Assembly (NCBI GenBank): GCA_963788015.1
Contig: CAWBEY010000001.1
Location: forward strand, 128,359 to 192,358
Origin: an uncultured Phycisphaerales bacterium
GTDB lineage: Bacteria > Planctomycetota > Phycisphaerae > Tepidisphaerales > Tepidisphaeraceae
Reading direction: 5' to 3'
DNA: 64,000 bases
Numbering within the stretch: the first letter of the stretch is position 1; each line of letters starts with the position of its first letter. Both the position numbers and the translations under genes were made by a program. The notes beneath the pieces were generated by a model that had not been told where the DNA came from, did not search any database, and saw only the letters and a program-made list of their open reading frames with translations. This document shows positions 1-64,000 of this stretch, piece after piece.

Positions 1-399
1 CCCAATTCCCAATCCAATCGCCGCAACGCACCACATTCCCGCTGCGGTGGTCAGGCCGTGAACGGTCGAGCCATGCTTCATGATCGCCCCCGCCCCCAGG
101 AAGCCAACGCCCGTCATCACCCCATAAGCAATGCGAGCCGGGTCCAGCGCCACATTGCCAGTCCCGGGCTTGGCAAACTGCACTTGTGCGACATGCAGCG
201 AAACCAGCATCGCCATCGCACACCCCAGACACAACAGCAGGTTGGTCCGAAACCCCGCGTTGCGACCCCGCACCTCGCGCTCCAGCCCAATCATCGCCCC
301 GGCAATCGCCGAGAACCCCAACCGGAGGAATGCCTCTGCGGTGTCACCCAGCGAGGCGGCCCAGGCGTTGAATCCGCTGCTCCACTGTTCAATAAACAC
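1..399 (-). CDS. MgtC/SapB family membrane protein (N-terminal part; gene runs off the window start)
   Basis: Reverse-strand translation from a GTG at 399 gives VFIEQWSSGFNAWAASLGDTAEAFLRLGFSAIAGAMIGLEREVRGRNAGFRTNLLLCLGCAMAMLVSLHV..., which matches the typical MgtC N-terminal region. There is no stop before position 1. Confidence 0.55.
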   Translation of the reverse strand, partial: MFIEQWSSGFNAWAASLGDTAEAFLRLGFSAIAGAMIGLEREVRGRNAGFRTNLLLCLGCAMAMLVSLHVAQVQFAKPGTGNVALDPARIAYGVMTGVGFLGAGAIMKHGSTVHGLTTAAGMWCVAAIGLGIG

Positions 400-589
400 G
401 CATGTATGCTATCGCCAAGCCGTCCGCTCGTCAGCGCTGATTGGGATAGTCAGGGAATTGGCTTAAGGGTTGAAGCGCCGCCAAAATCGACTAAACTTCC
501 AAGGCCAAGCGCCGAAGTTGTTGATGGGCCATCCGTTTAAGCGGGCAAAAGGCCGGGGTCTGGTTGTAGCATCCAAGTGGAGTTGTCGC

Positions 590-1631
590 ATGCCGGTAGC
601 CAACGAAGTCGAGAAACGGCCGGAAGTTAAGGTCACCCCGTCCCACGCCGGCCAGGTCGAGCGCGAGCGTCTCCGCATGATGATGCTCATCCGCCGCTTC
701 GAGGAACGCACCGTCCAGGAATACTCACAAGCCCGGCCAGAAAATCGGCGGCTTCTGCCACGTTTACTCCGGCCAGGAAGCCATCGCCGTCGGCATCTCC
801 TCCATCTACGACAAATCCCGCGATGCCCTCATCAACGGCTACCGCTGTCATGGCCACTCCCTCGCCCTTGGCATGAGCCCGCGCGAGTGCATGGCCGAGC
901 TGTTCGGAAAGGTCACCGGCTGCTCCAAGGGCAAGGGCGGCTCCATGCACTTCTTCGACGTCGAGGTCGGCAACCACGGCGGTCACGGCATCGTCGGCGG
1001 CCATATCCCCCTGGGCCTGGGTCTCGCCTTCGCCCAAAAATACAAGAAAAACGGCGGCGTCACCTTCTGCCTCTTCGGCGACGGCGCTATTAACCAGGGC
1101 ACCTTCAACGAAGCGCTCAACATGGCCAGCCTGATGAAAGTGCCGGCCATTTTTATTGTCGAAAATAACGGCGTGGCAATGGGCACGCAGGTCGAGCGCT
1201 CCAGCGCCGACAAAGATCTCGCCCAGCGGGGCTGCGGCTTCAACATGCCCCACCGCCACGTCGACGGCAACGACATCGACACCGTCATCCGCGAATTCGG
1301 CGAGGCCGCCGACCGCGCCCGCCGTGGCGACGGGCCAAGCTATCTCGTCGCCGACACCTTCCGTTTCCGTGGCCACTCCATGTCCGATCCCCTCAAGTAC
1401 CGCACCAAGGAAGAACAGGAACGCGCCAAGCTCCGTGACCCCGTCACCCTCTACTCCGCACGCCTTCGCGAAAAGGGCTTCATCACTGACGAACAGATCG
1501 AGGCGATGCAGGAAGAAGTCACCGCCGAAGTGAACGAGGCCGTCGCCCAGGCCGACGCCGATCCGCATCCGCCTCTCGAAGACCGATTCAATGATGTGCT
1601 CGCGGAGCAATATCCGTATCAACCCCAGTAA
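590..1631 (+). CDS. pdhA: pyruvate dehydrogenase E1 component alpha subunit, split by a +1/-1 frameshift near 725-740
   Basis: N-terminus MPVANEVE...LRMMMLIRRFEERTVQEYSQ in frame 2. It then continues in frame 0 as KIGGFCHVYSGQEAIAVG...GHSMSDPLKYRTKEEQ. An extra C in 'gcccggcc' breaks the frame. Confidence 0.85.
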
Positions 1632-1650
1632 GATGGCGAATCACCGATGA

Positions 1651-1911
1651 TTGAAGAGCATCAGCATTACCGACGAGATCGAAAAGGCGCTGGATCGCCA
1701 ACCGTTTCGGCCCTTTTCAATTGTCGTCAGCAGCGGCGACCGCTATGAAGTGACCGGCCGCCATCAGGTCGCGGTGGCCAAGCAGGTGGTGATCATTTTG
1801 CCCCCCGACGCTGCATCCATCTATCTGCGATCAAATCAACTCGTGGCGGTGGAGATTGCCGCACCCGGCGACTTGAACTATCCAAAAGTGAGTGAACCCC
1901 AATGGCAGTGA
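1651..1911 (+). CDS. small hypothetical protein between pdhA and pdhB (TTG start)
   Basis: An 86-aa ORF that fills the pdhA-pdhB gap exactly. I recognise no domain. Confidence 0.3.
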   Translation: MKSISITDEIEKALDRQPFRPFSIVVSSGDRYEVTGRHQVAVAKQVVIILPPDAASIYLRSNQLVAVEIAAPGDLNYPKVSEPQWQ

Positions 1912-1939
1912 TGCAATTCCGTGAAGCCCTCCGTCCGCC

Positions 1940-2888
1940 ATGACCGAGGAGATGGAGCGCGATGATAAAGTCTTCCTCATCGGCGAGGAAGTCGCTCAAT
2001 ACAACGGCGCTTACAAGGTGTCTGAGGGAATGCTGGAACGCTTCGGCCCCGATCGGGTCATCGACACCCCCATCAGCGAAGCCGCCTTTTCCGGCCTTGG
2101 CGTCGGCGCAGCCATGGCCGGCCTGCGCCCCATCGTCGAGTTCATGAGCTGGTCGTTCACCCTCGTCTGCCTCGATCAACTCGTCAACAACGCCGCCAAC
2201 GTCCGCTACATGTCCGGCGGCCAATACCGCGTCCCCATCACTTTCCGCGGTGGCAACGGCATCGCCCATCAGCTCGCGCGCCACCCACTCCCATCGCATG
2301 GAGTCGGTCTACAGCCGCATCCCCGGCCTGATCGTCGTCGCCCCCTCCACGCCCGCCGAAGCCAAGGGCCTGCTCAAGTCCTCCATCCGCTGTGATGACC
2401 CCGTCATCTTCCTCGAAAACGAAAAGATGCTCGGCGATAAAGGCGAAGTTCCCGACGACGCCGACTTCACACTTCCCCTGGGCGTAGCCAACGTCGAGCG
2501 AGAAGGGTCCGACGTCACCATCCTCAGCTACGGCCGGCCGTTGCAGCGCGTGGTGCGCCCGTCGGTGGACGTGCTGGTCAACGAGCACGGTTTCGACGTT
2601 GAGCTCATCGACCTCCGCACGCTTCGGCCGCTCGACACCCAGACCATCATCAACTCGGTCAAGAAGACCAACCGATGCGTCATCGTCGATGAGGACTGGG
2701 GCTATTGCGGCATGGGCGCTGGCATTCTCCAGAAGATCCACAAGCCGCTGTTCGATTATCTCGACGCGCCCATCGAATATGTTCACAGCGACGAGATCCC
2801 CGTGCCGTTCAACCACTTCCTCGAAGAGGCAATGATGCCCAGCGTCGATCAGATCGTCGCGGCCGCAAAGCAAGTCTGCTATCGATAA
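1940..2888 (+). CDS. pdhB: pyruvate dehydrogenase E1 component beta subunit, frameshift near 2283-2290
   Basis: [37 protein letters not shown]...GGNGIAHQL then the frame switches to ...[30 protein letters not shown]... Confidence 0.85.
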
Positions 2889-2904
2889 GAGTCAAAGGAG
2901 TGTC

Positions 2905-4301
2905 ATGCCCGCCGAAATTACCATGCCCCAGTTGAGCGATACGATGACCGAGGGGACTCTCGTCAAATGGAACAAGAAGGAGGGGGACAAGGTCAAGCAG
3001 GGTGAAGAAATCGCCGACATCGAGACCGACAAGGCAACCATGCCCATGGAGGCGTTTGAAGCCGGCACGCTCGCCTACATCGCCATCAAGGAAGGGGAAA
3101 AGGCCAACGTGGGGGCCTTGATTGGCGTGATTGCCAAGGCCGGCGAAAAGATCGACGAGATCAAGGCCAAGTACGCCGGCGGCAATGCCAAACCCGCCGC
3201 GGCCGCAGCGCCCGCTCAACCCCCGGCCACAACCGCCGCCAAAGCTGAAGCGCCTCCAGCGCCGACTCCCGCACCGCGCCCCCCACGGCAACCGCGACCC
3301 TCGAAGCCGCCAGCAACAGTGAGATCCACGAGCCCGATGAAGTGGGCCACGGCGCAACCCGCGAGCGCAGCCATCCCGTGCCGCCACTCCCGCAGGGCAA
3401 TGGCAACTCGCGAATCAAAGTGTCGCCCCTCGCCAAACGAATCGCCGCCGACAACAACGTTGATACCTCGCGCGTCGCCGGTTCGGGACCCGGCGGCCGG
3501 ATCATCCAGCGCGATATCGTCAGCTACATGGAGAAAGGCGGCGGCAAAGCTGAACCCGCCGCCGCGCAAGCACCCGCCCCGATCCTGGCGCCAGTGGTAT
3601 TGAGCGGCGAAACCCAGGTCATCCCCCTGACCAAAATGCGCACAGCCATCGCGGCCGCGCTCCTCCGCTCCAAGCAGACCGTCCCACACTTCTACGAAAC
3701 CATCGACATCGACATGACCGCCCTCGCCCAGCTGCGCGAGCGTCTCAACGGCCGCCTCGAAAAAGAAAAAATCCGCCTCTCTCTCGCCGACTTCATCACC
3801 AAGGCCGTCGCATCCACGCTCATCCGCCACCCCGACCTCAACGCCCGGTTCAACTCCGAGAAAGGTGAGATCACCCGCTACGGCGACGTTAACCTCGGCA
3901 TCGCCGTCTCGATCCCCGACGGCCTGATCGTTCCCGTCCTCCGCGGCGTCAATCAGATGGGCCTGAAGGATATTCGCGTCCGCAGCGAAGATCTCATCAA
4001 GCGCGGCCGCGATCAGCGATTGAAGCGCGAAGAAATGTCCGAAGCCACCTTCACCATCAGCAGCCTCGGCACCTTCGGCATCCGCGAGTTCAGCGCCATC
4101 ATCAACCCCCCCGAAGTCGGCATCCTCGCCATCGGCGCGGCCGAGAAGCGCGCGGTCGTCAAAGGCGATCAGATCGTCATCCGCACCATGATGAGCGTTA
4201 CCCTCTCCTGCGACCACAGAGTAGTAGACGGCGCAACCGCCGCCGATTTCCTCCGCACCCTCAAAGAAACCCTCGAAGAACCCGGAATGCTCCTGATCTG
4301 A
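2905..4301 (+). CDS. pdhC: dihydrolipoamide acetyltransferase (E2) of pyruvate dehydrogenase, with frameshift(s) in the Ala/Pro linker (about 3280-3400)
   Basis: Lipoyl domain MPAEITMPQLSDTMTEGTLVKWNKKEGDKV...IETDKATM. E3-binding motif IKVSPLAKRIAADNNVD. Catalytic domain ...SCDHRVVDGATAADFL. Confidence 0.85.
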
Positions 4302-4367
4302 CTATGTCATATTGCTGGCGCTGTTCCCTCCGCCAGTCGGCGCCTGAATCCTCGAAAGACAGCCAGT

Positions 4368-5795
4368 ATGCGTCACCCCCGCGACGTCGCCTCCAACCTC
4401 TCTGCCCGCTATGGCGTCGAAGCCCTGGAAGACCGGTGTCTTCTCTCCGTCGCCCCAATCCAACCCAGAATCGCCCACCACGCGGCCCATCGTTCCTCCG
4501 GCCTCTCGCTCGGCGCTCTCCGCAACGCCACCCGCATGAACGGCAGCCAGGTCCGCGCTCAGATCGCCATCAACCCGCGCAACGCCAAAAACGTCGTCAC
4601 CGTTGGCCAGAACAACGCCCACGGCAACACCATGCTCACCGTCTCTTACAGCCTGGATGGCGGCAACTCCTGGCACGCCTACAACATCGGCGGCGCCACC
4701 GACCACTTCAACGGCGGCAGCGGTCGGCCGGATCCCCGCGTCTCCTTTGACGCCTTCGGCAACTGCTACATCTGTTACATGTGCGCTGTCACCCCCAACG
4801 AACTCGACGTCATCACCGGCATCAGCAGCAATGGCGGAAAGTCGTTCCGCTTCCAGAAGGCCACTTCCGGCGTCAACGCCCAAATCGACAACCCGAACAT
4901 GGCCACCGGCGTCGATGCCCGCAACCACGCGCACCAAATGGTCTGGATCTGCTACACCGATTCCAACGACGGCTTCGTCAAAATCGTCTACGCCACCTCC
5001 ACGGGCCTCGGCAGGCTGTCGGGCTTTTCCAAACCCAACACCGTCAGCGGCGAACCGGGCGGCGACTCCAGTGTCGCCGTCGGGCCTAAGGGCCAAGTTG
5101 CTGTCACCTGGGAAGCCCCAATCAACACCTCCGGCCCGGCCACCATTTTCGTCTGCACCGACGCCGACGGCGCCGGCACGGCCAGAGACTTCGGCGCCGA
5201 CATCCTCGCCACCACCACGGCCGTCGGCGACACCCACTACATCCCCGCCCAACCCGACCGCACCATCGATGCCGAACCAAAAGTTGCATTCGACCGCAGC
5301 GGCGGCGCGGCCAGCGGCCGGCTTTACCTCGTCTATGTCGACGAAAATCCCGACGTCCCTTACGACACCGACATCTTCCTCCGCTACTCCACCAATCTCG
5401 GCAACACCTGGACCAAGCCCATCACCGTCAACGACGACAACACCACCAACAGCCAGTTCGTCCCCGCCTTAGCGGTCGATGATAAGACCGGCCAGGTCGG
5501 CGTCTCCTGGCTCGATTGCCGCGATAGCTCCGACAACAAAGGCGCAATGGAATACGCCGCCGTCAGCATCGACCACGGCCGATCGTTTCAGGCCAATCTG
5601 CGCATCAGCAAGGCCGGCTCATTCCAAGGCTGGGCCAACGGCGCTGATGACACCGATTACGGCGACTCCACCGGCCTGGCGTTCTTCAACCACAAGCTCA
5701 TCCCCGCCTGGGCCGACGATTCCAACTCCACCAAAGACAACCCCAACGGCCTGTTCGCCTTCGACGTCTACACCGCCGTCGTCACCACCCGCTGA
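4368..5795 (+). CDS. secreted BNR/Asp-box repeat protein (sialidase-like) with the planctomycete N-terminal 'LEDRCLLS' motif
   Basis: Asp-box repeats SLDGGNSW, SSNGGKSF, STNLGNTW, SIDHGRSF. N-terminus ...GVEALEDRCLLSVAP. The reading frame is intact. Confidence 0.6.
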   Translation: MRHPRDVASNLSARYGVEALEDRCLLSVAPIQPRIAHHAAHRSSGLSLGALRNATRMNGSQVRAQIAINPRNAKNVVTVGQNNAHGNTMLTVSYSLDGGNSWHAYNIGGATDHFNGGSGRPDPRVSFDAFGNCYICYMCAVTPNELDVITGISSNGGKSFRFQKATSGVNAQIDNPNMATGVDARNHAHQMVWICYTDSNDGFVKIVYATSTGLGRLSGFSKPNTVSGEPGGDSSVAVGPKGQVAVTWEAPINTSGPATIFVCTDADGAGTARDFGADILATTTAVGDTHYIPAQPDRTIDAEPKVAFDRSGGAASGRLYLVYVDENPDVPYDTDIFLRYSTNLGNTWTKPITVNDDNTTNSQFVPALAVDDKTGQVGVSWLDCRDSSDNKGAMEYAAVSIDHGRSFQANLRISKAGSFQGWANGADDTDYGDSTGLAFFNHKLIPAWADDSNSTKDNPNGLFAFDVYTAVVTTR

Positions 5796-5808
5796 TCTCT
5801 TCAACAAC

Positions 5809-5845
5809 AAAAAAAGGGACGCCCAACAAGTGAGCGTCCCTTTCG
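5809..5845. terminator. bidirectional Rho-independent terminator between convergent genes
   Basis: A7 run, then GGGACGC-loop-GCGTCCC, then TTTCG. It reads as a terminator on both strands. Confidence 0.5.
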
Positions 5846-5871
5846 TGCTTCAGAAAGCTTCATTCAGCATC

Positions 5872-6450
5872 TTATGGATTGCTGGTCATCGGCGGAGCGG
5901 AAGCGCCAAGCGGCTGATATCCAAACTTTTGTCCGCCAACCGATGCCTCCGCCATCAACCCGCCTCGAGCGTGGGTGAAGATGGCAACGCCGTCCGTGTA
6001 CTTGGCATTGGTGGCCACGCCGGATTTCAGCGCCACGGCCGACGCCTGGGCCGCAAACGTGAACTTGCCGCTCTTGAATCGATCAAGGGCCGCCTTGTCC
6101 TGGAAGGCAATCACCTCCGTATATTCCTGGCCGCCGGCCTGCAGGCCGATCGTCGCCTGGGTCAACTCGGTGTACCCCACCTTCTGACCCTGCTCAAACA
6201 CCTCCCCATGCCCATAAGCACCGCCCACGCCCAGGCCGCCCTTGCCCACGGTCGGGAATACGGCATACCCATAGGCATTGCTCAGGAACGAACCAAAGCC
6301 CGGATCCTCCTGCTTCAAGGCCGACAATGACGCTTGCACATTGTCCGCAAGCTTCATCTTCGCTTCATCGCTCTTGGGCGGCGATTGGCACCCTGTAAAA
6401 GTAAACCCCACACCAGCCAACATCACGACGCTCAACAATAACTTTCGCAT
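5872..6450 (-). CDS. lipoprotein with a SYLF/Ysc84-like (DUF500) domain
   Basis: Signal plus lipobox MRKLLLSVVMLAGVGFTFTGC. Gly-rich SYLF-like core (GKGGLGVGGAYGHGEV...GLQAGGQEY). RBS GGAGGACGTATG. Confidence 0.55.
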   Translation of the reverse strand: MRKLLLSVVMLAGVGFTFTGCQSPPKSDEAKMKLADNVQASLSALKQEDPGFGSFLSNAYGYAVFPTVGKGGLGVGGAYGHGEVFEQGQKVGYTELTQATIGLQAGGQEYTEVIAFQDKAALDRFKSGKFTFAAQASAVALKSGVATNAKYTDGVAIFTHARGGLMAEASVGGQKFGYQPLGASAPPMTSNP

Positions 6451-6600
6451 ACGTCCTCCGAGATAAGGGAGACAAAGACAACGACTTAACTGACCAAGGC
6501 GAACAATAGAGGTTAGGCCGCCGACCTGTCAATGTGGAATATTTCGAGTGCCTGAGAAAGACCGCCGGTGGACTTGCTGGCAACAGTACATCGCCCCGTC

Positions 6601-7387
6601 TCAGGTGGCGTTTGTTTGCGCGGTTAGCAACTTGGACGCCCAGGCTGCATCCGATTCCTCCAGCCCCGCCGCCGGCAACCCCTCATAACGCACCGCGCGA
6701 TCGTATCGTCCGCGCGAATATGCCGTGTCGAAGACCTCACCCAGATCAACGGAGATATCCGGATCGGGCCATCGCAATGGAACCGGGACCACCGGCAAGG
6801 GATCGCGCAGCCCCCATCCATACACATCAACCGTTTCCCGGCGGTCTGCGCGGCTGATAAGCACCGTGTAATGGGTTTGCGGCGCCTTCAACGCCATCCG
6901 CCGACCCCCAATCAGCAGGTCGATCTCCACGAGATTGACTGGCCTGCCGAGAACCGCCTGCCGCCGGGCCATGTACTCCCAATAGCCATCCCCGATCTTG
7001 TTGGAGGGCGACAGCACTTCGATCACGCTCACCACTGAAAGTTCCGGCAAACGCCGAACCTCCAACCAAACGTCGCGCCACCTCGGCCATGGCCGGCGCG
7101 GAGACCGTGATGGGTTCAAGCGTGGCGACGCCACTTTGTGTGGCTGGATGATGCGAATCGGCAGGTCGTGCTGCATCATGAACGATGCTGACATCCGGAT
7201 AAATCCGCCGCGTCTCCGCATCGTCATAGTTCACTAACCGCAGTTGCTCATCGATCCGGGCATCATATTGATTCGGCAATCGTTCCAGGATGGCGTCCCG
7301 CAGGTAGGTGATGAAGGACCGGTGAAAATCCGGCCACAACCCCGGATGCTCGATGTAGGGGTCCATGCCGGGAAATGGGGATCGCAT
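6601..7387 (-). CDS. DUF4058 family protein (Uma2/PD-(D/E)xK-like), frameshift near 7085
   Basis: N-terminus MRSPFPGMDPYIEHPGLWPDFHRSF...PDVSIVH. C-terminal part ...DVWLEVRRLPELSVVSVIEVLSPSNK...VNLVEIDLLIGG lies in another frame. Confidence 0.55.
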
Positions 7388-7496
7388 GGCAGGATTATAG
7401 CGTCCTGCGAACTTCCCCGCCCCCTCGGATGCCCAAGGCTCCGTTCCGCGTGGTTGTCGCTGACGGACCGCAATCGCGGTTCAGTCGCCACCAGCC

Positions 7497-10129
7497 CTAC
7501 GCATTCCCCACCAACTCCCCCTCCACCACCTCCGCGCCTTTGGAGAAGATGAAGTCGTGCCGGTGCGGTTCCACGTCGATCCGAATCGTATCCCCTTCAG
7601 CATATTCACCCTTCAGGATCCGTGAGGCCACCGGGTTCTCAATCCGCTGCTGGATCACCCGTTTCAGCGGCCGAGCGCCATACGTCGGATCATACCCTTC
7701 CTCCGACAACAGCTTCTTCGCCTCCTCGCTCACGCTCATCTTCAGGTTCCGGCTCGCCAGACGCTTCGACAAATGCTGAAGCTGCACATCCACAATCCGC
7801 GTGGTCTGCTCGCGCGTCAGCGGATGAAACACGATGATCTCATCGATCCGATTCAAAAATTCCGGCCGGAAATACTGCTTCAGCATCTCCTTCACCGCCG
7901 CCTCCACTTCCCATTCCTGCGCCTCCTGACCATTCAGCTTCTGAATCTCCGACGATCCAATGTTGCTGGTCATCACGATCACGCTGTTCTTAAAATCCAC
8001 CGTCCGCCCCTGCCCATCCGTCAGCCGCCCATCGTCCAGCACCTGCAGCAACACGTTAAAAACATCCCGATGCGCCTTCTCCACTTCATCAAACAAAATC
8101 ACCGAATACGGCTTCCGTCGCACCGCCTCCGTCAGCCGCCCGCCTTCTTCATACCCCACATACCCCGGCGGCGCCCCGATCAGCCGCGCCACCGAATGCT
8201 GCTCCATAAACTCGCTCATGTCGATCCGCACCATCGCGTTCTCATCATCAAACAAAAACTCCGCCAGCGCCTTGCACAGCTCCGTCTTCCCCACGCCCGT
8301 CGGCCCAAGAAACATAAACGACCCAATCGGCCGGTTCGGATCTCCCAGCCCCGCCCGGTTCCGCCGCACCGCATCCGACACCGCCCGCACCGCCTCGTCC
8401 TGCCCGATCACCCGATGCCCCAATCGCTCTTCCATCTTCATCAGCTTCTCGCGCTCCCCCTCCAGCATCCGGCTCACCGGAATCGCCCGTCCATCGCGAC
8501 ACCACCTCTGCAATTTCATCCGGCGTCACTTCCTCCTTCACCAGCGCCTCCCCATCGTTGGCCAGTTCGTGCAGCTTTTCGTTGGCCTCCTCCAGCCGCC
8601 GATTCAGCTCGCGCATCTCACCATATTGAATCCGCGCCGCCACTTCCCAATTCCCATTGCCGCTGCGCCTGCTCCAGTTCCACCTGCTTGGCATCAATCT
8701 GCTCCTGAAGCTGCTTCATCGCCCGCATCGCCCCCACCTCATTCTCCCACCGCGCTGTCAGTTGCGTGTTCTTCTCCTGAAGCTCCGCCAACTCCCGCTC
8801 GGCCTTCGCAAGCTGCTGCTTCGACGCCGGGTCCTTCTCCAGCCGCAGCGCCTCGGTCTCAATTTGAAGCTGCATCATCCGCCGCCGAATCTCATCCAGC
8901 TCGGCCGGCATCGAATCATTCTCAATCCGCAGCCGCGACGCCGCCTCATCAATCAAATCAATCGCCTTGTCCGGCAGGAATCGATCCTGAATATACCGGC
9001 TCGACAACACCGCCGCCGCCACGATCGCGCTGTCGGTAATGCGCACCCCATGGTGCGTCTCATACCGCTGCTTCAGCCCGCGCAAAATCGCAATCGTGTC
9101 TTCCACGCTCGGCTCCCCCACCACAATCGGCTGAAACCGCCGCTCCAGCGCCGCATCCTTCTCGATGTACTTCCGATATTCATCCAGCGTCGTAGCGCCG
9201 ATGGTCCGAAGTTCCCCACGCGCCAGCGCCGGCTTCAGCAGATTCCCGGCATCCATCGACCCCTCCGCCTTCCCGGCCCCAACCACCGTGTGCAACTCAT
9301 CAATAAACAGAATCACCCGCCCCTCGCTCTGCGTCACTTCCTTAATCACCGCCTTCAGCCGGTCCTCAAATTCCCCGCGAAACTTGGCCCCCGCCACCAG
9401 CGCCCCCATGTCCAGCGCGATAATCCGCTTGTTCTGCAAGCCCCGCCGGCACGTCGCCATTCACCATCCGAATCGCCAGCCCCTCCACGATCGCCGTCTT
9501 CCCCACGCCCGGCTCGCCGATCAGCACCGGATTGTTCTTGGTCCGCCGCGACAACACCTGCATCGTCCGCCGAATCTCCTCATCCCGCCCAATCACCGGA
9601 TCGAGCTTCCCCAGCCGCGCCATCTCCACCAGATCCCGGCCATACCGCATCCAGCGCCTGATACTTCTCCTCCGGGTTCTGGTCCGTCACCCGCTGCCCG
9701 CCCCGCACATCCTTCAACGCGTTCAGAATCGCATCATGCGTCACCGCGTTCAACGACAAAAGCTCCTTGCGCCTCGCTCTTCACCTGCGCCAGCGCCAGC
9801 AAAAGATGCTCCGTCGAAATGTATTCATCCTTCAGCCGGTCCGCTTCCTTCTGCGCATCACTCAAAACATCCTGCGTCGATCGCCCCATCCCAAGCTGCG
9901 TCCCCGTCGCCTTGGGCAACCGGTCCATCTCCCCGTTCACCATCTGCCCAATCCGCCCCGCATTCGCCCCCAGCTTCTGCAGAATCGGCGCAACCACCCC
10001 TTCGGTTTCGCCTAGCAGCGCCGCCAGCAGATGCAGCGGCCGCAACTCCGCATGGTCATGCTTCTGCGCCAACTCCTGAGCCCGCTGAATCGCCTCCTGA
10101 GCCTTCACTGTTAATTTATCGAGTCTCAT
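7497..10129 (-). CDS. clpB: ATP-dependent chaperone ClpB, broken by at least four frameshifts
   Basis: N-terminus [38 protein letters not shown]1 [13 protein letters not shown]...[17 protein letters not shown], ...[24 protein letters not shown]2 ...VIGQDEAV...[12 protein letters not shown]. It is spread over ORFs 9734-10219, 9366-9650, 8618-9460 and 7497-8519. Confidence 0.9.
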
Positions 10130-10412
10130 AGTCGTCTTACCTTCTGCACTTAAAAGAATCGTTGTGTAATCTACCTCATCTATACGCAACAAACGCGCCG
10201 AAGATCGCGCCCAGGGCAAGCTGCGAAGCTCGCAACACCAGTGCAGCGCAGCAGTTAAAACTATATTGACGCCAGAGCGACATCCTCACCGCCTTCCCCC
10301 CGCGCCTGCAGGATTGGCAGCCACCGCACGCCCTTCGCCAAATGTTCACCACCATCGCGTAGCATCGGCCCCTCTTCCCCCCCCCCGCCCATCCTCGCTA
10401 ACCTTGCACCCC

Positions 10413-11820
10413 ATGAGCGACGCCGCATATCAGCAATGCATCCACCCCGATTGCGGCGCCACCTACAGCGTCGACGAAGTCCGCACCGCCTGCGAAAAAT
10501 GCGGCTCCCTCATCGACATCCGCTACGACTGGTCACGCCTCCCCGTCCCCAAAAGCCTCAGCTTTTTCGAGCACCGCTGGAACACCAAGGGCACCGAAAC
10601 CGCCGGCCGCCTCGACTTCTCCGGCGTCTGGCGCTTCCGCGAACTCCTCCCCTTCTACCACACCGAAGACGACATGGTCTCCATCGGCGAAGGCCGAACA
10701 AGCATGCAACAGGCCGACCTCCTCGGCCGGCAGATCGGCATGCGGCCCGGCAAGCTGATGCTTCAGTACGAAGGCCTCAACCCCAGCGGCAGCTTCAAGG
10801 ACAACGGCATGACCGCCGCCTTCACCCATGCCCGCATGGTCAAGGCCAAACGCGTCGCCTGCGCCTCCACCGGCAACACCAGCGCCAGCCTCGCCATGTT
10901 CGCCTCCCTCGCCGAAATGCAGGGCATCGTCTTCATCGGCACCGGCAAAATCTCCCTCGGCAAACTCTCCCAGGCCCTCGACTACGGCGCACTCACGCTC
11001 CAGATCAAAGGCGACTTCGACGCCTGCCTCCGCCGCATCCGCCAAATCTCGGCCGACACCGACCTGGGCATCTACCTCATGAACAGCGTCAACCCCTTCC
11101 GCCTCGAAGGCCAGAAAAGCATCATGTATCGCATCCTCGAGGCCCTCGACTGGCAAAGTCCCCGACTGGGTCATCGTCCCCGGCGGCAACCTCGGCAACT
11201 GCTCCGCATTCGGCAAGGCCTTCATGGAGCTCAAGGAACTGGGCCTCATCCGCAAAATCCCCCGCCTCGCCGTCATCAACGCCTCCGGCGCCAACACCCT
11301 CAACGAGCTCTACTCCCGCCAGAATCTCCGCTGGAACGACGGCCGCGTCGATATGAAAGCCATCACCGGCCTCTACGCCGCCATGGACGAAAGCAACTAC
11401 TACCCCCACACCGTCGCCAGCGCCATCGAGATCTCCCGCCCCGTCAACCTCCCCAAGGCCCTCCGCGCCCTGCATTTCATGAGCGGCGTCGTCCGCGAAG
11501 TCACCGACGAAGAAATCCTCGAACACCGGGCCATGGTCGCCCGCTTCGGCTTCGGCTGCGAGCCCGCCAGCGCCGCCAGCGTCGCCGGCCTGCGCAACTT
11601 CTCGAAGAACAAGTCATCTCCCCGCGACGAAACCGTCGCCTGCATCCTCACCGGCCACGAGCTCAAAGACCCCAACGTCACGGTAAAATACCACACCGGC
11701 GTAGACATAAAAGCCGTCCAGGACCAGGCCCCCCGCGTCGAACCGCATGGCCGGTATGTCAACCAGCCCATCGCCGTCGCCGACAAACTCGACGACATCA
11801 TCCGCGTCATCACCAGCTGA
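10413..11820 (+). CDS. thrC: threonine synthase, frameshift near 11154
   Basis: Zn-ribbon N-terminus [35 protein letters not shown] lysine motif [10 protein letters not shown]. After 'EALDW' the frame shifts into ...[23 protein letters not shown].... Confidence 0.85.
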
Positions 11821-12191
11821 CCACGTGACGCATTGCCACCGCCGCAACTTCCGTCACGCGGGCCTTTGCTCGCGCATTCCCCAATGATCAATTGTCCAAC
11901 AGCTTGTTGAACAATCTCCTTGGGGCGAGCATTTCGTAGATGGCATGTTGGTTGTCGGGTTAGTCGGTTAAGGTATACTCGCCGTGCCTTCGGTTTGGCG
12001 CAAGGGCTTTGGAGACTACAATCCCGAAGCTCTAGATAGTTCCTTTTTTAGTCGAGAGTGCTGCCGTTGGCAGACGTCGCTGACAACCAGCGAAAAAGGT
12101 TTACCCCTAATGGCCTTCCATTTTCCGCGATTGGTGGAGCTATCTAGAATAAAATCCCCCGTTCACCTGCCAGCGACAGGACGAGTTCCAA

Positions 12192-13405
12192 ATGGAAAAT
12201 AAAGTGTTCGCAGAATCCGATAGCGGAATTGAGATTCCTTTGGAGGAAATCACTTCCGGAGGAACCGGCAGCGGCCTTGAAGCTGAACGGTCTACTGAAG
12301 ATGGCAACATATTGGCACCATTCGACCCCGCCAAAATTGATGTCATTACGCAAGCGCGTACCGTGGATCTATTACTACGCGCCTAAAGGAAGGCGAACTT
12401 GATCTGTCACCGGATTTCCAACGCCGGAGCAACCTCTGGGGTGATTCTACAAAAAGTGCCCTTATCGAATCGATACTTCTTCGAATCCCGATCCCATCCC
12501 TATATGTTGCCGAGGACGAAGGCGGCGATTACACAGTGGTCGATGGGCTCCAGAGACTCTGCGCAATTGCTCATTTCGTAAATGTCGAAGCACTCAATAA
12601 GGCGGTTAAACGGGAGCTAAACCCACTGCGACTCAGAGAGCTCCAGTCATTTTTTGAATTCAATGGAAAGGCGTTCGGCGAACTTCCGCGACCTCTGCAA
12701 CGCCGAATTAATGAGACAGAACTCACATTGCATATCATTAGAGCCGGAACTCCGCCGGCGGTAAAATTCAACATATTTTCCCGAATCAACCGTGGCGGCC
12801 TCCCACTTACTGCCCAAGAAATTCGCAACGCGATCTATGTGGGCGATTGGAAAAACCATGTTCGTTCGCTCGCAGAAAGTTCAGAATTCAAAACCGCGAC
12901 GCAAGGAAAAATTAAGGGCGAACGGATGGAAGATTTGGAACTCATTCTACGGTTTGTGGCTAGCTACGCACAATCCGATGGCAAGACACGACCTCCGGAT
13001 CAAAACCTCGATGATTTCTTAAACGATTTTGTCGAAAAAGAGTGCACCGGGTGGTCCGTTGAACGATGGCGATCTGTGATCTCCGCATTTAAGAGGGCGA
13101 TGGAATTCGCACCGAAGGTATTTGGAGCAATGGCATTCAGAAAGTATTCTGCCCCAGGTGAATACCGGCGACCGATCAACCGAGGATTGTTTGAAACGGA
13201 ATCCGTGACACTGGCAAGACGCACACCCGAGGAACTTGTTAAACTGTCAGGCCGTTCGCAGCGTGTGATCGAGGCGTTTGGACGCGAATTTAAGAGCGAC
13301 AAGAACTTCCAAGATGCTCTTCTCTATGCCACAGGGAAGGGAGCGGCAAGTAACAAGCGGCTCGATGTAATGGAACAAATTTTTGCACAGGTGCTGAATG
13401 ATTGA
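12192..13405 (+). CDS. DUF262 (ParB/Srx-like NTPase-nuclease superfamily) protein; a single missing base near 12378 splits it into two ORFs
   Basis: After frame correction it reads ...FDPAKIDVITQARTVDLLLRRLKEGELDLSPDFQRRSNLWGDSTKSALIESILLRIPIPSLYVAEDEGGDYTVVDGLQRLCAI..., which carries the DUF262 'FQR...W' and 'DGxQRL' motifs. It sits in a low-GC island. Confidence 0.7.
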
Positions 13406-14542
13406 GCACATTCATCTCCAGAACTTCAAGGCGAGCCGCGACGTGGCCATAAGGATCGCCCCATTAACCGTCTTAGCGGGTTTGAATAGTTCTGGTAAGA
13501 GTTCCATTCTTCAGGCGATTGCCCTTCTTAGACAAAGCTATGGAATAGCTGCTCACGCAAACAGCCTACTTCTCGGTGGCGATCTTATCCAATTGGGCCA
13601 TGGCCGAGATGTGCTCAGCGAAGGCGCAGATGTTGCAGATGATGTGATTATCTTCACCATGCGCGACGGCGGGACCGAGTATCGTTGGAGTTGCCCAACT
13701 GCGGCAGACGCTACCGAATTGGAATTCCGCGATAAGCCTGATCAGCTGCCCGCCTTCATCCGCTCGTCGAATTTTCAATTCCTTCAAGCGGGCCCGCGTA
13801 ACCCCCTCGCCTCTCTATCCGCAAGCACCACAGCATGCTCGTGCGAGTGGATTTCTAGGACCCCGCGGCGAATATACGGCGGATTATTTGGCGATGAATG
13901 CGGACAAACTTGCCTTCGAAACAAGATTTGCCGCATGTGCGGGCTCATTGACTCCTGTTGATCCGGAACTACTCAGCATGGTTTCCCCGACCAAAAAGCT
14001 TATTGACCAGGTTGCCGGATGGTTGCAATACTTGAGTCCCGGTGCACGGCTCAGAGCGGAAAGAGTAACAGGAACAGACAATGTCATGTTGCAGTACAAC
14101 TTTGTTGGACGCGCACGCGAACTTGCTACCAACCAATACAGACCTACTAATGTCGGATTCGGCTTGACATATAGCCTTCCCATTGTAGTTGCTTGTCTGG
14201 CGGCCACCGAAGGATCATTGTTAATGCTTGAAAATCCGGAGGCGCATCTTCACCCCCAGGGACAGGTCGCATTAGGTGAATTATTGGCCTTAGCCAGCGC
14301 AGATGCGAGTCCAAATCATCGTGGAGACTCATAGTGACCACCTTCTTAACGGTCTTCGGTTGTCGGTAAAGAGCGGGCGGTTGAATCCTGCGGAGGTTGC
14401 TCTGCATTTCTTTGGTCGTCCGACTGAAACTGGCGAGTCGTCGGTGCAATCACCATCGATGCTCCCCGGCGGGCGCCTTTCAAATTGGCCGGAAGGATTT
14501 TTTGACCAGTGGGACAACAGCTTAGATGCACTAATTGATTAG
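13398..14542 (+). CDS. ABC/SMC-like AAA ATPase with a DUF3696-like C-terminus, two frameshifts. Overlaps the upstream gene by ATGATTGA (translational coupling).
   Basis: Walker A MIEHIHLQNFKASRDVAIRIAPLTVLAGLNSSGKSSILQAI. Walker B/D-loop LLMLENPEAHLHPQGQ. H-loop IIVETHSDHLLNGLRL. Tail ...WPEGFFDQWDNSLDALID. Confidence 0.7.
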
Positions 14543-14876
14543 GAAGCTATGCGCTCGCCTGTCATCTACATTAATGAATTGTCGTTTGCATTCGACGGTT
14601 TTCCAGCTCGAGGAGATCCGGCCTCATGTTGAGAGCGCTTTTGCTGCCATTCACGCTGCCGTTCGCATCCGCCCAAAGACAATATTGAAACTCTCACAAC
14701 CTCTTGGAAGCCTTGCGCTCGGCAATGGACAGTTCACGCTTGCTATGATATTTCCAGGCAAGAACAACGAGTTAAGCAGTTTAAAGCGCCAGTTCTGGAC
14801 CGTGCGCCATGCAATTCATTGGCAGGAGCACTCGACTCAGAAATCCGTTATGACAATCAAATTCCCATTGGGATGA
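14535..14876 (+). CDS. hypothetical protein (TTG start overlapping the ATPase stop); no recognisable domain
   Basis: 113-aa ORF in the low-GC island. Its start TTGATTAG overlaps the upstream stop. Confidence 0.2.
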   Translation: MIRKLCARLSSTLMNCRLHSTVFQLEEIRPHVESAFAAIHAAVRIRPKTILKLSQPLGSLALGNGQFTLAMIFPGKNNELSSLKRQFWTVRHAIHWQEHSTQKSVMTIKFPLG

Positions 14877-15354
14877 GCTGGGCTGACCATGATGCCTCGT
14901 TTGTGCTCAGTTTCGGCTATTCCGTACCATGGTCAGCTACCGCGATCCAAGCACAACGTCATCAACTTGATCAGCAATGCAATCTCGTCGTTCAAAACGT
15001 AGACGTTAATAATATCGCCGTTCCGGGTCACGCAGAGCACTGGCGTTGGCGATTGGAAGAATATGGCAAGGAACCGGCGAGTTCCTCGCTATTATATCGA
15101 GGAAACCAGTTCGTGATCAGAATGCATCTGAATGACCACGATCCACCACATCTGCATATATACCCGCATTCTAACGACACTAACGAGTGCCTCGCCAAGA
15201 TTCGCATTGACAACGGCGATCTTCTCGAAGGCAAGCTGTCTTCCGCTATGGCAGAGAGATTTCCGAATTGATCGCCTCGAATAGACAAGTACTATCAGAA
15301 GGCTGGGACCGATGTAAGCACGGTCAGCTCCCATACGCAATTGAGGAACAATAG
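14819..15354 (+). CDS. ORF with a C-terminal DUF4160-like domain (start uncertain; frameshift near 15268)
   Basis: ...LLYRGNQFVIRMHLNDHDPPHLHIYPHSNDTNECLAKIRIDNGDLLEGKL matches the DUF4160 core ('NDHxPPHxH'). The C-terminal continuation LIASNRQVLSEGWDRCKHGQL lies in the +2 frame. Confidence 0.35.
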
Positions 15355-15446
15355 GAAGTATCCCGAGATGCTACACTTTCACCACTTGTCATCATCCGAC
15401 TACGCGGGTACGAAAGCGATTGTCGCTCACTGTGCCAGCATGTCCA

Positions 15447-15692
15447 TCATCGATGCCGGTTCACCCTAACCCCCTCCCGATGCGTCCCAAAATCAAACGC
15501 CATATCCCCAAAATCCAGCGGCGCATCCGCCCGATGATGGTTCGTGCATAAAAGCGCCAAATTCCCCAGCGCATCCTCCCCGCCCCGGCTCAGCCAAACA
15601 ATATGATGCGCCTCGCAAATCGAATCCGCATAGACCGCCCGCGGATCCCACAGACAAAGCTGGCACTTCCAATCCCGCGTCAGGAAGCGCAA
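15447..15692 (-). CDS. small HNH endonuclease (TTG start)
   Basis: CQLC...EAHHIVWLSRGGEDALGNLALLCTNHHR is a complete C-x2-C / HH / N / C-x2-HH HNH motif set within about 81 aa. Confidence 0.5.
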   Translation of the reverse strand: MRFLTRDWKCQLCLWDPRAVYADSICEAHHIVWLSRGGEDALGNLALLCTNHHRADAPLDFGDMAFDFGTHREGVRVNRHR

Positions 15693-16001
15693 GGAAACGC
15701 AGCAGCGTTGTCACGTACTCGCGACCGCAGCGCAGCGAAGTCCTGTAGCACTCCGGCCCCGCGCAGCGGGGCGACGCCCAAACCTAAACGATCGAGAAAG
15801 GAAGCCCGCCCCGCAACCGCGGCCTAGTCATGGAATCGCGAACACTCCTTCAAATCCCGTCAATGTAATCGACCAAGAAGCCATGCGCCTGCGCTTTCGC
15901 CAGGATGTCATGAGAAAGGCAATCCCATTGTGAGGCCCCACAATCTACCCCTCCACGAAGCTCTCGATTCCGCGTCTTACCTGTCCAGGACAAGACATCG
16001 T

Positions 16002-16793
16002 CTATCCGCGGGTGAGGGGGCGCCGCCGCCGCAGGGTGATCAGGGCGCCGACGGCCATTAAACCCATGCTTGCGGGTTCGGGGACGGGAGAGACGGAAAT
16101 GGAGTTGGTGCTGGTGAGGTTGAAGTTGTCGAACTCGGCGCCCCACGTTCCGCCGCTGGGACCGTTCAGATAGGTAAAGAGGCCAAAGCGAGTCGGGGTG
16201 GCGCCAGAGAAGTCGGGGATAGCTGGGCCGGTGTCGTTGACGATAGGAACGAAATTGCCCGAATTGAAGGTCCCGTTGAGCGTCTTGGTTTGCCAGACGT
16301 TGGTGCCGACGACGCTATCGGCGCTGGAGTGGTAGTAATGGCCATTCTGCTCCATGAGCAATGCGACGCCATCAATTTCGTCGCCGGGATCGGTGGCGGG
16401 ATCAGCGTGGTAATCAAAGGTCAAAGTGAAGTTGCCGCTGAGGGGGTCGGTGGTGGCGAAAAATGGATCGAAATTGGCGGCCTCTACTTCACCGCCGTCG
16501 TGCCGGAAATGAAGGTCGGAGGCCATGGCGCCCGGATTGCCGCCGGAGACGATTGGAGTGAACTGATGGGTGGAGGTGGCACCAGGCGCCTGCTGGGTGA
16601 CGGAAGTCCAGGTGCTGAAGTTGCCTTCAGATAGGATCGTGCCCGCGCTGGCAGTCTGGAAGGCGGTGATTGCGTCAGCGCACCACCAACAAGGCACAGG
16701 CGGTGCCTGAATTTCGGTCCGGACATAGTTTTCTCCTCCAGCGATTTCGAAGAACCTCTCGCAGGACTTTTGCGGCCTGGCGAGCACATCCAT
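16002..16793 (-). CDS. PEP-CTERM sorting-domain protein (N-terminus and start uncertain)
   Basis: C-terminus ...SVSPVPEPASMGLMAVGALITLRRRRPLTRG is a PEP motif, then a TM helix, then an Arg cluster. Confidence 0.6.
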   Translation of the reverse strand: MDVLARPQKSCERFFEIAGGENYVRTEIQAPPVPCWWCADAITAFQTASAGTILSEGNFSTWTSVTQQAPGATSTHQFTPIVSGGNPGAMASDLHFRHDGGEVEAANFDPFFATTDPLSGNFTLTFDYHADPATDPGDEIDGVALLMEQNGHYYHSSADSVVGTNVWQTKTLNGTFNSGNFVPIVNDTGPAIPDFSGATPTRFGLFTYLNGPSGGTWGAEFDNFNLTSTNSISVSPVPEPASMGLMAVGALITLRRRRPLTRG

Positions 16794-17170
16794 TGGATCA
16801 GTTCAGCCTCTCCAAATGCGTCCCAATGACTTAAAAGGCTCGAGTGCCCCGCGCGTCGCCGAACGAACCCATCCATTCATGGAGAATAGTAGCGCCCGTC
16901 CGATAATGCAAGGGAATCACAAGAAATTTCAGCAATATTCTTGGACGCGCCAGATGTGGTCTAAAAGCAAGCAGGATCGGCGTTGACTTACAAAGTGTTC
17001 CAATCCAGCCGCGCGTCAACTTCTCAACGTTTCAACCGCCAACCGCCAAGCAGAGCCAGCAAAGCCACTTCTCCCCCTAAACCAAAATGAAAGTAAACTT
17101 TCTAATTGACTCGCCCTTCCACTCCTGATAGGCTAATGTTAGCTTCCGTTACAGAAGCTCCGGCCAGCCA

Positions 17171-17200
17171 AAAAGGAGGGAACAAACCCCCTCCCCAAAG
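17171..17200 (-). terminator. Rho-independent terminator on the minus strand
   Basis: On the minus strand, GGAGGG-GTTTGTT-CCCTCC followed by TTTTT. Confidence 0.4.
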
Positions 17201-17240
17201 CCTGCCGCAGTGTTCTTTCACAAGTGGATAGCCCTAGCAG

Positions 17241-17345
17241 ATTCGAAAATCGAACCTTCAAAAGCGGTAGCTTTCCGCAGTAATCGAACCTTCAAAAGCG
17301 GTAGCTTTCCGCAGATTCGAAATCGAATCTTCAAAAGCTCCAACC
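17241..17345. repeat. tandem direct repeat, about 2.7 copies of a 32-34 bp unit (atcgaaccttcaaaagcggtagctttccgcag)
   Basis: Bases 17249-17280 and 17283-17314 are identical. A third, degenerate copy follows. Each unit contains the small hairpin AAAGC-ggta-GCTTT. Confidence 0.7.
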
Positions 17346-17886
17346 CCGGATGCACATCCGGGGCTCACTCCAACTCCCCCGTTTCGTCATTCCCTCATTT
17401 TCATTGCGAGTGGCACGGGCGCCCCGCGCCCCGCCCGTTTCCGCAAGCACCATAACAAAACAAACCCAAACCCCCCATCACCGACCGCCCAGTCTCCTCC
17501 CCGACTCCACAACAAATCCTCTCTTCCTCCGTGCCTCGGTGACTCCGTGGTGAAAGAATTCGACCCTGTCGAAGCGGGGAGATTCCGGGGAGAAAGGGGG
17601 GAGATTTCACGTCGAAAAGAGGGAGCAACGGGGGAGAAAAGAGGGAGATTCCGGGGGCGGTTTGGGGGCGGTTCTTTCCAGCGTTTTTGCCCTAACCCCT
17701 TGTCAATCCTCAATCCCCTTCCCCCAACTCAAATTGAGCCTTCAAAAAAACAACGCAAATGACACGAACCGGGACATTGGCAATGGCTCACGAGCCAACA
17801 TCCTTCACCATCCCTCCCTCCTCACCGCCCCCCGGCCAGGCACGCAAAGACCCCCAATCCCGCGTCTGTCAATGCTTTCTCCTCTT

Positions 17887-19351
17887 CTTACTTTCCCCCG
17901 CCCGGGCGGTGGTGGTGCCAGGTGGTGTTGGATTGGTAGAGGTTGGCGATTTGGAGCAGGTGGGCGTCGGTGAAGGGGGGCCGAGGAGTTGGAGGCCGAT
18001 GGGGAGGTTGGGCCGGTGGAGAAGCCGCAGGGGAGGCTGAGGCCGGGGATGCCGGCGATGTTGCAGGTGACGGTGAAGACGTCGCAGAGGTACATCTGCG
18101 AGGGGGTCGTCGGTTTTTTCGCCGAACTTGAAGGCGGGGGTGGGGCTGGTGGGGCAGAGCGATGGCGTCGCAGTGATTGGAAGGCGTTGTCGAAGTCCTG
18201 TTTGATCAGGGCGCGGAGCTTTTGGGCCTGGAGGTAGAAGTTGTCGTCGTAGCCGGCGGAGAGGGCGTAGGTGCCGATCATGATGCGGCGTTTGACTTCG
18301 GCGCCGAAGCCTTCGGCGCGGGAGGTGGCGTAGAGGTCGATGATGTCGCTGGCCGGGACTTGGTGCGGTGGCCGAAGTGGACGCCGTCGTAGCGGGCGAG
18401 GTTGGAGGAGGCTTCGCAGGGGGCGATGACGTAATAGGCGGCGATGCCGTACTGGGTGTTGGGGAGGGAGACGTCGACGAGCTCGGCGCCCAGCTCCTGG
18501 TATTTGTGCGATGGCGGCGTGGACGGCGGCTTTGACTTCGGGCGTCGATGCCCTGGCGTGAGTGTATTCTTCGGACGATGCCGATGCGCAGGCCTTTGAG
18601 GGGCTGTCGAGGTCGGCGAGGTAGTCGGGGACGTCGCGGGGGACGCTGGTGGAATCTTTGGGGTCGTGGCCGGCGATGACGTTGAGCAGGAGGGCGGCGT
18701 CTTCGACGGTCAGGCCGAAGGGGCCGATCTGGTCGAGGGAGGAGGCGAAGGCGACGAGGCCGTAGCGGGAGACGCGGCCGTAGGTGGGTTTGAGGCCGAC
18801 GATGCCGCAGAGGGAGGCGGGCTGGCGGATGGAGCCGCCGGTGTCGGAGCCGAGGCCGCCGAAGCACCAGGCGGGCGGCCAGAGCGGCGGCGCTGCCGCC
18901 GGAGGAACCGCCGGGGACGCGGGTGGTGTCCCAGGGATTTGTGGTGGGGCCGAAGGCGGAGTTTTCGGTGGAGGAGCCCATGGCGAATTCGTCGAGGTTG
19001 GTCTTGCCGAGGATGACGGCGCCGGCGGCTTCGAGCTTTTGGACGACGGTGGCGTCGTAGGGGGCGTGGAAGTTTTCGAGCATTTTGCGAGGAGCAGGTG
19101 GTGGTGCCGAAGGTGGTGCAGATGTTGTCTTTGAGGGCGATGGGGACGCCGGCGAGAGGGCCGGTGCGAAGGCCGTTGTCAACGTCGCGGGCCTGTTCGA
19201 GGGCGCGGTCGGGGAAGGTGCTGTTGAAGGCGTGAATTTGGGGGTCGAGGTTCTGGATGCGGTCGAGCGATTGGCGGATGAGTTCGACGGCGCTGATTTG
19301 TCTGGAGCGAAGAGCGTCGCGCGCGGCGAGGAGGGTGTCGAAGGCAAGCAT
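17887..19351 (-). CDS. gatA: Glu-tRNA(Gln) amidotransferase subunit A, multiple frameshifts
   Basis: N-terminus [27 protein letters not shown]...[13 protein letters not shown]-terminus ...[30 protein letters not shown], ...[15 protein letters not shown], ...[23 protein letters not shown]. The last needs G7, but the run at 17974-17979 is G6. Confidence 0.85.
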
Positions 19352-19435
19352 GGCGGGGAGGAAGGTACGGAATGGGGGGGGGAAAGTAAAACGAGGGGCG
19401 GTGACTCTGGTGCGGATGGTGTTGGATTTGGTTAT

Positions 19436-19753
19436 TCAGCCGGAGGAATCTTCGTCGGCGCCGATGATTTTGGGGACCTTGAAAAAAGGACCGTCGGTTT
19501 CGGGGGCGTTTTGGAGGACTTTGTCCAGGGGGAGGCTGGGCTCGACGACGTCTTCGCGGAGGACGTTGTGGAGGGGGAGAGCGTGAGCGAGAGGCTCGAC
19601 GCCGGTGGTGTCGATCTGGCTGATTTGATCGACGTAGTGGAGGATGGATTCGAGCTGGTCGGCGAACCTGGCGGTCTGATCTTCGGTGAGGGCGAGCCTC
19701 GCTAATTTAGCGACGTGGCGGACCTGATCGGGGGAGACTTTTTGGTGTGGCAT
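19436..19753 (-). CDS. gatC: Glu-tRNA(Gln) amidotransferase subunit C
   Basis: MPHQKVSPDQVRHVAKLARLALTEDQTARFADQLESILHYVDQISQIDTTGVEPL... Confidence 0.8.
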   Translation of the reverse strand: MPHQKVSPDQVRHVAKLARLALTEDQTARFADQLESILHYVDQISQIDTTGVEPLAHALPLHNVLREDVVEPSLPLDKVLQNAPETDGPFFKVPKIIGADEDSSG

Positions 19754-19932
19754 GATGGGTGTGGCGTTTGTACTGCAAGGGTGGCGAGGGGTAAAGTTGG
19801 AGCGAATGAAAAGATCTGGCGAACAGACTGGAATCTGGAACGAGGGTGGGGGGTCGCTGGGGTAGTCGGGAGAACGGTGCTTTCCTTTTAATGATCGCAG
19901 CACCGCCCCGCCCTGCTCTGTTCCACCGAATA

Positions 19933-21990
19933 TCACTTTACCTGATCCCTCTTAATCCCCCGCACATCCCCCGCCCGCACCGTCACCTTCGCCCCCGTCT
20001 CCACCTCCTCGGCCACCACCGCCGCCTCCTGAATCTCCAGCGACTTCGCATGAATCACCGATCCGTCCGCCGACCGCACTTCATACGCCCCCGCCACCTC
20101 CTTCACATCGCGCAGCACAATGGCCACCACCTGCGCGTTAATGTCGAACGTCTTGGCCCCAAATAAAACCGACGTCACCTTCACCCGCCCATTGGCGATC
20201 TCGCGAATCTCTCCCTCAAAAAAGTCACCGCTCACCAGCAGCACTCCGGTCCGCGCACCGATCCCCGCTCCCACTTCCTCCGTCACCGGCCGAAACAAAA
20301 GCCGCGCCACCTTGTCCTGCCCCAGCAGGATCTCCTTGTCCCGCGCCACGTGAATCGTCGCCCCTTCCATCCCGCCGATCTGCCCGGCAATCACCGATCC
20401 ATCCGTCAACATCACCCCCCGCGCCGCCGACTGCAGCGCCGCCTGGCCAATGCTCAGACTCAATTGATCTAGCGTCATCGTTCCCGGCCCTTCTCCCTCG
20501 CCGCTGGCCAGTGCGACTCCCACAAACGTGGTGTTCAGGAAGCCGACTGTTTCCGCCCCGGCCGAGGTCCATTTCTTCCCGTCCTCCGAATACATCCCCC
20601 GCACTTTGCTCCCTTCCCGCTCCATCTTCAACCAAGCCGGCGACTTCCCCGGCGTCTCGGAATAAACCGCGCCGCCATCCCCCCGGCCAAGGAAAACCAC
20701 CCCCGTCCTGGGCGATACCCCAATCATCAAAAATCGGGCACTGGGCGAAAGCGTGTCGCGAATCATCAACCCCCCGGCCAGCACCGTCTTGTCCTTCGAC
20801 TGCTCCACCGCCCCCACATGCGCCACCAGATGCCAATCTCCGTCGATCCGCTGAAACGCAAACGGAAACGTGTCATTGTCGCCCCACACGTTGCCCCCGT
20901 TGGACGTCAGCGTAATCGCGCCATCCGATCCGCTCACGCTCCCTTTTTTAGAATCCCCGATCACACTCGTCACCCATCCCGGCGGCAGCTTGCCGGCCGC
21001 GTTTCCAAAAATCCTCACCGCCACCGGCTCCGTGCTCGTTACCACCCCCGCCGCGTTGGCGGCCCGGGCAACTACAAGATATTCCCCCGCCGTCGGACCT
21101 TTCCAAATCACACGAAACGGCCGGGCCGTCGCCATGCCGATCAGCGTTTTCCCCGCGTAATACTCCACGCGGTTGGCCGAAAACGGCGGCTCCCCCACCA
21201 CCGCCTCCAGCGCAATACTCTCGGGGCTGACCAGCTCCTGATGATTCTCCAACCCCACCAGCGCAATCCGCGGCGCGGCATCCCCGGCCGGCGGATAAAG
21301 CCTGCTGGCAGGCACCACCTCGCGCTTCTGGCTCTTGCTCTCCCACTCCAGCCGCGCCGTCGCCATGCTCATCAAATCGTGATACTCCATCCGCACGTCA
21401 TAGCGCTGCCCGGCCTTTAGCTCCATCGTCCCCTTCTGAAAAAAAGGCGCAGTGTCCTGCCACCGGTCAATCAACTGCTTGCCTCCCACCCACAGCCGCA
21501 AACCGTCGTCGCACGTGGTGTGAAACGTGTAGGCCTCCGAATAGCGCGGCTCGACCTGCCCCGTCCACCGCGCCGAAAAATCATCCGGCACGGCCGGATC
21601 CGGCGATCCCAGCCCCCACTGAAAATCAACCCCACCGTCGTACCGCATCACGAGCGCCTTCTTCACGTCCTTGAATTCCTTGTCCGCGAAATACTCACCT
21701 TTCAGCCCGTGGGCGAAATTGGGGCGCTCTTTTCGAACCGGCGTCGCATTGGCCGCGTCACTCGAAGCGGCCGGGACGAGCGTCAACTCCGCCACCTTCT
21801 CCAAATCCACGGCCGCCCAAGTTCCACCCGTGGGCTCGATGCTGATCTTGCCAGGCTCGAATCGCACGATCCCCCGCACGGTCTTGCCGTCCGTCATCTT
21901 CAAAGCAACCAACGGCCTGTTGGTATCGCGTGCGGTCGCTTCCGCTGCGCAGGCTCGCCCGCACAAGCCGATCAAGGCAATCGCCCCCAT
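19933..21990 (-). CDS. secreted PA14-domain protein
   Basis: Signal peptide MGAIALIGLCGRACAAEA. PA14-like GLKGEYFADKEFKDV...FSARWTGQVEPRYSEAYTFHTTCDDGLRLWVGGKQLIDRW. The frame is intact over about 2 kb. Confidence 0.6.
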   Translation of the reverse strand: MGAIALIGLCGRACAAEATARDTNRPLVALKMTDGKTVRGIVRFEPGKISIEPTGGTWAAVDLEKVAELTLVPAASSDAANATPVRKERPNFAHGLKGEYFADKEFKDVKKALVMRYDGGVDFQWGLGSPDPAVPDDFSARWTGQVEPRYSEAYTFHTTCDDGLRLWVGGKQLIDRWQDTAPFFQKGTMELKAGQRYDVRMEYHDLMSMATARLEWESKSQKREVVPASRLYPPAGDAAPRIALVGLENHQELVSPESIALEAVVGEPPFSANRVEYYAGKTLIGMATARPFRVIWKGPTAGEYLVVARAANAAGVVTSTEPVAVRIFGNAAGKLPPGWVTSVIGDSKKGSVSGSDGAITLTSNGGNVWGDNDTFPFAFQRIDGDWHLVAHVGAVEQSKDKTVLAGGLMIRDTLSPSARFLMIGVSPRTGVVFLGRGDGGAVYSETPGKSPAWLKMEREGSKVRGMYSEDGKKWTSAGAETVGFLNTTFVGVALASGEGEGPGTMTLDQLSLSIGQAALQSAARGVMLTDGSVIAGQIGGMEGATIHVARDKEILLGQDKVARLLFRPVTEEVGAGIGARTGVLLVSGDFFEGEIREIANGRVKVTSVLFGAKTFDINAQVVAIVLRDVKEVAGAYEVRSADGSVIHAKSLEIQEAAVVAEEVETGAKVTVRAGDVRGIKRDQVK

Positions 21991-22039
21991 GAGAAGTTGT
22001 GCAGGTCGAGACAGTATCAACTTTCGCCTTCGCGGCGCT

Positions 22040-23170
22040 TTAGAGCGCGGCCGTGTAAATCTCCAGCAAATCTGCTTGCCCCACCGGCCTGGGATTAAAC
22101 CCGGCAGTCCACTGCGTCGCCGCCATCGCCGCCAATTCCGCAAGGTTCTCCGCCTTCACGCCCAGCTCCCGCAGGCGGCCAGGAAGCCGCCCCGCCGCCA
22201 GCATCGCCTCCACCTTCGCCGCCAAATCCTCAGCTTTGGGCATCAGGTCGCTGTACGGATTCCCATTCACACTCGCATTAAACCGAATCACGTGCGGCAG
22301 CATCAGCCCCACCGCCAGCCCATGCACCAGGCCAAACTTCGCCGTCAGCGGATTGGCGCACGCGTGGGCCGCCCCCAGCATGGAGTTCTCGATCGCCGCC
22401 CCGGCAAAATGCGCCCCCACCAGCATATTCCGCCGCGTATTGTCATCCGCATGCGCCGTCACCGCCAGCTCATAAGCACTTGAAAGCAGTTCCCAAGCCT
22501 GCCGCGAAAACCCGCGTGACACCTCGTTCCGGCGCGTACTCCCGGCCGTTTCCACCGCATGCGCCACCGCATCAATCCCCGTCGCCGCCATCACCTTCTG
22601 CGGCTGCGTCGCCGTCAGATCCGGATCCAAAACCGCCAGCCGCGGCAGCGCCTTCGAATCTCCGCACGCCATCTTCTGATGCGTCTCCGGATCGGAAATC
22701 AGCGCAAACGATTGCGCCTCACTTCCCGTCCCCGTCGTAGTCGGAATCGCGATCAGCGGCAGCATCGGCTTGGTAGCCTTGGCGATCCCCTGATAGTCCT
22801 GCATGCGCCCGCCATTGGTCAGCAGAAAGTTAATCCCCTTGGCGCAGTCCATCGAGCTGCCACCGCCCAGCCCAATGATAAAGTCAGGATTGAATGGCCG
22901 CGTTGCAATCACACCCCGCCCCACGTGAATCGTCGTCGGGTTCTCCTCCACCTTATCAAACAGCTGCGCCACCAGCCCGGCCTTGTAGATCGACCGCATC
23001 GCCCGCTCCACATGCCCGGCCTCCACAATGCCCGGATCCGAAACCAGCAGAATGCGCGAAGCGCCCTCCCCCTTGGCAATTGCCCCAATATTCGCAAGTG
23101 CCCCCGGAGCAAACACCACGCGAACACGCGAGCCGGGAAGGGAAGTTGGGGTTAGGGAGGGCAGCAGCAT
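22040..23170 (-). CDS. iron-containing (group III) alcohol dehydrogenase
   Basis: GLGGGSSMDCAKG motif. Fe-ADH-like similarity runs through the whole protein. Confidence 0.8.
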   Translation of the reverse strand: MLLPSLTPTSLPGSRVRVVFAPGALANIGAIAKGEGASRILLVSDPGIVEAGHVERAMRSIYKAGLVAQLFDKVEENPTTIHVGRGVIATRPFNPDFIIGLGGGSSMDCAKGINFLLTNGGRMQDYQGIAKATKPMLPLIAIPTTTGTGSEAQSFALISDPETHQKMACGDSKALPRLAVLDPDLTATQPQKVMAATGIDAVAHAVETAGSTRRNEVSRGFSRQAWELLSSAYELAVTAHADDNTRRNMLVGAHFAGAAIENSMLGAAHACANPLTAKFGLVHGLAVGLMLPHVIRFNASVNGNPYSDLMPKAEDLAAKVEAMLAAGRLPGRLRELGVKAENLAELAAMAATQWTAGFNPRPVGQADLLEIYTAAL

Positions 23171-23178
23171 GTAGTCGA

Positions 23179-23571
23179 CTACCAGACAATTGGAACGCCC
23201 GCACAGCGGATGATCGTTCGATCGCGCGTGATCAACCCCGCTCCTAATCGACGTGCAACCCCGGCGATGATGCGATCATGCATCTCACGCACCGCAATGT
23301 CGACGTCGAAGTCGAGCGTGTCGAACGCTTCAAAAGAAAGAAGCACATATTGGGAACCAGCATCCAATTGCCGCACAACTCCACCAAAATTAAGCAGCTG
23401 ATTGTACTTGGCGATTACATGATATAATTCGGCAATAACGATACTCGGCACATAAATCGTCGCCAAACCACCAACGCCCTCCTCGAATGCGCGCATGGCG
23501 TCGGTTCCGAGTTGGACGGATTTGGTCAGATACCAGAATAAAGCGTGGGTGTCGGCCACGTACCTAGTCAT
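23179..23571 (-). CDS. vapC: type II toxin VapC (PIN domain)
   Basis: MTRYVADTHALFWYL...ELYHV...GAGLITRD carries PIN acidic residues in the expected positions. Its start overlaps the upstream antitoxin stop by 4 nt. Confidence 0.65.
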   Translation of the reverse strand: MTRYVADTHALFWYLTKSVQLGTDAMRAFEEGVGGLATIYVPSIVIAELYHVIAKYNQLLNFGGVVRQLDAGSQYVLLSFEAFDTLDFDVDIAVREMHDRIIAGVARRLGAGLITRDRTIIRCAGVPIVW

Positions 23572-23837
23572 TCCGGGTTCTCCTTTGGAACCTCGTCAAG
23601 CTCGTCAAGTTCCTCCAGCCATTCCGATCGAATCTCATGTATAATGGCCTCCAAATCGACATTTTCCGGAAATTTTCCCTTGTAGATATCACGCAAGTCC
23701 ACGAGCTCCTTCTCCTCTGGGGGTAGCGGTGGCGCCATTCCGTTTCGCACGTTCAGGTGCTCTATGAGCCTGCGCTGATCTTCAACACTCAGTTGGGTGG
23801 CGAGGTGTTCTATTTCATCCAAGGTGTTTCGAGTCAT
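23568..23837 (-). CDS. putative antitoxin (addiction-module component)
   Basis: MTRNTLDEIEHLATQLSVEDQRRLIEHL... A small acidic protein directly upstream of vapC. Confidence 0.45.
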   Translation of the reverse strand: MTRNTLDEIEHLATQLSVEDQRRLIEHLNVRNGMAPPLPPEEKELVDLRDIYKGKFPENVDLEAIIHEIRSEWLEELDELDEVPKENPE

Positions 23838-23898
23838 TTTGCTGCTCCTGCTCCAACAACGAGGAAGAAGACGCCTCCGACTAAGCTTCAAGCAAGCC

Positions 23899-25319
23899 CT
23901 AACTCACCATCTCCGCCTGAAACGCCCGCTGCCGGTAAAGATGCTCAAACAAATTCCCTTCATGCGGCTGGTCCCAGCTCAATCGAAACGTCGGAATCGC
24001 CCCAAGATTCAGCCGGTCAATCTCCGGGCAAGCCATCAGCGCACGCTGGAAATTCTTGTCCGCAGTGATGGCCGATGCCACAAGCGTCGGCCCGATGTTC
24101 GCCGGCATCTCCTTCGTCGGACACTCGACCACCGCCGCATAAGGAAACAAAAACTCCTTCGTCGCCAGCGGATGGTCACGCTCCGAACACCACATGATCG
24201 TCGGCAGCAGGTAAGCACACCGCCCGTTCTTCACCAGCCGCGGCGTCCCGCGGTGCTTCAGCGTCAGTTCTTCCGCCCCCGGCAGCAGCCCATCAATCAT
24301 CGCCGAAATGCCGCTCCGCCATCCCCGCGTTGGCAAACGCCGCGATCTGCGCATCGGGATGATCCGCCGGCAGCGCCTGCACCTTCGCCAGACGCTGCGC
24401 CAGCGCATCGGCGATCTTCTCGCCGTTTTTTGGCGTCCACACCGATGACGCGTTGATGCACGACCGCCCGCCATTAGCCGCAATCGAGCCCACGATAATG
24501 TCCAGATGCTTCTCCCAATTCTCAGCCGCATCATCGCCCAAGAATCACCTTGCTATACCCCGGCCCGTGCAGTTCCACACGCGGATCGTTGCGATACGTG
24601 CGGGTGGTCGAAGCATCGCCAAACAGCATCGCCCGATCCACGCTCTGCAGCAGCGTCGCCGCCCCGCCATGGTCTGTCGGATAAAAGCCAAACGCCTCCC
24701 GCGGAATGCCCGCCGCCGCAAGCGCCTCAATCACCCGCAGCGGCGTCCACGGCTCTTCCCGACCCGGCTTCAGCGCGATCGGCGTTTTGAGCGCCGATGG
24801 CCGGAATCCAGAGCGAATGCACCCCCGGCGAATTGCTCGGAAGCACCGCCCCAAAAATCCGCGCCTCCCGAAACCACGACAGCGTCCGCCCATCGTCATC
24901 CCCATACCCCTGGTCCAGAATCGACAAGATCAAACCCCCGCGTCAGCCCGGCCACGATCAGGTTCATCTCGTCCATCACCCGATGAATCTTCTGCGCGTT
25001 CAGCCGGCAAAGCGCCTGCGGCATCCCCGTCGTCGCCGATAACTGCCGCACATAATCATCAAACGTCTGCGTCGTCTCCCCCAGCGGCAGTGTCGGCCGT
25101 CATAAAATTACCGGCCGCCTTCTTGCAGATCGCCAGCAACTCTTTCATGCTGAACTGCTCCAGGATGCCATGATCCATCCGCCCAATATCCCGGCTGATC
25201 AGCCCAGCATTCGCCTGCGCAACCTTCGCCACCACCTCCCCCGTCGCATGATGAAGAATCTCGATGCTGTCCACCGACTGATAAGGTGTGCCGTGCCGAA
25301 GAATAGGGATGTTGATCAT
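23899..25319 (-). CDS. aldehyde dehydrogenase superfamily protein (possibly acyl-CoA reductase-like), broken by several frameshifts
   Basis: ALDH-like pieces spread over ORFs 25059-25319, 24727-24933, 24531-24905, 24293-24541 and 23899-24534. Examples: MINIPILRHGTPY..., ...YPTDHGGAATL..., ...VGSIAANGGRSCINASSVWTP.... Confidence 0.5.
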
Positions 25320-25718
25320 GTTAAAGCCTTGAAAGAAAGTCTTGGACGAACCATCGAAATCGTAGGCGATGGTCCGGCCTATTCAAATACCACCCTCGCA
25401 TGCCGAAAGCTGGTCGTGACACGATATTCAATATCAACGAGCCAAGGGGGCACCTGCATTGAATAATACGTTTTGAAAGGATGTTGAAAAATGGGGCCGT
25501 TGATCAAGAGGTATTCATGACGGATTTGCTATTGAAAAAGCCTGTTCGAATTAGCTCCTCATTCTCGGAGAGGTTGCACTATTCGATGGTCCGGCGGACA
25601 ACATTTCTTGCGTAACAGGTGGTTTTGCTGGTTTCATGGCTCACGCCTTAACGCCTCATTAATATTCGCCGGTACAATCCGCTCCCCCGAGAGGCTTCCC
25701 GTGGAAGGCATCAAAACC

Positions 25719-27862
25719 ATGAACCCTATCGCTGAAACCCTCCCCCACCTGGTTCCCAGCCTGCTGCCCCCGGCCGCGGCTGCGCCTCCGACTGATTTCC
25801 TTAGCCGCGACCTCAGTTGGCTTGAATTTAACCGCCGCGTGCTCTGCCAGGCGATTGACGAACGCACCCCCCTCCTCGAACGCCTGCGCTTCCTGGGCAT
25901 CTTTACCAACAACCTCGACGAATTCTTTATGAAACGCATCGGCGCGCTTAAGCGACAGATGGCCTCTGGGGCGGCCTCTCTCACTCCCGATGGCCGAACG
26001 CCTGCGCAGGTTCTTTCCGCCATCCGCGAAGCTGTTGTTCCACTGATCCGTGAGCAGGGCGCCTGCTTCAAACACCTCCGCCCCAGCTTGCCCAGAACAA
26101 TGTTCATCTTCTGGAATGGGAGGAGCTCAGCGACGAGGAGCGCGAGGCCGCGCATCGCTTCTTTCAAAAGAACGTCTTCCCCGTCCTCACGCCCCTGGCC
26201 GTCGATCCGGGCAGCCCGTTTCCCTTTATCTCCAATCTTTCGGCCTCCCTGGGCATTATCCTCGTTCATCCTGACCGCAACGAAAATCTCTTCGCTCGCG
26301 TCAAGGTTCCCGAGGTGCTCCCCAAGTGGGTGCAGATCGGCAACAACCCGGGCGAATACCGCTTTGTCAGCCTGCACGAGATGATCCGCCACAACCTCTC
26401 CGATCTCTTCCCCGATCTGGCCATCGTCGACATCATGCTTTTTCGCGTCACCCGCAACGCCGACATCGAGCGCGACGAGGAAGACGCCGAAGATCTCCGC
26501 CAGCTGATGGAAGAAGAGCTGCGCCAGCGCCGCTTTGCCAACGTGGTCCGCCTGGAGCACGGCCCGGACCCCAACGCGTGGATCCTCGAGTTCCTCACCA
26601 CCGAGCTCGATCTTCTTCCGGGCGACGTCTACGAAATGCCCGCCGAGCTGGATTATGACGATCTGCGCGCCGTCATGGACCTTCCCATTCCCGGGCTGCG
26701 CTACGACACCTGGACCCCAACCGTTCCGCCCGCCCTCACTGATGAAGAGACCGACATTTTTGCCGTCATCCGCAACGGTGATCTCCTGCTCCACCACCCC
26801 TACGAAAGCTTCACCGCCAGCGTGGAGCGGTTCATCAAATCGGCCGCCGCCGATCCCAAGGTGCTGGCCATCAAGATGAGCCTCTACCGCACCGGCGATG
26901 ACAGCCCTTTCATCAAAACCCTCATCCGCGCGGCCGAATCCGGCAAGCAGGTCGTTTGCCTCGTCGAGCTTAAGGCCCGCTTTGACGAGCAGCGCAACAT
27001 CCTTCTGGCCAGCGCCCTTGAAAAAGCCGGCGTCCATGTCGTCTACGGCGTCGTGGGCCTTAAGACCCACTGCAAGGCCGCTCTGGTTGTTCGTGATGAA
27101 GCCGACGGCATCCGCTGCTACGCCCACATCGGCACTGGCAATTACAACTCCTCCACCGCCAAGCTGTACACCGATCTTGGCCTTTTCACCTGCGACGCCG
27201 ATATCACACGCGACGTGGTCGAGCTTTTCCACTACCTCACCGGCCGATCCCTCAAGCGCCACTACCGCAAGCTGCTGGTCGCTCCGGCCAACATGCGCGA
27301 CCGCTTTCTGGAGCTCATTAACCGCGAGGCTGAACACGCCCGCGCCGGCCGGCCCGCCGCCATCATCGGCAAGATGAACAGCCTGGAAGAACGCAAGGTT
27401 TGCGCCGCCCTCTACGCCGCGTCCCATGCCGGCGTGAACATTAACCTCCTGGTCCGCGGCTTCTGCACCCTCAGGCCTGAAACCCCCGGCCTCTCCGACC
27501 GCATCCACGTCATGTCCGTCATCGGCCGCTTCCTTGAACATTCCCGCATCTTCTATTTTCGCAATGGAGCCGCCGATCCGGTCGATGGCGAGTTTTACAT
27601 CGGCTCTGCCGACTGGATGTACCGCAACCTCCAGGCGCGGGTGGAGGCAGTCGTCCCCATCGAGCGCCGCAGCGCGCGCGAGCGCCTCTGGTTCATCCTG
27701 CAAACGATGCTTAACGATGGCCGGCAGGCTTGGGACATGCACGCCGACGGCAGTTATGTCCAGCGCCGAATCGACGGCGACATCGGCACCCACCAAACGC
27801 TCATGAACCTCGCCCGCCAGGAAGCGGTGATCACCCCCGAAGACCAAACCGTCCTCTCCTGA
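25719..27862 (+). CDS. ppk: polyphosphate kinase 1, frameshifts in the region 26070-26320
   Basis: MNPIAETLP...LSRDLSWLEFNRRVLCQAIDERTPLLERLRFLGIFTNNLDEFFMKR... then ...RFLEHSRIFYFRNG... Confidence 0.9.
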
Positions 27863-28031
27863 AAGCTCGCCCCGCCCCCTCTCCACTTACTCTCCTTCCC
27901 CCTCTTACCCCCTCTCCTGGTACACCGGGAGAGGGCTGGGGTGAGGGCTCAACTCACAACGCGCCGAGCGATGAAATCCACCAACCATCCCTCCTTCCCA
28001 TCCCCCACGCCCGCCCGTATGTTCCCCCACT

Positions 28032-29018
28032 TTGCCCATGCTCCTCGACATCCTTAACATCCTCGCCCCAATTCTCCTCATGATCGCCTTGGGTGCTCTG
28101 CTCCGCTGGAAGTTCCGCATAGACCTTGCCACCCTCAGCAAACTCAACATCTACCTCTTTGTCCCCGGCTTCGTCTTTCACAATGTCTCCACCAGCACCC
28201 TGGGCTGGTCCACCATGGGCGGCATCGTCGCCATGACCATCCTGCAGGTTCTCACCCTGGGCCTATTCGTCTGGGGCATCGGCAAGGCCCTGCGGGTCCA
28301 CCACAAAACCCTCGCCGCCATCGCACTGGCCGTCATGTTCTACAACAGCGGGAACTACGGCCTGCCGTTGGCCGACCTGGCCTTCCAATCGCGCGGGGCG
28401 GCCGTTCAGGCTTTTGTCATGATGACGCAAAACGTCCTCACCTTCACCATCGGCCTGTCCATCGCCGCCTGGGCCGGCAGCGGCAGCCTCACCAAAGGTC
28501 TCATCACGCTCCTTCGCCTTCCGATCCTGCCCACCTTGGCCTCGGCGCTCGTTGGCAAGTGGTGGATTCACCGCGGCGGCGGGTTTCATCCCCTGCCTGC
28601 CTCCATCGCGCAGACCGCGCAATACATCTCCAATGGCATGGTTCCCATCGCCCTGGCCACCGTCGGCGCACAGCTAGCCAGCAACCCGCGCTGGCCGCGC
28701 TGGCGGCCTGTTTCGCTGGTGCTGGTCCTCCGCCTTCTTCTGGGCCCCCTTCAAATGGGCGCTCTGCTCTGGCTCCTTCACGAGTTGGCGATCTGGTTCC
28801 CCCACACCCCGGTCTTTGCCGCGATGGACCTCTGGCCCTGGCCCGCCCAACTCCTCATCCTCACCGCCTCCGTCCCGACCGCCGTCAACACCCTCCTGCT
28901 CACCATGGAACTCGACGGCGACGCCGACCTCGCCGCCGACTGCGTCTTCTGGACCACCATCGTCTCCTGCCTCACCATCCCCCTCTGGCTCATCCTCACC
29001 CGCCACGGCTTTTCCTGA
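28032..29018 (+). CDS. AEC (auxin efflux carrier) family transporter
   Basis: Polytopic membrane protein MPMLLDILNILAPILLMIALGALLRWKF... with AEC-like topology. The frame is intact. Confidence 0.7.
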   Translation: MPMLLDILNILAPILLMIALGALLRWKFRIDLATLSKLNIYLFVPGFVFHNVSTSTLGWSTMGGIVAMTILQVLTLGLFVWGIGKALRVHHKTLAAIALAVMFYNSGNYGLPLADLAFQSRGAAVQAFVMMTQNVLTFTIGLSIAAWAGSGSLTKGLITLLRLPILPTLASALVGKWWIHRGGGFHPLPASIAQTAQYISNGMVPIALATVGAQLASNPRWPRWRPVSLVLVLRLLLGPLQMGALLWLLHELAIWFPHTPVFAAMDLWPWPAQLLILTASVPTAVNTLLLTMELDGDADLAADCVFWTTIVSCLTIPLWLILTRHGFS

Positions 29019-29157
29019 AAGACAGTGTTCAATGTCCTCTCGCCGCTATTCTGCCCACCTATTGCACCCTTCTCCCCGGCCAGGACAAACCGGTGGCCGA
29101 AATGGCGGTGCAAAGTGGCGTAGCTGAGGCCGGCTGCGCTGGCGGAGTTGGAGCACT

Positions 29158-29727
29158 TCAGGAGTGGCTCAGCGCCTGCGCCACGCTCACGGCCGCATCA
29201 TGCTTCACCATGGGGTTGGAGAAGAGCGTAAATAGCTTGATCCACAGATACGCCCGCCGCCGGCGCAGCAGGTCGGCCACGAGAATGCCGCGTCTTGCCA
29301 GCCGATCCATGGTTTGCAGCACGGTCACGATTTTGTCCTCGTCGAGGTGGTGCAGGAACATGGCCGTTATTACGTAATCGAAGCTGGCAGGGGCGAACGG
29401 GAGATGGAACACATCGGCTTGGAGAACGGTGAGGGCGGGATCGTGCTTGCCTTCGGCGGCGAGATGCACCGTGACGGCGTGGCGGTCGATGGCGACGATG
29501 CGGACATCGAATCCCGCCCGGCGGCTCCAGCGCAGGATGGCGCGCGGGAATATCGGCCGAGCCGGTGGCCAGGTCAAGGATCCAGATGCGCTCGCCTTTT
29601 TCCACGACCGGCTGAAGCGGCGCAGGTGGTGCAGCGTAGAGCGGGTGTAGCCCAGCCACCGATTGATCCGGCGGATGAAGTTCAGGGACTGGCGCAGCGT
29701 GGCCGGATCCGCAGAAGGGGCATCCAT
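29158..29727 (-). CDS. class I SAM-dependent methyltransferase, two frameshifts in the region 29500-29650
   Basis: MDAPSADPATLRQSLNFIRRINRWLGYTRSTL.... Motif I (GERIWILDLATGSADIPAR) lies in an alternate frame. Motifs ...VRIVAIDRH...FDYVITAMFLHHL follow. Confidence 0.55.
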   Translation of the reverse strand: MDAPSADPATLRQSLNFIRRINRWLGYTRSTLHHLRRFSRSWKKASASGSLTWPPARPIFPRAILRWSRRAGFDVRIVAIDRHAVTVHLAAEGKHDPALTVLQADVFHLPFAPASFDYVITAMFLHHLDEDKIVTVLQTMDRLARRGILVADLLRRRRAYLWIKLFTLFSNPMVKHDAAVSVAQALSHS

Positions 29728-31099
29728 CAGTTCCGGCTCGCGCGGCGCTTGGCCAGGAAAGACAGGCCCATGATTGCTCCGTATCCGTGCAGTTACGCCT
29801 ATGCCTCGCCTGGCGCGGCTGCGACAGTTTTCTTCACCCGCCACATTAGCCATCTTCGCCGCACGCGTCTCCCCTGTCGATTCTCCTGAGGCCACCGGCA
29901 CCTCTTCGCGATCCGCCTCCACAAACGCCAGCAAGACCAGCCCGGCCACCAGCGCGGTCAAGATGGCCGTGTATCCAAACACTCCACTGAGGCTCCGCCG
30001 TGCGATGGGCCCGGCCACCAGGTTGCCGGCGATCCGCCCGCCCCCCACCACCGCCATCGTGTACATGCCCTGAATGGAATGCCGCCAGCGATCTCCCGCA
30101 TGTTTATTGACGAACACCGGCGGCGCCACCTGCAACACCAGCACCAGCGCCCCATGCACCACCTGTGTGCCTACCGCCACCGCGGCCACCGGCCAGAGGC
30201 GCCAGCATCGCCGCCCGCAGCGCGGAAATGGCCAGCCCACCCAAAAGAATCCATCGCAGACCGATGTGTCGCAGCAGGTAGCCGAAGGCCAGCATGAACA
30301 GGATCTCAAATACCGGCCCGACGTTGTTGATCGGGCCGATCCAGCGCGGATCCAGATACACGCGATCCGTGAGGTAGATCGAGTAAAACGTGTAATACGG
30401 CACACTGGCCATGTTCAGCAGGAAGAGCGCCACGCAGAACACCAGCAGAGGCGGCCGCAGCAGTGCCCGCGCGGCCTCCAGCGTCGGAAGGCGCACGCGA
30501 TCCGGCATCACCGAAATCGGGTCGCGCTTCATGTGCAGTCGGGGATCGGGCAACAGCAGGGCGTTGATCGCGCCCAATACTGAGAAGACCGCCGCCACGT
30601 TCCAGGAGACGCTCACCGAGACGCCGCGGCGCATCGCCAGGTAGACCGCGATGCTGGGCACGATGAAGCCAACGGTGCCCCAGACGCGCACGCGGTGATA
30701 CGCTTCTGCTGGCAATCCATTCAGACGGCGCTGTTCCTGGACGCTGAAGTTGATGCCGTCCTGCAAGGGGTTCAGCGAGACCGACATCATGTTGTAGAAC
30801 AGCCACAGCAGCAGGATCGGCCAGAAGGCGTGCAGTGCCGGCATGGCAACCAGGCCCACCGCACCCACCAGAAACATGCCCGCCATCAGCCGCCGCGCGT
30901 CCAGGTGCGTGTCGGCCAGCAGCGTGATCAACACCGGCGACAGCACGATAGCCACGCTGGATGCCGCCATGATGTACCCGATCAACGTCTCATTAAGATG
31001 CTGCTGCTTGAAGTAGACTGGCGCATAAGGCATCAGGCTGCCCATCACCGCAAACGTCAGGAAGTATTGCCAGCGAATGGCGCGCATCGGGCGCAGCAT
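29728..31099 (-). CDS. MFS transporter (frameshift near 30150; the 3' end is uncertain because there is no stop before the methyltransferase ORF in this frame)
   Basis: MLRPMRAIRWQYFLTFAVMGSLMPYAPVYFKQQHLNETLIGYIMAASS.... It continues in the 29158-30405 ORF frame (...GNLVAGPIARRSLSGVFGYTAILTALVAGLVL...). Confidence 0.55.
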
Positions 31100-31259
31100 A
31101 GTGATGCGGCGGCGTGCTCGCTACCCGCAAGTGAATTACTCGCGCTGATCTTTCCCGCGTGTTTCATTCCGCCGCTGGTATATAAAGACGGATTGCGTTT
31201 CTACTGGCACGTCCGCTTCGCGGCGATACCATCATTCAAACACTTACCGGAAGAAACCC

Positions 31260-33562
31260 ATGCTCGTGCAACTCGTACATGCTCCCCTCCTCGCCGACGT
31301 TCCGGTGACGGCCATCGTCATCACCGCCATCGTCGCCGTCGCCCTGCTCTCCATCAAGGCGATTCTGGGGGTTCAATACATCCCCAACAACCGCGTTGGC
31401 ATCGTCGAAAAGCTCATTAGCTCGCGCGGCTCGCTGCGCGCCGGCGGCCTGATCGCCGTGCAGGGCGAAGCAGGCTATCAGGCCGACTTGCTCCGCGGCG
31501 GCCTGCACCTCTTCTATTGGCCGTGGCAATATCGCGTCCATCGCGTGCCGCTGGTCACCGTCCCGCAAGGGAAGATCGGCTATGTTTATGCACGCGACGG
31601 CGAGTCGCTTTCGCCAAGCCAGACCCTTGGGCGCAATGTTCACTCCAATAACTTTCAGGACGCCCGCGCCTTTCTCCTGCAAACTTCCGGCACCCCCGAC
31701 TCGGCCAACCCTTCCGAAGATTCCGGCGGCGGCCAGCGCGGCCGGCAGCGCGCAATCGTTCGTGAAGGCGTTTATGCCATCAACCTCGCGCTGTTCATCA
31801 TCATCACCGAAGATGTCGTCTATCGCCTGGAGATGCAGGGCAGGCAGGAACTGGACACAGTGCTGCGCTGGCAGAAGGAGCTGCGGGACATTGACGCGTT
31901 CAATCCTGTCGTCGTGGGTGCGCTGGTCGAGGCCCTCGATCCTCTTCGGCCTGACAAGAACATGGTGGTTGACTCCATCGGCATCGTCACCGTCCACGAT
32001 GGCCCATCGCTTTCGCCGGGCGAGATCATCGCCCCCAGCGTCGGCAACGACCGCAACGATCCCAATTACCACAACAACTTTCAGGATCCCGAAGCATTCC
32101 TGCGCGGCGGCGGCCGGCGCGGCCGGCAGTATGTGCCCCTGACCGACGGCACGTATTTCATCAACCGCTGGTTCGCCACCCTGGAAACGCACGCGAAAAC
32201 CATCGTCCCCATCGGCTATGTTGGCGTAGTCGTTAGCTATTACGGCCCGATCGGCAAGGACGTCTCTGGCGAAGGCTTCCGCCACGGCGAACGTGTCGCC
32301 CGTGGCGAGCGCGGCGTTTGGGAGATCCCACTTGGCCCAGGCAAATATCCCTTCAATACTTACGCCGGCAATCTGATCCTTGTCCCAACCACCAACTTCG
32401 TGTTGCACTGGATCACCGGCCGCAGCGAATCGCATCGCTATGATGAAGGCCTCAGCAGCATCGAGATCATCACCAAGGACGCCTACGAGCCCAACCTCCC
32501 GCTCAGCGTCGTCGTCCACATCGACTACCAAAAAGCCCCCGGCGTGATTCAGCGTTTCGGCGATGTGAAGAAGCTCATTACCCAGACGCTCGACCCGATG
32601 CTCAGCGCCTATTTCCGCGACGTGGCTCACCGCCGCACTATGCTCGAGCTGTTACAGGCCCGCGACGAAATCCAGGCCGAGGCGCAGAGGCGCGCTGCAG
32701 GAAATTTGCCGACTTTGATATCGAATGCGTGGACGTCCTGATCGGCAAGCCCGACACCGCCGAAGCCGGGAGCAAGATCGAAGTGCTGCTTGAGCAGCTT
32801 CGGTTGCGCCAGCTTTCCATCGAGCAGATGGAAACCTTCGACCGCCAGCGCGGCGGCCGACAAGCAGCGCTCCCTCAACGAGGCCCAGGCCATCGCAGCC
32901 AAGCAGCAGGAGCTGACCAACTCGCAGGTGCAGATCCGCATCGCGGAGAATCAAGGTGACGCCGATCTTTCACGCTCGCGCAAGCAGGCCGAGCAGGCGG
33001 TGGTGATGGCGGAGGCCGAGTTGGCGCGTTCCCGCCGCCAGGCGGAGCAGATGGTGGTCACAGCGCAGGCCGAGAGCCAGCAGCGCGTGCTGGCCGGCCG
33101 GGGCGAATCGGCGCGTGTGCTGCAGGTGGGCCTGTCCGAAGCCTCCGTGCTGCTTCGAAAAATCTCCTCCTTCGGCGATCCGCGCCTCTACGTCCTGCAA
33201 CTGGTGGCCGACAGCCTGTCCAAGAGCACCCAGCCGCTGGTCCCCGAGCGTCTCTTCATCGCTGGCGGAAGCGGCAATGGCGAGGGCAACGGCGAGTCCC
33301 ACCCGGCCGCCTCCGGCGCACAGGGCATGCTCGGCATGTTGATCAATCTGCTGGTGAGCGAGAAATCCGGCTTCCAGATGTCGGACAACGCTGATCTCGG
33401 CGCGCTGAAGGAACTCGCCGACCGGATGACCAAGGAAACTCTGGCCAACATGGAGCAAGTCGGCAACGCGCCCGGCGCCCTCAGCTCCCGCAGCCACCAA
33501 CCCTCCTGTCGGCGACGCGCTCACAGCGGCCAAGCGAATGCGCCGAAGCGGGCTGACCAAGT
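31260..33562 (+). CDS. flotillin-like SPFH/band-7 protein (YqiK/FloA-like), at least two frameshifts
   Basis: N-terminal TM helix then SPFH: ...IPNNRVGIVEKLISSRGSL...AVQGEAGYQADLLRGGLHLFYWPWQYRV.... Long Ala/Glu/Gln coiled coil (EAELARSRRQAEQ...). C-terminal GMLGMLINLL. Confidence 0.7.
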
Positions 33563-33563
33563 T

Positions 33564-33605
33564 AAAGATTTGAAGACGCCGCGCGGGACTGGAGGCCCGC
33601 CCGGC
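33564..33605 (+). terminator. Rho-independent terminator after the flotillin-like gene
   Basis: GACGCCGCGCGGG-actggagg-CCCGCCCGGCGTC (12/13 bp stem), then TCTTTTAT. Confidence 0.6.
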
Positions 33606-33718
33606 GTCTCTTTTATGCGCGGCCGCAGTGGCTGTCCCATAAAAGACCCTCTCCCGCCGTCCAGGGGCGACCGTGCGTTAATCTCGGGAAAAAGAGCGGT
33701 TTTCTCACCTGCGCCATC

Positions 33719-33747
33719 TAAAGTCGCCCATTTGCCACTGTCGATAC
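33719..33747 (+). promoter_or_regulatory. candidate sigma-28 (FliA)-type promoter upstream of the flagellin gene
   Basis: TAAAGTCG-N13-GTCGATAC resembles TAAAGTTT-N11-GCCGATAA. It lies about 270 nt upstream of fliC. Confidence 0.25.
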
Positions 33748-34016
33748 GACCATTGCCTGATGATTGCGCCAGTCAATGCTTTAACCCATCGGCTTGGCGC
33801 GGACTTGTGTGGAAGGAGATCTTGATGAGCCATCCTGGAAAGTCCTGAAAATGTCTTCTGGGAAGCACCCGCTTCCAGGCTGCTGGGGAATGTCCCCTGA
33901 TCCACCAGCGATAGCCTTCAAGGGAATGAAGCGCCCCAGCGCGGACCGCAGATCCGCATCGGGTTTAACAATTGGTCGCGGCCAACCACCGCCACCGGTC
34001 ACGGAGAGACAGTTCC

Positions 34017-35415
34017 ATGAGCAGAATCAACACCAATGTCACGTCGCTCATCGCTCAGCGCGTGCTCAGAAACAACAACACCTCACTCACCACCAGCCTG
34101 CAGCGCCTGAGCACGGGCTTGCGGATCAATTCCGGTGCGGATGATCCGGCAGGTTTGATCGCCAGTGAGCAGCTTCGCGCTGAGAAAAGCGGCATCACCC
34201 AGGCCATCGATAACGCCGGCCGCGCAAGCAACATTATTGGAACGGCCGAGGGTGGCCTGGGCGAAGTCAGCTCGCTCTTGACCCAGCTCCAGGGCCTGGT
34301 GGGCCAGGCCGCCAACAGCGGCGGCCTCAGCCCCGACGAAGTGAACGCCAATCAGCTCCAGGTGGACTCGATCTTGAGCACCATCAACCGCATCTCCCAG
34401 TCCACATCCTTCCAGGGCAAAAAGCTTCTGAACGGCACGCTCGATTACCTCACCAGCGGCGTGACCACCACCAACCTCAGCAACCTCCGCATTAACGCAG
34501 CACGCGTGCCCGACGGCGCGACCATCAACGTTGCGGTTCAGGTTGTCACCAGCGCCAAGACGGGTGAAGTCACCTACAGCGGCGGCGCCATTGCCGGCGC
34601 CACCGTGACGCTCGAAATCGCCGGCAACACCGGGACGCAGCAGCTTTCGTTCGCTTCAGGCACGGCCGTCAGCGCGATCGCGGCCGCCATCAGCGCCGTG
34701 AAGACCGCCACCGGCGTCAGCGCCACCCTCAGCGGATCGGCCCTCAAGATCGACTCCACCGAATTTGGCTCCGCCAATTTCGTCAGCCTGAAAACCGTCC
34801 ATGGCACTTTCCTGGCCGACACCAAGTCGTTCGGAAAAGATGCAAACGTCACCATCAACGGCGCCAAGGCGCAGGCCGATGGGCTGGATATCAGTTATCG
34901 CTCGGCCGACCTGGACGTCGAGCTAAACCTTGCCCAATCGTTCAACAAGCCGGGCAGCGACAACTTCCACATCAAGGGCGGCGGCGCGACCTTCGCACTG
35001 GGTTCCAAGGTCTCCGAAACCGACAAGGCCTCCATCGGCATTGCCTCGGTCTCCACCGGCAGCCTCGGCGATGTCACCAACGGCTATCTCAGCTCCCTGG
35101 CCAGCGGCGGCGCCAAATGCGCTGAGCGGTACTAATCTGGTGACGGCCCAGAAGATCATTGATGATTCCATCAAGCAGATCAGCTCCCTGCGCGGCCGGC
35201 TTGGGGCGTTCCAGAAGTTCACCATCGGTTCGACGGTGAACAGCCTGGGCGTGGCCCTTGAAAACGCCTCCGCCGCCGAAAGCGCCATCCGCGACACCGA
35301 CTTCTCGTCGGAAACCGCCAACCTCACCCGCGCTCAGATCCTGTCGCAGGCTTCCACCACCGTTCTGTCGCAGGCCAACGCCCAGCCGCAGAATGCGTTG
35401 AAGCTACTGCAATAG
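34017..35415 (+). CDS. fliC: flagellin, frameshift near 35100
   Basis: MSRINTNVTSLIAQRVLRNNNTSLTTSLQRLSTGLRINSGADDPAGLIASEQLRAE. C-terminus ...LGAFQKFTIGSTVNSLGVALENASAAESAIRDTDFSSETANLTRAQILSQASTTVLSQANAQPQNALKLLQ. RBS GGAGAG. Confidence 0.85.
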
Positions 35416-35466
35416 GCGAAGCAGTCCGCAGCACTGAATCGGCATCGGTTTCTTCACACAAGTCCA

Positions 35467-35502
35467 CGCCCCCGGCCATCGCGGCCGGGGGCGTTTTTTT
35501 TT
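35467..35502 (+). terminator. strong Rho-independent terminator after fliC
   Basis: CGCCCCCGGCC-atcgc-GGCCGGGGGCG followed by T9. Confidence 0.7.
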
Positions 35503-35548
35503 GCGACCGCCATCATCGCGCTTCATTGCACATTGCCCTTTTGCCGCG

Positions 35549-36878
35549 ATGATCGGCCGCATGGATGACGCGAAAATCCTGCAATCGGACGCTCCGCTCC
35601 AACGGCCCGCGCGAACCGCACTTCTCCTGCTGGTCAGCATCAATTTGTTCAACTACATCGACCGCCAGGTCCTGGCGGCCGTTGTCCCCTCGATCCAAAA
35701 AGACTTCTTGTTGAACGATCCAAACGCGGATCAAAAGATGGGCTGGCTGGCGACGGCCTTTCTCCTCAGCTACATGCTCATCTCACCGATCTTTGGATGG
35801 CTTGGCGACCGCGTTTCGCGCTGGCTTCTCGTGGGCGTTGGCGTGACGCTTTGGAGCATCGCCAGCGGCGCAAGTGGACTTGCCACGTCTTACGGCATGC
35901 TTCTGATTACCCGCCTCTTCGTGGGTGTGGGGGAAGCGGCGTATGGACCAGTCGCCCCCACCATCATCTCCGACATGTACCCGGTGCGCACGCGCGGCAC
36001 CATCCTGGCGTGGTTCTACATGGCCATCCCCGTCGGAAGTGCGCTGGGCTACGTGTTGGGCGGCGCGGTGGCGTCGTGGAAGACGTGGCACTGGGCGTTT
36101 TTTCTGGTGGTGCCGCCGGGCTTGGCGCTGGGCGGCGTGGTCATTTTTTATGCGTGATCCGCGTCGAGGATCAGCAGACGGGGCGCACGTGGCCCACCGT
36201 CCGTCTCTGGCTGACTACAAACTGCTCCTGCGCATTCCCTCTTACGTGCTGAACACCGCCGCGATGGCCGCGATGACGTTCGCCATCGGCGGTGCGGGTT
36301 ATTGGATCCCCAAGTACGTCCTGTTCCGCCGATTTGGACCGCTGGCGCAGGTCGCTGAGAGCAAGTGGAAACCGCAGCTTGGGCCGATCAATCTAACGTT
36401 TGGGATCATCATGGTCGTCTCCGGGTTGTCGGCCACCCTGCTGGGAGGTTGGGCAGGCGACAAGCTTCGCGATCGTTTTCCGGGATCCTATTTTCTGGTT
36501 TCCGCGGTGAGCATGATCGCTGGCTTCGGGTTGTTTCTGCTCATGCTAATCACGCCATTTCCGTGGATCTGGGGCGTGGTCTTCCTTGCGGTCTTCTGCC
36601 TGTTTTTCAATACCGGTCCGAGCAATACCGCACTCGCCAACGTCACCCACCCCGCCATGCGCTCCACCGCCTTCGCGCTCAACATTCTCGTGATCCATGG
36701 GCTGGGCGATGCGATTTCTCCCCCCATCATCGGGGCGATCAATGACCACTACCGCGGGGATATGAACATGGGCTTTCTGGCTGTGTCGGGGGCGATGCTG
36801 GTGGGCGGCGTCTTGTGGCTGTGGGGTGCACAATATCTGGCCGCCGATACCGCGGCCGCTCCACACCAATTCGGATGA
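35549..36878 (+). CDS. MFS transporter, frameshift near 36140
   Basis: MIGRMDDAKIL...LLLLVSINLFNYIDRQVLAAVVPSIQKDF...GWLGDRVSRW... is the MFS signature. The C-terminal half lies in the 35925-36878 frame. Confidence 0.7.
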
Positions 36879-36907
36879 CAAGATATTCTCGCGACTGCGC
36901 GACAATC

Positions 36908-38177
36908 TCACAGAGTGTTGAGGCTTGTGCGCTGATCTTTAAGCTCTTCCTCGCGGTCAATGACTGATGCGCGTCGCCGCACCAGTTCCGCCAGCGCCGT
37001 ATCCGCCGCCGCATTGCCCACGCCCACCGCCTGCGCCACGCGTCCGTCGGCCGCGATGCCGATGTCCGCAAAGTCAGGCGTCTCCAGCAATGCCTGCCCG
37101 CGCTGCAGCCGCCGATCCACCACCCGCGCCGCTCCCCACACCGAAATCGGCACGTCCATCACCCGGCCCGTGAAACTGCTCAAGACCCCGAACGCCTCAT
37201 CGCCGCCTGCCATGTTCCGCCCGGCCAACGCGCCCCGTCACTTCAGCGCCATCCCAAAGATTGACCATTCGGTATTTGCCAAACAAAGGGTCGAAGATCG
37301 CCGAGCAATCGCCTGCGGCAAACAGGGCCGGGTTATTGCTGAGGGCATGATCGTCTACCAGAATCGCCTGCTCCGAGGCCACGGCCGTCCCGCGCAGCAG
37401 ATCTTTGTTGGGGCTGACCCCGATCGCCCCAACGACAAAATCGCATTCCAGCACCGGCCCGTTTGACAGCACGACCCGCTGCACCCGCCCATCCCCCTCC
37501 AGCCGCTGCACCGTTGTGTTCAAATGAACACGCACGCCGTGGTGCTCGAGAAGCCGCGTGAAAAATCTGCCCGTGCTCTCCCCCACAAAACGCGTCCACG
37601 GATACGACCCCGACACGATCAAGTCCACGCCGAGTCCGAGTTGGTGGAGTGTGGCCGCCAGCTCCACACCAAGCCGCCCGCCGCCGATCACGCTTGCCCG
37701 GCCACGCCCGCGCTCGTGCTTTCGACCATCGGCAAGCGCTTTGTCAATTCCATGATGCAGCCGATCCGCCTGCTCCAGCGTCCGCAAATAATAGACGTTG
37801 GGCAAGTCGGCCCCCGGCACCCGCAGCAGATTTGGAGTGGCGCCGGTGGCAAGCAACACCTTGTCGAAGGTCACATCCTCGCCGCTGTCCAGCATCGCCA
37901 CCCGCCGCGCCGGGTCCAGATGCGCCGCCCGCCGCCGCGTGCGCAACTCCACGTGATGGTCAGACAACCAGCTGTCGCTCAAGGTGAACAATTCCGCCCG
38001 AGCCTTTCGGCCAAGCAGGTAATCACCGCTCAGCGCCCGGCGGTCGTAAGGTCGATTCACTTCCTGCCCCACCAGCAGCATCGCCCCGCCCGCATCCAGC
38101 TCGCGAATAGCCAGCGCCGCAGCACTGCTGGCAACGCCGCCGCCGATCAGAAGATATTTAACGTGTGCATTGGCCAT
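36908..38177 (-). CDS. FAD-dependent pyridine nucleotide-disulfide oxidoreductase, frameshift near 37200
   Basis: MANAHVKYLLIGGGVASSAAALAIRE... is an FAD-binding GxGxxA motif. A second Rossmann motif SVIGGGRLGVELAATL follows. Confidence 0.7.
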
Positions 38178-38310
38178 AGTGGTGCGCTTCGGCTGTTCTA
38201 CCCATTATATGTTATCGTCGCGCGGCTGGTTCGGGACGAGAGCGGATTGCGACGCCCCGGCCTGAACTCATTCTGGAGTCGTAGGAGCATCAGAGCAGTC
38301 GAATGCCGCG

Positions 38311-39347
38311 TTGCCATCCCCGTATATAATGTCATCCATGCTTAAACTCCCCTCACGTTTCGCGTTGGCGATTCTCGTCAATACCATCGCCGCGTGCGCT
38401 GGCCCTCCCACGACCCAATCCTCTACTGCTCCTTCCACATCAGCTTCGCCACAGCCGTCCACCGCCGGAGGTTGGGTTAAGTTCCCTCAAAACCCGGTGC
38501 TGGGCGGCGAACTGGGTACCTGTTTTGACGTCGCCCTTCTCAATGACTCTGACGCCTTCCGTATGTATTTCTCCTGGCGGCCAAAGAAGAGCATCGCCCT
38601 CGCGGAAAGCAAAGACGGCATTCATTGGAGCGAGCCGTTGCTCGCACTTCAGCCAAATCCCAATACCGACTGGGAAGAGGACATCAACCGTCCCGTCGTC
38701 GTCAAACGCGATGACGGATATCACCTGTGGTACACCGGCCAGGCCAAAGGCCATTCCCGCATCGGCTATGCCACGAGTCCCGACGGCAAAACCTGGACGC
38801 GCAGTCAGACAAGCCCGTGCTCTCACCGGACAAGCCGTGGGAAAAAGTTGCCGTCATGTGCCCCCACGTGATCTGGGATGCACAGGCCAGGGTGTTCAAA
38901 ATGTGGTACTCCGGCGGCGAACAATACGAGCCTGACGCGATTGGCTACGCCACCAGCCCCGACGGCCTGCAATGGACCAAGCACGAAACCAATCCAATCT
39001 TCGCCGCCGATCCCAACACCGATTGGGAGAAACACAAAGTTACCGCCTGCCAGGTTGTTCAACATGATGATGAATATCTGATGTTCTACGTCGGCTTCCA
39101 AGATCTCCATCACGCTGCCATCGGCGTTGCTCGCTCGAAGGATGGTATCACCCAATGGCAGCGCCTGCGGGCCAATCCGATCGTCTCCCCCACCCCCGGC
39201 GCATGGGACCATGATGCTTGCTACAAGCCCTTTGCCCTCCTCGATCACGGCCACTGGATGCTCTGGTACAACGGCCGCCATGCCAGCAAAGAACAGATCG
39301 GCCTGGCAATCCATGACGAGGAAGATCTTGGCTTCGACAAGAACTGA
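38311..39347 (+). CDS. lipoprotein with a five-bladed beta-propeller glycosidase domain (GH43/GH130/DUF377-like), frameshift near 38800
   Basis: Lipobox ...LVNTIAAC. Repeated blade motifs YHLWYTGQ...IGYATSPDGKTW; FKMWYSGG...IGYATSPDGLQW; LMFYVGF...IGVARSKDG; WMLWYNGR. Confidence 0.5.
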
Positions 39348-39496
39348 TCCCATCACTTGTGGAGATCGCATGCGGCAATCGTTCAGCATCACAATGCGCC
39401 GGTCGTGTGGCGTCTGCGCACTTCTTGATTGTCTGCTCCTGTGCGCAGGCGGCCACAACGCGACCGGCCACAACCCAATCCTCCAACGCCATCGAC

Positions 39497-39769
39497 ATGC
39501 GCCGACTCCACATCTGGATCAGCGGCCGCGTGCAGGGGATCGGCTACCGGGCATTCGTCCGGGAGGAGGCGCAACAGCGCAGCCTGTCGGGGTGGGTACG
39601 CAATCTGGATGACGGCCGGGTGGAAATGGTTGTGGAAGGCCCCGATCAGCCTCTGCAAGCATTGCTGCAGCAGCTTCGAAAAGGACCCGCCGGTGCACGC
39701 GTAGATAGAGTTATCACCGAGGACGAGAGGCCAAAGGGCGAATCCCGGCAATTCCAAATTACCGATTGA
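39497..39769 (+). CDS. acyP: acylphosphatase
   Basis: MRRLHIWISGRVQGIGYRAFVREEAQQRSLSGWVRNLDDGRVEMVVEGPDQPLQALLQQL... Confidence 0.75.
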   Translation: MRRLHIWISGRVQGIGYRAFVREEAQQRSLSGWVRNLDDGRVEMVVEGPDQPLQALLQQLRKGPAGARVDRVITEDERPKGESRQFQITD

Positions 39770-39862
39770 CCCACCACAAAGTGTCCTACTGTTCGAAGGA
39801 GGAAAGAAGAAACCCTCACAACTGGCGAGGGTTTCTCCATTCTTCGGGTTGTGCCGCCGGTA

Positions 39863-42800
39863 TTAGTTGCCGTGGTGATGCACATGCGCCACCGTCGCGC
39901 CATCAGGCATTCCCACGCCGCCGGCCGAGGCCGCTGCATCCGGATGCGCCTGGAGATAAGCATCCACATCCTTCGTCACCACCATCCGCCCCCACATCAA
40001 TTCCCAATGACTGGGGTAGGTGCAGAAGTAGTCGTAGTCGCCCTCCTTCGCCGGGGCCGTCATCTTTAGCGTTGTCTTTTGGCCCGGCTCGATCAACTTC
40101 GTGGCGGCCAGGTACTTCAGGCCCTTGGGCATATACGGCCGGCCTTGCGCATCCAGGTCATCCGGCTTCATTTCCGTAGTGGTGGGGCCGTATTTCTCAC
40201 GATCACCCAGGTTCACCACCACAAGGTTGTGCGGCATGGAGTCATTGTTCTCTAACGTGATCTCAAAAGGTTTGCCCGCCTCGACCACCATGCGCGGGGT
40301 GTCGTAGCGCATCTGCTCGCGAACGGTGCCGACGAAGAACGCGGCCACGCGCAGTTCTTTCAACTCTTTACGCAAAGCGGCCGCCTGCTCCGCGGGCAAC
40401 TGGCCTGCAAGATCGCCAGCGAACTGCACCGTCTCGAGATAATCCTGCGCTGTCCGTTCGCCGGCCGGCACAGTCTTGGCCCAAGCCACAAGATTGGTCG
40501 CAACCGCGCCGCCCTTGCCCTTGGGCCAGGTGTTTCGCGGCAGGTTGCGAATACCCTTGGCGGCGGCTGGCACTGCCACGCCCTTTTCGACCAGCGTCGC
40601 CAGAGACGCGAACACTGCCTCCGGCTCCTGATTCATGCTGACGGCGGCCTTAATGGCTGCTGCGCACCACCGTGCTCACGTCGGAAGTCGTGGCAATCTT
40701 CGCGCTCTCAGGCGGCGCGGCGTTGCCGACTTTCTTGAATACCTCGCGCCGATTGGCGTCCAGCACCACCACGGCGAATCCTTCCAACCGGCCGGCGTAC
40801 TTGCCGTTCTCTTCCGAGCGATTCCACACCACCACCGAATCAATCGGCTTGTCGGCCCCGAGATCCACTTCCCACCAAGGCTTGCTCTCATCTTCCTTGG
40901 TGTGAGTCTGCGTGCCGCTCTTGAAAGCGCCGTCGATCTTGCCGTCAACAGCATGCGATGCATCGCCGGCCTTGCTGTCGGTGCTGGACTGCCGAGCCTT
41001 GCACTTGAGTGCAATGTTTTTGCCGCCGCTGAAAACCTGTACTTCCGCCAGCGTAAGCGGGCCTTTGCCGGGCAATTCGATGCGGACGAAATGCCCAATC
41101 GGGGCGGCCGAGCCTTTGACGCCGACCAGTTCCGGCGGAAGTTCCGCTGCGAGCAAGGGCTTAACTTTCCCAGATGCCAGGTTGCGAATGTCAGCGTCGT
41201 AGATCAGCGGGATGGCCGAAAGAAGCTCCGACAGGCTGGCCGGCGACTTCGCCGCCTCTGCCCAGACTTTATCAAACGAGTTGTCCGCCATCGCGACCGC
41301 CGCCATGGCCGCCCCGCGCATCGGCCGAGGTGCTTTGGGTCGCCTGCATCAGGCGATCGCGCAGCGGCTTCAGATCCGCCGGCGGCTGCTGCGGAAGAAG
41401 CTTGGCGATGGCCGCCCGTGATGAGGCGTCGTCCTTGGGAAGAGCATCCAGCACGCTCAGGAGCGTCGCCGCCCGGCTGGTCTTGCTGGTTTCGGCCAGT
41501 GAGTTAAGTGCCTCGGTCTTGGCCGCGTCGGCGATGTCGGAACGCGCGAGGATGGCCTGCAGCAACGCCGGCGACTTGGGCATCTTCAGCAGTTCGGCCC
41601 CACTCAAAGTTTTGGTGACAAAGGCCAGACCGGCAGGATTGTCGCCCGCGAAGGGCTTGCCCGAGGCGACGGCCGCCCGCCAGATGGGCTCAAGCTGCTT
41701 CATCGTCTCGGTCATCGTGTAGTTGAGGTAAAAATCGCTGGGAAGCTTCAGGGCCGTCAGCGCCACATCGGCCGCCTCGACAGTATTGAAGAAGCTGGCA
41801 GCCCGCACCGCATGCAGGCGCACGCGCGGGTCTTCGTCGCCGGCCGCTGTCTTCAACAGCCCCATCACCTCCGGCACCCGATCGCGCCAGTAGCTCAGCA
41901 CCCGAACCGCCTGCGCCGCGCGCGCGGCTCGGGAGACTTGAGCACCTGCTTCACCAGGTCCACGTCCACGACGTTGTGCCACTGATGTACCCACAGCGCC
42001 TCCAGTGAGGTGATGCTGGATAAGCGGGGTCAGACTTGTCCAGGCCCGCCGCCCATTGCTTGACGGCCGGGATCACTTCCTCGGTTGGATGCTTGTCCAA
42101 CTCGACCTTCGCCAGCTCGCGCGTCTGGTTCTCCGGCGCCTTCAACAACTCCAGTAGATGCCTTAATCGCTGGCCCGTCAATCTTCGACGGCTTCGCCAG
42201 CGGCCTGCCCTCATAAGTCATGCGGTAAATGCGGCCATGAGCGTGATCGCGATTGGGATCGCGCAGGTGGTGCTGCAAGTGCCCGATGATCGCGTTGCTC
42301 CAGTCCATGAAATAAATCGCGCCGTCTGGCCCGACATTCACCGCCGGTCGGGCGAAACTTCGGATCCTCCGAGGACACCAGCGGCTCGAGCGTCTCGCCA
42401 GTCAGCCCTGATCCGTCCTGGCTCACCTTCACGCGGTAGATGCCCTGGAAGCTGATCACGTTGCAGTTCAGAAAATTGTCCTGGAACTCGGCCGGGAAAA
42501 CGCTGCTCTGCAGCAAGCCAGTTCCGGGCAAGGCCGCGACGGCCGATCCCAGAACTGCTTGATGCCCGGATGCTTTGCGGGGAAGTCGATGTGGCCGCTG
42601 ATGGCGGCGCCGAAGTAGGTGTTGTTGCCCGTTGCGTCGGTCAGCAGATCATCGCCCCAGTAGGTCAAACACGTTTCCGTGCGGATTGGCAAAGCCATAC
42701 GGCGCGTATCGCTCAAACCGCCCCGTGCGCGGCTCGAAGCGATAAATGGCGGCGTCGGTGTTGCGGATCGGCCCCGCGGCCGTCTCCACTTGCGTGCGAT

Positions 42801-44355
42801 GGAAGACGCCGTCGCTGAGATACACCGCCCCGCCCGGCTCGTGCACCATGGCGTTGGTGGTGTGGTGCGAGTCGGCCGAGTCCATCCCCATCAAGATGCG
42901 CTCTTTCCAATCGCCTTTGCCATCGCCATCGGTGTCCTTGACGAACCAGAGATCGGGCGCCTGCATCACCAGCACGCCGTCCTTGTAAAACTGAAAACCC
43001 GTCGGGCAATTCAGATCATCCAGAAAGTGCGTGCATTTGTCGGCCTTGCCGGTTCCCTTGGTGTCTTCAAAAATGAGGATGCTGTCGCCCACCGTGGAGG
43101 TCGGCGTGCGCTCGGGGTAGTTGTGCCACACCGACACCCACAGCCGCCCCTTGGTGTCCCACGCCATCTGCACGGGGTTTACAAGTTCCGGCAATTCCTT
43201 CTCACTGGCAAACAAATTCACCTTGCAACCGGCCGGCATCTTCATCTTGGCAATGGCCTCCTCGCCATCGAGGAACGGCCAAGACCCATCAGGGTTTGGG
43301 CCCGGATGATTGGTCTTCACCTCCTCCACCTTGGGAAGGTTGTTGTCCTCGGCCTTGATCTCCTGCCCTTGCGCCGCCGCCCAAATCACCTTGTCGCGAT
43401 TGGCGGTGATGGCGTCGCGCTGCACCATCTCTTCCTGCATCACCTGATAATTGGTGATCTTCGGGCCGCCTTTGGGGCTTTCGTAGGCCATCTTGGAACG
43501 TCCGCCATAGACGTTGTAGCCGTCCATGGTGCGATAGCGCTGATGCCACTTCCAGTTCTTGTCGAGGATCGTCCCGCGAAGCTTCTCGAGGTCGCCCGCC
43601 GGAGCGGTCTCTTCAAAGAGGTCGCGGAACATGATCGGCGCCAACAGCTTGTCCCCGGCCTCGCTCAGGTGAATGCCGTTAATCGTCAGGTTCTGCTTCT
43701 GCCTGGCGGCATCGGCATACAACTTCTGCGAAGGCTCAAACAAGTCAACGAACAGCACGTTGTTGGCCTTGGCCACCTCCGCCATCGCGGCCGTGTAAAG
43801 CTGGATGTTGGCGTTATTGGCGGCCGGGTCCGGAAAGTTTGGGTCCGCCATCTTCTCGTTGGCGATCGGTGAGAAAAGAACGATGCGCGGCGCTGCCTTG
43901 CCGCTGTAGTTCTTGGCGGCTGTTTCCTTCAGGTACTGGTCCAGGTCCTTTTTGAACGCCGCAAGGCCATCCTTGCCCTTGAACGATTCATTGAAACCAA
44001 AGAACGCGAAGATCACATCCGCCTTCACCTTGGTCAGCCACTCATCAGGCGTTCCGAAGTTTTCAGATCGCGCCCGCGTCACCACTTCGTCCCCGGCCGC
44101 CGCCAGATCGCGGAATACCAGGTTCGACTGCGGGAACTTGGCGTAAATCAGCGTCTCCAGCCACGCATCATGCTGCATGCGATCGGGGAGCGTATTGCCG
44201 ATGATGGCAATGTGCTCGTCCTTCTCCAGCTTGAGCTTCGGCCCGGCCGAATCCGCCCCGAGGGCGGACGTGGCGACACAGCCTGCAACAAGAAATGACG
44301 CGAATATAGACCGAAGCGCGAACGGCTTGAGCATGAGATCTCCGCTGACAGACAA
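39863..44355 (-). CDS. giant PVC-type secreted multidomain protein, fragmented by many frameshifts. Domains: SGNH hydrolase, dehydrogenase-like beta-propeller, HEAT repeats, F5/8 type C, cupredoxin.
   Basis: Signal peptide MLKPFALRSIFASFLVAGCVATSALG. SGNH motif HIAIIGNTLPDR. Propeller ...GRLWVSVWHNYP.... HEAT repeats (41272-41994). F5/8-C ...PWWEVDLG...VVVWNR. C-terminal cupredoxin ...YFCTYPSHWELMWGRMVV. Confidence 0.6.
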
Positions 44356-44556
44356 ACCCTCCCCCGACGTTCACCAATATACCAATTGTTGGAAGGTTGT
44401 GTTTAATCCCCGCGCAAACCTGTCCGCCCAATGCAACGGCCATCCCGCACACGAATATGCAACTCTGTACCCTGCCCGCACGACTCCCGCTTTAGACCTC
44501 AGAGGGTATACTGCCCACGCGCTACCACAGTTCGACAGAAAAAAGGAGCCCCAACC

Positions 44557-45624
44557 GTGACCCATTCCCTCTTCGGCCGAGTCCTGCTCGTGCTCTCGTG
44601 TATCGTGCTTCCGGCCTTCGCGGCCCGCGCGGCCGATCCCTGGCTGGTCTTCCAGGGCAAGGAAGGTCCCGGCAAAGGCAAGCACATCGTCCTGATGGCC
44701 GGCGACGAGGAATACCGCTCGGAGGAAGGCCTGCCGATGCTGGCGAAGCTCCTCGCCAAAAATCATGGCTTCAAGTGTACCTGCCTCTTCTCCATCGACC
44801 CCAAGACCGGCGAGATCGACAACAACCAGCACTCCAACACTCCGGGAATCGAGGCTCTCCAATCGGCCGATCTGCTGGTTATCCTCACCCGTTTTCGAGA
44901 TCTGCCTGACGAGCAGATGAAGTACGTGGATGAGTACGTGAAGGCCGGCAAGCCGATCGTCGGCCTGCGCACCGCGACGCATGCCTTTAACATCGGCAAA
45001 GGCAAAACCTACGAAAAGTACAGCTACAACTTCGGCGGCAAAGACTACAAAGACGGCTTTGGCCGGCAGATATTTGGCGAAACCTGGGTCAGCCACCACG
45101 GCGACCACGGCAAACAAAGCACCCGCGGCGTCATCCCCGACTCCGTCAAAGGACTCCCGATACTTCGCGGCGTCTCCGACATCTGGGGCACGACGGATGT
45201 CTATGGCATCCGCAACCTACCCGAGAACACGACGCCGCTCGTCATGGGCCAGGTCCTCAGCGGCATGAACCCGACCGACGCTCCGGCCGAAGGCAAGAAA
45301 AACGACCCGATGATGCCGGTTTCCTGGGTCCGCACCTACAAGAGCGAGGACGGCAATAAAGAAGGCCGGGTGTTTGCCACCACGATGGGCGCTGCCACCG
45401 ATCTAAAGAACGAAGGCCTCCGCCGCCTGGTCGTCAACGCCTGCTACTGGGCCGTCGGCCTCGAAGACAAAATCCCCGAGAAAAACAACGTCGAAATTGT
45501 CGGCCCGTATGAACCCCGCAACTTCGGCTTCAACGGCGGCGCGAAAGGCGTGACGCCGGATAAGCTGAAGGAAGGGGCTGAAGATCTGGTTGCACCGAGC
45601 GGTGCCCCGGCCGAAGCAAAATGA
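44557..45624 (+). CDS. secreted ThuA-like (class I glutamine amidotransferase-like) protein
   Basis: GTG start after AAGGAG. Signal LLVLSCIVLPAFAARAADP. ...HIVLMAGDEEYRSEEGLP... Confidence 0.5.
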   Translation: MTHSLFGRVLLVLSCIVLPAFAARAADPWLVFQGKEGPGKGKHIVLMAGDEEYRSEEGLPMLAKLLAKNHGFKCTCLFSIDPKTGEIDNNQHSNTPGIEALQSADLLVILTRFRDLPDEQMKYVDEYVKAGKPIVGLRTATHAFNIGKGKTYEKYSYNFGGKDYKDGFGRQIFGETWVSHHGDHGKQSTRGVIPDSVKGLPILRGVSDIWGTTDVYGIRNLPENTTPLVMGQVLSGMNPTDAPAEGKKNDPMMPVSWVRTYKSEDGNKEGRVFATTMGAATDLKNEGLRRLVVNACYWAVGLEDKIPEKNNVEIVGPYEPRNFGFNGGAKGVTPDKLKEGAEDLVAPSGAPAEAK

Positions 45625-45669
45625 GACGCACCTGTAACAAGATCATCGTGTCATACACGACGGTGGGAC

Positions 45670-45951
45670 TCAACTCGCCTTCGCTTTCTTTTCACGACGG
45701 TAAGCCTTCAACTCGCCTCTAAAGAATTCGTCGAGTTCCTTGTCGCTCATACCGCTTTCAACCACCTGCTGTCGGAACGGGGCAAGGGCCTCGTCCGCGG
45801 GTGATCGAGTCATGGCCTGTTCTATCACCCCTGACGCCAGCGCAGAGATATCCTGGCCGCTCATCGCCGCCTGTTCAGCGAGCTTCCGCCTTGCGGCGTC
45901 GGACAGACGCAGTGTGACAGACATTTCTGTGGTCGGAACAGTCGTCGCCAT
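45670..45951 (-). CDS. ribbon-helix-helix (CopG/Arc-like) protein, a possible orphan antitoxin or regulator
   Basis: MSVTLRLSDAARRKLAEQAAMSGQDISALASGVIEQAM shows the RHH beta-strand plus helix pattern. Its GC is lower than the flanking DNA. Confidence 0.4.
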   Translation of the reverse strand: MATTVPTTEMSVTLRLSDAARRKLAEQAAMSGQDISALASGVIEQAMTRSPADEALAPFRQQVVESGMSDKELDEFFRGELKAYRREKKAKAS

Positions 45952-46007
45952 ACATCACCTCTGGATTGATTATAGCGGAAAGGTGCGCTCATTCGATTGT
46001 CAATCAC

Positions 46008-46814
46008 CTACACGCCCTCACTAACACCCCACCCCCCATCCACCGCCAGCACCTGCCCGGTGCAATACTTCGAACCATCCGACAAAAAATAGACCACCGC
46101 CGCATCCAGATCTTCCCCCTGACCCACGCGCCCGCCATCCAAGGGCTGCTTTGCCTGAATGAACTTTAGAATCGCGTCATCCGACACCGCCCGCTTGGCC
46201 ATCGGCGTATCCACCAGCGCCGGCGCGACGACGTTGAATCGGATCCCGCGCGGGGCGTAGTACGCGGCGCAGGACCTGGTAAATCCTTCAATGGCGGCCT
46301 TCGTGGCCGCGTAAGCGTGGGTCGCGAAGTAGCGCGGTGATGGATGATTGGCTAGGACCGAGCCCATGTTCAGGATGCTCCCCTCACTGTTTTGGGACAT
46401 GAACTGCACCACGGCCGCGCGGTTGGAATTGAACACGGACGTCAGGTTCAGGTTCAACGTATATTGCCAACCCTGATCCGACATCTCATGCAGCGGCCCA
46501 TCGCCCACCGATCTGCCGCTCCCTCCGGCCACGTGATACAGCCCATGAAACCCGCCAAACTCCTTGATCGCTGCCTGGATCGCCTTGGGCGCGGTCGCCG
46601 GTTCGATGGCGTCGCTGGTCAGTGTCCGCGCCGCCTCTCCGAGTTCCACCGCCGCCTGCTCGCGGCTTTCGGCGTCGCGCCCCACGGCCACCACGTTCGC
46701 CCCGGCCGCCACGCACGCCTTGGCCGCCGACAATCCAAGCCCGGTAGTTCCACCGATTAGCACCACGACCTTTCCCCTCAGGCACGGTTCCATCAAACAC
46801 TCCGCGTCAGGCAA
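46008..46814 (-). CDS. SDR family short-chain dehydrogenase/reductase
   Basis: Cofactor site GKVVVLIGGTTGLGLSAAKA. Catalytic Y-x3-K (YAATKAAIEGF). Confidence 0.8.
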   Translation of the reverse strand: MPDAECLMEPCLRGKVVVLIGGTTGLGLSAAKACVAAGANVVAVGRDAESREQAAVELGEAARTLTSDAIEPATAPKAIQAAIKEFGGFHGLYHVAGGSGRSVGDGPLHEMSDQGWQYTLNLNLTSVFNSNRAAVVQFMSQNSEGSILNMGSVLANHPSPRYFATHAYAATKAAIEGFTRSCAAYYAPRGIRFNVVAPALVDTPMAKRAVSDDAILKFIQAKQPLDGGRVGQGEDLDAAVVYFLSDGSKYCTGQVLAVDGGWGVSEGV

Positions 46815-47529
46815 GCGCTGTCGATTCTAGATTGGCTGCTTTCACGTTCTCAACTCCGATTGGCGCCAGCACGATTTGTGGCCGCATTCCGCGGATGCGA
46901 GTCGCCAGCGTTTGCTGCTGGGCGAAGATCTCGCGGTTGACCGAATCCATCGCCCGCGAATCGGCCCGATAAATATCTCCCGTCAGCGTTCGTGCGATGG
47001 ACGACTCCACAAAATCCACCCGCGCCGCCTCCTGCCATCCCGGCCTCACCACCACATTGATCCCGCCGGGCCCATACGACAACAAGCCCCAGCGCGGCGA
47101 CAGATCCTTCTTCTGAATCATCCCTGCCGGGGCCAAAACATAGTGCAAATTCGCCACCGGCTGCATCAGGCACGATCGGAATTTCCCCAGCGTCGAAGTG
47201 TGAAACACGTTTCTTTTCCGGCGCGACTTTACCTTAAAGCTGTTTTGCCGCTCCTCCAGGCAAAGCGACATCTGCCCGTCCTCTCCCAAGTCGCGCAGGA
47301 AGTCAGCGCGCGATGCCTTGCACTCGATAAAGCAGACCTGCTGCATCTCGCGCGGCACGGCCAGATAGTTGGTGTAGGGGCGAAACAAGCCTGTTCCCAC
47401 ACAGTCAATGATCCCCAGCGGCCGAAGCCGCACCTCGGCCGCGATGCACCGGTATCCCATCTTAAATAGCCAGCGGCACCCCTCCTTCTTCAATGTTTTA
47501 TGGAGATCAGTCTCTCCGGGCATGGGCAC
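46807..47529 (-). CDS. MmcB-like PD-(D/E)xK DNA repair/nuclease family protein with an extra C-terminal region
   Basis: ...GYRCIAAEVRLRPLGIIDCVG...CFIECKASRADFLRDL resembles the MmcB/PD-(D/E)xK core. Confidence 0.35.
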   Translation of the reverse strand: MPMPGETDLHKTLKKEGCRWLFKMGYRCIAAEVRLRPLGIIDCVGTGLFRPYTNYLAVPREMQQVCFIECKASRADFLRDLGEDGQMSLCLEERQNSFKVKSRRKRNVFHTSTLGKFRSCLMQPVANLHYVLAPAGMIQKKDLSPRWGLLSYGPGGINVVVRPGWQEAARVDFVESSIARTLTGDIYRADSRAMDSVNREIFAQQQTLATRIRGMRPQIVLAPIGVENVKAANLESTALA

Positions 47530-47662
47530 TCCCTTGCAGGTTCAGGCCCTCGTCCATAACAGTGCGCCGATACAGCCCGGAACACCGCGAAAGTCTGAAT
47601 TGGGCGAAATAGTAAACCGCCCCATCCCCGCGTGCAAACATTGCCGAGCAATGCACTGCCCG

Positions 47663-48895
47663 TTAGCGGTTATCCGCAACCGGCCGCTTCATCTCGTCCC
47701 ACACGCGATGCAGGTCAAGATCAACCCAGATCCGCGCCCCCGCGTCCCCAAGATATTCAGTGCGGGTGATCTTCGCCTGCGACACGGCACGGGTGATGGC
47801 CGATGCGATGTGGGGATCATTTTTTGCGGCGTCGCCAAGCGTCGTCTGCTTGTCCAGCGGCAGCGCTTCGACGCGGCTTCGCAGCTTGACTCGCGCATCC
47901 AATTCAGCGCGGCGGGCGGCCTTCAGCATCTCCTTGTCGCCGCCGCTAAAACCTGTCGAGCCCAAATCTCCCTCCACCCATTCCGGCGCTTTGGCCGGCA
48001 GGGCGATGGCGGCCACTTTAGGTTCCCCAGCGTCGGGCGTCGCCTGCGAGCGGCCAACGGGCCGGGCCATCTTGTCGTAAAACTCTTCCTCCACCTTCGG
48101 CCACGCATCCTCCTGAGGCTGCGTAGTGGCCGACTTGACAATGGCCGATTTCACCACGTCAAAGAACTGCGGCTCATCGACGACAAGGGTCACATCGACG
48201 TTAAGGTCACGCCCGAAATCGACCCGCGCGATGGGCTGCAATGCCAGCCAGTCCTCCACGGCCTGTTGCTGCTCGCGGGTGAGCGCCTCGCCGATGGTCT
48301 TGTGGCCATCGAGACTGACTTTGCTGATGCTGTCGGCCAATCGCCGCACCGCGTTCATTCGCGCGGCCGTCAGCGCCTCCTGCCGGTTTTTTTTGCTCAC
48401 GCGCTCCCACTGCCCGCCCATGGCTGCGGGCTGCACTTGCGCCAGCGCCCCTGTTTCAGCACTCGATCCAATCCCACTGAATCGACGCTTGAGCCAGGAA
48501 GAGGAGGCGCGTTCAAGCTGCACCTGATTGAGGGGGCCGTCGGGGTGTGCGGCCACGATCTGTTTAAGGGCATCATAAATGCGCTGGCCCTCGATCTGCC
48601 AATGAACCTGGCAGGTTTGGGCATCAATCCACCGTGGGCCGCCGATTTCCGATGATCCTTCCAGCGTTTGCTTGAATTGCTCGACCGCCCCCACCTTGCC
48701 CAGGTAACGTCCGATAGAAAGCCCGGCGCCGACAGGAGCGTCGGCCATATCCCGATAAAGGCTCGACAATGCCCGTGCCCGCGCCGCCCGCACCGTCTCG
48801 GCGGCCGGCTGAGGATCGGCCGGCATCGGCGCCTGTGCAGTGGCCACGCAATAAGCGGCCAGCAATGCACCAATAATGACCAGCAGCGAACGCAT
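47663..48895 (-). CDS. secreted hypothetical protein
   Basis: Signal peptide MRSLLVIIGALLAAYCVATAQA. No recognisable domain. Confidence 0.4.
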   Translation of the reverse strand: MRSLLVIIGALLAAYCVATAQAPMPADPQPAAETVRAARARALSSLYRDMADAPVGAGLSIGRYLGKVGAVEQFKQTLEGSSEIGGPRWIDAQTCQVHWQIEGQRIYDALKQIVAAHPDGPLNQVQLERASSSWLKRRFSGIGSSAETGALAQVQPAAMGGQWERVSKKNRQEALTAARMNAVRRLADSISKVSLDGHKTIGEALTREQQQAVEDWLALQPIARVDFGRDLNVDVTLVVDEPQFFDVVKSAIVKSATTQPQEDAWPKVEEEFYDKMARPVGRSQATPDAGEPKVAAIALPAKAPEWVEGDLGSTGFSGGDKEMLKAARRAELDARVKLRSRVEALPLDKQTTLGDAAKNDPHIASAITRAVSQAKITRTEYLGDAGARIWVDLDLHRVWDEMKRPVADNR

Positions 48896-49072
48896 AGTAG
48901 TTTCCCGGATGATCTTAACCGGCCAAGGCCGCTCTACCAGTAGACAGGCTATGGCCCAACACGTTAGCCCGGCAGTCTGCATTGGCGCGAAGATTACTTA
49001 CCACGGTACGGGGTAGGAGCGACGACCCGCGCTTGAGGCGAAACCGGGTTACCAGTCTGCCCGCCCAGGCCT

Positions 49073-49915
49073 TTATTTGTGGAAGATGTCGGCAATGGGC
49101 CTGGCGTGGGCACTCGCGCCGGCGTGGCCGATGCCATAGAAGTCTTCGATGGTGCGCAGGATGTTGAAGTGGGTAATCGGCTCGGCGTAGCGCCCGGGCT
49201 TTATCCTTGCCCCTGCGATCAGCGTCGGGATGTGATTGGGATCCGAATCGCTTTCATCCCACTGGATGATGAGAACGCTGCTGTGCATCCTGGCCCAGCG
49301 GACGTAGCCATCGAGGTTTTTCTTCAGCCACTGGTCGCCTCGGGCAATCGATCCATCGTGCATGTCATTGGTTAAATCGGGCGTGACGAAGGAAACCGTT
49401 GGCAGCCTGCCATAATTTTTTGGGAAAGCGCTCAATGGACGACTGTCCTCCGGCGGCACATCCGCAAACTCGGTCCAGGGGGCGTGGCGTCGCACATAGT
49501 TTCCGACGTCGTCGCCTACATAGCCGGCGTAGGGGAGGCCCTCGGAATATCCGGCGAAGGTCTGGCCGTGTTGAATGAGCAGGCCAGCCAGATCCGGGCC
49601 CGGGAGTGGATTGTCCGGCGTGGCATCGCCCTGGAGGCCGCGTGTTGAGCCGGAAAAGATGTCGAGGTAATCCAGCAGACTTGGGTGGGTGTTGGCAAAG
49701 GAGTTGGTCATCAGGGCGGAACTTCGCGCCAGCGACTGAAAATACGGGGCCGCGCCGGGCTTCATGATTTCGTTGTAGGAATGGTTTTCCTCCATGACCA
49801 CAACGACGTGTGCGGGCCGGGGCAGGCCGGCCGATAACATCAGGCGGGGCTCGACGCTTTCGAGAGTGGGGGCGGCGCAAGAGGCGGGGCGACGGCTACT
49901 TTTTGACGAAGGCAT
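49073..49915 (-). CDS. phosphoesterase family protein (PLC/acid phosphatase AcpA-like) with a planctomycete 'EPRLMLSA' N-terminal motif
   Basis: ...TLESVEPRLMLSAGLPRPAHVVVVMEENHSYNEIMKPG... Confidence 0.55.
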   Translation of the reverse strand: MPSSKSSRRPASCAAPTLESVEPRLMLSAGLPRPAHVVVVMEENHSYNEIMKPGAAPYFQSLARSSALMTNSFANTHPSLLDYLDIFSGSTRGLQGDATPDNPLPGPDLAGLLIQHGQTFAGYSEGLPYAGYVGDDVGNYVRRHAPWTEFADVPPEDSRPLSAFPKNYGRLPTVSFVTPDLTNDMHDGSIARGDQWLKKNLDGYVRWARMHSSVLIIQWDESDSDPNHIPTLIAGARIKPGRYAEPITHFNILRTIEDFYGIGHAGASAHARPIADIFHK

Positions 49916-51200
49916 AAAGCTTGTCCTGGGTGCGCACCAGCACGGTGCCCTGGGCGGCGACAACCGACGAGCGGGAAAACTTCCCGCCGCCGCCCAGCTC
50001 ATTTTTGCTGAGCGTCTTTAGATCATCGGCCGACAGGACCCAAACCGTTCCCTCTTCGTTCATGCAATATATTTTGCCATCGGCGCCGGTTGGCGATGCG
50101 CGAAACACGCTGCCGCCGCCTAGATCGCCCATCATTTTCTGTTCCCCGGTTTTCGGATCGACGCCGTAGATTTTCTTCTTATCGCCATCCAGGACGTAGA
50201 GATTGCCTTTGTAGAAGAGGGGCACACAGACGTCGCTGGTGAGGTCTTTGCTTTTCCAGGCCACGCCCGAGGCCGTCACGTCGCCTTTGCCATCGGTTTT
50301 GACGGCAAAAATCTTTCCGCCCTTGGGCGGGCAGGAGATGGCCAGGTCATCGGCGATGACCACCGACGGCACGAGGCGCAACTGGTCGGCGTGGGCGTTG
50401 TTCCAACCGCCGCAGCGCCAGAGTTCTTCGCCGGTGTTCGCATCATGGCCGCTGACGCAGTCGCCGCCGATGAGAACGATCTGCGTGCCGGCCGTGGTTT
50501 GGAGCGGAGTTGGAGAGCTGTAGGCTTCCTTGGATTCGCCGTGTGCCTCGTTCGGGCGGATATGCTTCCAAAGATCCTTGCCCGTGCGTGGATCGATCGC
50601 CAGCAGGTATGAATCCGCCGGCGTCGCCCCTTTGGGGGCCGGCCCATGCGGCGGCACATCGCGCTGCAACACCTGCACATAAAGCTTGCCGCCATGGAGA
50701 AGCGGGCTGGAGCCGTAAATCCATTGGACGTTGAAGGGGCCAAAATCCGTTTGCAGGTTGCGCGCCCAGAGGGTTTTTCCGTCAAAATCGTAAGCCAGCA
50801 AATCGCCGGTCCCATAATAGAAGTAGACGGTGTTGCCGTCGGTGATGGGGGAGGGGCTGGCCAACTGGTTCATCTTGTTGGTGCTGAACCCCTCGGCGAT
50901 CTCATGCTGCCAGAGCACCTTGCCATCGACGCGATTGATGCAAAGGGCCTGGAGCTTTTGCGTCTTGCTATCCAGCGAGCTGACGAATATTCGATCACCC
51001 CAGACGACAGGCGTGGCCGAGCTGACGCCGGGCATATCGACTGCCCACAACATCGTCTCGGTTTTGCTCAACTTGTCCGGGAGGTTGGCCTCGGCGGTCG
51101 AGCCATTGCAGGCCGGGCCGCGCCATTGCGGCCAATTTTCTCCACGCGCGACGTTTAGAAGCCCAACCGTCAACGCCAGCAAAACAATGAATCGCTTCAC
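49896..51200 (-). CDS. PQQ-like beta-propeller repeat protein (BamB-like)
   Basis: GTG start after GGAGGA. Signal VKRFIVLLALTVGLLNVARG. ENWPQWRGP... with repeated ...LYV.D..G.L.A.D..TG blades. Confidence 0.7.
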   Translation of the reverse strand: MKRFIVLLALTVGLLNVARGENWPQWRGPACNGSTAEANLPDKLSKTETMLWAVDMPGVSSATPVVWGDRIFVSSLDSKTQKLQALCINRVDGKVLWQHEIAEGFSTNKMNQLASPSPITDGNTVYFYYGTGDLLAYDFDGKTLWARNLQTDFGPFNVQWIYGSSPLLHGGKLYVQVLQRDVPPHGPAPKGATPADSYLLAIDPRTGKDLWKHIRPNEAHGESKEAYSSPTPLQTTAGTQIVLIGGDCVSGHDANTGEELWRCGGWNNAHADQLRLVPSVVIADDLAISCPPKGGKIFAVKTDGKGDVTASGVAWKSKDLTSDVCVPLFYKGNLYVLDGDKKKIYGVDPKTGEQKMMGDLGGGSVFRASPTGADGKIYCMNEEGTVWVLSADDLKTLSKNELGGGGKFSRSSVVAAQGTVLVRTQDKLYAFVKK

Positions 51201-51345
51201 GCTAGTCCTCCGGAATTCAAGCAGTGCAACCGTTATCAAGCAGTGGGCGAATCCTAACCCGCCCGCCTCAACCCCGCCAGTTGCCGCCGCCTCCCTGCCG
51301 TGCATGGCAACTGCCTGATCGGCGGACTATATTTTCGCTCACGCC

Positions 51346-52792
51346 ATGCTTCCCCGCCCTTCACTGCCCCTTCCTGCCCTTGTACTCCTTGCACTTTCAG
51401 CCGTTGCGCTCTCGGCCGCAATCCACGTTCGCGATGGCCTATTTCAACCCGTCGCCTTCGAGTGGCTCACGCTGTCGCTGCTGGCCGCCATTGCGGCTTT
51501 TGTTTTTCTCTCTCCTCGCGGGAATGCCATTTCCTCCTGGCGGAGCTTTTTCACCACCCGCATCACGATCAACCGCCTGCGCCTGCTGCTCTTCATCGGG
51601 CTGCTGTTTGAGCTTTTCCAATTGCTCACCAGCCGGCCGGGTTCGGATTACGCCGCGACGCATGGGGTGTCGCCCACGACCCTTTTTCGCGCGTCTCTTT
51701 ACCTCGTGGCGGCGCTGACGCCCTTGCTACTTTTCCCGAAGACGGCGCGCGCTGGGCTATTTGTCCTTGTTGGCTTATTCGTGGTGATGGGGATTTCGTG
51801 GCTACGTTCAAACCCCCAGCCGTTCATGGATGTGTGGTGGGCCCAGCAGTCAGGCCTGAGTGAATTCGTGCAGGGGCGATCGCCATTTGCGTCCACCTAC
51901 CCGGATATTTACAACCAGCCCGAAGGAGGCTTGGTTCATAATGGGCGGGTGCTCGCAGGGTTTCCTTATCCGCCGGTCACCTTCTGGCTCGACCTTCCGG
52001 GCTATCTGATCGCCCGCGACTATCGGTATGCGAACCTGGGCGCCGTTGCTCTGTCGGCCATATGCATTGCACTGGCCGCCCCCCGCCAGCGCGGTGCATC
52101 GGTCGCGCCGCTGGCGGCGGCACTTTTCCTCTTCACGCCGCGCGTCTTTTTCATCCTCGAATCCGGCTGGACCGAGCCCAGCGTCATCCTTCCTCTCGCG
52201 CTCGCGCTCGTCTGTGCGATGCGCTTCCCGCATCTGCTTGGCATCCCGCTTGGCCTGTTCTGGGCCAGCAAGCAATACATGCTCTTTGCAATTCCCCTTT
52301 CTCTTCTCCTAATTCCAAAGCCGCTGGTTGTGAAGCCTACTATCCGGCTTTTTGGCCTGGCGCTGCTGGCCGCCCTTCTCACCAGCCTGCCGCTGATCGT
52401 GTGGAATGTTCCAGCCTTTCTTCGCAGCAATCTGCTGCTGGCGACGGGCGCCGGCCTGCGCCGATGCGCTCAGTTACCTGGCGCTCTATCTCGATCAGAC
52501 CGGGAATCAGCCGCCGATGTGGATCGTGAACCAGTTGGGCTTTGCCCTTGCCATTGTCGCCACGGCCATTGTCCTCTGGCGTGCGCCGCGCAACGTGGCC
52601 GGGTTCTCGGCCGGCCTGGCGCTGGTGTACACGGTCTTCTTCGCCTTCGGGAAATTCGCCTTCTGTAATTACTATTACTTCATCATCGCCGCCCTCTGCT
52701 GCGCAGTCGCGACGGCAGACGCAAGAGGCACGCAGGACGCGCCCCCGGTATCGACGGCCAAACAGCGTGCCCGTATCCTGTCCGGCGCCTGA
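51346..52792 (+). CDS. polytopic membrane protein, GT-C-like (DUF2029/GT87-like) glycosyltransferase candidate, frameshift near 52430
   Basis: At least 10 predicted TM helices. ...DVWWAQQSGLSEFVQGRSPFASTYPDIY.... Continues in ORF 52406-52792. Confidence 0.4.
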
Positions 52793-52813
52793 TGGAATAA
52801 GGAGCCCACCACC

Positions 52814-54088
52814 ATGCCAAACCTCACCGCAGATTCCACGCCAACGCTTCTGGTATCTCCTGAATCGTCCCACATCGGGCGGGGCAAGTGGCTCGTGCTG
52901 ATGGCGGCGTTTCTCGGGTGGATGTTTGACGGCCTGGAAATGGGGATTTTCCCGCAGATTTCCCGCCCGGCCCTCACGGAACTCCTCAAAGGCTCGGCAG
53001 ATCTCAAAGCGGCCATGGGATGGTGGAATCAATTCATCGCGGCCATGTTCCTGTGGGGCGCGGCCGTGGGAGGACTGCTCTTCGGATGGCTCGGCGACAA
53101 GATCGGCCGGGTCAAAGCGATGGCGATCTCCATCCTCATCTACTCAGCATTCACCGGCCTGCTGTACTTTGTTAAATCCCCCACACAAATCGCGTCGTTG
53201 CGTTTCGTTGCGGCGATCGGCATGGGCGGTGAGTGGGCGCTGGGGGTTGCGCTGGTCATGGAAGTCTGGGACGCCAAATATCGCCCCATCCTCGCCGGCC
53301 TGATCGGCGCGGCCTCGAACCTCGGCTTCGTTCTCATCAGCGCTCTAGGGGCGACGATCAAGGTGGACCTATCCAACTGGCGATTGATCGTTCTCGCCGG
53401 TGCTGCTCCCGCTTTGCTCACCTTCATTATCCAGCTCTTTGTCCCCGAGTCGCACAAGTGGCAGGAATCGCAGAACAATGCACCCTCGCGGCCATTGCGT
53501 GAACTCTTCGGCAACCCGCGCCTTGCCACCATCGCCCTCATGGCCATCTGCTTCACTTCCGTGGCTTTGCTCGGCACCTGGGGCGCGGTGCAGAATATCG
53601 CACCTTGGGCCGGCGGCATGAAGAGCAAAACCCCCGCCGCCATCGGCGTCGCCGGCATCGTCATTGGCCTGGGCGCGATCGTCGGTTGCCTCGTCGCCCC
53701 GCTCATCGCCGCCCTGCTCAATCGCCGAACCGCTTATTGCCTCCTCTGCCTCGCATCCCTCGTCACCTGCCAGATCCTCTTTCGTTACTTCACCGATTAC
53801 ACCTGGGGTTTTCTGGGCATGGCTTTTCTGGTTGGCATCGCCACCGCGGCATTTTATGGCTGGCTTCCGCTTTATCTGCCTGAGCTTTTTCCGACGCGTG
53901 TCCGGGCCACCGCGCAAGGCATCGCCTTCAACTTCGGCCGAATTTTCGCGGGCTTCGGCGCCATCACCGGCGCCATGGTGGGCAAGGATTTCGCGCAGAT
54001 CGGCACTTACGTGTCGATGATCTATATCCTGGGCATCGCGGTCATCTGGCTATCGCCTGAAACCAAAGGCCGGCCTCTCCCCGATTAA
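52814..54088 (+). CDS. MFS transporter (intact)
   Basis: GWMFDGLEMGIFPQI...GWLGDKIGRVKAMAISILIY... 12 TM helices. No frameshift. Confidence 0.8.
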   Translation: MPNLTADSTPTLLVSPESSHIGRGKWLVLMAAFLGWMFDGLEMGIFPQISRPALTELLKGSADLKAAMGWWNQFIAAMFLWGAAVGGLLFGWLGDKIGRVKAMAISILIYSAFTGLLYFVKSPTQIASLRFVAAIGMGGEWALGVALVMEVWDAKYRPILAGLIGAASNLGFVLISALGATIKVDLSNWRLIVLAGAAPALLTFIIQLFVPESHKWQESQNNAPSRPLRELFGNPRLATIALMAICFTSVALLGTWGAVQNIAPWAGGMKSKTPAAIGVAGIVIGLGAIVGCLVAPLIAALLNRRTAYCLLCLASLVTCQILFRYFTDYTWGFLGMAFLVGIATAAFYGWLPLYLPELFPTRVRATAQGIAFNFGRIFAGFGAITGAMVGKDFAQIGTYVSMIYILGIAVIWLSPETKGRPLPD

Positions 54089-54093
54089 GGCCG

Positions 54094-55393
54094 CTACGTT
54101 AACTGCCCCTCAATGTGGTTCAACTGATCGGCGATTTCCTTGTCGGCTTTCACATCTTCATCAACGGTGCGCACCGCGTGCATAACGGTGGTGTGATCCC
54201 GGCCGCCAAAGTAGCCGCCGATTTCTTCCAGTGAATAGCGCGTGTGGCGGCGCCAGATACATGCACACCTGCCGCGGAAACGCGATGCTCTTGTGGCGCT
54301 TCTTGCTCTGTAAGTCCGACAAGCGCACGTTGTAGTAGTGAGTGACGGCGTCGAAGATCTGCTGAATGGTAATCCGCTTCGGATCGTGATTGCCGCTGTC
54401 CCCCAGCGCCACTTTCGCAAGCTCCAGGTCGATGTGCCTATTCTGCAGCATCGCCATCCCCTGCAGCTTGGTGATCGCTCCCTCCAACTCGCGCGTATTG
54501 CTCTCGATCTTTGAGGCGATATAGCACACCACGTCATCGGGCAGCTTCAATCCGCGCAGCCGCGCTTTCTTCTGCAGGATCGCCATCCGCGTTTCATAGC
54601 ACGGCTTCTCGATGCGCGCCACCAGCCCCCAGTTAAACCGGCTCACCAATCGCTCTTCCAGCTCCGGAATTTCCGAAGGCGGGCAATCGGCCGAGAGAAT
54701 AATCTGCTTGTGCTGCTGATAAAGCGTATTGAAGGTGTGAAAAAACTCTTCCTGCGTCCGGTCCCGCTTGGCCAGGAAGTGAATATCGTCAATCACAAGA
54801 ATATCCACGTGCCGATACCGATACCGGAACGTATTCATCTCCCCGGTCTCAATGGCGTTGATAAACTGATTGATAAAGCTGTCGCACGACAGATACAAAA
54901 TCCGCAGGTTGGGCTGGCGCTCCAGCACCTGCTGGCAAACCGCCTGGAGCAGGTGCGATTTTCCCAGCCCCACGCCGCCGTGGATGAAGAGCGGGTTGTA
55001 CGACTTGCCCGGTTGCTCGGCGACGGCCACGCTGGCGGCGTGTGGCAACTGGTTGCACGGGCCGGTCACGAAATTTTCAAACACGTAATCGGGGTTCAGC
55101 GGCAGCGGCTGATCCCCTTCATTGAAGACGCCGCCGGTGGAAAGATTTTCGCAGTGAAACGCGACGGCCACCAACCTCCCCGTCACGGCCTGCGCGGCCG
55201 TCGTGAACGGTTGCTGGCACTGCACTGGCAGAAATTCAGTTGCGCTGGCGTCCCCACCGTCACCTGAATCACGCCGTTGGTGAGTTGCCGCGGCGACATC
55301 TGGTCAAACCAGACGCGGTTCAGGCTCGGATGCTGCGCGGACCGCCTGAAGAATCTGATTCCAACTGGATGGATCAAGCGAAATAGGCTCCAT
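54094..55393 (-). CDS. dnaA: chromosomal replication initiator DnaA, at least three frameshifts
   Basis: N-terminus MEPISLDPSSWNQILQAVRAQHPSLNRVWFDQMSPRQ. AAA+ NPLFIHGGVGLGKSHLLQAV, ...VDILVIDDIHFLAKRDRTQEEFFHTFN. C-terminal DNA-binding domain ...HTRYSLEEIGGYFGGRDHTTVMHA. Confidence 0.85.
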
Positions 55394-55771
55394 CGCGCGG
55401 CGCGGCGACGCCTCGCGTTGAACGGGCATTTGGGTCGATAGCATGGCGAACCTGGTTTCTTAACCGATCAGAATGTGTCTCTTCAATCCTCGTCCGGCAC
55501 AAACGGCGGCTGGCCGGATTCCCAACGAATGAGACGCGTACCCTAGTGATTTTTTGGTGCGCGCCAAATGTTATTTTCGCCAGAGACAAGACCCCGCGTT
55601 TTTGACTGCGCTGCGGCATGTCGCGACACTTTGGCGCACGCGTGTGCCGGCGCGCGCGGCGGAAAAATCCAGGCGCAGCGCGACGATTTGTGCTCGAACA
55701 TCGGCGCGATTTCCCACAGGTAGCGTGATGGTTGGTATTGCCACCACCCGTAGTAAGAGCGTCGCGCGCAG

Positions 55772-56662
55772 CTATTTTGACGACGCGAGGCCGAGGAAAG
55801 CCATCACTTGCTTCAAGTCGCTCCACACTGCCATTCGCGTCTCGGGAGTGTAGTTTCTCAACAGGTAGGCGGGATGATACGTCGGCATCAGCTTGATGCC
55901 GCGCCACTGCTGCCACGTTCCCCGAAGGCGCGACATCGACAGCTTGGATTGGAGCATATATTGCGTCGATGGCTTGCCGAGCGTCACGATCACCTTCGGC
56001 CGCACGATCTCCAGTTGCCTCACCAGATACGGCGTGCAGGTTGATGTTTCATCAGGCGCGGGCTCGCGATTCGCCGGCGGGCGGCACTTGACGATGTTTG
56101 CGATAAACACCTGCTCGCGCGCCAAACCCATGCTGCGGATCATGTCATCGAGCTTTTGCCCGGCCCGCCCCACGAATGGCCTGCCGCTTAAATCTTCGTT
56201 CTCGCCCGGCCCTTCGCCAATAAAAAATATCTGCGCCTCGGGATCCCCCTCGCCAAACACGGTATGCGTGCGCGTTTCGCACAGGCGGCACTTGGTGCAG
56301 GTGCGCACCTCCTTGTCATCCATCGCCGCCAGCGCGCGCACTTTTTCTTCCCGCGACAGCACGGGCGCGCTAAACGGCTCGGCCGCATCAGCCCCAAAAA
56401 TGGCAATGCTGGCGGCCGCGGATTTCTCCAGCTCCGGCCCTTGCGTGCTCAATTCCGGCGTGGATCGATCCGCAAGGTGCATACGCGGAATCTCCCGCAC
56501 CTTCTCCACCTCAGGTTCCACTGGAAGTTCTTCACGCACGGCCGGGCCTGCCGCCACAGCAATCTTCCGAGGCGCGGCCACCGAGCTTAACCCCATCGCC
56601 TTCTCGCTTCTCAGCCACAAGCGCACGCGTCCTTTAATCTTCGCATCCATCGTCTGGTCCAT
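55772..56662 (-). CDS. uracil-DNA glycosylase, family 4
   Basis: ...TCTKCRLCETRTHTVFGEGDPEAQIFFIGEGPGENEDLSGRPFVGRAGQKLD...HPAYLLRN. Confidence 0.8.
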   Translation of the reverse strand: MDQTMDAKIKGRVRLWLRSEKAMGLSSVAAPRKIAVAAGPAVREELPVEPEVEKVREIPRMHLADRSTPELSTQGPELEKSAAASIAIFGADAAEPFSAPVLSREEKVRALAAMDDKEVRTCTKCRLCETRTHTVFGEGDPEAQIFFIGEGPGENEDLSGRPFVGRAGQKLDDMIRSMGLAREQVFIANIVKCRPPANREPAPDETSTCTPYLVRQLEIVRPKVIVTLGKPSTQYMLQSKLSMSRLRGTWQQWRGIKLMPTYHPAYLLRNYTPETRMAVWSDLKQVMAFLGLASSK

Positions 56663-56772
56663 CCTACCCGTCGAAATTCCCGGAAGCGACAGCGCATCAA
56701 AAACGGGCGCAGCCAATTTGGCCCCGCCCGTAGTACCTTTATTTTCAGACGCGTTTAACCGGATCCGACGCC

Positions 56773-57636
56773 ATGACCCTCCACCTGGACATCGTTGACA
56801 ATTTCGCAAACGCCTTCCCGCCGCGACGAACACCGGTGCCTGATCCAAAATCAGATGTCGGTGCGATCATGGGCTTCTTCACCGACACCACCCTCTGCAT
56901 CGGATGCAAGGCTTGTGAAGTCGCCTGCAAGCAATGGAACCAGCTCCCGGCCGACAACCTCGAGTTCAGCGGCAACAGCTACGACAACACCAACCACCTC
57001 TCGGCCACCACCTGGCGTCACGTCGCATTCAAGGAACAAATCGGCGACACCGCAGCGCGCTGGCTGATGCTGAGCGACGTCTGCAAACATTGCGAAGAAG
57101 CGCCCTGTGAACATTCCTGCCCGACTGGAGCGCTTTTGTACAACGAGTTTGGCGACGTCTATCTGCAAAACGACATCTGCAACGGCTGCGGCTATTGCAT
57201 CTCCGCCTGTCCCTTTGGCGTCCTCAGCCGCGCCGATGGCCCCAACCAGGACGGCCACGCCCACAAATGTACCCTCTGTTACGACCGCCAATCCGATGGC
57301 ATGACTCCCGCCTGCGCCAAAGCCTGCCCTACCGCGTCCATTCAATTTGGCCCGGTGGAAGAGCTTCGCGAAAAAGCGCGCGATCGGGTGGAGCAACTGC
57401 ACCAGCGCGGCAACGACAAGGCGTATCTTTACGGGGCCGATTCGCTGGGAGATTATGGCCGTCTCAGCTCGTTCTTCTTGTTGGAGGACCACCCCAACCA
57501 GTACAACCTCCCCGAAAATCCCCCACAGCCTTTCCGCCATCAAGGAAAACGCTACGCCGCCAGCCTTCTGACCGGCCTGGCACTGACGGCCGTCTCTGCC
57601 CTGGTTTTCAGCTTCGGAGGTAAACGTGCCCGGTGA
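56773..57636 (+). CDS. 4Fe-4S ferredoxin-type iron-sulfur subunit with a C-terminal membrane anchor (PsrB/HybA/FdnH-like)
   Basis: Four Cys clusters: CIGCKACEVACK, CKHCEEAPCEHSCP, CNGCGYCISACP, CTLCYDRQ...CAKACP. C-terminal TM helix LLTGLALTAVSALVF. Confidence 0.7.
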   Translation: MTLHLDIVDNFANAFPPRRTPVPDPKSDVGAIMGFFTDTTLCIGCKACEVACKQWNQLPADNLEFSGNSYDNTNHLSATTWRHVAFKEQIGDTAARWLMLSDVCKHCEEAPCEHSCPTGALLYNEFGDVYLQNDICNGCGYCISACPFGVLSRADGPNQDGHAHKCTLCYDRQSDGMTPACAKACPTASIQFGPVEELREKARDRVEQLHQRGNDKAYLYGADSLGDYGRLSSFFLLEDHPNQYNLPENPPQPFRHQGKRYAASLLTGLALTAVSALVFSFGGKRAR

Positions 57637-58683
57637 CATCGCCATCCAACGTCAAAGCAATATTCACCGGGCTGCGCCGGTTGCGGATCCCGCCCTCCCC
57701 TACTCCACCTCCAACATCACCTCGGCCCAAGCCCCCCAATCCGAGCCAAGCTATTACGACATTCCGATGCTCAAAGCGCCGGTCTGGAAGTGGGAGATTG
57801 CATCCTACTTTTTCCTGGGCGGTTTGTCGGCCGGGGCTTACATCCTGGCGCGAATGGCCGAGCGGTTTGGCGGCGAAAAATTCAAGGACCTGACACAGGC
57901 CGGCACCGCCATCGCCGCCGCCAGCGTCCTCCCCTGCCCGCCGCTCCTCATCCACGATCTTGGCGACCCCAAGCGTTTTCATCACATGCTTCGCGTCTGG
58001 AAACCATCCTCGCCCATGAACCTGGGCACGTGGGTTTTGACCGCGTATAGCGGCAACCTTGTTGTGCCGACGGTGCGCGAGCTCTTGCGCCGACGCGGCT
58101 CGCAATCCCGCATGGAGCGGCAGGCATTTCGAAACTGGTGAACCCCACTGTCCTGGCCATCAGCGACGCGGCCGGTGTTCCACTGGCCTTGCTGATGGCC
58201 GGCTATACGGGCGTGCTGCTCAGCTCGACGTCCACTCCGGTCTGGTCGATGAACCCGTGGCTCGGGCCGCTTTTCAGCGCAGGTTCGATCAGCAGCGCGG
58301 CCGGCGCGATCAGCCTAATGCTTGATCTCATGGACCAGCGCGAAGAGACCCCATCGAAAAACGCCATAAGCAAAATCGAGACGGCCGCCCACGTGGCCGA
58401 GGCCGTCGCGCTAGCCGGCTACGTGCGCCACGCGGGCGACCTGGCCAAACCACTCACCCATGGCTCCATGCGCCCGCACTTCGTGAACGCCATCACCAGC
58501 ACGCTAGGCCCGGAAATTTTGAAGCGGCTCCCACTCAAAGGCGGCCCGCGCCGAGCAGCAAAGATGGCCGGCTCGCTGATCAGCGTATTGGGTGTCTTTT
58601 CACTCCGGTGGGCGATAGTGCATGCGGGAGTTAAATCAGGAAATGATCCGGCCGCGGCGCGAGCGAATAGCCGGGGGAAGTGA
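57626..58683 (+). CDS. NrfD/PsrC family polysulfide-reductase-type membrane subunit, frameshift near 58135
   Basis: SYYDIPMLKAPVWKWEIASYFFLGGLSAGAYIL.... Continues as ...MNPTVLAISDAAGVPLALLMAGYTGVLLSST... Confidence 0.7.
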
Positions 58684-58698
58684 GGGGCGGTGGAGGGT

Positions 58699-59160
58699 TC
58701 AGGATTTGCGGAGCCGACGACGGCGGCGAAGGTGGTGGAGGGGAAGGAGCAGGAACGCGATGATGGGGAGGTAGTACGGAATTGCAAAGTAATTGAACCC
58801 CCATTCGGGTGGAGATGCGGGGGTGAGGTCCAGCGCAAAACCCAGGCATTTGAAGCGGGGACAGATGATGGCCGAATGATAGTGATCGTTGTGGCGCAGC
58901 CACACGAAATCATGGCCAGCCGGCGCGTGATGCCACTGCAAAAGATCGGCGGCAGGGACTTGGCCGTGCGTATAAATAAAACCAATGCCTTGCGGCTTGG
59001 TGGTGATCTCCCAAATTCGAATAACGCCAACCTCAGAAGTCTTCCAAACATTCACCATAGCGGCCCGGCTGTCACGAAAAGAGTCAGCCCAGGCGAGCAT
59101 GGAGAGGAGGGCCATCATGGCGCAGAGGCAGGCGGCGAAGGTGGAAAGACGGCGGGGCAT
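58699..59160 (-). CDS. small secreted protein with a PEP-CTERM-like C-terminal anchor (variant 'PEW' motif)
   Basis: N-terminal signal MPRRLSTFAACLCAMMALLSMLAWA. C-terminus ...PASPPEWGFNYFAIPYYLPIIAFLLLPLHHLRRRRRLRKS. Confidence 0.4.
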   Translation of the reverse strand: MPRRLSTFAACLCAMMALLSMLAWADSFRDSRAAMVNVWKTSEVGVIRIWEITTKPQGIGFIYTHGQVPAADLLQWHHAPAGHDFVWLRHNDHYHSAIICPRFKCLGFALDLTPASPPEWGFNYFAIPYYLPIIAFLLLPLHHLRRRRRLRKS

Positions 59161-59343
59161 GGTTGCCGCGGCCGTTTTCTGGTGGCTAGCTAATAAATCC
59201 CAGGGCGGACTCCGGCCGTAACGTTATCGGTATTATCGCGTAGCGGGGAGAATTTATGGGCAGAGTTGGAGAAATTTGTCCCTACGTCGAGCACCGGTCA
59301 CTGCAACATCAACCGACAGTGGGCCCCAATCGTAAACCTGCCG

Positions 59344-59772
59344 CTACGCCCCCAGCTTCTTCCCGTTCACAGTCTTCACCCCATCCCGCGGCAACACCAG
59401 CATTTGATACCGAAACCCCGGAACCAGGTCCATGGTGGCCATCCCCAGCACCTTCATCTCCCCATCCCCGCCCAGTTGCGCCGACATGTGAATGATGCTG
59501 CCGCCGGTGGTTTGGACGGCCACAAACTGCGTCTTGAAATCCACCGGCGCTTTGGCCGCCACGTTCCACGCCTTGCACAACTTCGCAAACGCCGCGGCCT
59601 CCACAATCACGCCATCGACGGGCGCCTGTTTCTGAAGCGACTCATCCGCCATCCCGCCGCTCCACTGCGCAAGTGGCGTAACCTCCTTAGGCTGAGTCGC
59701 CGGAACATCAGCCGCCAAAATGCCCAGCGCAGGCAAGGCAACGGCGGTCAAGATCAAAAGGGAAAGGCGCAT
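59344..59772 (-). CDS. secreted hypothetical protein
   Basis: Signal MRLSLLILTAVALPALGILAADVP. Confidence 0.3.
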   Translation of the reverse strand: MRLSLLILTAVALPALGILAADVPATQPKEVTPLAQWSGGMADESLQKQAPVDGVIVEAAAFAKLCKAWNVAAKAPVDFKTQFVAVQTTGGSIIHMSAQLGGDGEMKVLGMATMDLVPGFRYQMLVLPRDGVKTVNGKKLGA

Positions 59773-60175
59773 AAGAATCTCCTTTGAAGTGGGCATCGTA
59801 GTGCTAAAACGGCACGCGCCGCAATCGCGGGCGCCATTCGAACATCACGGTTCGGCAGTTTTCCGTGCCTCGGCCCGATCCTCTATTTCGGCGGGTGCCA
59901 TCCGACCGCCGCCCAGTACTGCCGCGCACGAACCAGCACGGCCCGATTCAGCTTTAACGTTGCGACGGTCGCGCGGCCACAGGGTGTGAGGCCCACCACG
60001 ACATCTCCGTCGCCCGTCCACCTAAAATGCTGGCTCCAGTCTTGTGTTCGAGGGTTGAACAACCTCACTATTTCACCGCTCGCGGCGCACAGACAAAGCC
60101 ATCACTCGGCGCCGACTCGACCTCTAAAATTTCTGTCAAGCACGACCGCCTCAACAGAAGCCGGCGCAGGCGCCG

Positions 60176-62669
60176 CTACTTCCACCCAAACACCTCGCTC
60201 TGCACAATCGCATGCACCAGCGAACGCAGGCCATAGTCTTCCTTCGATGCGGTTTTGACGATGCTTTCGATAGCTGGTTGATCCAGGAGGCTGGCAGGCG
60301 TCCCGGTGGCGTAAGTGATCAGGTGCCGCGTGACGCCTCTTGCCAATTGCTCGGGGTTCTTGGCCAGGAGCTGGCGAAGCTCCAGGATTCCGGTGAAGGC
60401 TCGCCCATCAGGGGTTTGGCCGGTGGCGTCGATAAGCAGGCCGTCGCGCCAGGTTGGTTTTCCAGCCCGCTGCTGGGGAGGAAGAGCAACGACGGCCGGG
60501 TCCACTTCGCGGTAGTTTTTGCGAAAGCCGCCGGCCACGTCGAAGCTTTCCAGTGCGAAGCCATAAGGATCAAACTTCGCATGGCAGGCGGCGCAGCTAG
60601 GGTCGGCGCGGTGCAGGGCGAGCTGCTCGCGCAGGGTTTTGGCGCCGCGGGTGTCGGGCTCAATCGGCTTGATGTTGGGCGGGGGCGGCGGAATGGGATT
60701 GCCAAGCAGTCGCTCTGAAACCCATCGGCCTCGCTTCACGGGCGAAGTATTGGTCCCGTTGGCGGTGACTTTCATCACGGCCGACTGCGTCCACACGCCG
60801 CCATAAGGGGACGATTCCGGGACATTCACTTTTCGAAGCTGCTGGCCAACAACATTTGGCAGGCCATAGTGTTTTGCCAGCCGGTCGTTGACCAGCACCC
60901 ACGGCGAAGCAACGAATTTGCACACGCTGAGGTTTTCGTTCAGGAGAATGCGGAAAAACCCTTCCGTCTCCATCGCGCTGGAGAGCTTCAGAAACTCATC
61001 ATAGTCAGGATAGAGGTTGCGATCCGGAGACGTGTCGTCCAGGCCGCGCAGACCCAGCCACTGGTTCACGAAATCGGTGACGAAACGGTCAGCCTTGGGA
61101 TCATTAAGAAGTCGCTCCGTCTGCTCGTGAAGCACCTTGGGATTGCTGAGCGAACCATTTCTGGCCAGATCGAGAAGGGTTTGATCGGGGGTCGAGTTCC
61201 ACAGGAAATAACTGAGGCGGGAAGCCAGTGCGAAATCGGACAGCTTGCCCGGCGGCTCGATCACGCAGAGGAACTCGGGGGCGGTGAGCATCTCGGTGAT
61301 GTTGTCGAAGAAGACCGACTCAAGAGGGTCCCCCCGTCGATCTTCGCGCCACCTCCGCGAGCATCGTGTCCAGCTCGGAAGCAGTAAGGTCGCGGCGGTA
61401 GAGGCGGGTGCCCACGCGCTTGAGCGTCGCGCGCATGATGGCGAGAAAGTCGTCCCGGGTAGTTGATTTAGCCTGGTTCTTGGGGTTGTTTTTCTGGAGA
61501 ACTACGCGCCGCTCCAGGGGATAGGTGTGGGTGATGCGCAGCTCCTCCTGGAGGGCCTGCGGAAAGTCGGCCAGGAGAAATCGATCAGCCGCCAGCGGCA
61601 GCGGCGGCTCTTCAACATCAACCCACTGCAGCGCGAGGCCGGGGCCTTTGCAGTTTTTGGCGAGTGAATTTTTCGGCACCTGCACACCAATGCCAAATGG
61701 GATGAGGCGGATGCCGTCGTTGCCCTGGAAACGGTCGTTGAAGTCGTGCGTGCGCAGGTAGATTTCAGTTTCAATCACTGCCGCCTTTCCCGGCGGTGCT
61801 TCAAGGATTTTCACCAGATCAAGGATCTGCGGATAAGCCGAAGTGTGGCCGACGTAGACGCCGAACGGCATCGGCTTGTCGGTCTGGTAGCCGTAGACTG
61901 AAATGCGCAAACGATGCAGGCCCGGAATGCGGGCGCCGTAGTCAAGCCGGCCGGACGTTGTGTCGGAGTTAAACGAGACAATGGTGTTGTCCTCAAGGCG
62001 GAGGCTGTGGCCGGGCGATTGGCCGCTTTCTTTGGCTTCGAGGTGGGTGGTGCGGCCGGGGTCAAAGGCGCTGGCATTGGCGGGCGACGCGTTCTTGAGC
62101 TTCGGGATGGGACGCAGAACCCAACCCAGAAGATCTTCCGACATCTTGAAATACCCGCCCGCACCGCTGGCCGACAGCGGAAGGGCAGCGCTGACCTTGT
62201 CATACCCATCCACCCGGCCATCGTCCGGCAGGTTGAGCGCGACCGCCGGCCGAATGCCAAACAGATCGAGCATGGAGTAAGCATATTCGCTGCGGGAGAG
62301 TCGGCGGAGCTTGCTTCGCCCTTCCTGACGCTGGCGGGCGAGCAGAGATTGCGTGTAATCGCCCCGAATCCAGCCGAGGATAGTTTGGCGCTGGGCGGGG
62401 GTAAGCGGGGTTTCATCTTCAGGCGGCATTTCTCCCGACTCAACTTTGTCCAGAACATGGAACCAGAGATCGCGGTCGTCGGTGAGTTGCTGCAGATCGC
62501 GCGGGCTGGCGAAATTGATCTTGGCTTTTTGTTTTTCAGCGCCGTGACACTTCGTGCAGGCGGATTGGAGGATGGGGGCGACTTTTGATTTGAAAGAGGC
62601 GGCGGTGTCCTCGGCGCGGCAAAGGGGCGCGAGGAGGGTCAAGAGAATGAGGAGGCGGAGGACGGGCAT
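60176..62669 (-). CDS. PSCyt1 (planctomycete cytochrome c)-DUF1549-DUF1553 family protein, frameshift near 61300
   Basis: Signal, then ...SACTKCHGAEKQKAKINF...GEMPP.... C-terminus ...CAACHAKFDPYGFALESFD.... Confidence 0.8.
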
Positions 62670-62759
62670 TTGATTTTATTGATTTATCCGCAGGGTCCTG
62701 CGCACATGGGCGGGACGCTGCGGGACGCCCATGCTACGTCTTTCAGGTAGTCATCTTCT

Positions 62760-64000
62760 TTAATTGAGGCCAGTGATCGTACTGGTGCTGGAGCCGAAGC
62801 GGTCGGTTTCTACGCCAAAGCGCTGGAGCATGGTGACGTACAGGTTGGCCAGCGGCGTGTTGTGCGCGGTGTCCCCCGCGAGGTGCTGGCCATGGCGATA
62901 GCCGCCGCCCGCCAGCAGGATCGGCAGGTTGCTGGTGCCGTGGCCGCTGGCGTCGCCCAGGTTGCTGCCCAGGAGCACCTGCGTCTGATCCAGCAGCGTT
63001 GACGAACCTTCACGAATGTTGCGGAGGGAAAGCAGGAACTCGCGGAAGGCGGCGATCTCAGCGCGCTCGATGATGCGCAACTGCTCAATCTTGGCAGGAT
63101 TTCGGCCATGGTGCGACAGGCCATGATGATCTTCAGTCACGCCTTCAATCGGCGGTTTAAGATCCATGCCCCGAATGAAGATGGAGACAACGCGCGTGGA
63201 ATCGGTCTGAAGCGCTAGCGCGTCAGATTATAAAGAAGCTTGGTCCGGCCAACCGTGTCGCTCCGGTCGGTCGGATCCGTCGGCGCTGGTTCATTCACCA
63301 CCGGCTTGGGCTTAAGAACCCACGCTTCATCCGCGTGCAGTTGCTTCTCCATGTCACGTACGGCATCGGTGTAATCGACAACCTGCTGCTGGTCGCGGGC
63401 GCTCAGACGTCCTTTGAGAGAAGCGAACCGATCGCCCATCCGATCAAGGATGCTTTGGCCGCGCTTCAGGCGATCCATTTCGCGCGCACATCCTGCGGCT
63501 TGCCGGCCAGGAACATGCGTGAAAATATTTGCGACGGGCGATCGAGCGGTGGGATGGCCGCCCCGCTGCTGGTGTAGGTCAGCGCCGTACCGCCGTCCTG
63601 CGTGCGGAGGGATAGCAGTGGAAACCGCGTGGCATTGCCAACATGCTTCGCGGCCACGTAGTCCAGCGAAACGCTGTTGCGAAAGCTGCCGGCCGTCGGG
63701 TGCTTGGCGCTGGTCAGAAAGCAGGCCTCCGACGCATGATCGCCGCCGATTTCAGGGTGCGAAATGCCGGAGAAAACAGTGAACTGGTCCCGCTGATCGT
63801 CGAGGATTTTGGTGTATTCGCTGGCCTCGTAATCGCGGCCCGGCTTCGTCGGGAAGAAGGAGGGAGCGTACAGCCCAAACGCTGTGCAGATGCTCACCAT
63901 CCGGCGAGGCGCGGCCGGTTCGCCCGCAAAAGAAAATGACTCAAGCCAGGGAAGGGCCAGCAGCGCAGCGCCGGTTCGGATGAACTGGCGTCGCGACGGC
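62760..64000 (-). CDS. DUF1501 (sulfatase-like) protein with a Tat signal. Partial: the start lies just beyond the window end. Two frameshifts.
   Basis: ...SRRQFIRTGAALLALPWLESFSFA... then ...HPEIGGDHAS.... C-terminus ...GGGYRHGQHLAGDTAHNTPLANLYVTMLQRFGVETDRFGSSTSTITGL. Confidence 0.75.

Follow-up and report, generated by a model that had tools for sequence, protein, structure and literature searches.

A Menshen operon, nsnABC, of probable horizontal origin in a low-GC block next to thrC of a Tepidisphaerales genome

We propose that a self-contained operon of the Menshen anti-phage defence system, nsnABC, makes up the low-GC block lying 3' of thrC in this 64-kb stretch of DNA (the window), and that it carries its own leader and was acquired horizontally by a Tepidisphaerales genome (Phycisphaerae, Planctomycetota), a reading to which we give a probability of about 0.85. 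The operon is an ordinary example of an already known system, and this islet leaves our knowledge of Menshen and of genomic islands unchanged. In the annotation, five "hypothetical/DUF" ORFs give way to one named defence system and a false cargo gene, an HNH endonuclease remnant, is removed. The locus also adds a Menshen system with a DUF4160 effector from a poorly studied order of soil planctomycetes, and it shows cleanly how a defence operon can keep a foreign synonymous-site signature in a host whose mutational bias is very strong.

The low-GC block and its operon

In a GC profile with 100-bp steps, values of 0.60-0.66 are maintained up to the thrC stop at 11,820 and fall to 0.46-0.55 from ~11,860, then return to at least 0.55 from ~15,380 and to ~0.60 from 15,500. 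The block thus extends over ~11,860-15,380, from just 3' of thrC to shortly 3' of the true nsnC stop (15,354). GC over 11,880-15,450 is 0.505, compared with 0.605 for the whole window, and the block is the lowest 3.5-kb GC window in the 64 kb (z = -8.6; other windows: mean 0.612, sd 0.012). Tetranucleotide frequencies also single it out as an outlier. The abrupt GC drop described in that note is real and correctly placed, whereas its contrast of 48% against 66% has to be reduced to 50.5% against ~61%, that is, ~10-11 points relative to the window and 13 points relative to thrC itself. Likewise, of the island span 11,880-15,700 given there, the left edge is retained and the right edge is not, since low GC stops at ~15,380, before the HNH ORF.

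The block contains a 370-bp leader and a single, complete operon of three genes, nsnA-nsnB-nsnC (Table 1). The leader bears two weak sigma-70-like sites (11,952-11,979 and 11,995-12,022) and a 13-nt inverted repeat (12,031-12,043/12,136-12,148). Promoter-like sites are no commoner than chance (5 found, 3.5 +/- 2.0 expected after shuffling), the counts of the promoter and terminator scan do not exceed the shuffled expectation, and the leader is not homologous to the sequences that precede related Menshen loci. The spacer following nsnC shows no terminator-like site, and no RNA family matched at E <= 1 between 11 and 20 kb.

Table 1. Features in and around the low-GC block (window positions)
Feature	Position	Strand	Evidence or remark
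thrC (threonine synthase), left-flank host gene, full length	10413..11820	+	91% identity to L001 thrC, residues 1-467
Leader/intergenic	11821..12191	+	GC 0.528
nsnA, ~404 aa, ParB-like DUF262 (GmrSD_N) and C-terminal DNA-binding-type domain, predicted sensor	12192..13405	+	PADLOC, Pfam
nsnA frameshift	near 12,374	+	
nsnB, ~380 aa, ABC-type ATPase (AAA_15/AAA_21) and C-terminal DUF3696, predicted transducer	13398..14542	+	PADLOC, Pfam
nsnB frameshifts	near 13,791 and 14,308	+	
nsnC, ~268 aa, Menshen NsnC-type N-terminal domain and C-terminal DUF4160 effector domain	14549..15354	+	tblastn, PADLOC, Pfam
nsnC frameshifts	near 14,609, 14,790, 15,254	+	
Spacer nsnC/HNH remnant (convergent genes)	15355..15446	.	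GC climbing to host level; right edge of block ~15,380
HNH endonuclease remnant	15447..15692	-	Alignment to P0121

Gene order, full-length homology and motif conservation identify the operon, at the sequence level, as Menshen. NsnA, NsnB and NsnC align end to end with those of the nsnABC operons of L067, L070, L135, L136 and L137, and the family motifs are intact. NsnA matches the PADLOC NsnA profile with E = 4.4e-115 (residues 19-403 on profile positions 14-384 of 385) and Pfam PF03235 with E = 8e-23, and shares 65-74% identity with five homologues aligned end to end. The DUF262 motifs (QR...W, DGxQR, FxxxN) are present as FQRRSNLW, VDGLQRL and FNIFSRINRGG, the first being one residue longer than the published QRxxxW with identical spacing in all five close homologues. 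The start of nsnB lies 8 nt before the nsnA stop, and its product matches PADLOC NsnB (E = 1.7e-107, residues 1-379) as well as AAA_15 (1.4e-22), AAA_21 (5.9e-21) and DUF3696 (6.9e-14) in Pfam; its Walker A (GLNSSGKS), Walker B variant (LLMLEN), GxG (NVGFG) and His (ETHSDH) motifs agree with those of PMC12065111.

The third gene, nsnC, starts 7 nt 3' of the nsnB stop. By tblastn, the NsnC proteins of L067, L070, L136 and L137 matched over 14,549-15,348 with query residues 1-264, and the reconstructed protein matches PADLOC NsnC with E = 2.1e-13 over residues 5-173, its N-terminal ~170 residues. DUF4160 is found in the C-terminal part (Pfam E = 8.6e-6) and the HDHxPPHxH motif is kept. Hence, what had been described as an unknown ORF (14,535-14,876) and a DUF4160-like ORF (14,819-15,271) are pieces of one frameshift-split gene, and the DUF262/ATPase pair listed with these separate ORFs in the earlier note resolves into one known system, with PADLOC matches to NsnA, NsnB and NsnC. 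An inactive-PIN-like fold of the NsnC N-terminal domain is predicted purely from sequence-profile similarity to NsnC; AlphaFold2 modelling of P0131, the closest full-length NsnC homologue, with an alignment of 4 sequences, gave a mean pLDDT of 37.9, too low for a fold search.

Foreign composition and the thrC locus

The foreign origin of nsnABC, already proposed from its GC content, is well supported by several lines of evidence. The nsn genes have a GC3 of 0.48-0.51 (GC 0.493 and GC3 0.48 for nsnA), against 0.73-0.88 in thrC, clpB, gatA and the PEP-CTERM gene, and a GC3 skew of -0.08 to -0.16, against absolute values of 0.51-0.78 in the host genes; thrC itself has a GC of 0.637, a GC3 of 0.88 and a GC3 skew of -0.69. 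The extreme third-position strand skew of the host is thus missing from the island. NsnA homologues at 62-75% identity belong to several phyla (Burkholderiales, Thiobacillus, Nitrosospira, Aromatoleum, Solibacter), and the same Menshen clade forms a low-GC insert in five other, unrelated hosts, with GC and GC3 below those of its neighbours in all five. The earlier note had named the same genes at the same locus in relatives, with the same GC, as the finding that would speak against acquisition; these were looked for, and Menshen genes were found near thrC in 0 of 125 relatives' loci. Moreover, GC changes by -0.131 in the region 3' of thrC here, compared with -0.004 +/- 0.024 in 65 relatives. 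That the acquisition was recent can be maintained in a relative sense only: in all hosts examined the clade is under-ameliorated, a sign of high turnover that provides no date. A speculative idea, of low probability in our view, is that the extreme third-position strand skew of the lineage might serve as a built-in clock for dating such arrivals.

In relatives, the gene next to thrC on its 3' side is as a rule dapB, which starts less than 400 bp away in 51 of 87 loci, and the 3' flank of thrC, occupied by dapB or by small accessory genes, is a recurrent accessory-gene slot. The suggested ancestral site, with thrC directly followed by the PEP-CTERM gene, is therefore not what relatives have. 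Since dapB is also absent from the whole 64-kb window, the island coincides with a synteny breakpoint, and the picture is not one of conserved neighbours cleanly separated by an insertion. A reading of no synteny at all, drawn from the window's clpB, PEP-CTERM gene and gatA not lying by the relatives' thrC, was overturned by the conserved thrC-dapB pair. The closest relatives by ThrC share 91% identity in the genome scan and 83% in the metagenome scan, and no true empty site was seen among the loci compared. Exact-protein look-ups returned no record for the window's NsnA fragment, PEP-CTERM protein or HNH ORF, and a metagenome scan with the PEP-CTERM protein found no relative.

Flanking genes, frameshifts and alternative readings

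The HNH ORF (GC 0.585) adjoins the low-GC block from outside. It retains only residues 72-147 of a 152-aa family and is thus 5'-truncated; homology to the N-terminal 71 residues was sought and none was found. Its alignment with P0121 (15,668-15,453, 86% identity) has a 4-residue gap, a four-codon in-frame deletion by which 'VHRT', including the last His of the HNH motif, is gone. A GC3 skew of +0.62 on its own coding strand makes the + strand C-rich, as in thrC and clpB, and relatives of the gene occur in unrelated contexts with no Menshen nearby. Being truncated, host-like in composition and outside the block, it is not the island cargo that it had been taken for. A Septu-like reading (ATPase plus HNH) was likewise rejected, the HNH gene being convergent and truncated and its relatives never adjoining Menshen.

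One may ask whether the foreign DNA extends further, as a composite, variable locus of ~11.86-17.87 kb in which Menshen would be the newest layer, next to the HNH remnant, the PEP-CTERM gene and a repeat-bearing stretch with few genes. The ancestral neighbour dapB is missing and non-syntenic genes lie 3' of thrC; the region of 16-20 kb is also a tetranucleotide outlier, strand skew flips sign at ~16.0, 16.8, 17.9 and 19.8 kb, and 16,794-17,868 has a GC of 0.54 and tandem repeats with no Pfam or Rfam match. Relatives of the HNH gene, moreover, adjoin transposase and antitoxin genes. Nevertheless, the HNH remnant and the PEP-CTERM gene (GC 0.605) are host-like in GC with a strong, host-like GC3 skew and, if acquired, would be old residents or come from close relatives; gatA belongs to the core genes, and the host signature is missing only in 11,860-15,380. 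We consider this larger locus unlikely, and retain an acquired segment confined to nsnABC and its leader.

The operon carries six single-position frameshifts in 3.16 kb, which, if real, would mean that the Menshen system is dead. A decaying, non-functional remnant would be in line with the spread of the frame changes over nsnA, nsnB and nsnC, with most of them not being in long homopolymers, with the true degradation of the adjacent HNH gene (5' truncation, 12-nt deletion) and with the sporadic pseudogenisation of Menshen parts that the literature mentions (PMC12065111). However, clpB has 4 frameshifts in 2.57 kb, gatA 4 in 1.3 kb and thrC 1 in 1.4 kb (one C too many in a run of Cs near 11,163), so that these essential genes show the same or a higher density (0.7-3 per kb), and because of this shared density the six shifts are probably assembly errors and not real lesions. 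Each of them, in addition, corresponds to the loss of one alignment column, and apart from them the reconstructed frames have no premature stop or deletion and keep all motifs. The contig, 800 kb long, comes from a MAG collection, and other long contigs of that collection have the same split genes. Decay of the operon is thus doubtful in our view. With 1-3 indel errors per kb in this assembly, any pseudogene call in the 64-kb window is unsafe.

A native, long-resident operon whose low GC is intrinsic to its genes appears very improbable. The clade has a GC of 0.47-0.58 in all six hosts, for host GC values of 0.52-0.69, which could reflect gene constraint, but the deficit sits at synonymous third positions and the host strand skew is missing, and protein selection explains neither. 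The genes are also missing beside thrC in the 125 relatives, and the Menshen family is mixed across phyla (see also PMC12065111). Least credible of all is an assembly chimera, in which DNA of another community member was spliced into a long-read MAG contig: the metagenome-assembled source has many indel errors and composition changes sharply at both edges, yet the foreign piece is exactly one operon and its leader, with intact intergenic junctions, inside the 800-kb contig, indels are as dense in it as in the flanks, and an independent Burkholderiales MAG (L135) likewise shows a clean insert of the cassette alone.

Relation to known systems and mode of spread

Menshen (NsnA-NsnB-NsnC) goes back to Millman et al. 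2022, as cited in the comparative analysis by Li et al. 2025 (PMC12065111), which already counts Planctomycetota among the Menshen-bearing phyla. Anti-phage activity and the sensor, transducer and effector roles are predicted here, and the following mechanism is taken from the literature on the family. NsnA, through its ParB/DUF262 NTPase and DNA-binding C-terminal domain, would be the sensor of phage DNA, or of such DNA in modified form; NsnB, with its ABC-type ATPase and DUF3696 tail, would relay the signal; the N-terminal domain of NsnC, predicted to be inactive-PIN-like, may recognize the target, and its C-terminal toxin-type DUF4160 domain would act as the effector, probably against nucleic acid.

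The window operon resembles the family in its order nsnA-nsnB-nsnC with overlapping or abutting genes, in an NsnA built of ParB-DUF262 and a C-terminal (ParBDB) region, in an NsnB whose ABC ATPase has the EN Walker-B variant, the GxG motif and a DUF3696 tail, and in an NsnC that joins a family-type N-terminal domain to a variable effector. DUF4160, the effector here, figures among the 15 effector families listed for NsnC (PMC12065111), whereas the prototype from Solibacillus silvestris has a PB-BECR1 RNase-like effector. According to the same work, the S. silvestris system is the only one cited as tested, against T2, T4, T6 and Fado, and as far as it states no DUF4160-type Menshen has been tested experimentally. 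The window copy further differs by its six frameshifts, probably errors, and by having no neighbouring R-M or BREX system, such as adjoins 28% of Menshen loci (PMC12065111).

With GmrSD/BrxU, SspE and PD-T4-2 it shares the N-terminal DUF262 (GmrSD_N) NTPase/sensor domain, but no DUF1524/HNH nuclease is fused to the DUF262 protein, and its partner genes encode an ABC ATPase with DUF3696 and an NsnC-type protein. NsnA has a secondary PADLOC match to PD-T4-2_A (E = 1.5e-35; 121 bits, against 383 bits for the NsnA profile); membership in PD-T4-2 or GmrSD was rejected on profile scores and partner genes. Unlike DUF4160/DUF2442 toxin-antitoxin pairs, DUF4160 is fused here to the N-terminal domain of NsnC and is not followed by a DUF2442 gene.

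Like classical genomic or defence islands, the block deviates in composition, carries accessory defence genes, is missing from relatives and occupies a slot that varies among them; unlike such islands, it is only 3.5 kb long, holds one operon and is without tRNA, integrase, transposase or flanking repeats. Searches of the window and flanks agreed with the earlier note in this respect: the 64 kb contain no tRNA, no integrase and no att-like repeat, and the search for flanking direct or inverted repeats and cassette ends yielded short chance-level matches only, none of them convincing. By tblastn, the transposases, integrase fragment, Y1 transposases, WYL, TIR and methylase proteins of related loci had no match in the window, and Pfam had none in the adjacent gene-poor stretch. 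An inversion test at skew-flip boundaries (~16.0 and 19.8 kb) found no convincing inverted repeats. As for vehicles, IMG/VR yielded no relative; on known plasmids and phages no close relative of the clade appears, plasmid matches reaching at most 41.5% identity and phage matches being distant and partial.

A speculative hypothesis, to which we attach little credence, could be that the Menshen clade spreads into certain intergenic slots as a bare leader and three-gene cassette that brings no recombinase; if true, this would imply an unrecognised insertion route, host- or phage-supplied. On this view the slot used here would be the thrC-dapB spacer, in which related Tepidisphaerales repeatedly have small accessory genes, and the Menshen insert of the Burkholderiales MAG, 3.1 kb in length, is equally clean.

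Gene content of the low-GC block downstream of thrC

The low-GC block on the 3' side of thrC is a real compositional islet made of a complete defence operon of an already described type. GC content is 0.60-0.66 from clpB through thrC, falls to 0.46-0.55 within ~60 bp past the thrC stop (11,820), stays at ~0.50 up to ~15,380 and regains ~0.60 by 15,500. The block is the lowest 3.5-kb GC window of the 64 kb (z = -8.6 against the remaining windows) and a tetranucleotide outlier. The drop described in an earlier sequence-only note is therefore real, but its size had been exaggerated (48% versus 66%, against a measured 0.505 over 11,880-15,450 and 0.605 over the whole window), and its right edge, formerly placed at 15,450-15,700, moves to ~15,380.

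After joining of frames, the block resolves into three abutting genes, all in one direction, which form a Menshen system (table below). As described by Li et al. (2025, PMC12065111), Menshen comprises NsnA, a ParB-DUF262 protein with a DNA-binding domain; NsnB, an ABC ATPase with an EN Walker-B variant, a GxG motif and a DUF3696 helix; and NsnC, an inactive-PIN-like domain coupled to 1 of 15 effector families, including DUF4160. Every sequence motif listed there was also found in the window operon. The nearest operons found, at the related Menshen loci L067, L070, L135, L136 and L137, have the identical three-gene layout and an NsnC with DUF4160. NsnC of related operons can be aligned across all 264 residues, and the "unknown ORF" and "DUF4160-like ORF" previously counted as two genes are fragments of a single nsnC. 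For the inactive-PIN fold predicted for the N-terminal domain of NsnC, the AlphaFold2 model of P0131, the closest full-length homologue, reached a pLDDT of only 38, too low for use in a check. In the NsnA clade formed by the window protein and those of the five related loci, the DUF262 domain is preceded on its N-terminal side by a conserved acidic peptide, LEE[LI]TSxGxGSGLEAE.

Following the literature, NsnA is predicted to sense phage DNA, NsnB would tie activation to ATP hydrolysis, and NsnC would supply a toxic or nucleolytic effector in its DUF4160 domain. Experimental evidence for Menshen is limited to the S. silvestris system, which protects against T2, T4, T6 and Fado.

The small HNH endonuclease gene, also regarded earlier as island cargo, lies outside the block and is not cargo: its GC content is 0.585, past the recovery point, its third-position strand skew is strong with the same polarity as in thrC and clpB, and its relatives occur in unrelated contexts without Menshen. 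The ORF is partial, keeping only residues 72-147 of a 152-amino-acid family, and its HNH motif has lost "VHRT" by a 4-codon deletion.

Features of the window and of related Menshen loci (window positions unless a locus is named)
Feature	Position	Strand	Remarks
clpB	7,560-10,129	-	4 frame changes in 2.57 kb (reference, E. coli ClpB)
thrC	10,413-11,820	+	1 frame change, one surplus C in a C-run
nsnA	12,192-13,405		PADLOC NsnA profile end to end, E = 4.4e-115; Pfam GmrSD_N/DUF262; 1 frame change
NsnA N-terminal peptide	12,237-12,296		residues ~16-35
nsnB	13,398-14,542		PADLOC NsnB, E = 1.7e-107; Pfam AAA_15/AAA_21 and DUF3696; 2 frame changes
nsnC	14,549-15,354		PADLOC NsnC, E = 2.1e-13 (reconstructed protein, N-terminal 170 residues); C-terminal DUF4160; 3 frame changes
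Inverted-skew segment	~16,000-19,800		skew +0.15 to +0.49, versus -0.2 to -0.4 on either side
Gene-poor segment	16,794-17,868		1.07 kb, GC 0.54, between the PEP-CTERM gene and gatA
Tandem repeat	17,237-17,338		34 bp, 2.7 copies
Repeat	17,577-17,656		22 bp, 3.6 copies
Inverted repeat	17,881-17,903 / 19,374-19,396		23 nt, 87% complementary, one arm on either side of the gatA coding region
gatA	18,018-19,312	-	4 frame changes in 1.3 kb (reference, planctomycete GatA)
Second small low-GC patch	23,179-23,891	-	GC ~0.52; holds a PIN-domain (VapC-like) toxin gene (Pfam PIN, 1.3e-9)
Low-GC patch	~25,200-25,800		no recognisable gene
Y1 transposase gene, L067	11,966-12,703		IS200/RAYT type
Y1 transposase gene, L070	5,966-6,412		IS200/RAYT type
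nsnC region, L135	12,338-13,131		NsnC called with only 175 amino acids

Frameshifts and assembly quality

Many window genes are broken across reading frames. The core genes clpB, thrC and gatA show 0.7-3 frame changes per kb, which points to indel errors throughout the assembly, and the island shows 6 in 3.16 kb. Because essential genes are equally affected and each island frameshift costs one alignment column with no further damage, the island frameshifts are probably indel errors of a long-read metagenome assembly as well; the NCBI/ENA record holding the window's NsnA fragment is an 800-kb contig. ORF-based calls of genes or pseudogenes are thus unreliable anywhere in the window.

Evidence for a foreign origin, insertion site and mobilisation

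Several lines of evidence uphold the foreign origin of the island. GC3 (third-position GC) is 0.48-0.51 in the Menshen genes versus 0.73-0.88 in the host genes thrC, clpB, gatA and the PEP-CTERM gene, and GC3 strand skew is -0.08 to -0.16 versus 0.51-0.78 (absolute), so that both host signatures are missing from the synonymous sites of the operon. Menshen genes are absent from all 125 thrC loci of relatives, and GC changes past thrC by -0.131 in the window versus -0.004 +/- 0.024 in 65 relatives. NsnA has homologues at 62-75% identity in Burkholderiales, Thiobacillus, Nitrosospira, Aromatoleum and Solibacter, a mixture of phyla consistent with the extensive transfer of Menshen inferred in the literature (PMC12065111). 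In each of five other hosts, the same Menshen clade has a lower GC, by 3-13 points, and a lower GC3 than its neighbours; at L135, from a Burkholderiales metagenome-assembled genome (MAG), it is an equally bare low-GC insert of 3.1 kb. Since the clade is GC-poor in every host examined, the "recent" in the recent acquisition proposed earlier cannot be dated by GC alone. The pattern argues for a high turnover of the cassette.

The organism belongs to the Tepidisphaerales, with a top ThrC match of 91%. Across relatives, which range from Pirellulaceae to the closest Tepidisphaerales, 51 of 87 loci have the start of dapB <400 bp past thrC, and 9 further loci have inserts of 0.5-1.9 kb between the two genes. 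The products of these inserts (inspected at L006, L009, L017/L115, L049, L088, L090, L100 and L121) are a Uma2 putative restriction endonuclease, a HicB-like antitoxin, a GNAT acetyltransferase, DUF433, a SUKH/SMI1 immunity-type protein and OmdA. The 3' side of thrC is thus a place where this clade takes up accessory genes repeatedly. No dapB was found anywhere in the 64-kb window; given the thrC-dapB pair of relatives, the island start marks a break of a conserved gene pair, and the arrangement of thrC followed by the PEP-CTERM gene, suggested earlier as the empty site, is not ancestral.

The earlier report of no tRNA, integrase or att-like direct repeats had the same outcome on searching: the 64-kb window has no tRNA, and neither flanking repeats nor a recombinase (queried from related Menshen loci) were found at the island. 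No cassette ends common to the window and the related loci were found. Searches of known plasmids, phages and IMG/VR contigs gave no close relative of this Menshen clade; more distant DUF262-DUF3696 pairs are present on 60 plasmids, of which 31 are conjugative. The simplest guess is entry by illegitimate or flank-homology recombination tied to a rearrangement.

At two of the five related loci, L067 and L070, a Y1 transposase gene follows nsnC within 1-2 kb. At L067 there are, in addition, a DDE transposase, an integrase fragment, a ParE toxin-antitoxin pair and a TIR gene; L135, L136, L137 and the window have neither the Y1 transposase nor these other genes. The NsnC called at L135 lacks the N-terminal domain, with ~265 bp unassigned past nsnB, and its gene may be truncated or miscalled.

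Strand asymmetry and neighbouring sequence

Strand asymmetry is extreme at 600-12,000 and 18,000-29,000 of the window and at the relatives' loci L001, L002 and L008. On the coding strand, GC3 skew is ~-0.7 for both thrC and gatA and +0.68 for clpB, the + strand being C-rich independent of gene orientation. Bulk 1-kb skew reaches 0.3-0.48 (absolute) both in the window and in three Tepidisphaeraceae MAGs that are Illumina-based, yet is ~0 in other members of the order. The thrC genes of the window and of L001 have opposite third-base preferences, though their proteins are 91% identical. We found no literature on such extreme third-position strand skew.

Between ~16,000 and ~19,800 the skew is inverted, and it switches sign again near 16.8 and 17.9 kb, suggesting at least one small inversion directly beside the island; a search of the skew boundaries (~16.0 and ~19.8 kb) for inverted repeats gave nothing convincing. 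The gene-poor segment between the PEP-CTERM gene and gatA gave no match in Pfam (ORFs) or Rfam. Further downstream, a 107-amino-acid ORF overlapping the PIN-domain toxin gene by 4 nt on its upstream side probably encodes the antitoxin.

What the first reader, a model, noticed from the sequence alone, without database searches (positions are those of the whole stretch)
12192..14542. Translationally coupled DUF262 + DUF3696-like ABC ATPase pair: candidate anti-phage defence module of a type I cannot match to a named system
Two genes overlap by ATGATTGA. The first is a protein of about 400 aa with the DUF262 motifs 'FQR..W' and 'DGLQRL' (ParB/sulfiredoxin-fold NTPase/nuclease domain, as in GmrSD/BrxU/SspE/DndB), but it lacks the DUF1524 HNH-like partner domain. 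The second is an ABC/SMC-like ATPase of about 380 aa with Walker A, Walker B/D-loop and an 'ETHSDHLLNGL...WPEGFFDQ' DUF3696-like tail. ATPase plus nuclease pairs are the recurring logic of Gabija, PARIS, Septu and OLD-family systems. This specific DUF262/DUF3696 pairing is not one of the well-characterised named systems as far as I know. It sits in a horizontally acquired low-GC island.
Basis: partly seen in the sequence, partly recalled or inferred. Interest (0 to 1): 0.8.

Follow-up and report, generated by a model that had tools for sequence, protein, structure and literature searches.

The report
Menshen (NsnABC) anti-phage operon
The flagged DUF262 and DUF3696-ATPase genes are real.

Summary
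After frame correction, a 404-aa DUF262 protein (12192-13405) overlaps a 380-aa ABC ATPase with a DUF3696 tail (13398-14542) by ATGATTGA. Both lie in a block of about 50% GC within a 62% GC genome.

The claim that this pairing matches no named system is wrong. PADLOC models match both proteins over their full length: NsnA at E=4e-115 and NsnB at E=1e-105. These are the first two components of Menshen.

A third gene (14549-15354, 268 aa) follows 6 nt after the NsnB stop. Its N-terminal half matches the PADLOC NsnC model (5e-13), and a high-confidence model of it weakly resembles PIN domains. Its C-terminal part is a DUF4160 domain (1.5e-10), one of the 15 NsnC effector families listed by Li et al. 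2025 (PMC12065111).

Intact homologous three-gene operons occur in Verrucomicrobiota, Acidobacteriota, Thiobacillus, Aromatoleum and Nitrosospira.

The six frameshifts in the operon occur at about the same density as in the neighbouring clpB, so they are most likely assembly errors rather than gene decay.

Verdict: a stand-alone Type I Menshen cassette, already known and of low interest. The mechanism of Menshen, and the chemistry of DUF4160 in particular, remains untested experimentally.

The parts
11850..15450 (.). Low-GC block (about 0.50 against about 0.62 in the flanks). It holds only the three-gene operon and its short leader and trailer.
   Evidence: Composition profiles. No tRNA. No convincing flanking direct repeats. 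No integrase-like ORF among those read by eye at 9000-18000.
12192..13405 (+). nsnA: ParB-like DUF262 domain plus a C-terminal helical (ParBDB-type) region, 404 aa after frame correction. It has only a short N-terminal loop, which makes this a Type I Menshen. There is one frameshift near 12378-12383.
   Evidence: PADLOC NsnA at 4.4e-115, residues 19-403 against profile positions 14-384 of 385. Pfam GmrSD_N at 8e-23 with no DUF1524. Motifs QRRSNLW (77), DGLQR (118) and FSRIN (196) are present and invariant in the homologue alignment. 62-77% identity to intact 395-409 aa homologues.
13398..13405 (+). 8-nt overlap ATGATTGA between the nsnA stop and the nsnB start (translational coupling).
   Evidence: Read directly from the sequence. 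The same ATGATTGA junction is present in the intact metagenomic operon L001.
13398..14542 (+). nsnB: ABC-type ATPase (AAA_15/AAA_21) with a C-terminal DUF3696 helix, 380 aa after frame correction. There are two frameshifts, near 13785 and near 14300.
   Evidence: PADLOC NsnB at 1e-105, residues 1-379 against profile positions 1-343 of 345. Pfam AAA_15, AAA_21 and DUF3696. Walker A GLNSSGKS (28); Walker B LLMLEN (274), with 'EN' in place of 'DE'; GFG (253) in place of SGG; ETHS (309). These are the NsnB-specific deviations described in PMC12065111.
14549..15354 (+). nsnC: predicted effector, 268 aa after frame correction. The N-terminal half is an inactive-PIN-like domain (about residues 1-170). 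The C-terminal part is a DUF4160 domain (about residues 188-253). AGGAAG lies 2 nt upstream of the ATG. There are three frameshifts, near 14603, 14790 and 15245.

Best explanation
Window 12192-15354 (+) is a complete, stand-alone Type I Menshen anti-phage operon, nsnA-nsnB-nsnC. It was acquired horizontally as a compact cassette of about 3.5 kb.

Likely mechanism. This is the published, largely bioinformatic model (Li et al. 2025), not shown here:
1. NsnA is a ParB-superfamily DUF262 NTPase with an attached helical DNA-binding domain. It senses invading, possibly modified, phage DNA.
2. NsnA signals to NsnB. NsnB is an ABC ATPase predicted to form a Gabija-GajA-like tetramer. Its paired DUF3696 tails are predicted to clamp the inactive-PIN N-domain of NsnC.
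3. ATP binding or hydrolysis by NsnB activates or releases NsnC.
4. The C-terminal toxin domain of NsnC, here DUF4160, then attacks nucleic acid (RNA is proposed). This either aborts the infection or destroys phage transcripts.

Shown here: the identity of all three proteins, the gene order and coupling, the conserved motifs, the modular two-domain build of NsnC, and conservation of the triplet in other genomes.

Inferred: every functional step, and whether this copy is intact.
For: PADLOC models of all three Menshen proteins match:
- NsnA at 4.4e-115 and NsnB at 1e-105, both over their full length.
- NsnC at 5.2e-13 over its N-domain, plus Pfam DUF4160 at 1.5e-10 over its C-domain.

Motifs fit the published description:
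- NsnA carries the DUF262 motifs.
- NsnB carries the Menshen-specific deviations: EN at Walker B, GxG for SGG, R for Q.

DUF4160 is one of the 15 published NsnC effector families.

Conservation in other genomes:
- Intact homologous operons of 405, 378 and 264 aa with the same 8-nt overlap occur in metagenomes.
- Among the 27 related genome loci, nsnB follows nsnA directly in all 24 loci with room downstream. A DUF4160-type nsnC follows in the closer relatives, and other NsnC types (YoeB, Gp49-like) follow in the distant ones.

NsnC structure:
- The model is confident (pLDDT 94.3).
- An invariant Asn9 sits at the end of the first beta-strand (E5-8), where I read the first catalytic Asp of a PIN domain to be.

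Experimental anti-phage activity of the type system (Solibacillus silvestris, against T2, T4, T6 and Fado) is reported by Millman et al. 2022, as cited in PMC12065111.
Against: - All three genes are frame-broken in the sequence as given, with six indels in 3.16 kb. The public assembly carries at least the nsnA break: a 289-aa ORF identical to the window's is on record (P0006). So the copy could be non-functional.
- The published mechanism itself is unproven. AlphaFold 3 did not predict an NsnA-NsnB contact.
- The biochemical activity of DUF4160 is unknown.
- No defence activity has been tested for this subfamily.
Confidence: 0.9

Rival explanations
1. The cassette is a decaying Menshen pseudogene array. 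The six frameshifts are real mutations and the system is dead in this organism.
For: There is one frameshift in nsnA, two in nsnB and three in nsnC. The public record carries the truncated 289-aa ORF (P0006). Defence cassettes are often lost or inactivated; in locus L014 nsnC is split by an insertion carrying what looks by eye like an IS66-family transposase.
Against: The housekeeping gene clpB next door shows five frame segments, which means at least four frameshifts in 2.57 kb, and thrC is also broken. That is about one indel per 640 bp in clpB against one per 530 bp in the operon. The indels are therefore a property of the assembly. Two other long-contig MAG loci (L029, L031) show the same fragmentation. 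Between the frameshifts there are no premature stops or large deletions, and identity to intact homologues stays at 68-75% for NsnA and NsnB.
Confidence: 0.08
2. It is a new two-gene DUF262 plus DUF3696-ATPase system distinct from any named system.
For: NCBIfam has no equivalog for either protein.
Against: Both proteins match the PADLOC NsnA and NsnB models at full length with very high scores. A third, conserved NsnC gene follows immediately in the window and in the related loci that extend far enough downstream. The architecture, including the DUF4160 effector, is already published.
Confidence: 0.01
3. It is a split GmrSD, PD-T4-2 or SspE-like modification-dependent restriction enzyme, or a DndB-like accessory of a phosphorothioation (dnd/ssp) pathway.
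For: The DUF262 domain is shared with GmrSD, SspE, DndB and PD-T4-2. The PADLOC PD-T4-2_A model matches at 1.5e-35. A small HNH gene fragment lies 100 bp downstream on the opposite strand.
Against: The NsnA model scores about 260 bits higher than PD-T4-2_A. There is no DUF1524. The HNH gene has host-like GC and no HNH-annotated gene flanks the operon in the related loci with Pfam-annotated gene calls. No dnd or ssp genes flank any of the sampled loci. The flanks are thrC and clpB here, and Type III mod/res or housekeeping genes elsewhere.
Confidence: 0.01

Closest known systems
Menshen (NsnABC), Type I, with an inPIN-DUF4160 NsnC (Millman et al. 2022; Li et al. 2025, PMC12065111)
   Same: Same three proteins in the same order. 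The domains match: DUF262 plus a ParBDB-type region; an ABC ATPase plus a DUF3696 tail; a PIN-like N-domain plus DUF4160. The NsnB motif deviations (EN, GxG, R) are the same. All three PADLOC models match.
   Different: Nothing architectural. NsnA motif I reads QRxxxxW here and throughout this subfamily, whereas the text of the paper gives QRxxxW. This copy stands alone between thrC and an HNH gene fragment, with no R-M partner, and is frame-broken in the assembly.
Mod-NsnABC-Res loci of Thiobacillus denitrificans DSM 12475 and Aromatoleum bremense
   Same: NsnA is 62-66% identical depending on the measure. NsnB has the same length class (375 aa), followed by a 268-271 aa NsnC. DUF4160 is detected in the T. 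denitrificans NsnC; no Pfam hit is on record for the Aromatoleum protein.
   Different: There the cassette is nested between a Type III methyltransferase and a Res helicase-nuclease. tblastn with the T. denitrificans Mod and Res proteins found no homologue in the window.
Gabija (GajA), Septu (PtuAB) and PARIS (AriAB)
   Same: All pair an OLD/ABC-type ATPase with a nuclease or toxin. NsnB gives weaker PADLOC matches to AriA and GajA models. The NsnB tetramer and the way it holds its effector are predicted to resemble these systems.
   Different: NsnB has no fused Toprim domain. Menshen adds a separate DUF262 sensor protein. The effector is held through the DUF3696 tail.
GmrSD, BrxU and SspE (DUF262-DUF1524 enzymes)
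   Same: An N-terminal ParB-like DUF262 NTPase domain with the DGxQR motif, followed by a helical DNA-binding domain.
   Different: There is no DUF1524/HNH nuclease domain. The effector function is delegated to a separate protein through an ATPase.

Membership tests
Menshen (NsnABC) | NsnA: ParB-DUF262 domain with motifs QRx(3-4)W, DGxQR and FxxxN, followed by a helical ParBDB region, with no DUF1524. | tested here: met
   PADLOC NsnA at 4.4e-115 over its full length. Pfam finds only GmrSD_N. Motifs at residues 77, 118 and 196 are invariant in the alignment. The ParBDB fold itself was not modelled.
Menshen (NsnABC) | NsnB: ABC ATPase (AAA_15) with a C-terminal DUF3696 helix. Walker A is GxxxxGKS, Walker B is 'EN' instead of 'DE', and GxG replaces SGG. 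| tested here: met
   PADLOC NsnB at 1e-105. Pfam AAA_15, AAA_21 and DUF3696. GLNSSGKS at 28, LLMLEN at 274, GFG at 253, ETHS at 309. Compared with the description.
Menshen (NsnABC) | NsnC lies immediately downstream and has an N-terminal inactive-PIN-like domain. | tested here: met
Menshen (NsnABC) | The NsnC C-terminus carries one of the variable toxin or effector domains. | tested here: met
   Pfam DUF4160 at 1.5e-10, above the curated cut-off. DUF4160 is listed among the 15 NsnC-C families. The domains are modular: other proteins share only the N-domain or only DUF4160.
Menshen (NsnABC) | The conserved co-directional order A-B-C behaves as one operon. | tested here: met
   8-nt A/B overlap and 6-nt B/C gap. 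The same order is found in L001, L002, L006, L038-L041 and in 24 of the 24 genome loci with room downstream.
Menshen (NsnABC) | All three reading frames are intact. | tested here: inconclusive
   There are six frameshifts in the sequence as given. clpB has at least four in 2.57 kb, which points to assembly error.
Menshen (NsnABC) | The system protects against phage infection. | not testable with these tools
   Shown only for the Solibacillus silvestris system, as cited in PMC12065111.
GmrSD / SspE type IV restriction enzymes | DUF262 fused to a DUF1524 (HNH-like) nuclease domain. | tested here: not met
   Pfam finds no DUF1524 in NsnA. The best PADLOC model is NsnA, not a type IV restriction enzyme.
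Gabija GajA / OLD-family nucleases | ABC ATPase fused to a Toprim nuclease domain. | tested here: not met
   NsnB is 380 aa and ends in DUF3696, with no Toprim match. The GajA and Old models match only the ATPase segments, at 1e-13 to 1e-16.

The most novel reading that the evidence does not exclude
The most novel reading left open concerns the effector. This widely transferred Menshen subfamily has NsnA at 62-77% identity across Verrucomicrobiota, Acidobacteriota, Planctomycetota and Proteobacteria. It uses a DUF4160 domain with a near-invariant His cluster (DHxPPHxH). That domain has no confident structural homologue and no known chemistry, so it might act by something other than RNA cleavage. 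The cassette also appears to insert next to housekeeping genes without any recognisable mobility gene. Both points are gaps in published knowledge, not discoveries made from this window.
Probability: 0.1. Interest if true: 0.4.

Novelty: already known. Interest (0 to 1): 0.12.

Why it matters
It matters little as a discovery. The locus adds one more instance, in a high-GC environmental bacterium whose taxon was not determined, of a defence system that has been named, shown experimentally to protect against phages, and surveyed across about 2,000 genomes.

There are two practical lessons:
- A DUF262 plus DUF3696-ATPase pair should be read as the first two genes of Menshen, and the third gene should be looked for.
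- The frameshifts across this window are an assembly artefact, and they cause gene callers and defence-system finders to miss the system.

Menshen remains mechanistically unsolved. A DUF4160-type representative would be a reasonable subject for biochemistry.

Tried and rejected
- A genome-contig scan with the single NsnA protein found nothing. It succeeded only with the alignment A2.
- A look-up of P0006, the window's own 289-aa ORF, gave no contig record and no name or accession.
- NCBIfam has no model for NsnA and gives only sub-threshold ATPase matches for NsnB.
- A sequence search of the PDB found no solved relative of NsnA. For NsnB it found only matches to parts of the ATPase domain: the N-terminal 44 residues of an OLD-family nuclease, and residues 274-319 against an AAA ATPase.
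- E. coli ThrC was too distant to count frameshifts in the window's thrC.
- Promoter and terminator scans gave counts no higher than shuffled sequence. Rfam gave no hit in 11000-18500. No tRNA was found in the window. No flanking direct repeats define island ends.
- tblastn with the Type III Mod and Res proteins of T. denitrificans found nothing in the window, so I rejected an R-M-nested arrangement here.
- I considered the minus-strand HNH gene (15447-15692) as a possible partner nuclease. I rejected it because its GC is host-like and no HNH-annotated gene flanks the operon in the annotated related loci.
- The supplementary tables of Li et al. 2025 are not held as text, so I could not assign an inPIN family number.

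Full report
**1. What is in the sequence**

Three-frame translation shows the breaks:
- Gene 1 starts at ATG 12192, changes frame once near 12380, and ends at TGA 13403-13405.
- Gene 2 starts at ATG 13398, changes frame near 13785 (a GGGCCC run) and near 14300, and ends at TAG 14540-14542.

The overlap is the 8-nt ATGATTGA at 13398-13405. Joining the frames gives proteins of 404 and 380 aa. tblastn with the proteins of an intact metagenomic operon (L001) maps them onto exactly these frame segments, at 74-75% (NsnA) and 68-73% (NsnB) identity. L001 carries the same ATGATTGA junction. The corrected NsnA aligns without gaps across its junction to nine intact homologues.

**2. Domain content**

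Pfam:
- Gene 1 is GmrSD_N/DUF262 (8e-23), with no DUF1524.
- Gene 2 is AAA_15 (3e-22), AAA_21 (4e-21) and DUF3696 (7e-14).

The quoted motifs are present. GC is about 0.50 from about 11850 to 15450, against about 0.62 on both sides. This 'island' is no larger than the operon. I found no tRNA, no integrase-like ORF among those I read at 9000-18000 (by eye only), and no flanking direct repeat.

**3. Identity**

The PADLOC library settles the identity:
- Gene 1 matches NsnA at 4.4e-115 (residues 19-403 against profile positions 14-384 of 385).
- Gene 2 matches NsnB at 1e-105 (residues 1-379 against profile positions 1-343 of 345).
- The next-best models are far behind: PD-T4-2_A at 1.5e-35 for gene 1 and HEC-03B at 3e-36 for gene 2.

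NsnA and NsnB are the first two proteins of Menshen. This three-gene anti-phage system was discovered by Millman et al. 2022. It was analysed in 1,997 loci by Li et al. 2025 (PMC12065111).

NsnB shows the family-specific deviations described there:
- Walker B reads LLMLEN, with 'EN' instead of 'DE'.
- GFG replaces SGG.
- An Arg (RVTP at 133) stands where I read the usual Q motif to be.
- Walker A is the standard GLNSSGKS, and the sensor His lies in ETHS.

**4. The missed third gene**

According to Li et al., a third gene 'almost always' follows NsnA and NsnB. Here an ATG at 14549, preceded by AGGAAG, opens a gene 6 nt after the nsnB stop. It runs through three frameshifts (about 14603 in a T run, about 14790, and about 15245) to TAG 15352-15354.

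The corrected 268-aa protein has four intact homologues of 259-264 aa, at 42-52% identity and 97-99% coverage. All four are annotated with PF13711. Their alignment fixed the frame junctions.

Evidence that this protein is NsnC:
- Its N-terminal half (residues 5-169) matches the PADLOC NsnC model at 5.2e-13.
- Its C-terminal part is a complete DUF4160 domain (1.5e-10, profile positions 2-64 of 65).
- DUF4160 is explicitly one of the 15 NsnC C-terminal effector families listed by Li et al..

A profile search of 1.84 billion representative proteins found 318 relatives:
- About 100 are full-length proteins of about 260-275 aa.
- Some are 300-316 aa proteins that share only the N-domain.
- Some are 63-95 aa stand-alone DUF4160 proteins.

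This is direct evidence for the modular two-domain build.

**5. Conservation elsewhere**

- Metagenomic contigs L001 and L002 carry intact 405, 378 and 264 aa genes in the same order.
- A genome scan with the NsnA alignment returned 27 loci. They come from Verrucomicrobiia, Acidobacteriota, Prosthecobacter, Thiobacillus, Lamprocystis, Phycisphaeraceae, cyanobacteria and others.
- nsnB follows nsnA directly in all 24 of these loci that have room downstream.
- A DUF4160-type nsnC follows wherever NsnA is at least 61% identical, in every locus that extends far enough downstream. It also follows in L031 (51%) and, weakly, in L028 (41%).
- In the seven distant loci I examined, a third gene of 292-332 aa follows. 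Most start with an N(E/D)xS-type motif. Four of these were scanned and all match NsnC models. Their C-termini differ: YoeB_toxin at 8e-21, and a weak Gp49-like match.

Genomic contexts vary:
- In Thiobacillus denitrificans and Aromatoleum bremense the cassette is nested between a Type III mod and res gene.
- In Nitrosospira and a Burkholderiales MAG it sits among housekeeping genes.
- In an Acidobacteriaceae MAG it lies beside a DNA methylase and toxin-antitoxin genes.

None of the sampled loci lies in a dnd or ssp locus. The window has no homologue of the Type III Mod or Res proteins of T. denitrificans. Its neighbours are clpB and thrC upstream. Downstream lie an HNH fragment, a PEP-CTERM protein and an amidase-like ORF that I did not identify.

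**6. Are the genes broken?**

There are six frameshifts in 3.16 kb, which would normally suggest a pseudogene. However, E. coli ClpB maps onto the neighbouring clpB in five frame segments. That means at least four frameshifts in 2.57 kb. thrC is also split. The density is about the same inside and outside the cassette.

Two other long-contig MAG loci (L029, L031) show the same pattern. The public record carries the window's own truncated 289-aa ORF (P0006). I conclude that the indels are most likely assembly errors. I give about 8% to real decay.

**7. How it probably works**

No mechanism was tested here, and none has been established experimentally.

The published model is as follows:
- NsnA binds phage DNA through its DUF262 and ParBDB domains. 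Its relatives GmrSD and SspE sense modified DNA, and the type Menshen system protects against T2, T4 and T6.
- NsnB forms a GajA-like tetramer. Its paired DUF3696 tails hold the PIN-like domain of NsnC.
- ATP binding or hydrolysis then activates or releases the NsnC toxin domain.

For this locus the toxin domain is DUF4160. It is known as the toxin half of a DUF4160/DUF2442 toxin-antitoxin pair, but its chemistry is unknown. Its near-invariant histidines (H197, H201 and H203, in DHDPPHLHIYP) are the obvious candidates for catalytic or metal-binding residues.

How NsnA signals to NsnB is unknown. AlphaFold 3 did not predict a contact between them.

**8. Verdict**

This is an ordinary stand-alone Type I Menshen cassette with an inPIN-DUF4160 NsnC, an architecture that is already published. 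Novelty: already known. Interest: low (0.12).

Noticed in passing
window 7560-11820: Housekeeping genes are frame-broken. clpB on the minus strand maps to E. coli ClpB in five frame segments, which means at least four indels in 2.57 kb. thrC is split into at least two ORFs. The whole window seems to carry roughly one indel per 500-650 bp, as in an unpolished long-read assembly.
   Followed up: partly
window 15447-15840 (minus strand): A small HNH endonuclease gene fragment (Pfam HNH at 6e-7) lies about 100 bp downstream of nsnC, convergent with it. It has host-like GC and is itself frame-broken. No HNH-annotated gene flanks the related Menshen loci that have gene calls.
   Followed up: partly
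window 16002-16793 (minus strand): A 263-aa secreted protein ending in a PEP-CTERM sorting motif (Pfam at 2e-5). This hints at an exopolysaccharide-producing environmental bacterium.
   Followed up: no
window 16850-17340 and 17577-17656: A second low-GC stretch (about 0.50) that seems non-coding. It holds a perfect 33-nt tandem duplication (17248-17280 and 17282-17314) and further copies of a 19-nt unit. Rfam gave no match.
   Followed up: no
window 23179-23571 (minus strand): A 130-aa ORF that looks like a PIN-domain VapC toxin by eye, in another dip in GC (0.54). It was not scanned against any library.
   Followed up: no
L006 6027-13964; L038 7111-14957: In Thiobacillus denitrificans and Aromatoleum bremense the same Menshen subfamily is inserted between the mod and res genes of a Type III restriction-modification system (Mod-NsnA-NsnB-NsnC-Res). 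In T. denitrificans an integrase lies nearby.
   Followed up: partly
L014 8289-11952: In an Acidobacteriota MAG the nsnC gene is split. Its N-terminal 129 codons are separated from the DUF4160 part by an insertion of about 2.8 kb. The insertion encodes a 541-aa protein that looks by eye like an IS66-family transposase, plus a small helper ORF. This looks like natural inactivation of the effector.
   Followed up: partly
one search hits (for example P0238, P0250, P0260; P0235, P0247): The NsnC N-domain of this subfamily also occurs in 300-316 aa proteins with unrelated C-termini. The C-domain occurs as stand-alone 63-95 aa DUF4160 proteins. This is direct evidence of effector-domain shuffling.
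   Followed up: partly
NsnA residues 77-83 (window about 12420-12440): Motif I of this subfamily is QRRxNLW, with four residues between QR and W. It is invariant in 10 sequences. The published motif is written QRxxxW.
   Followed up: no
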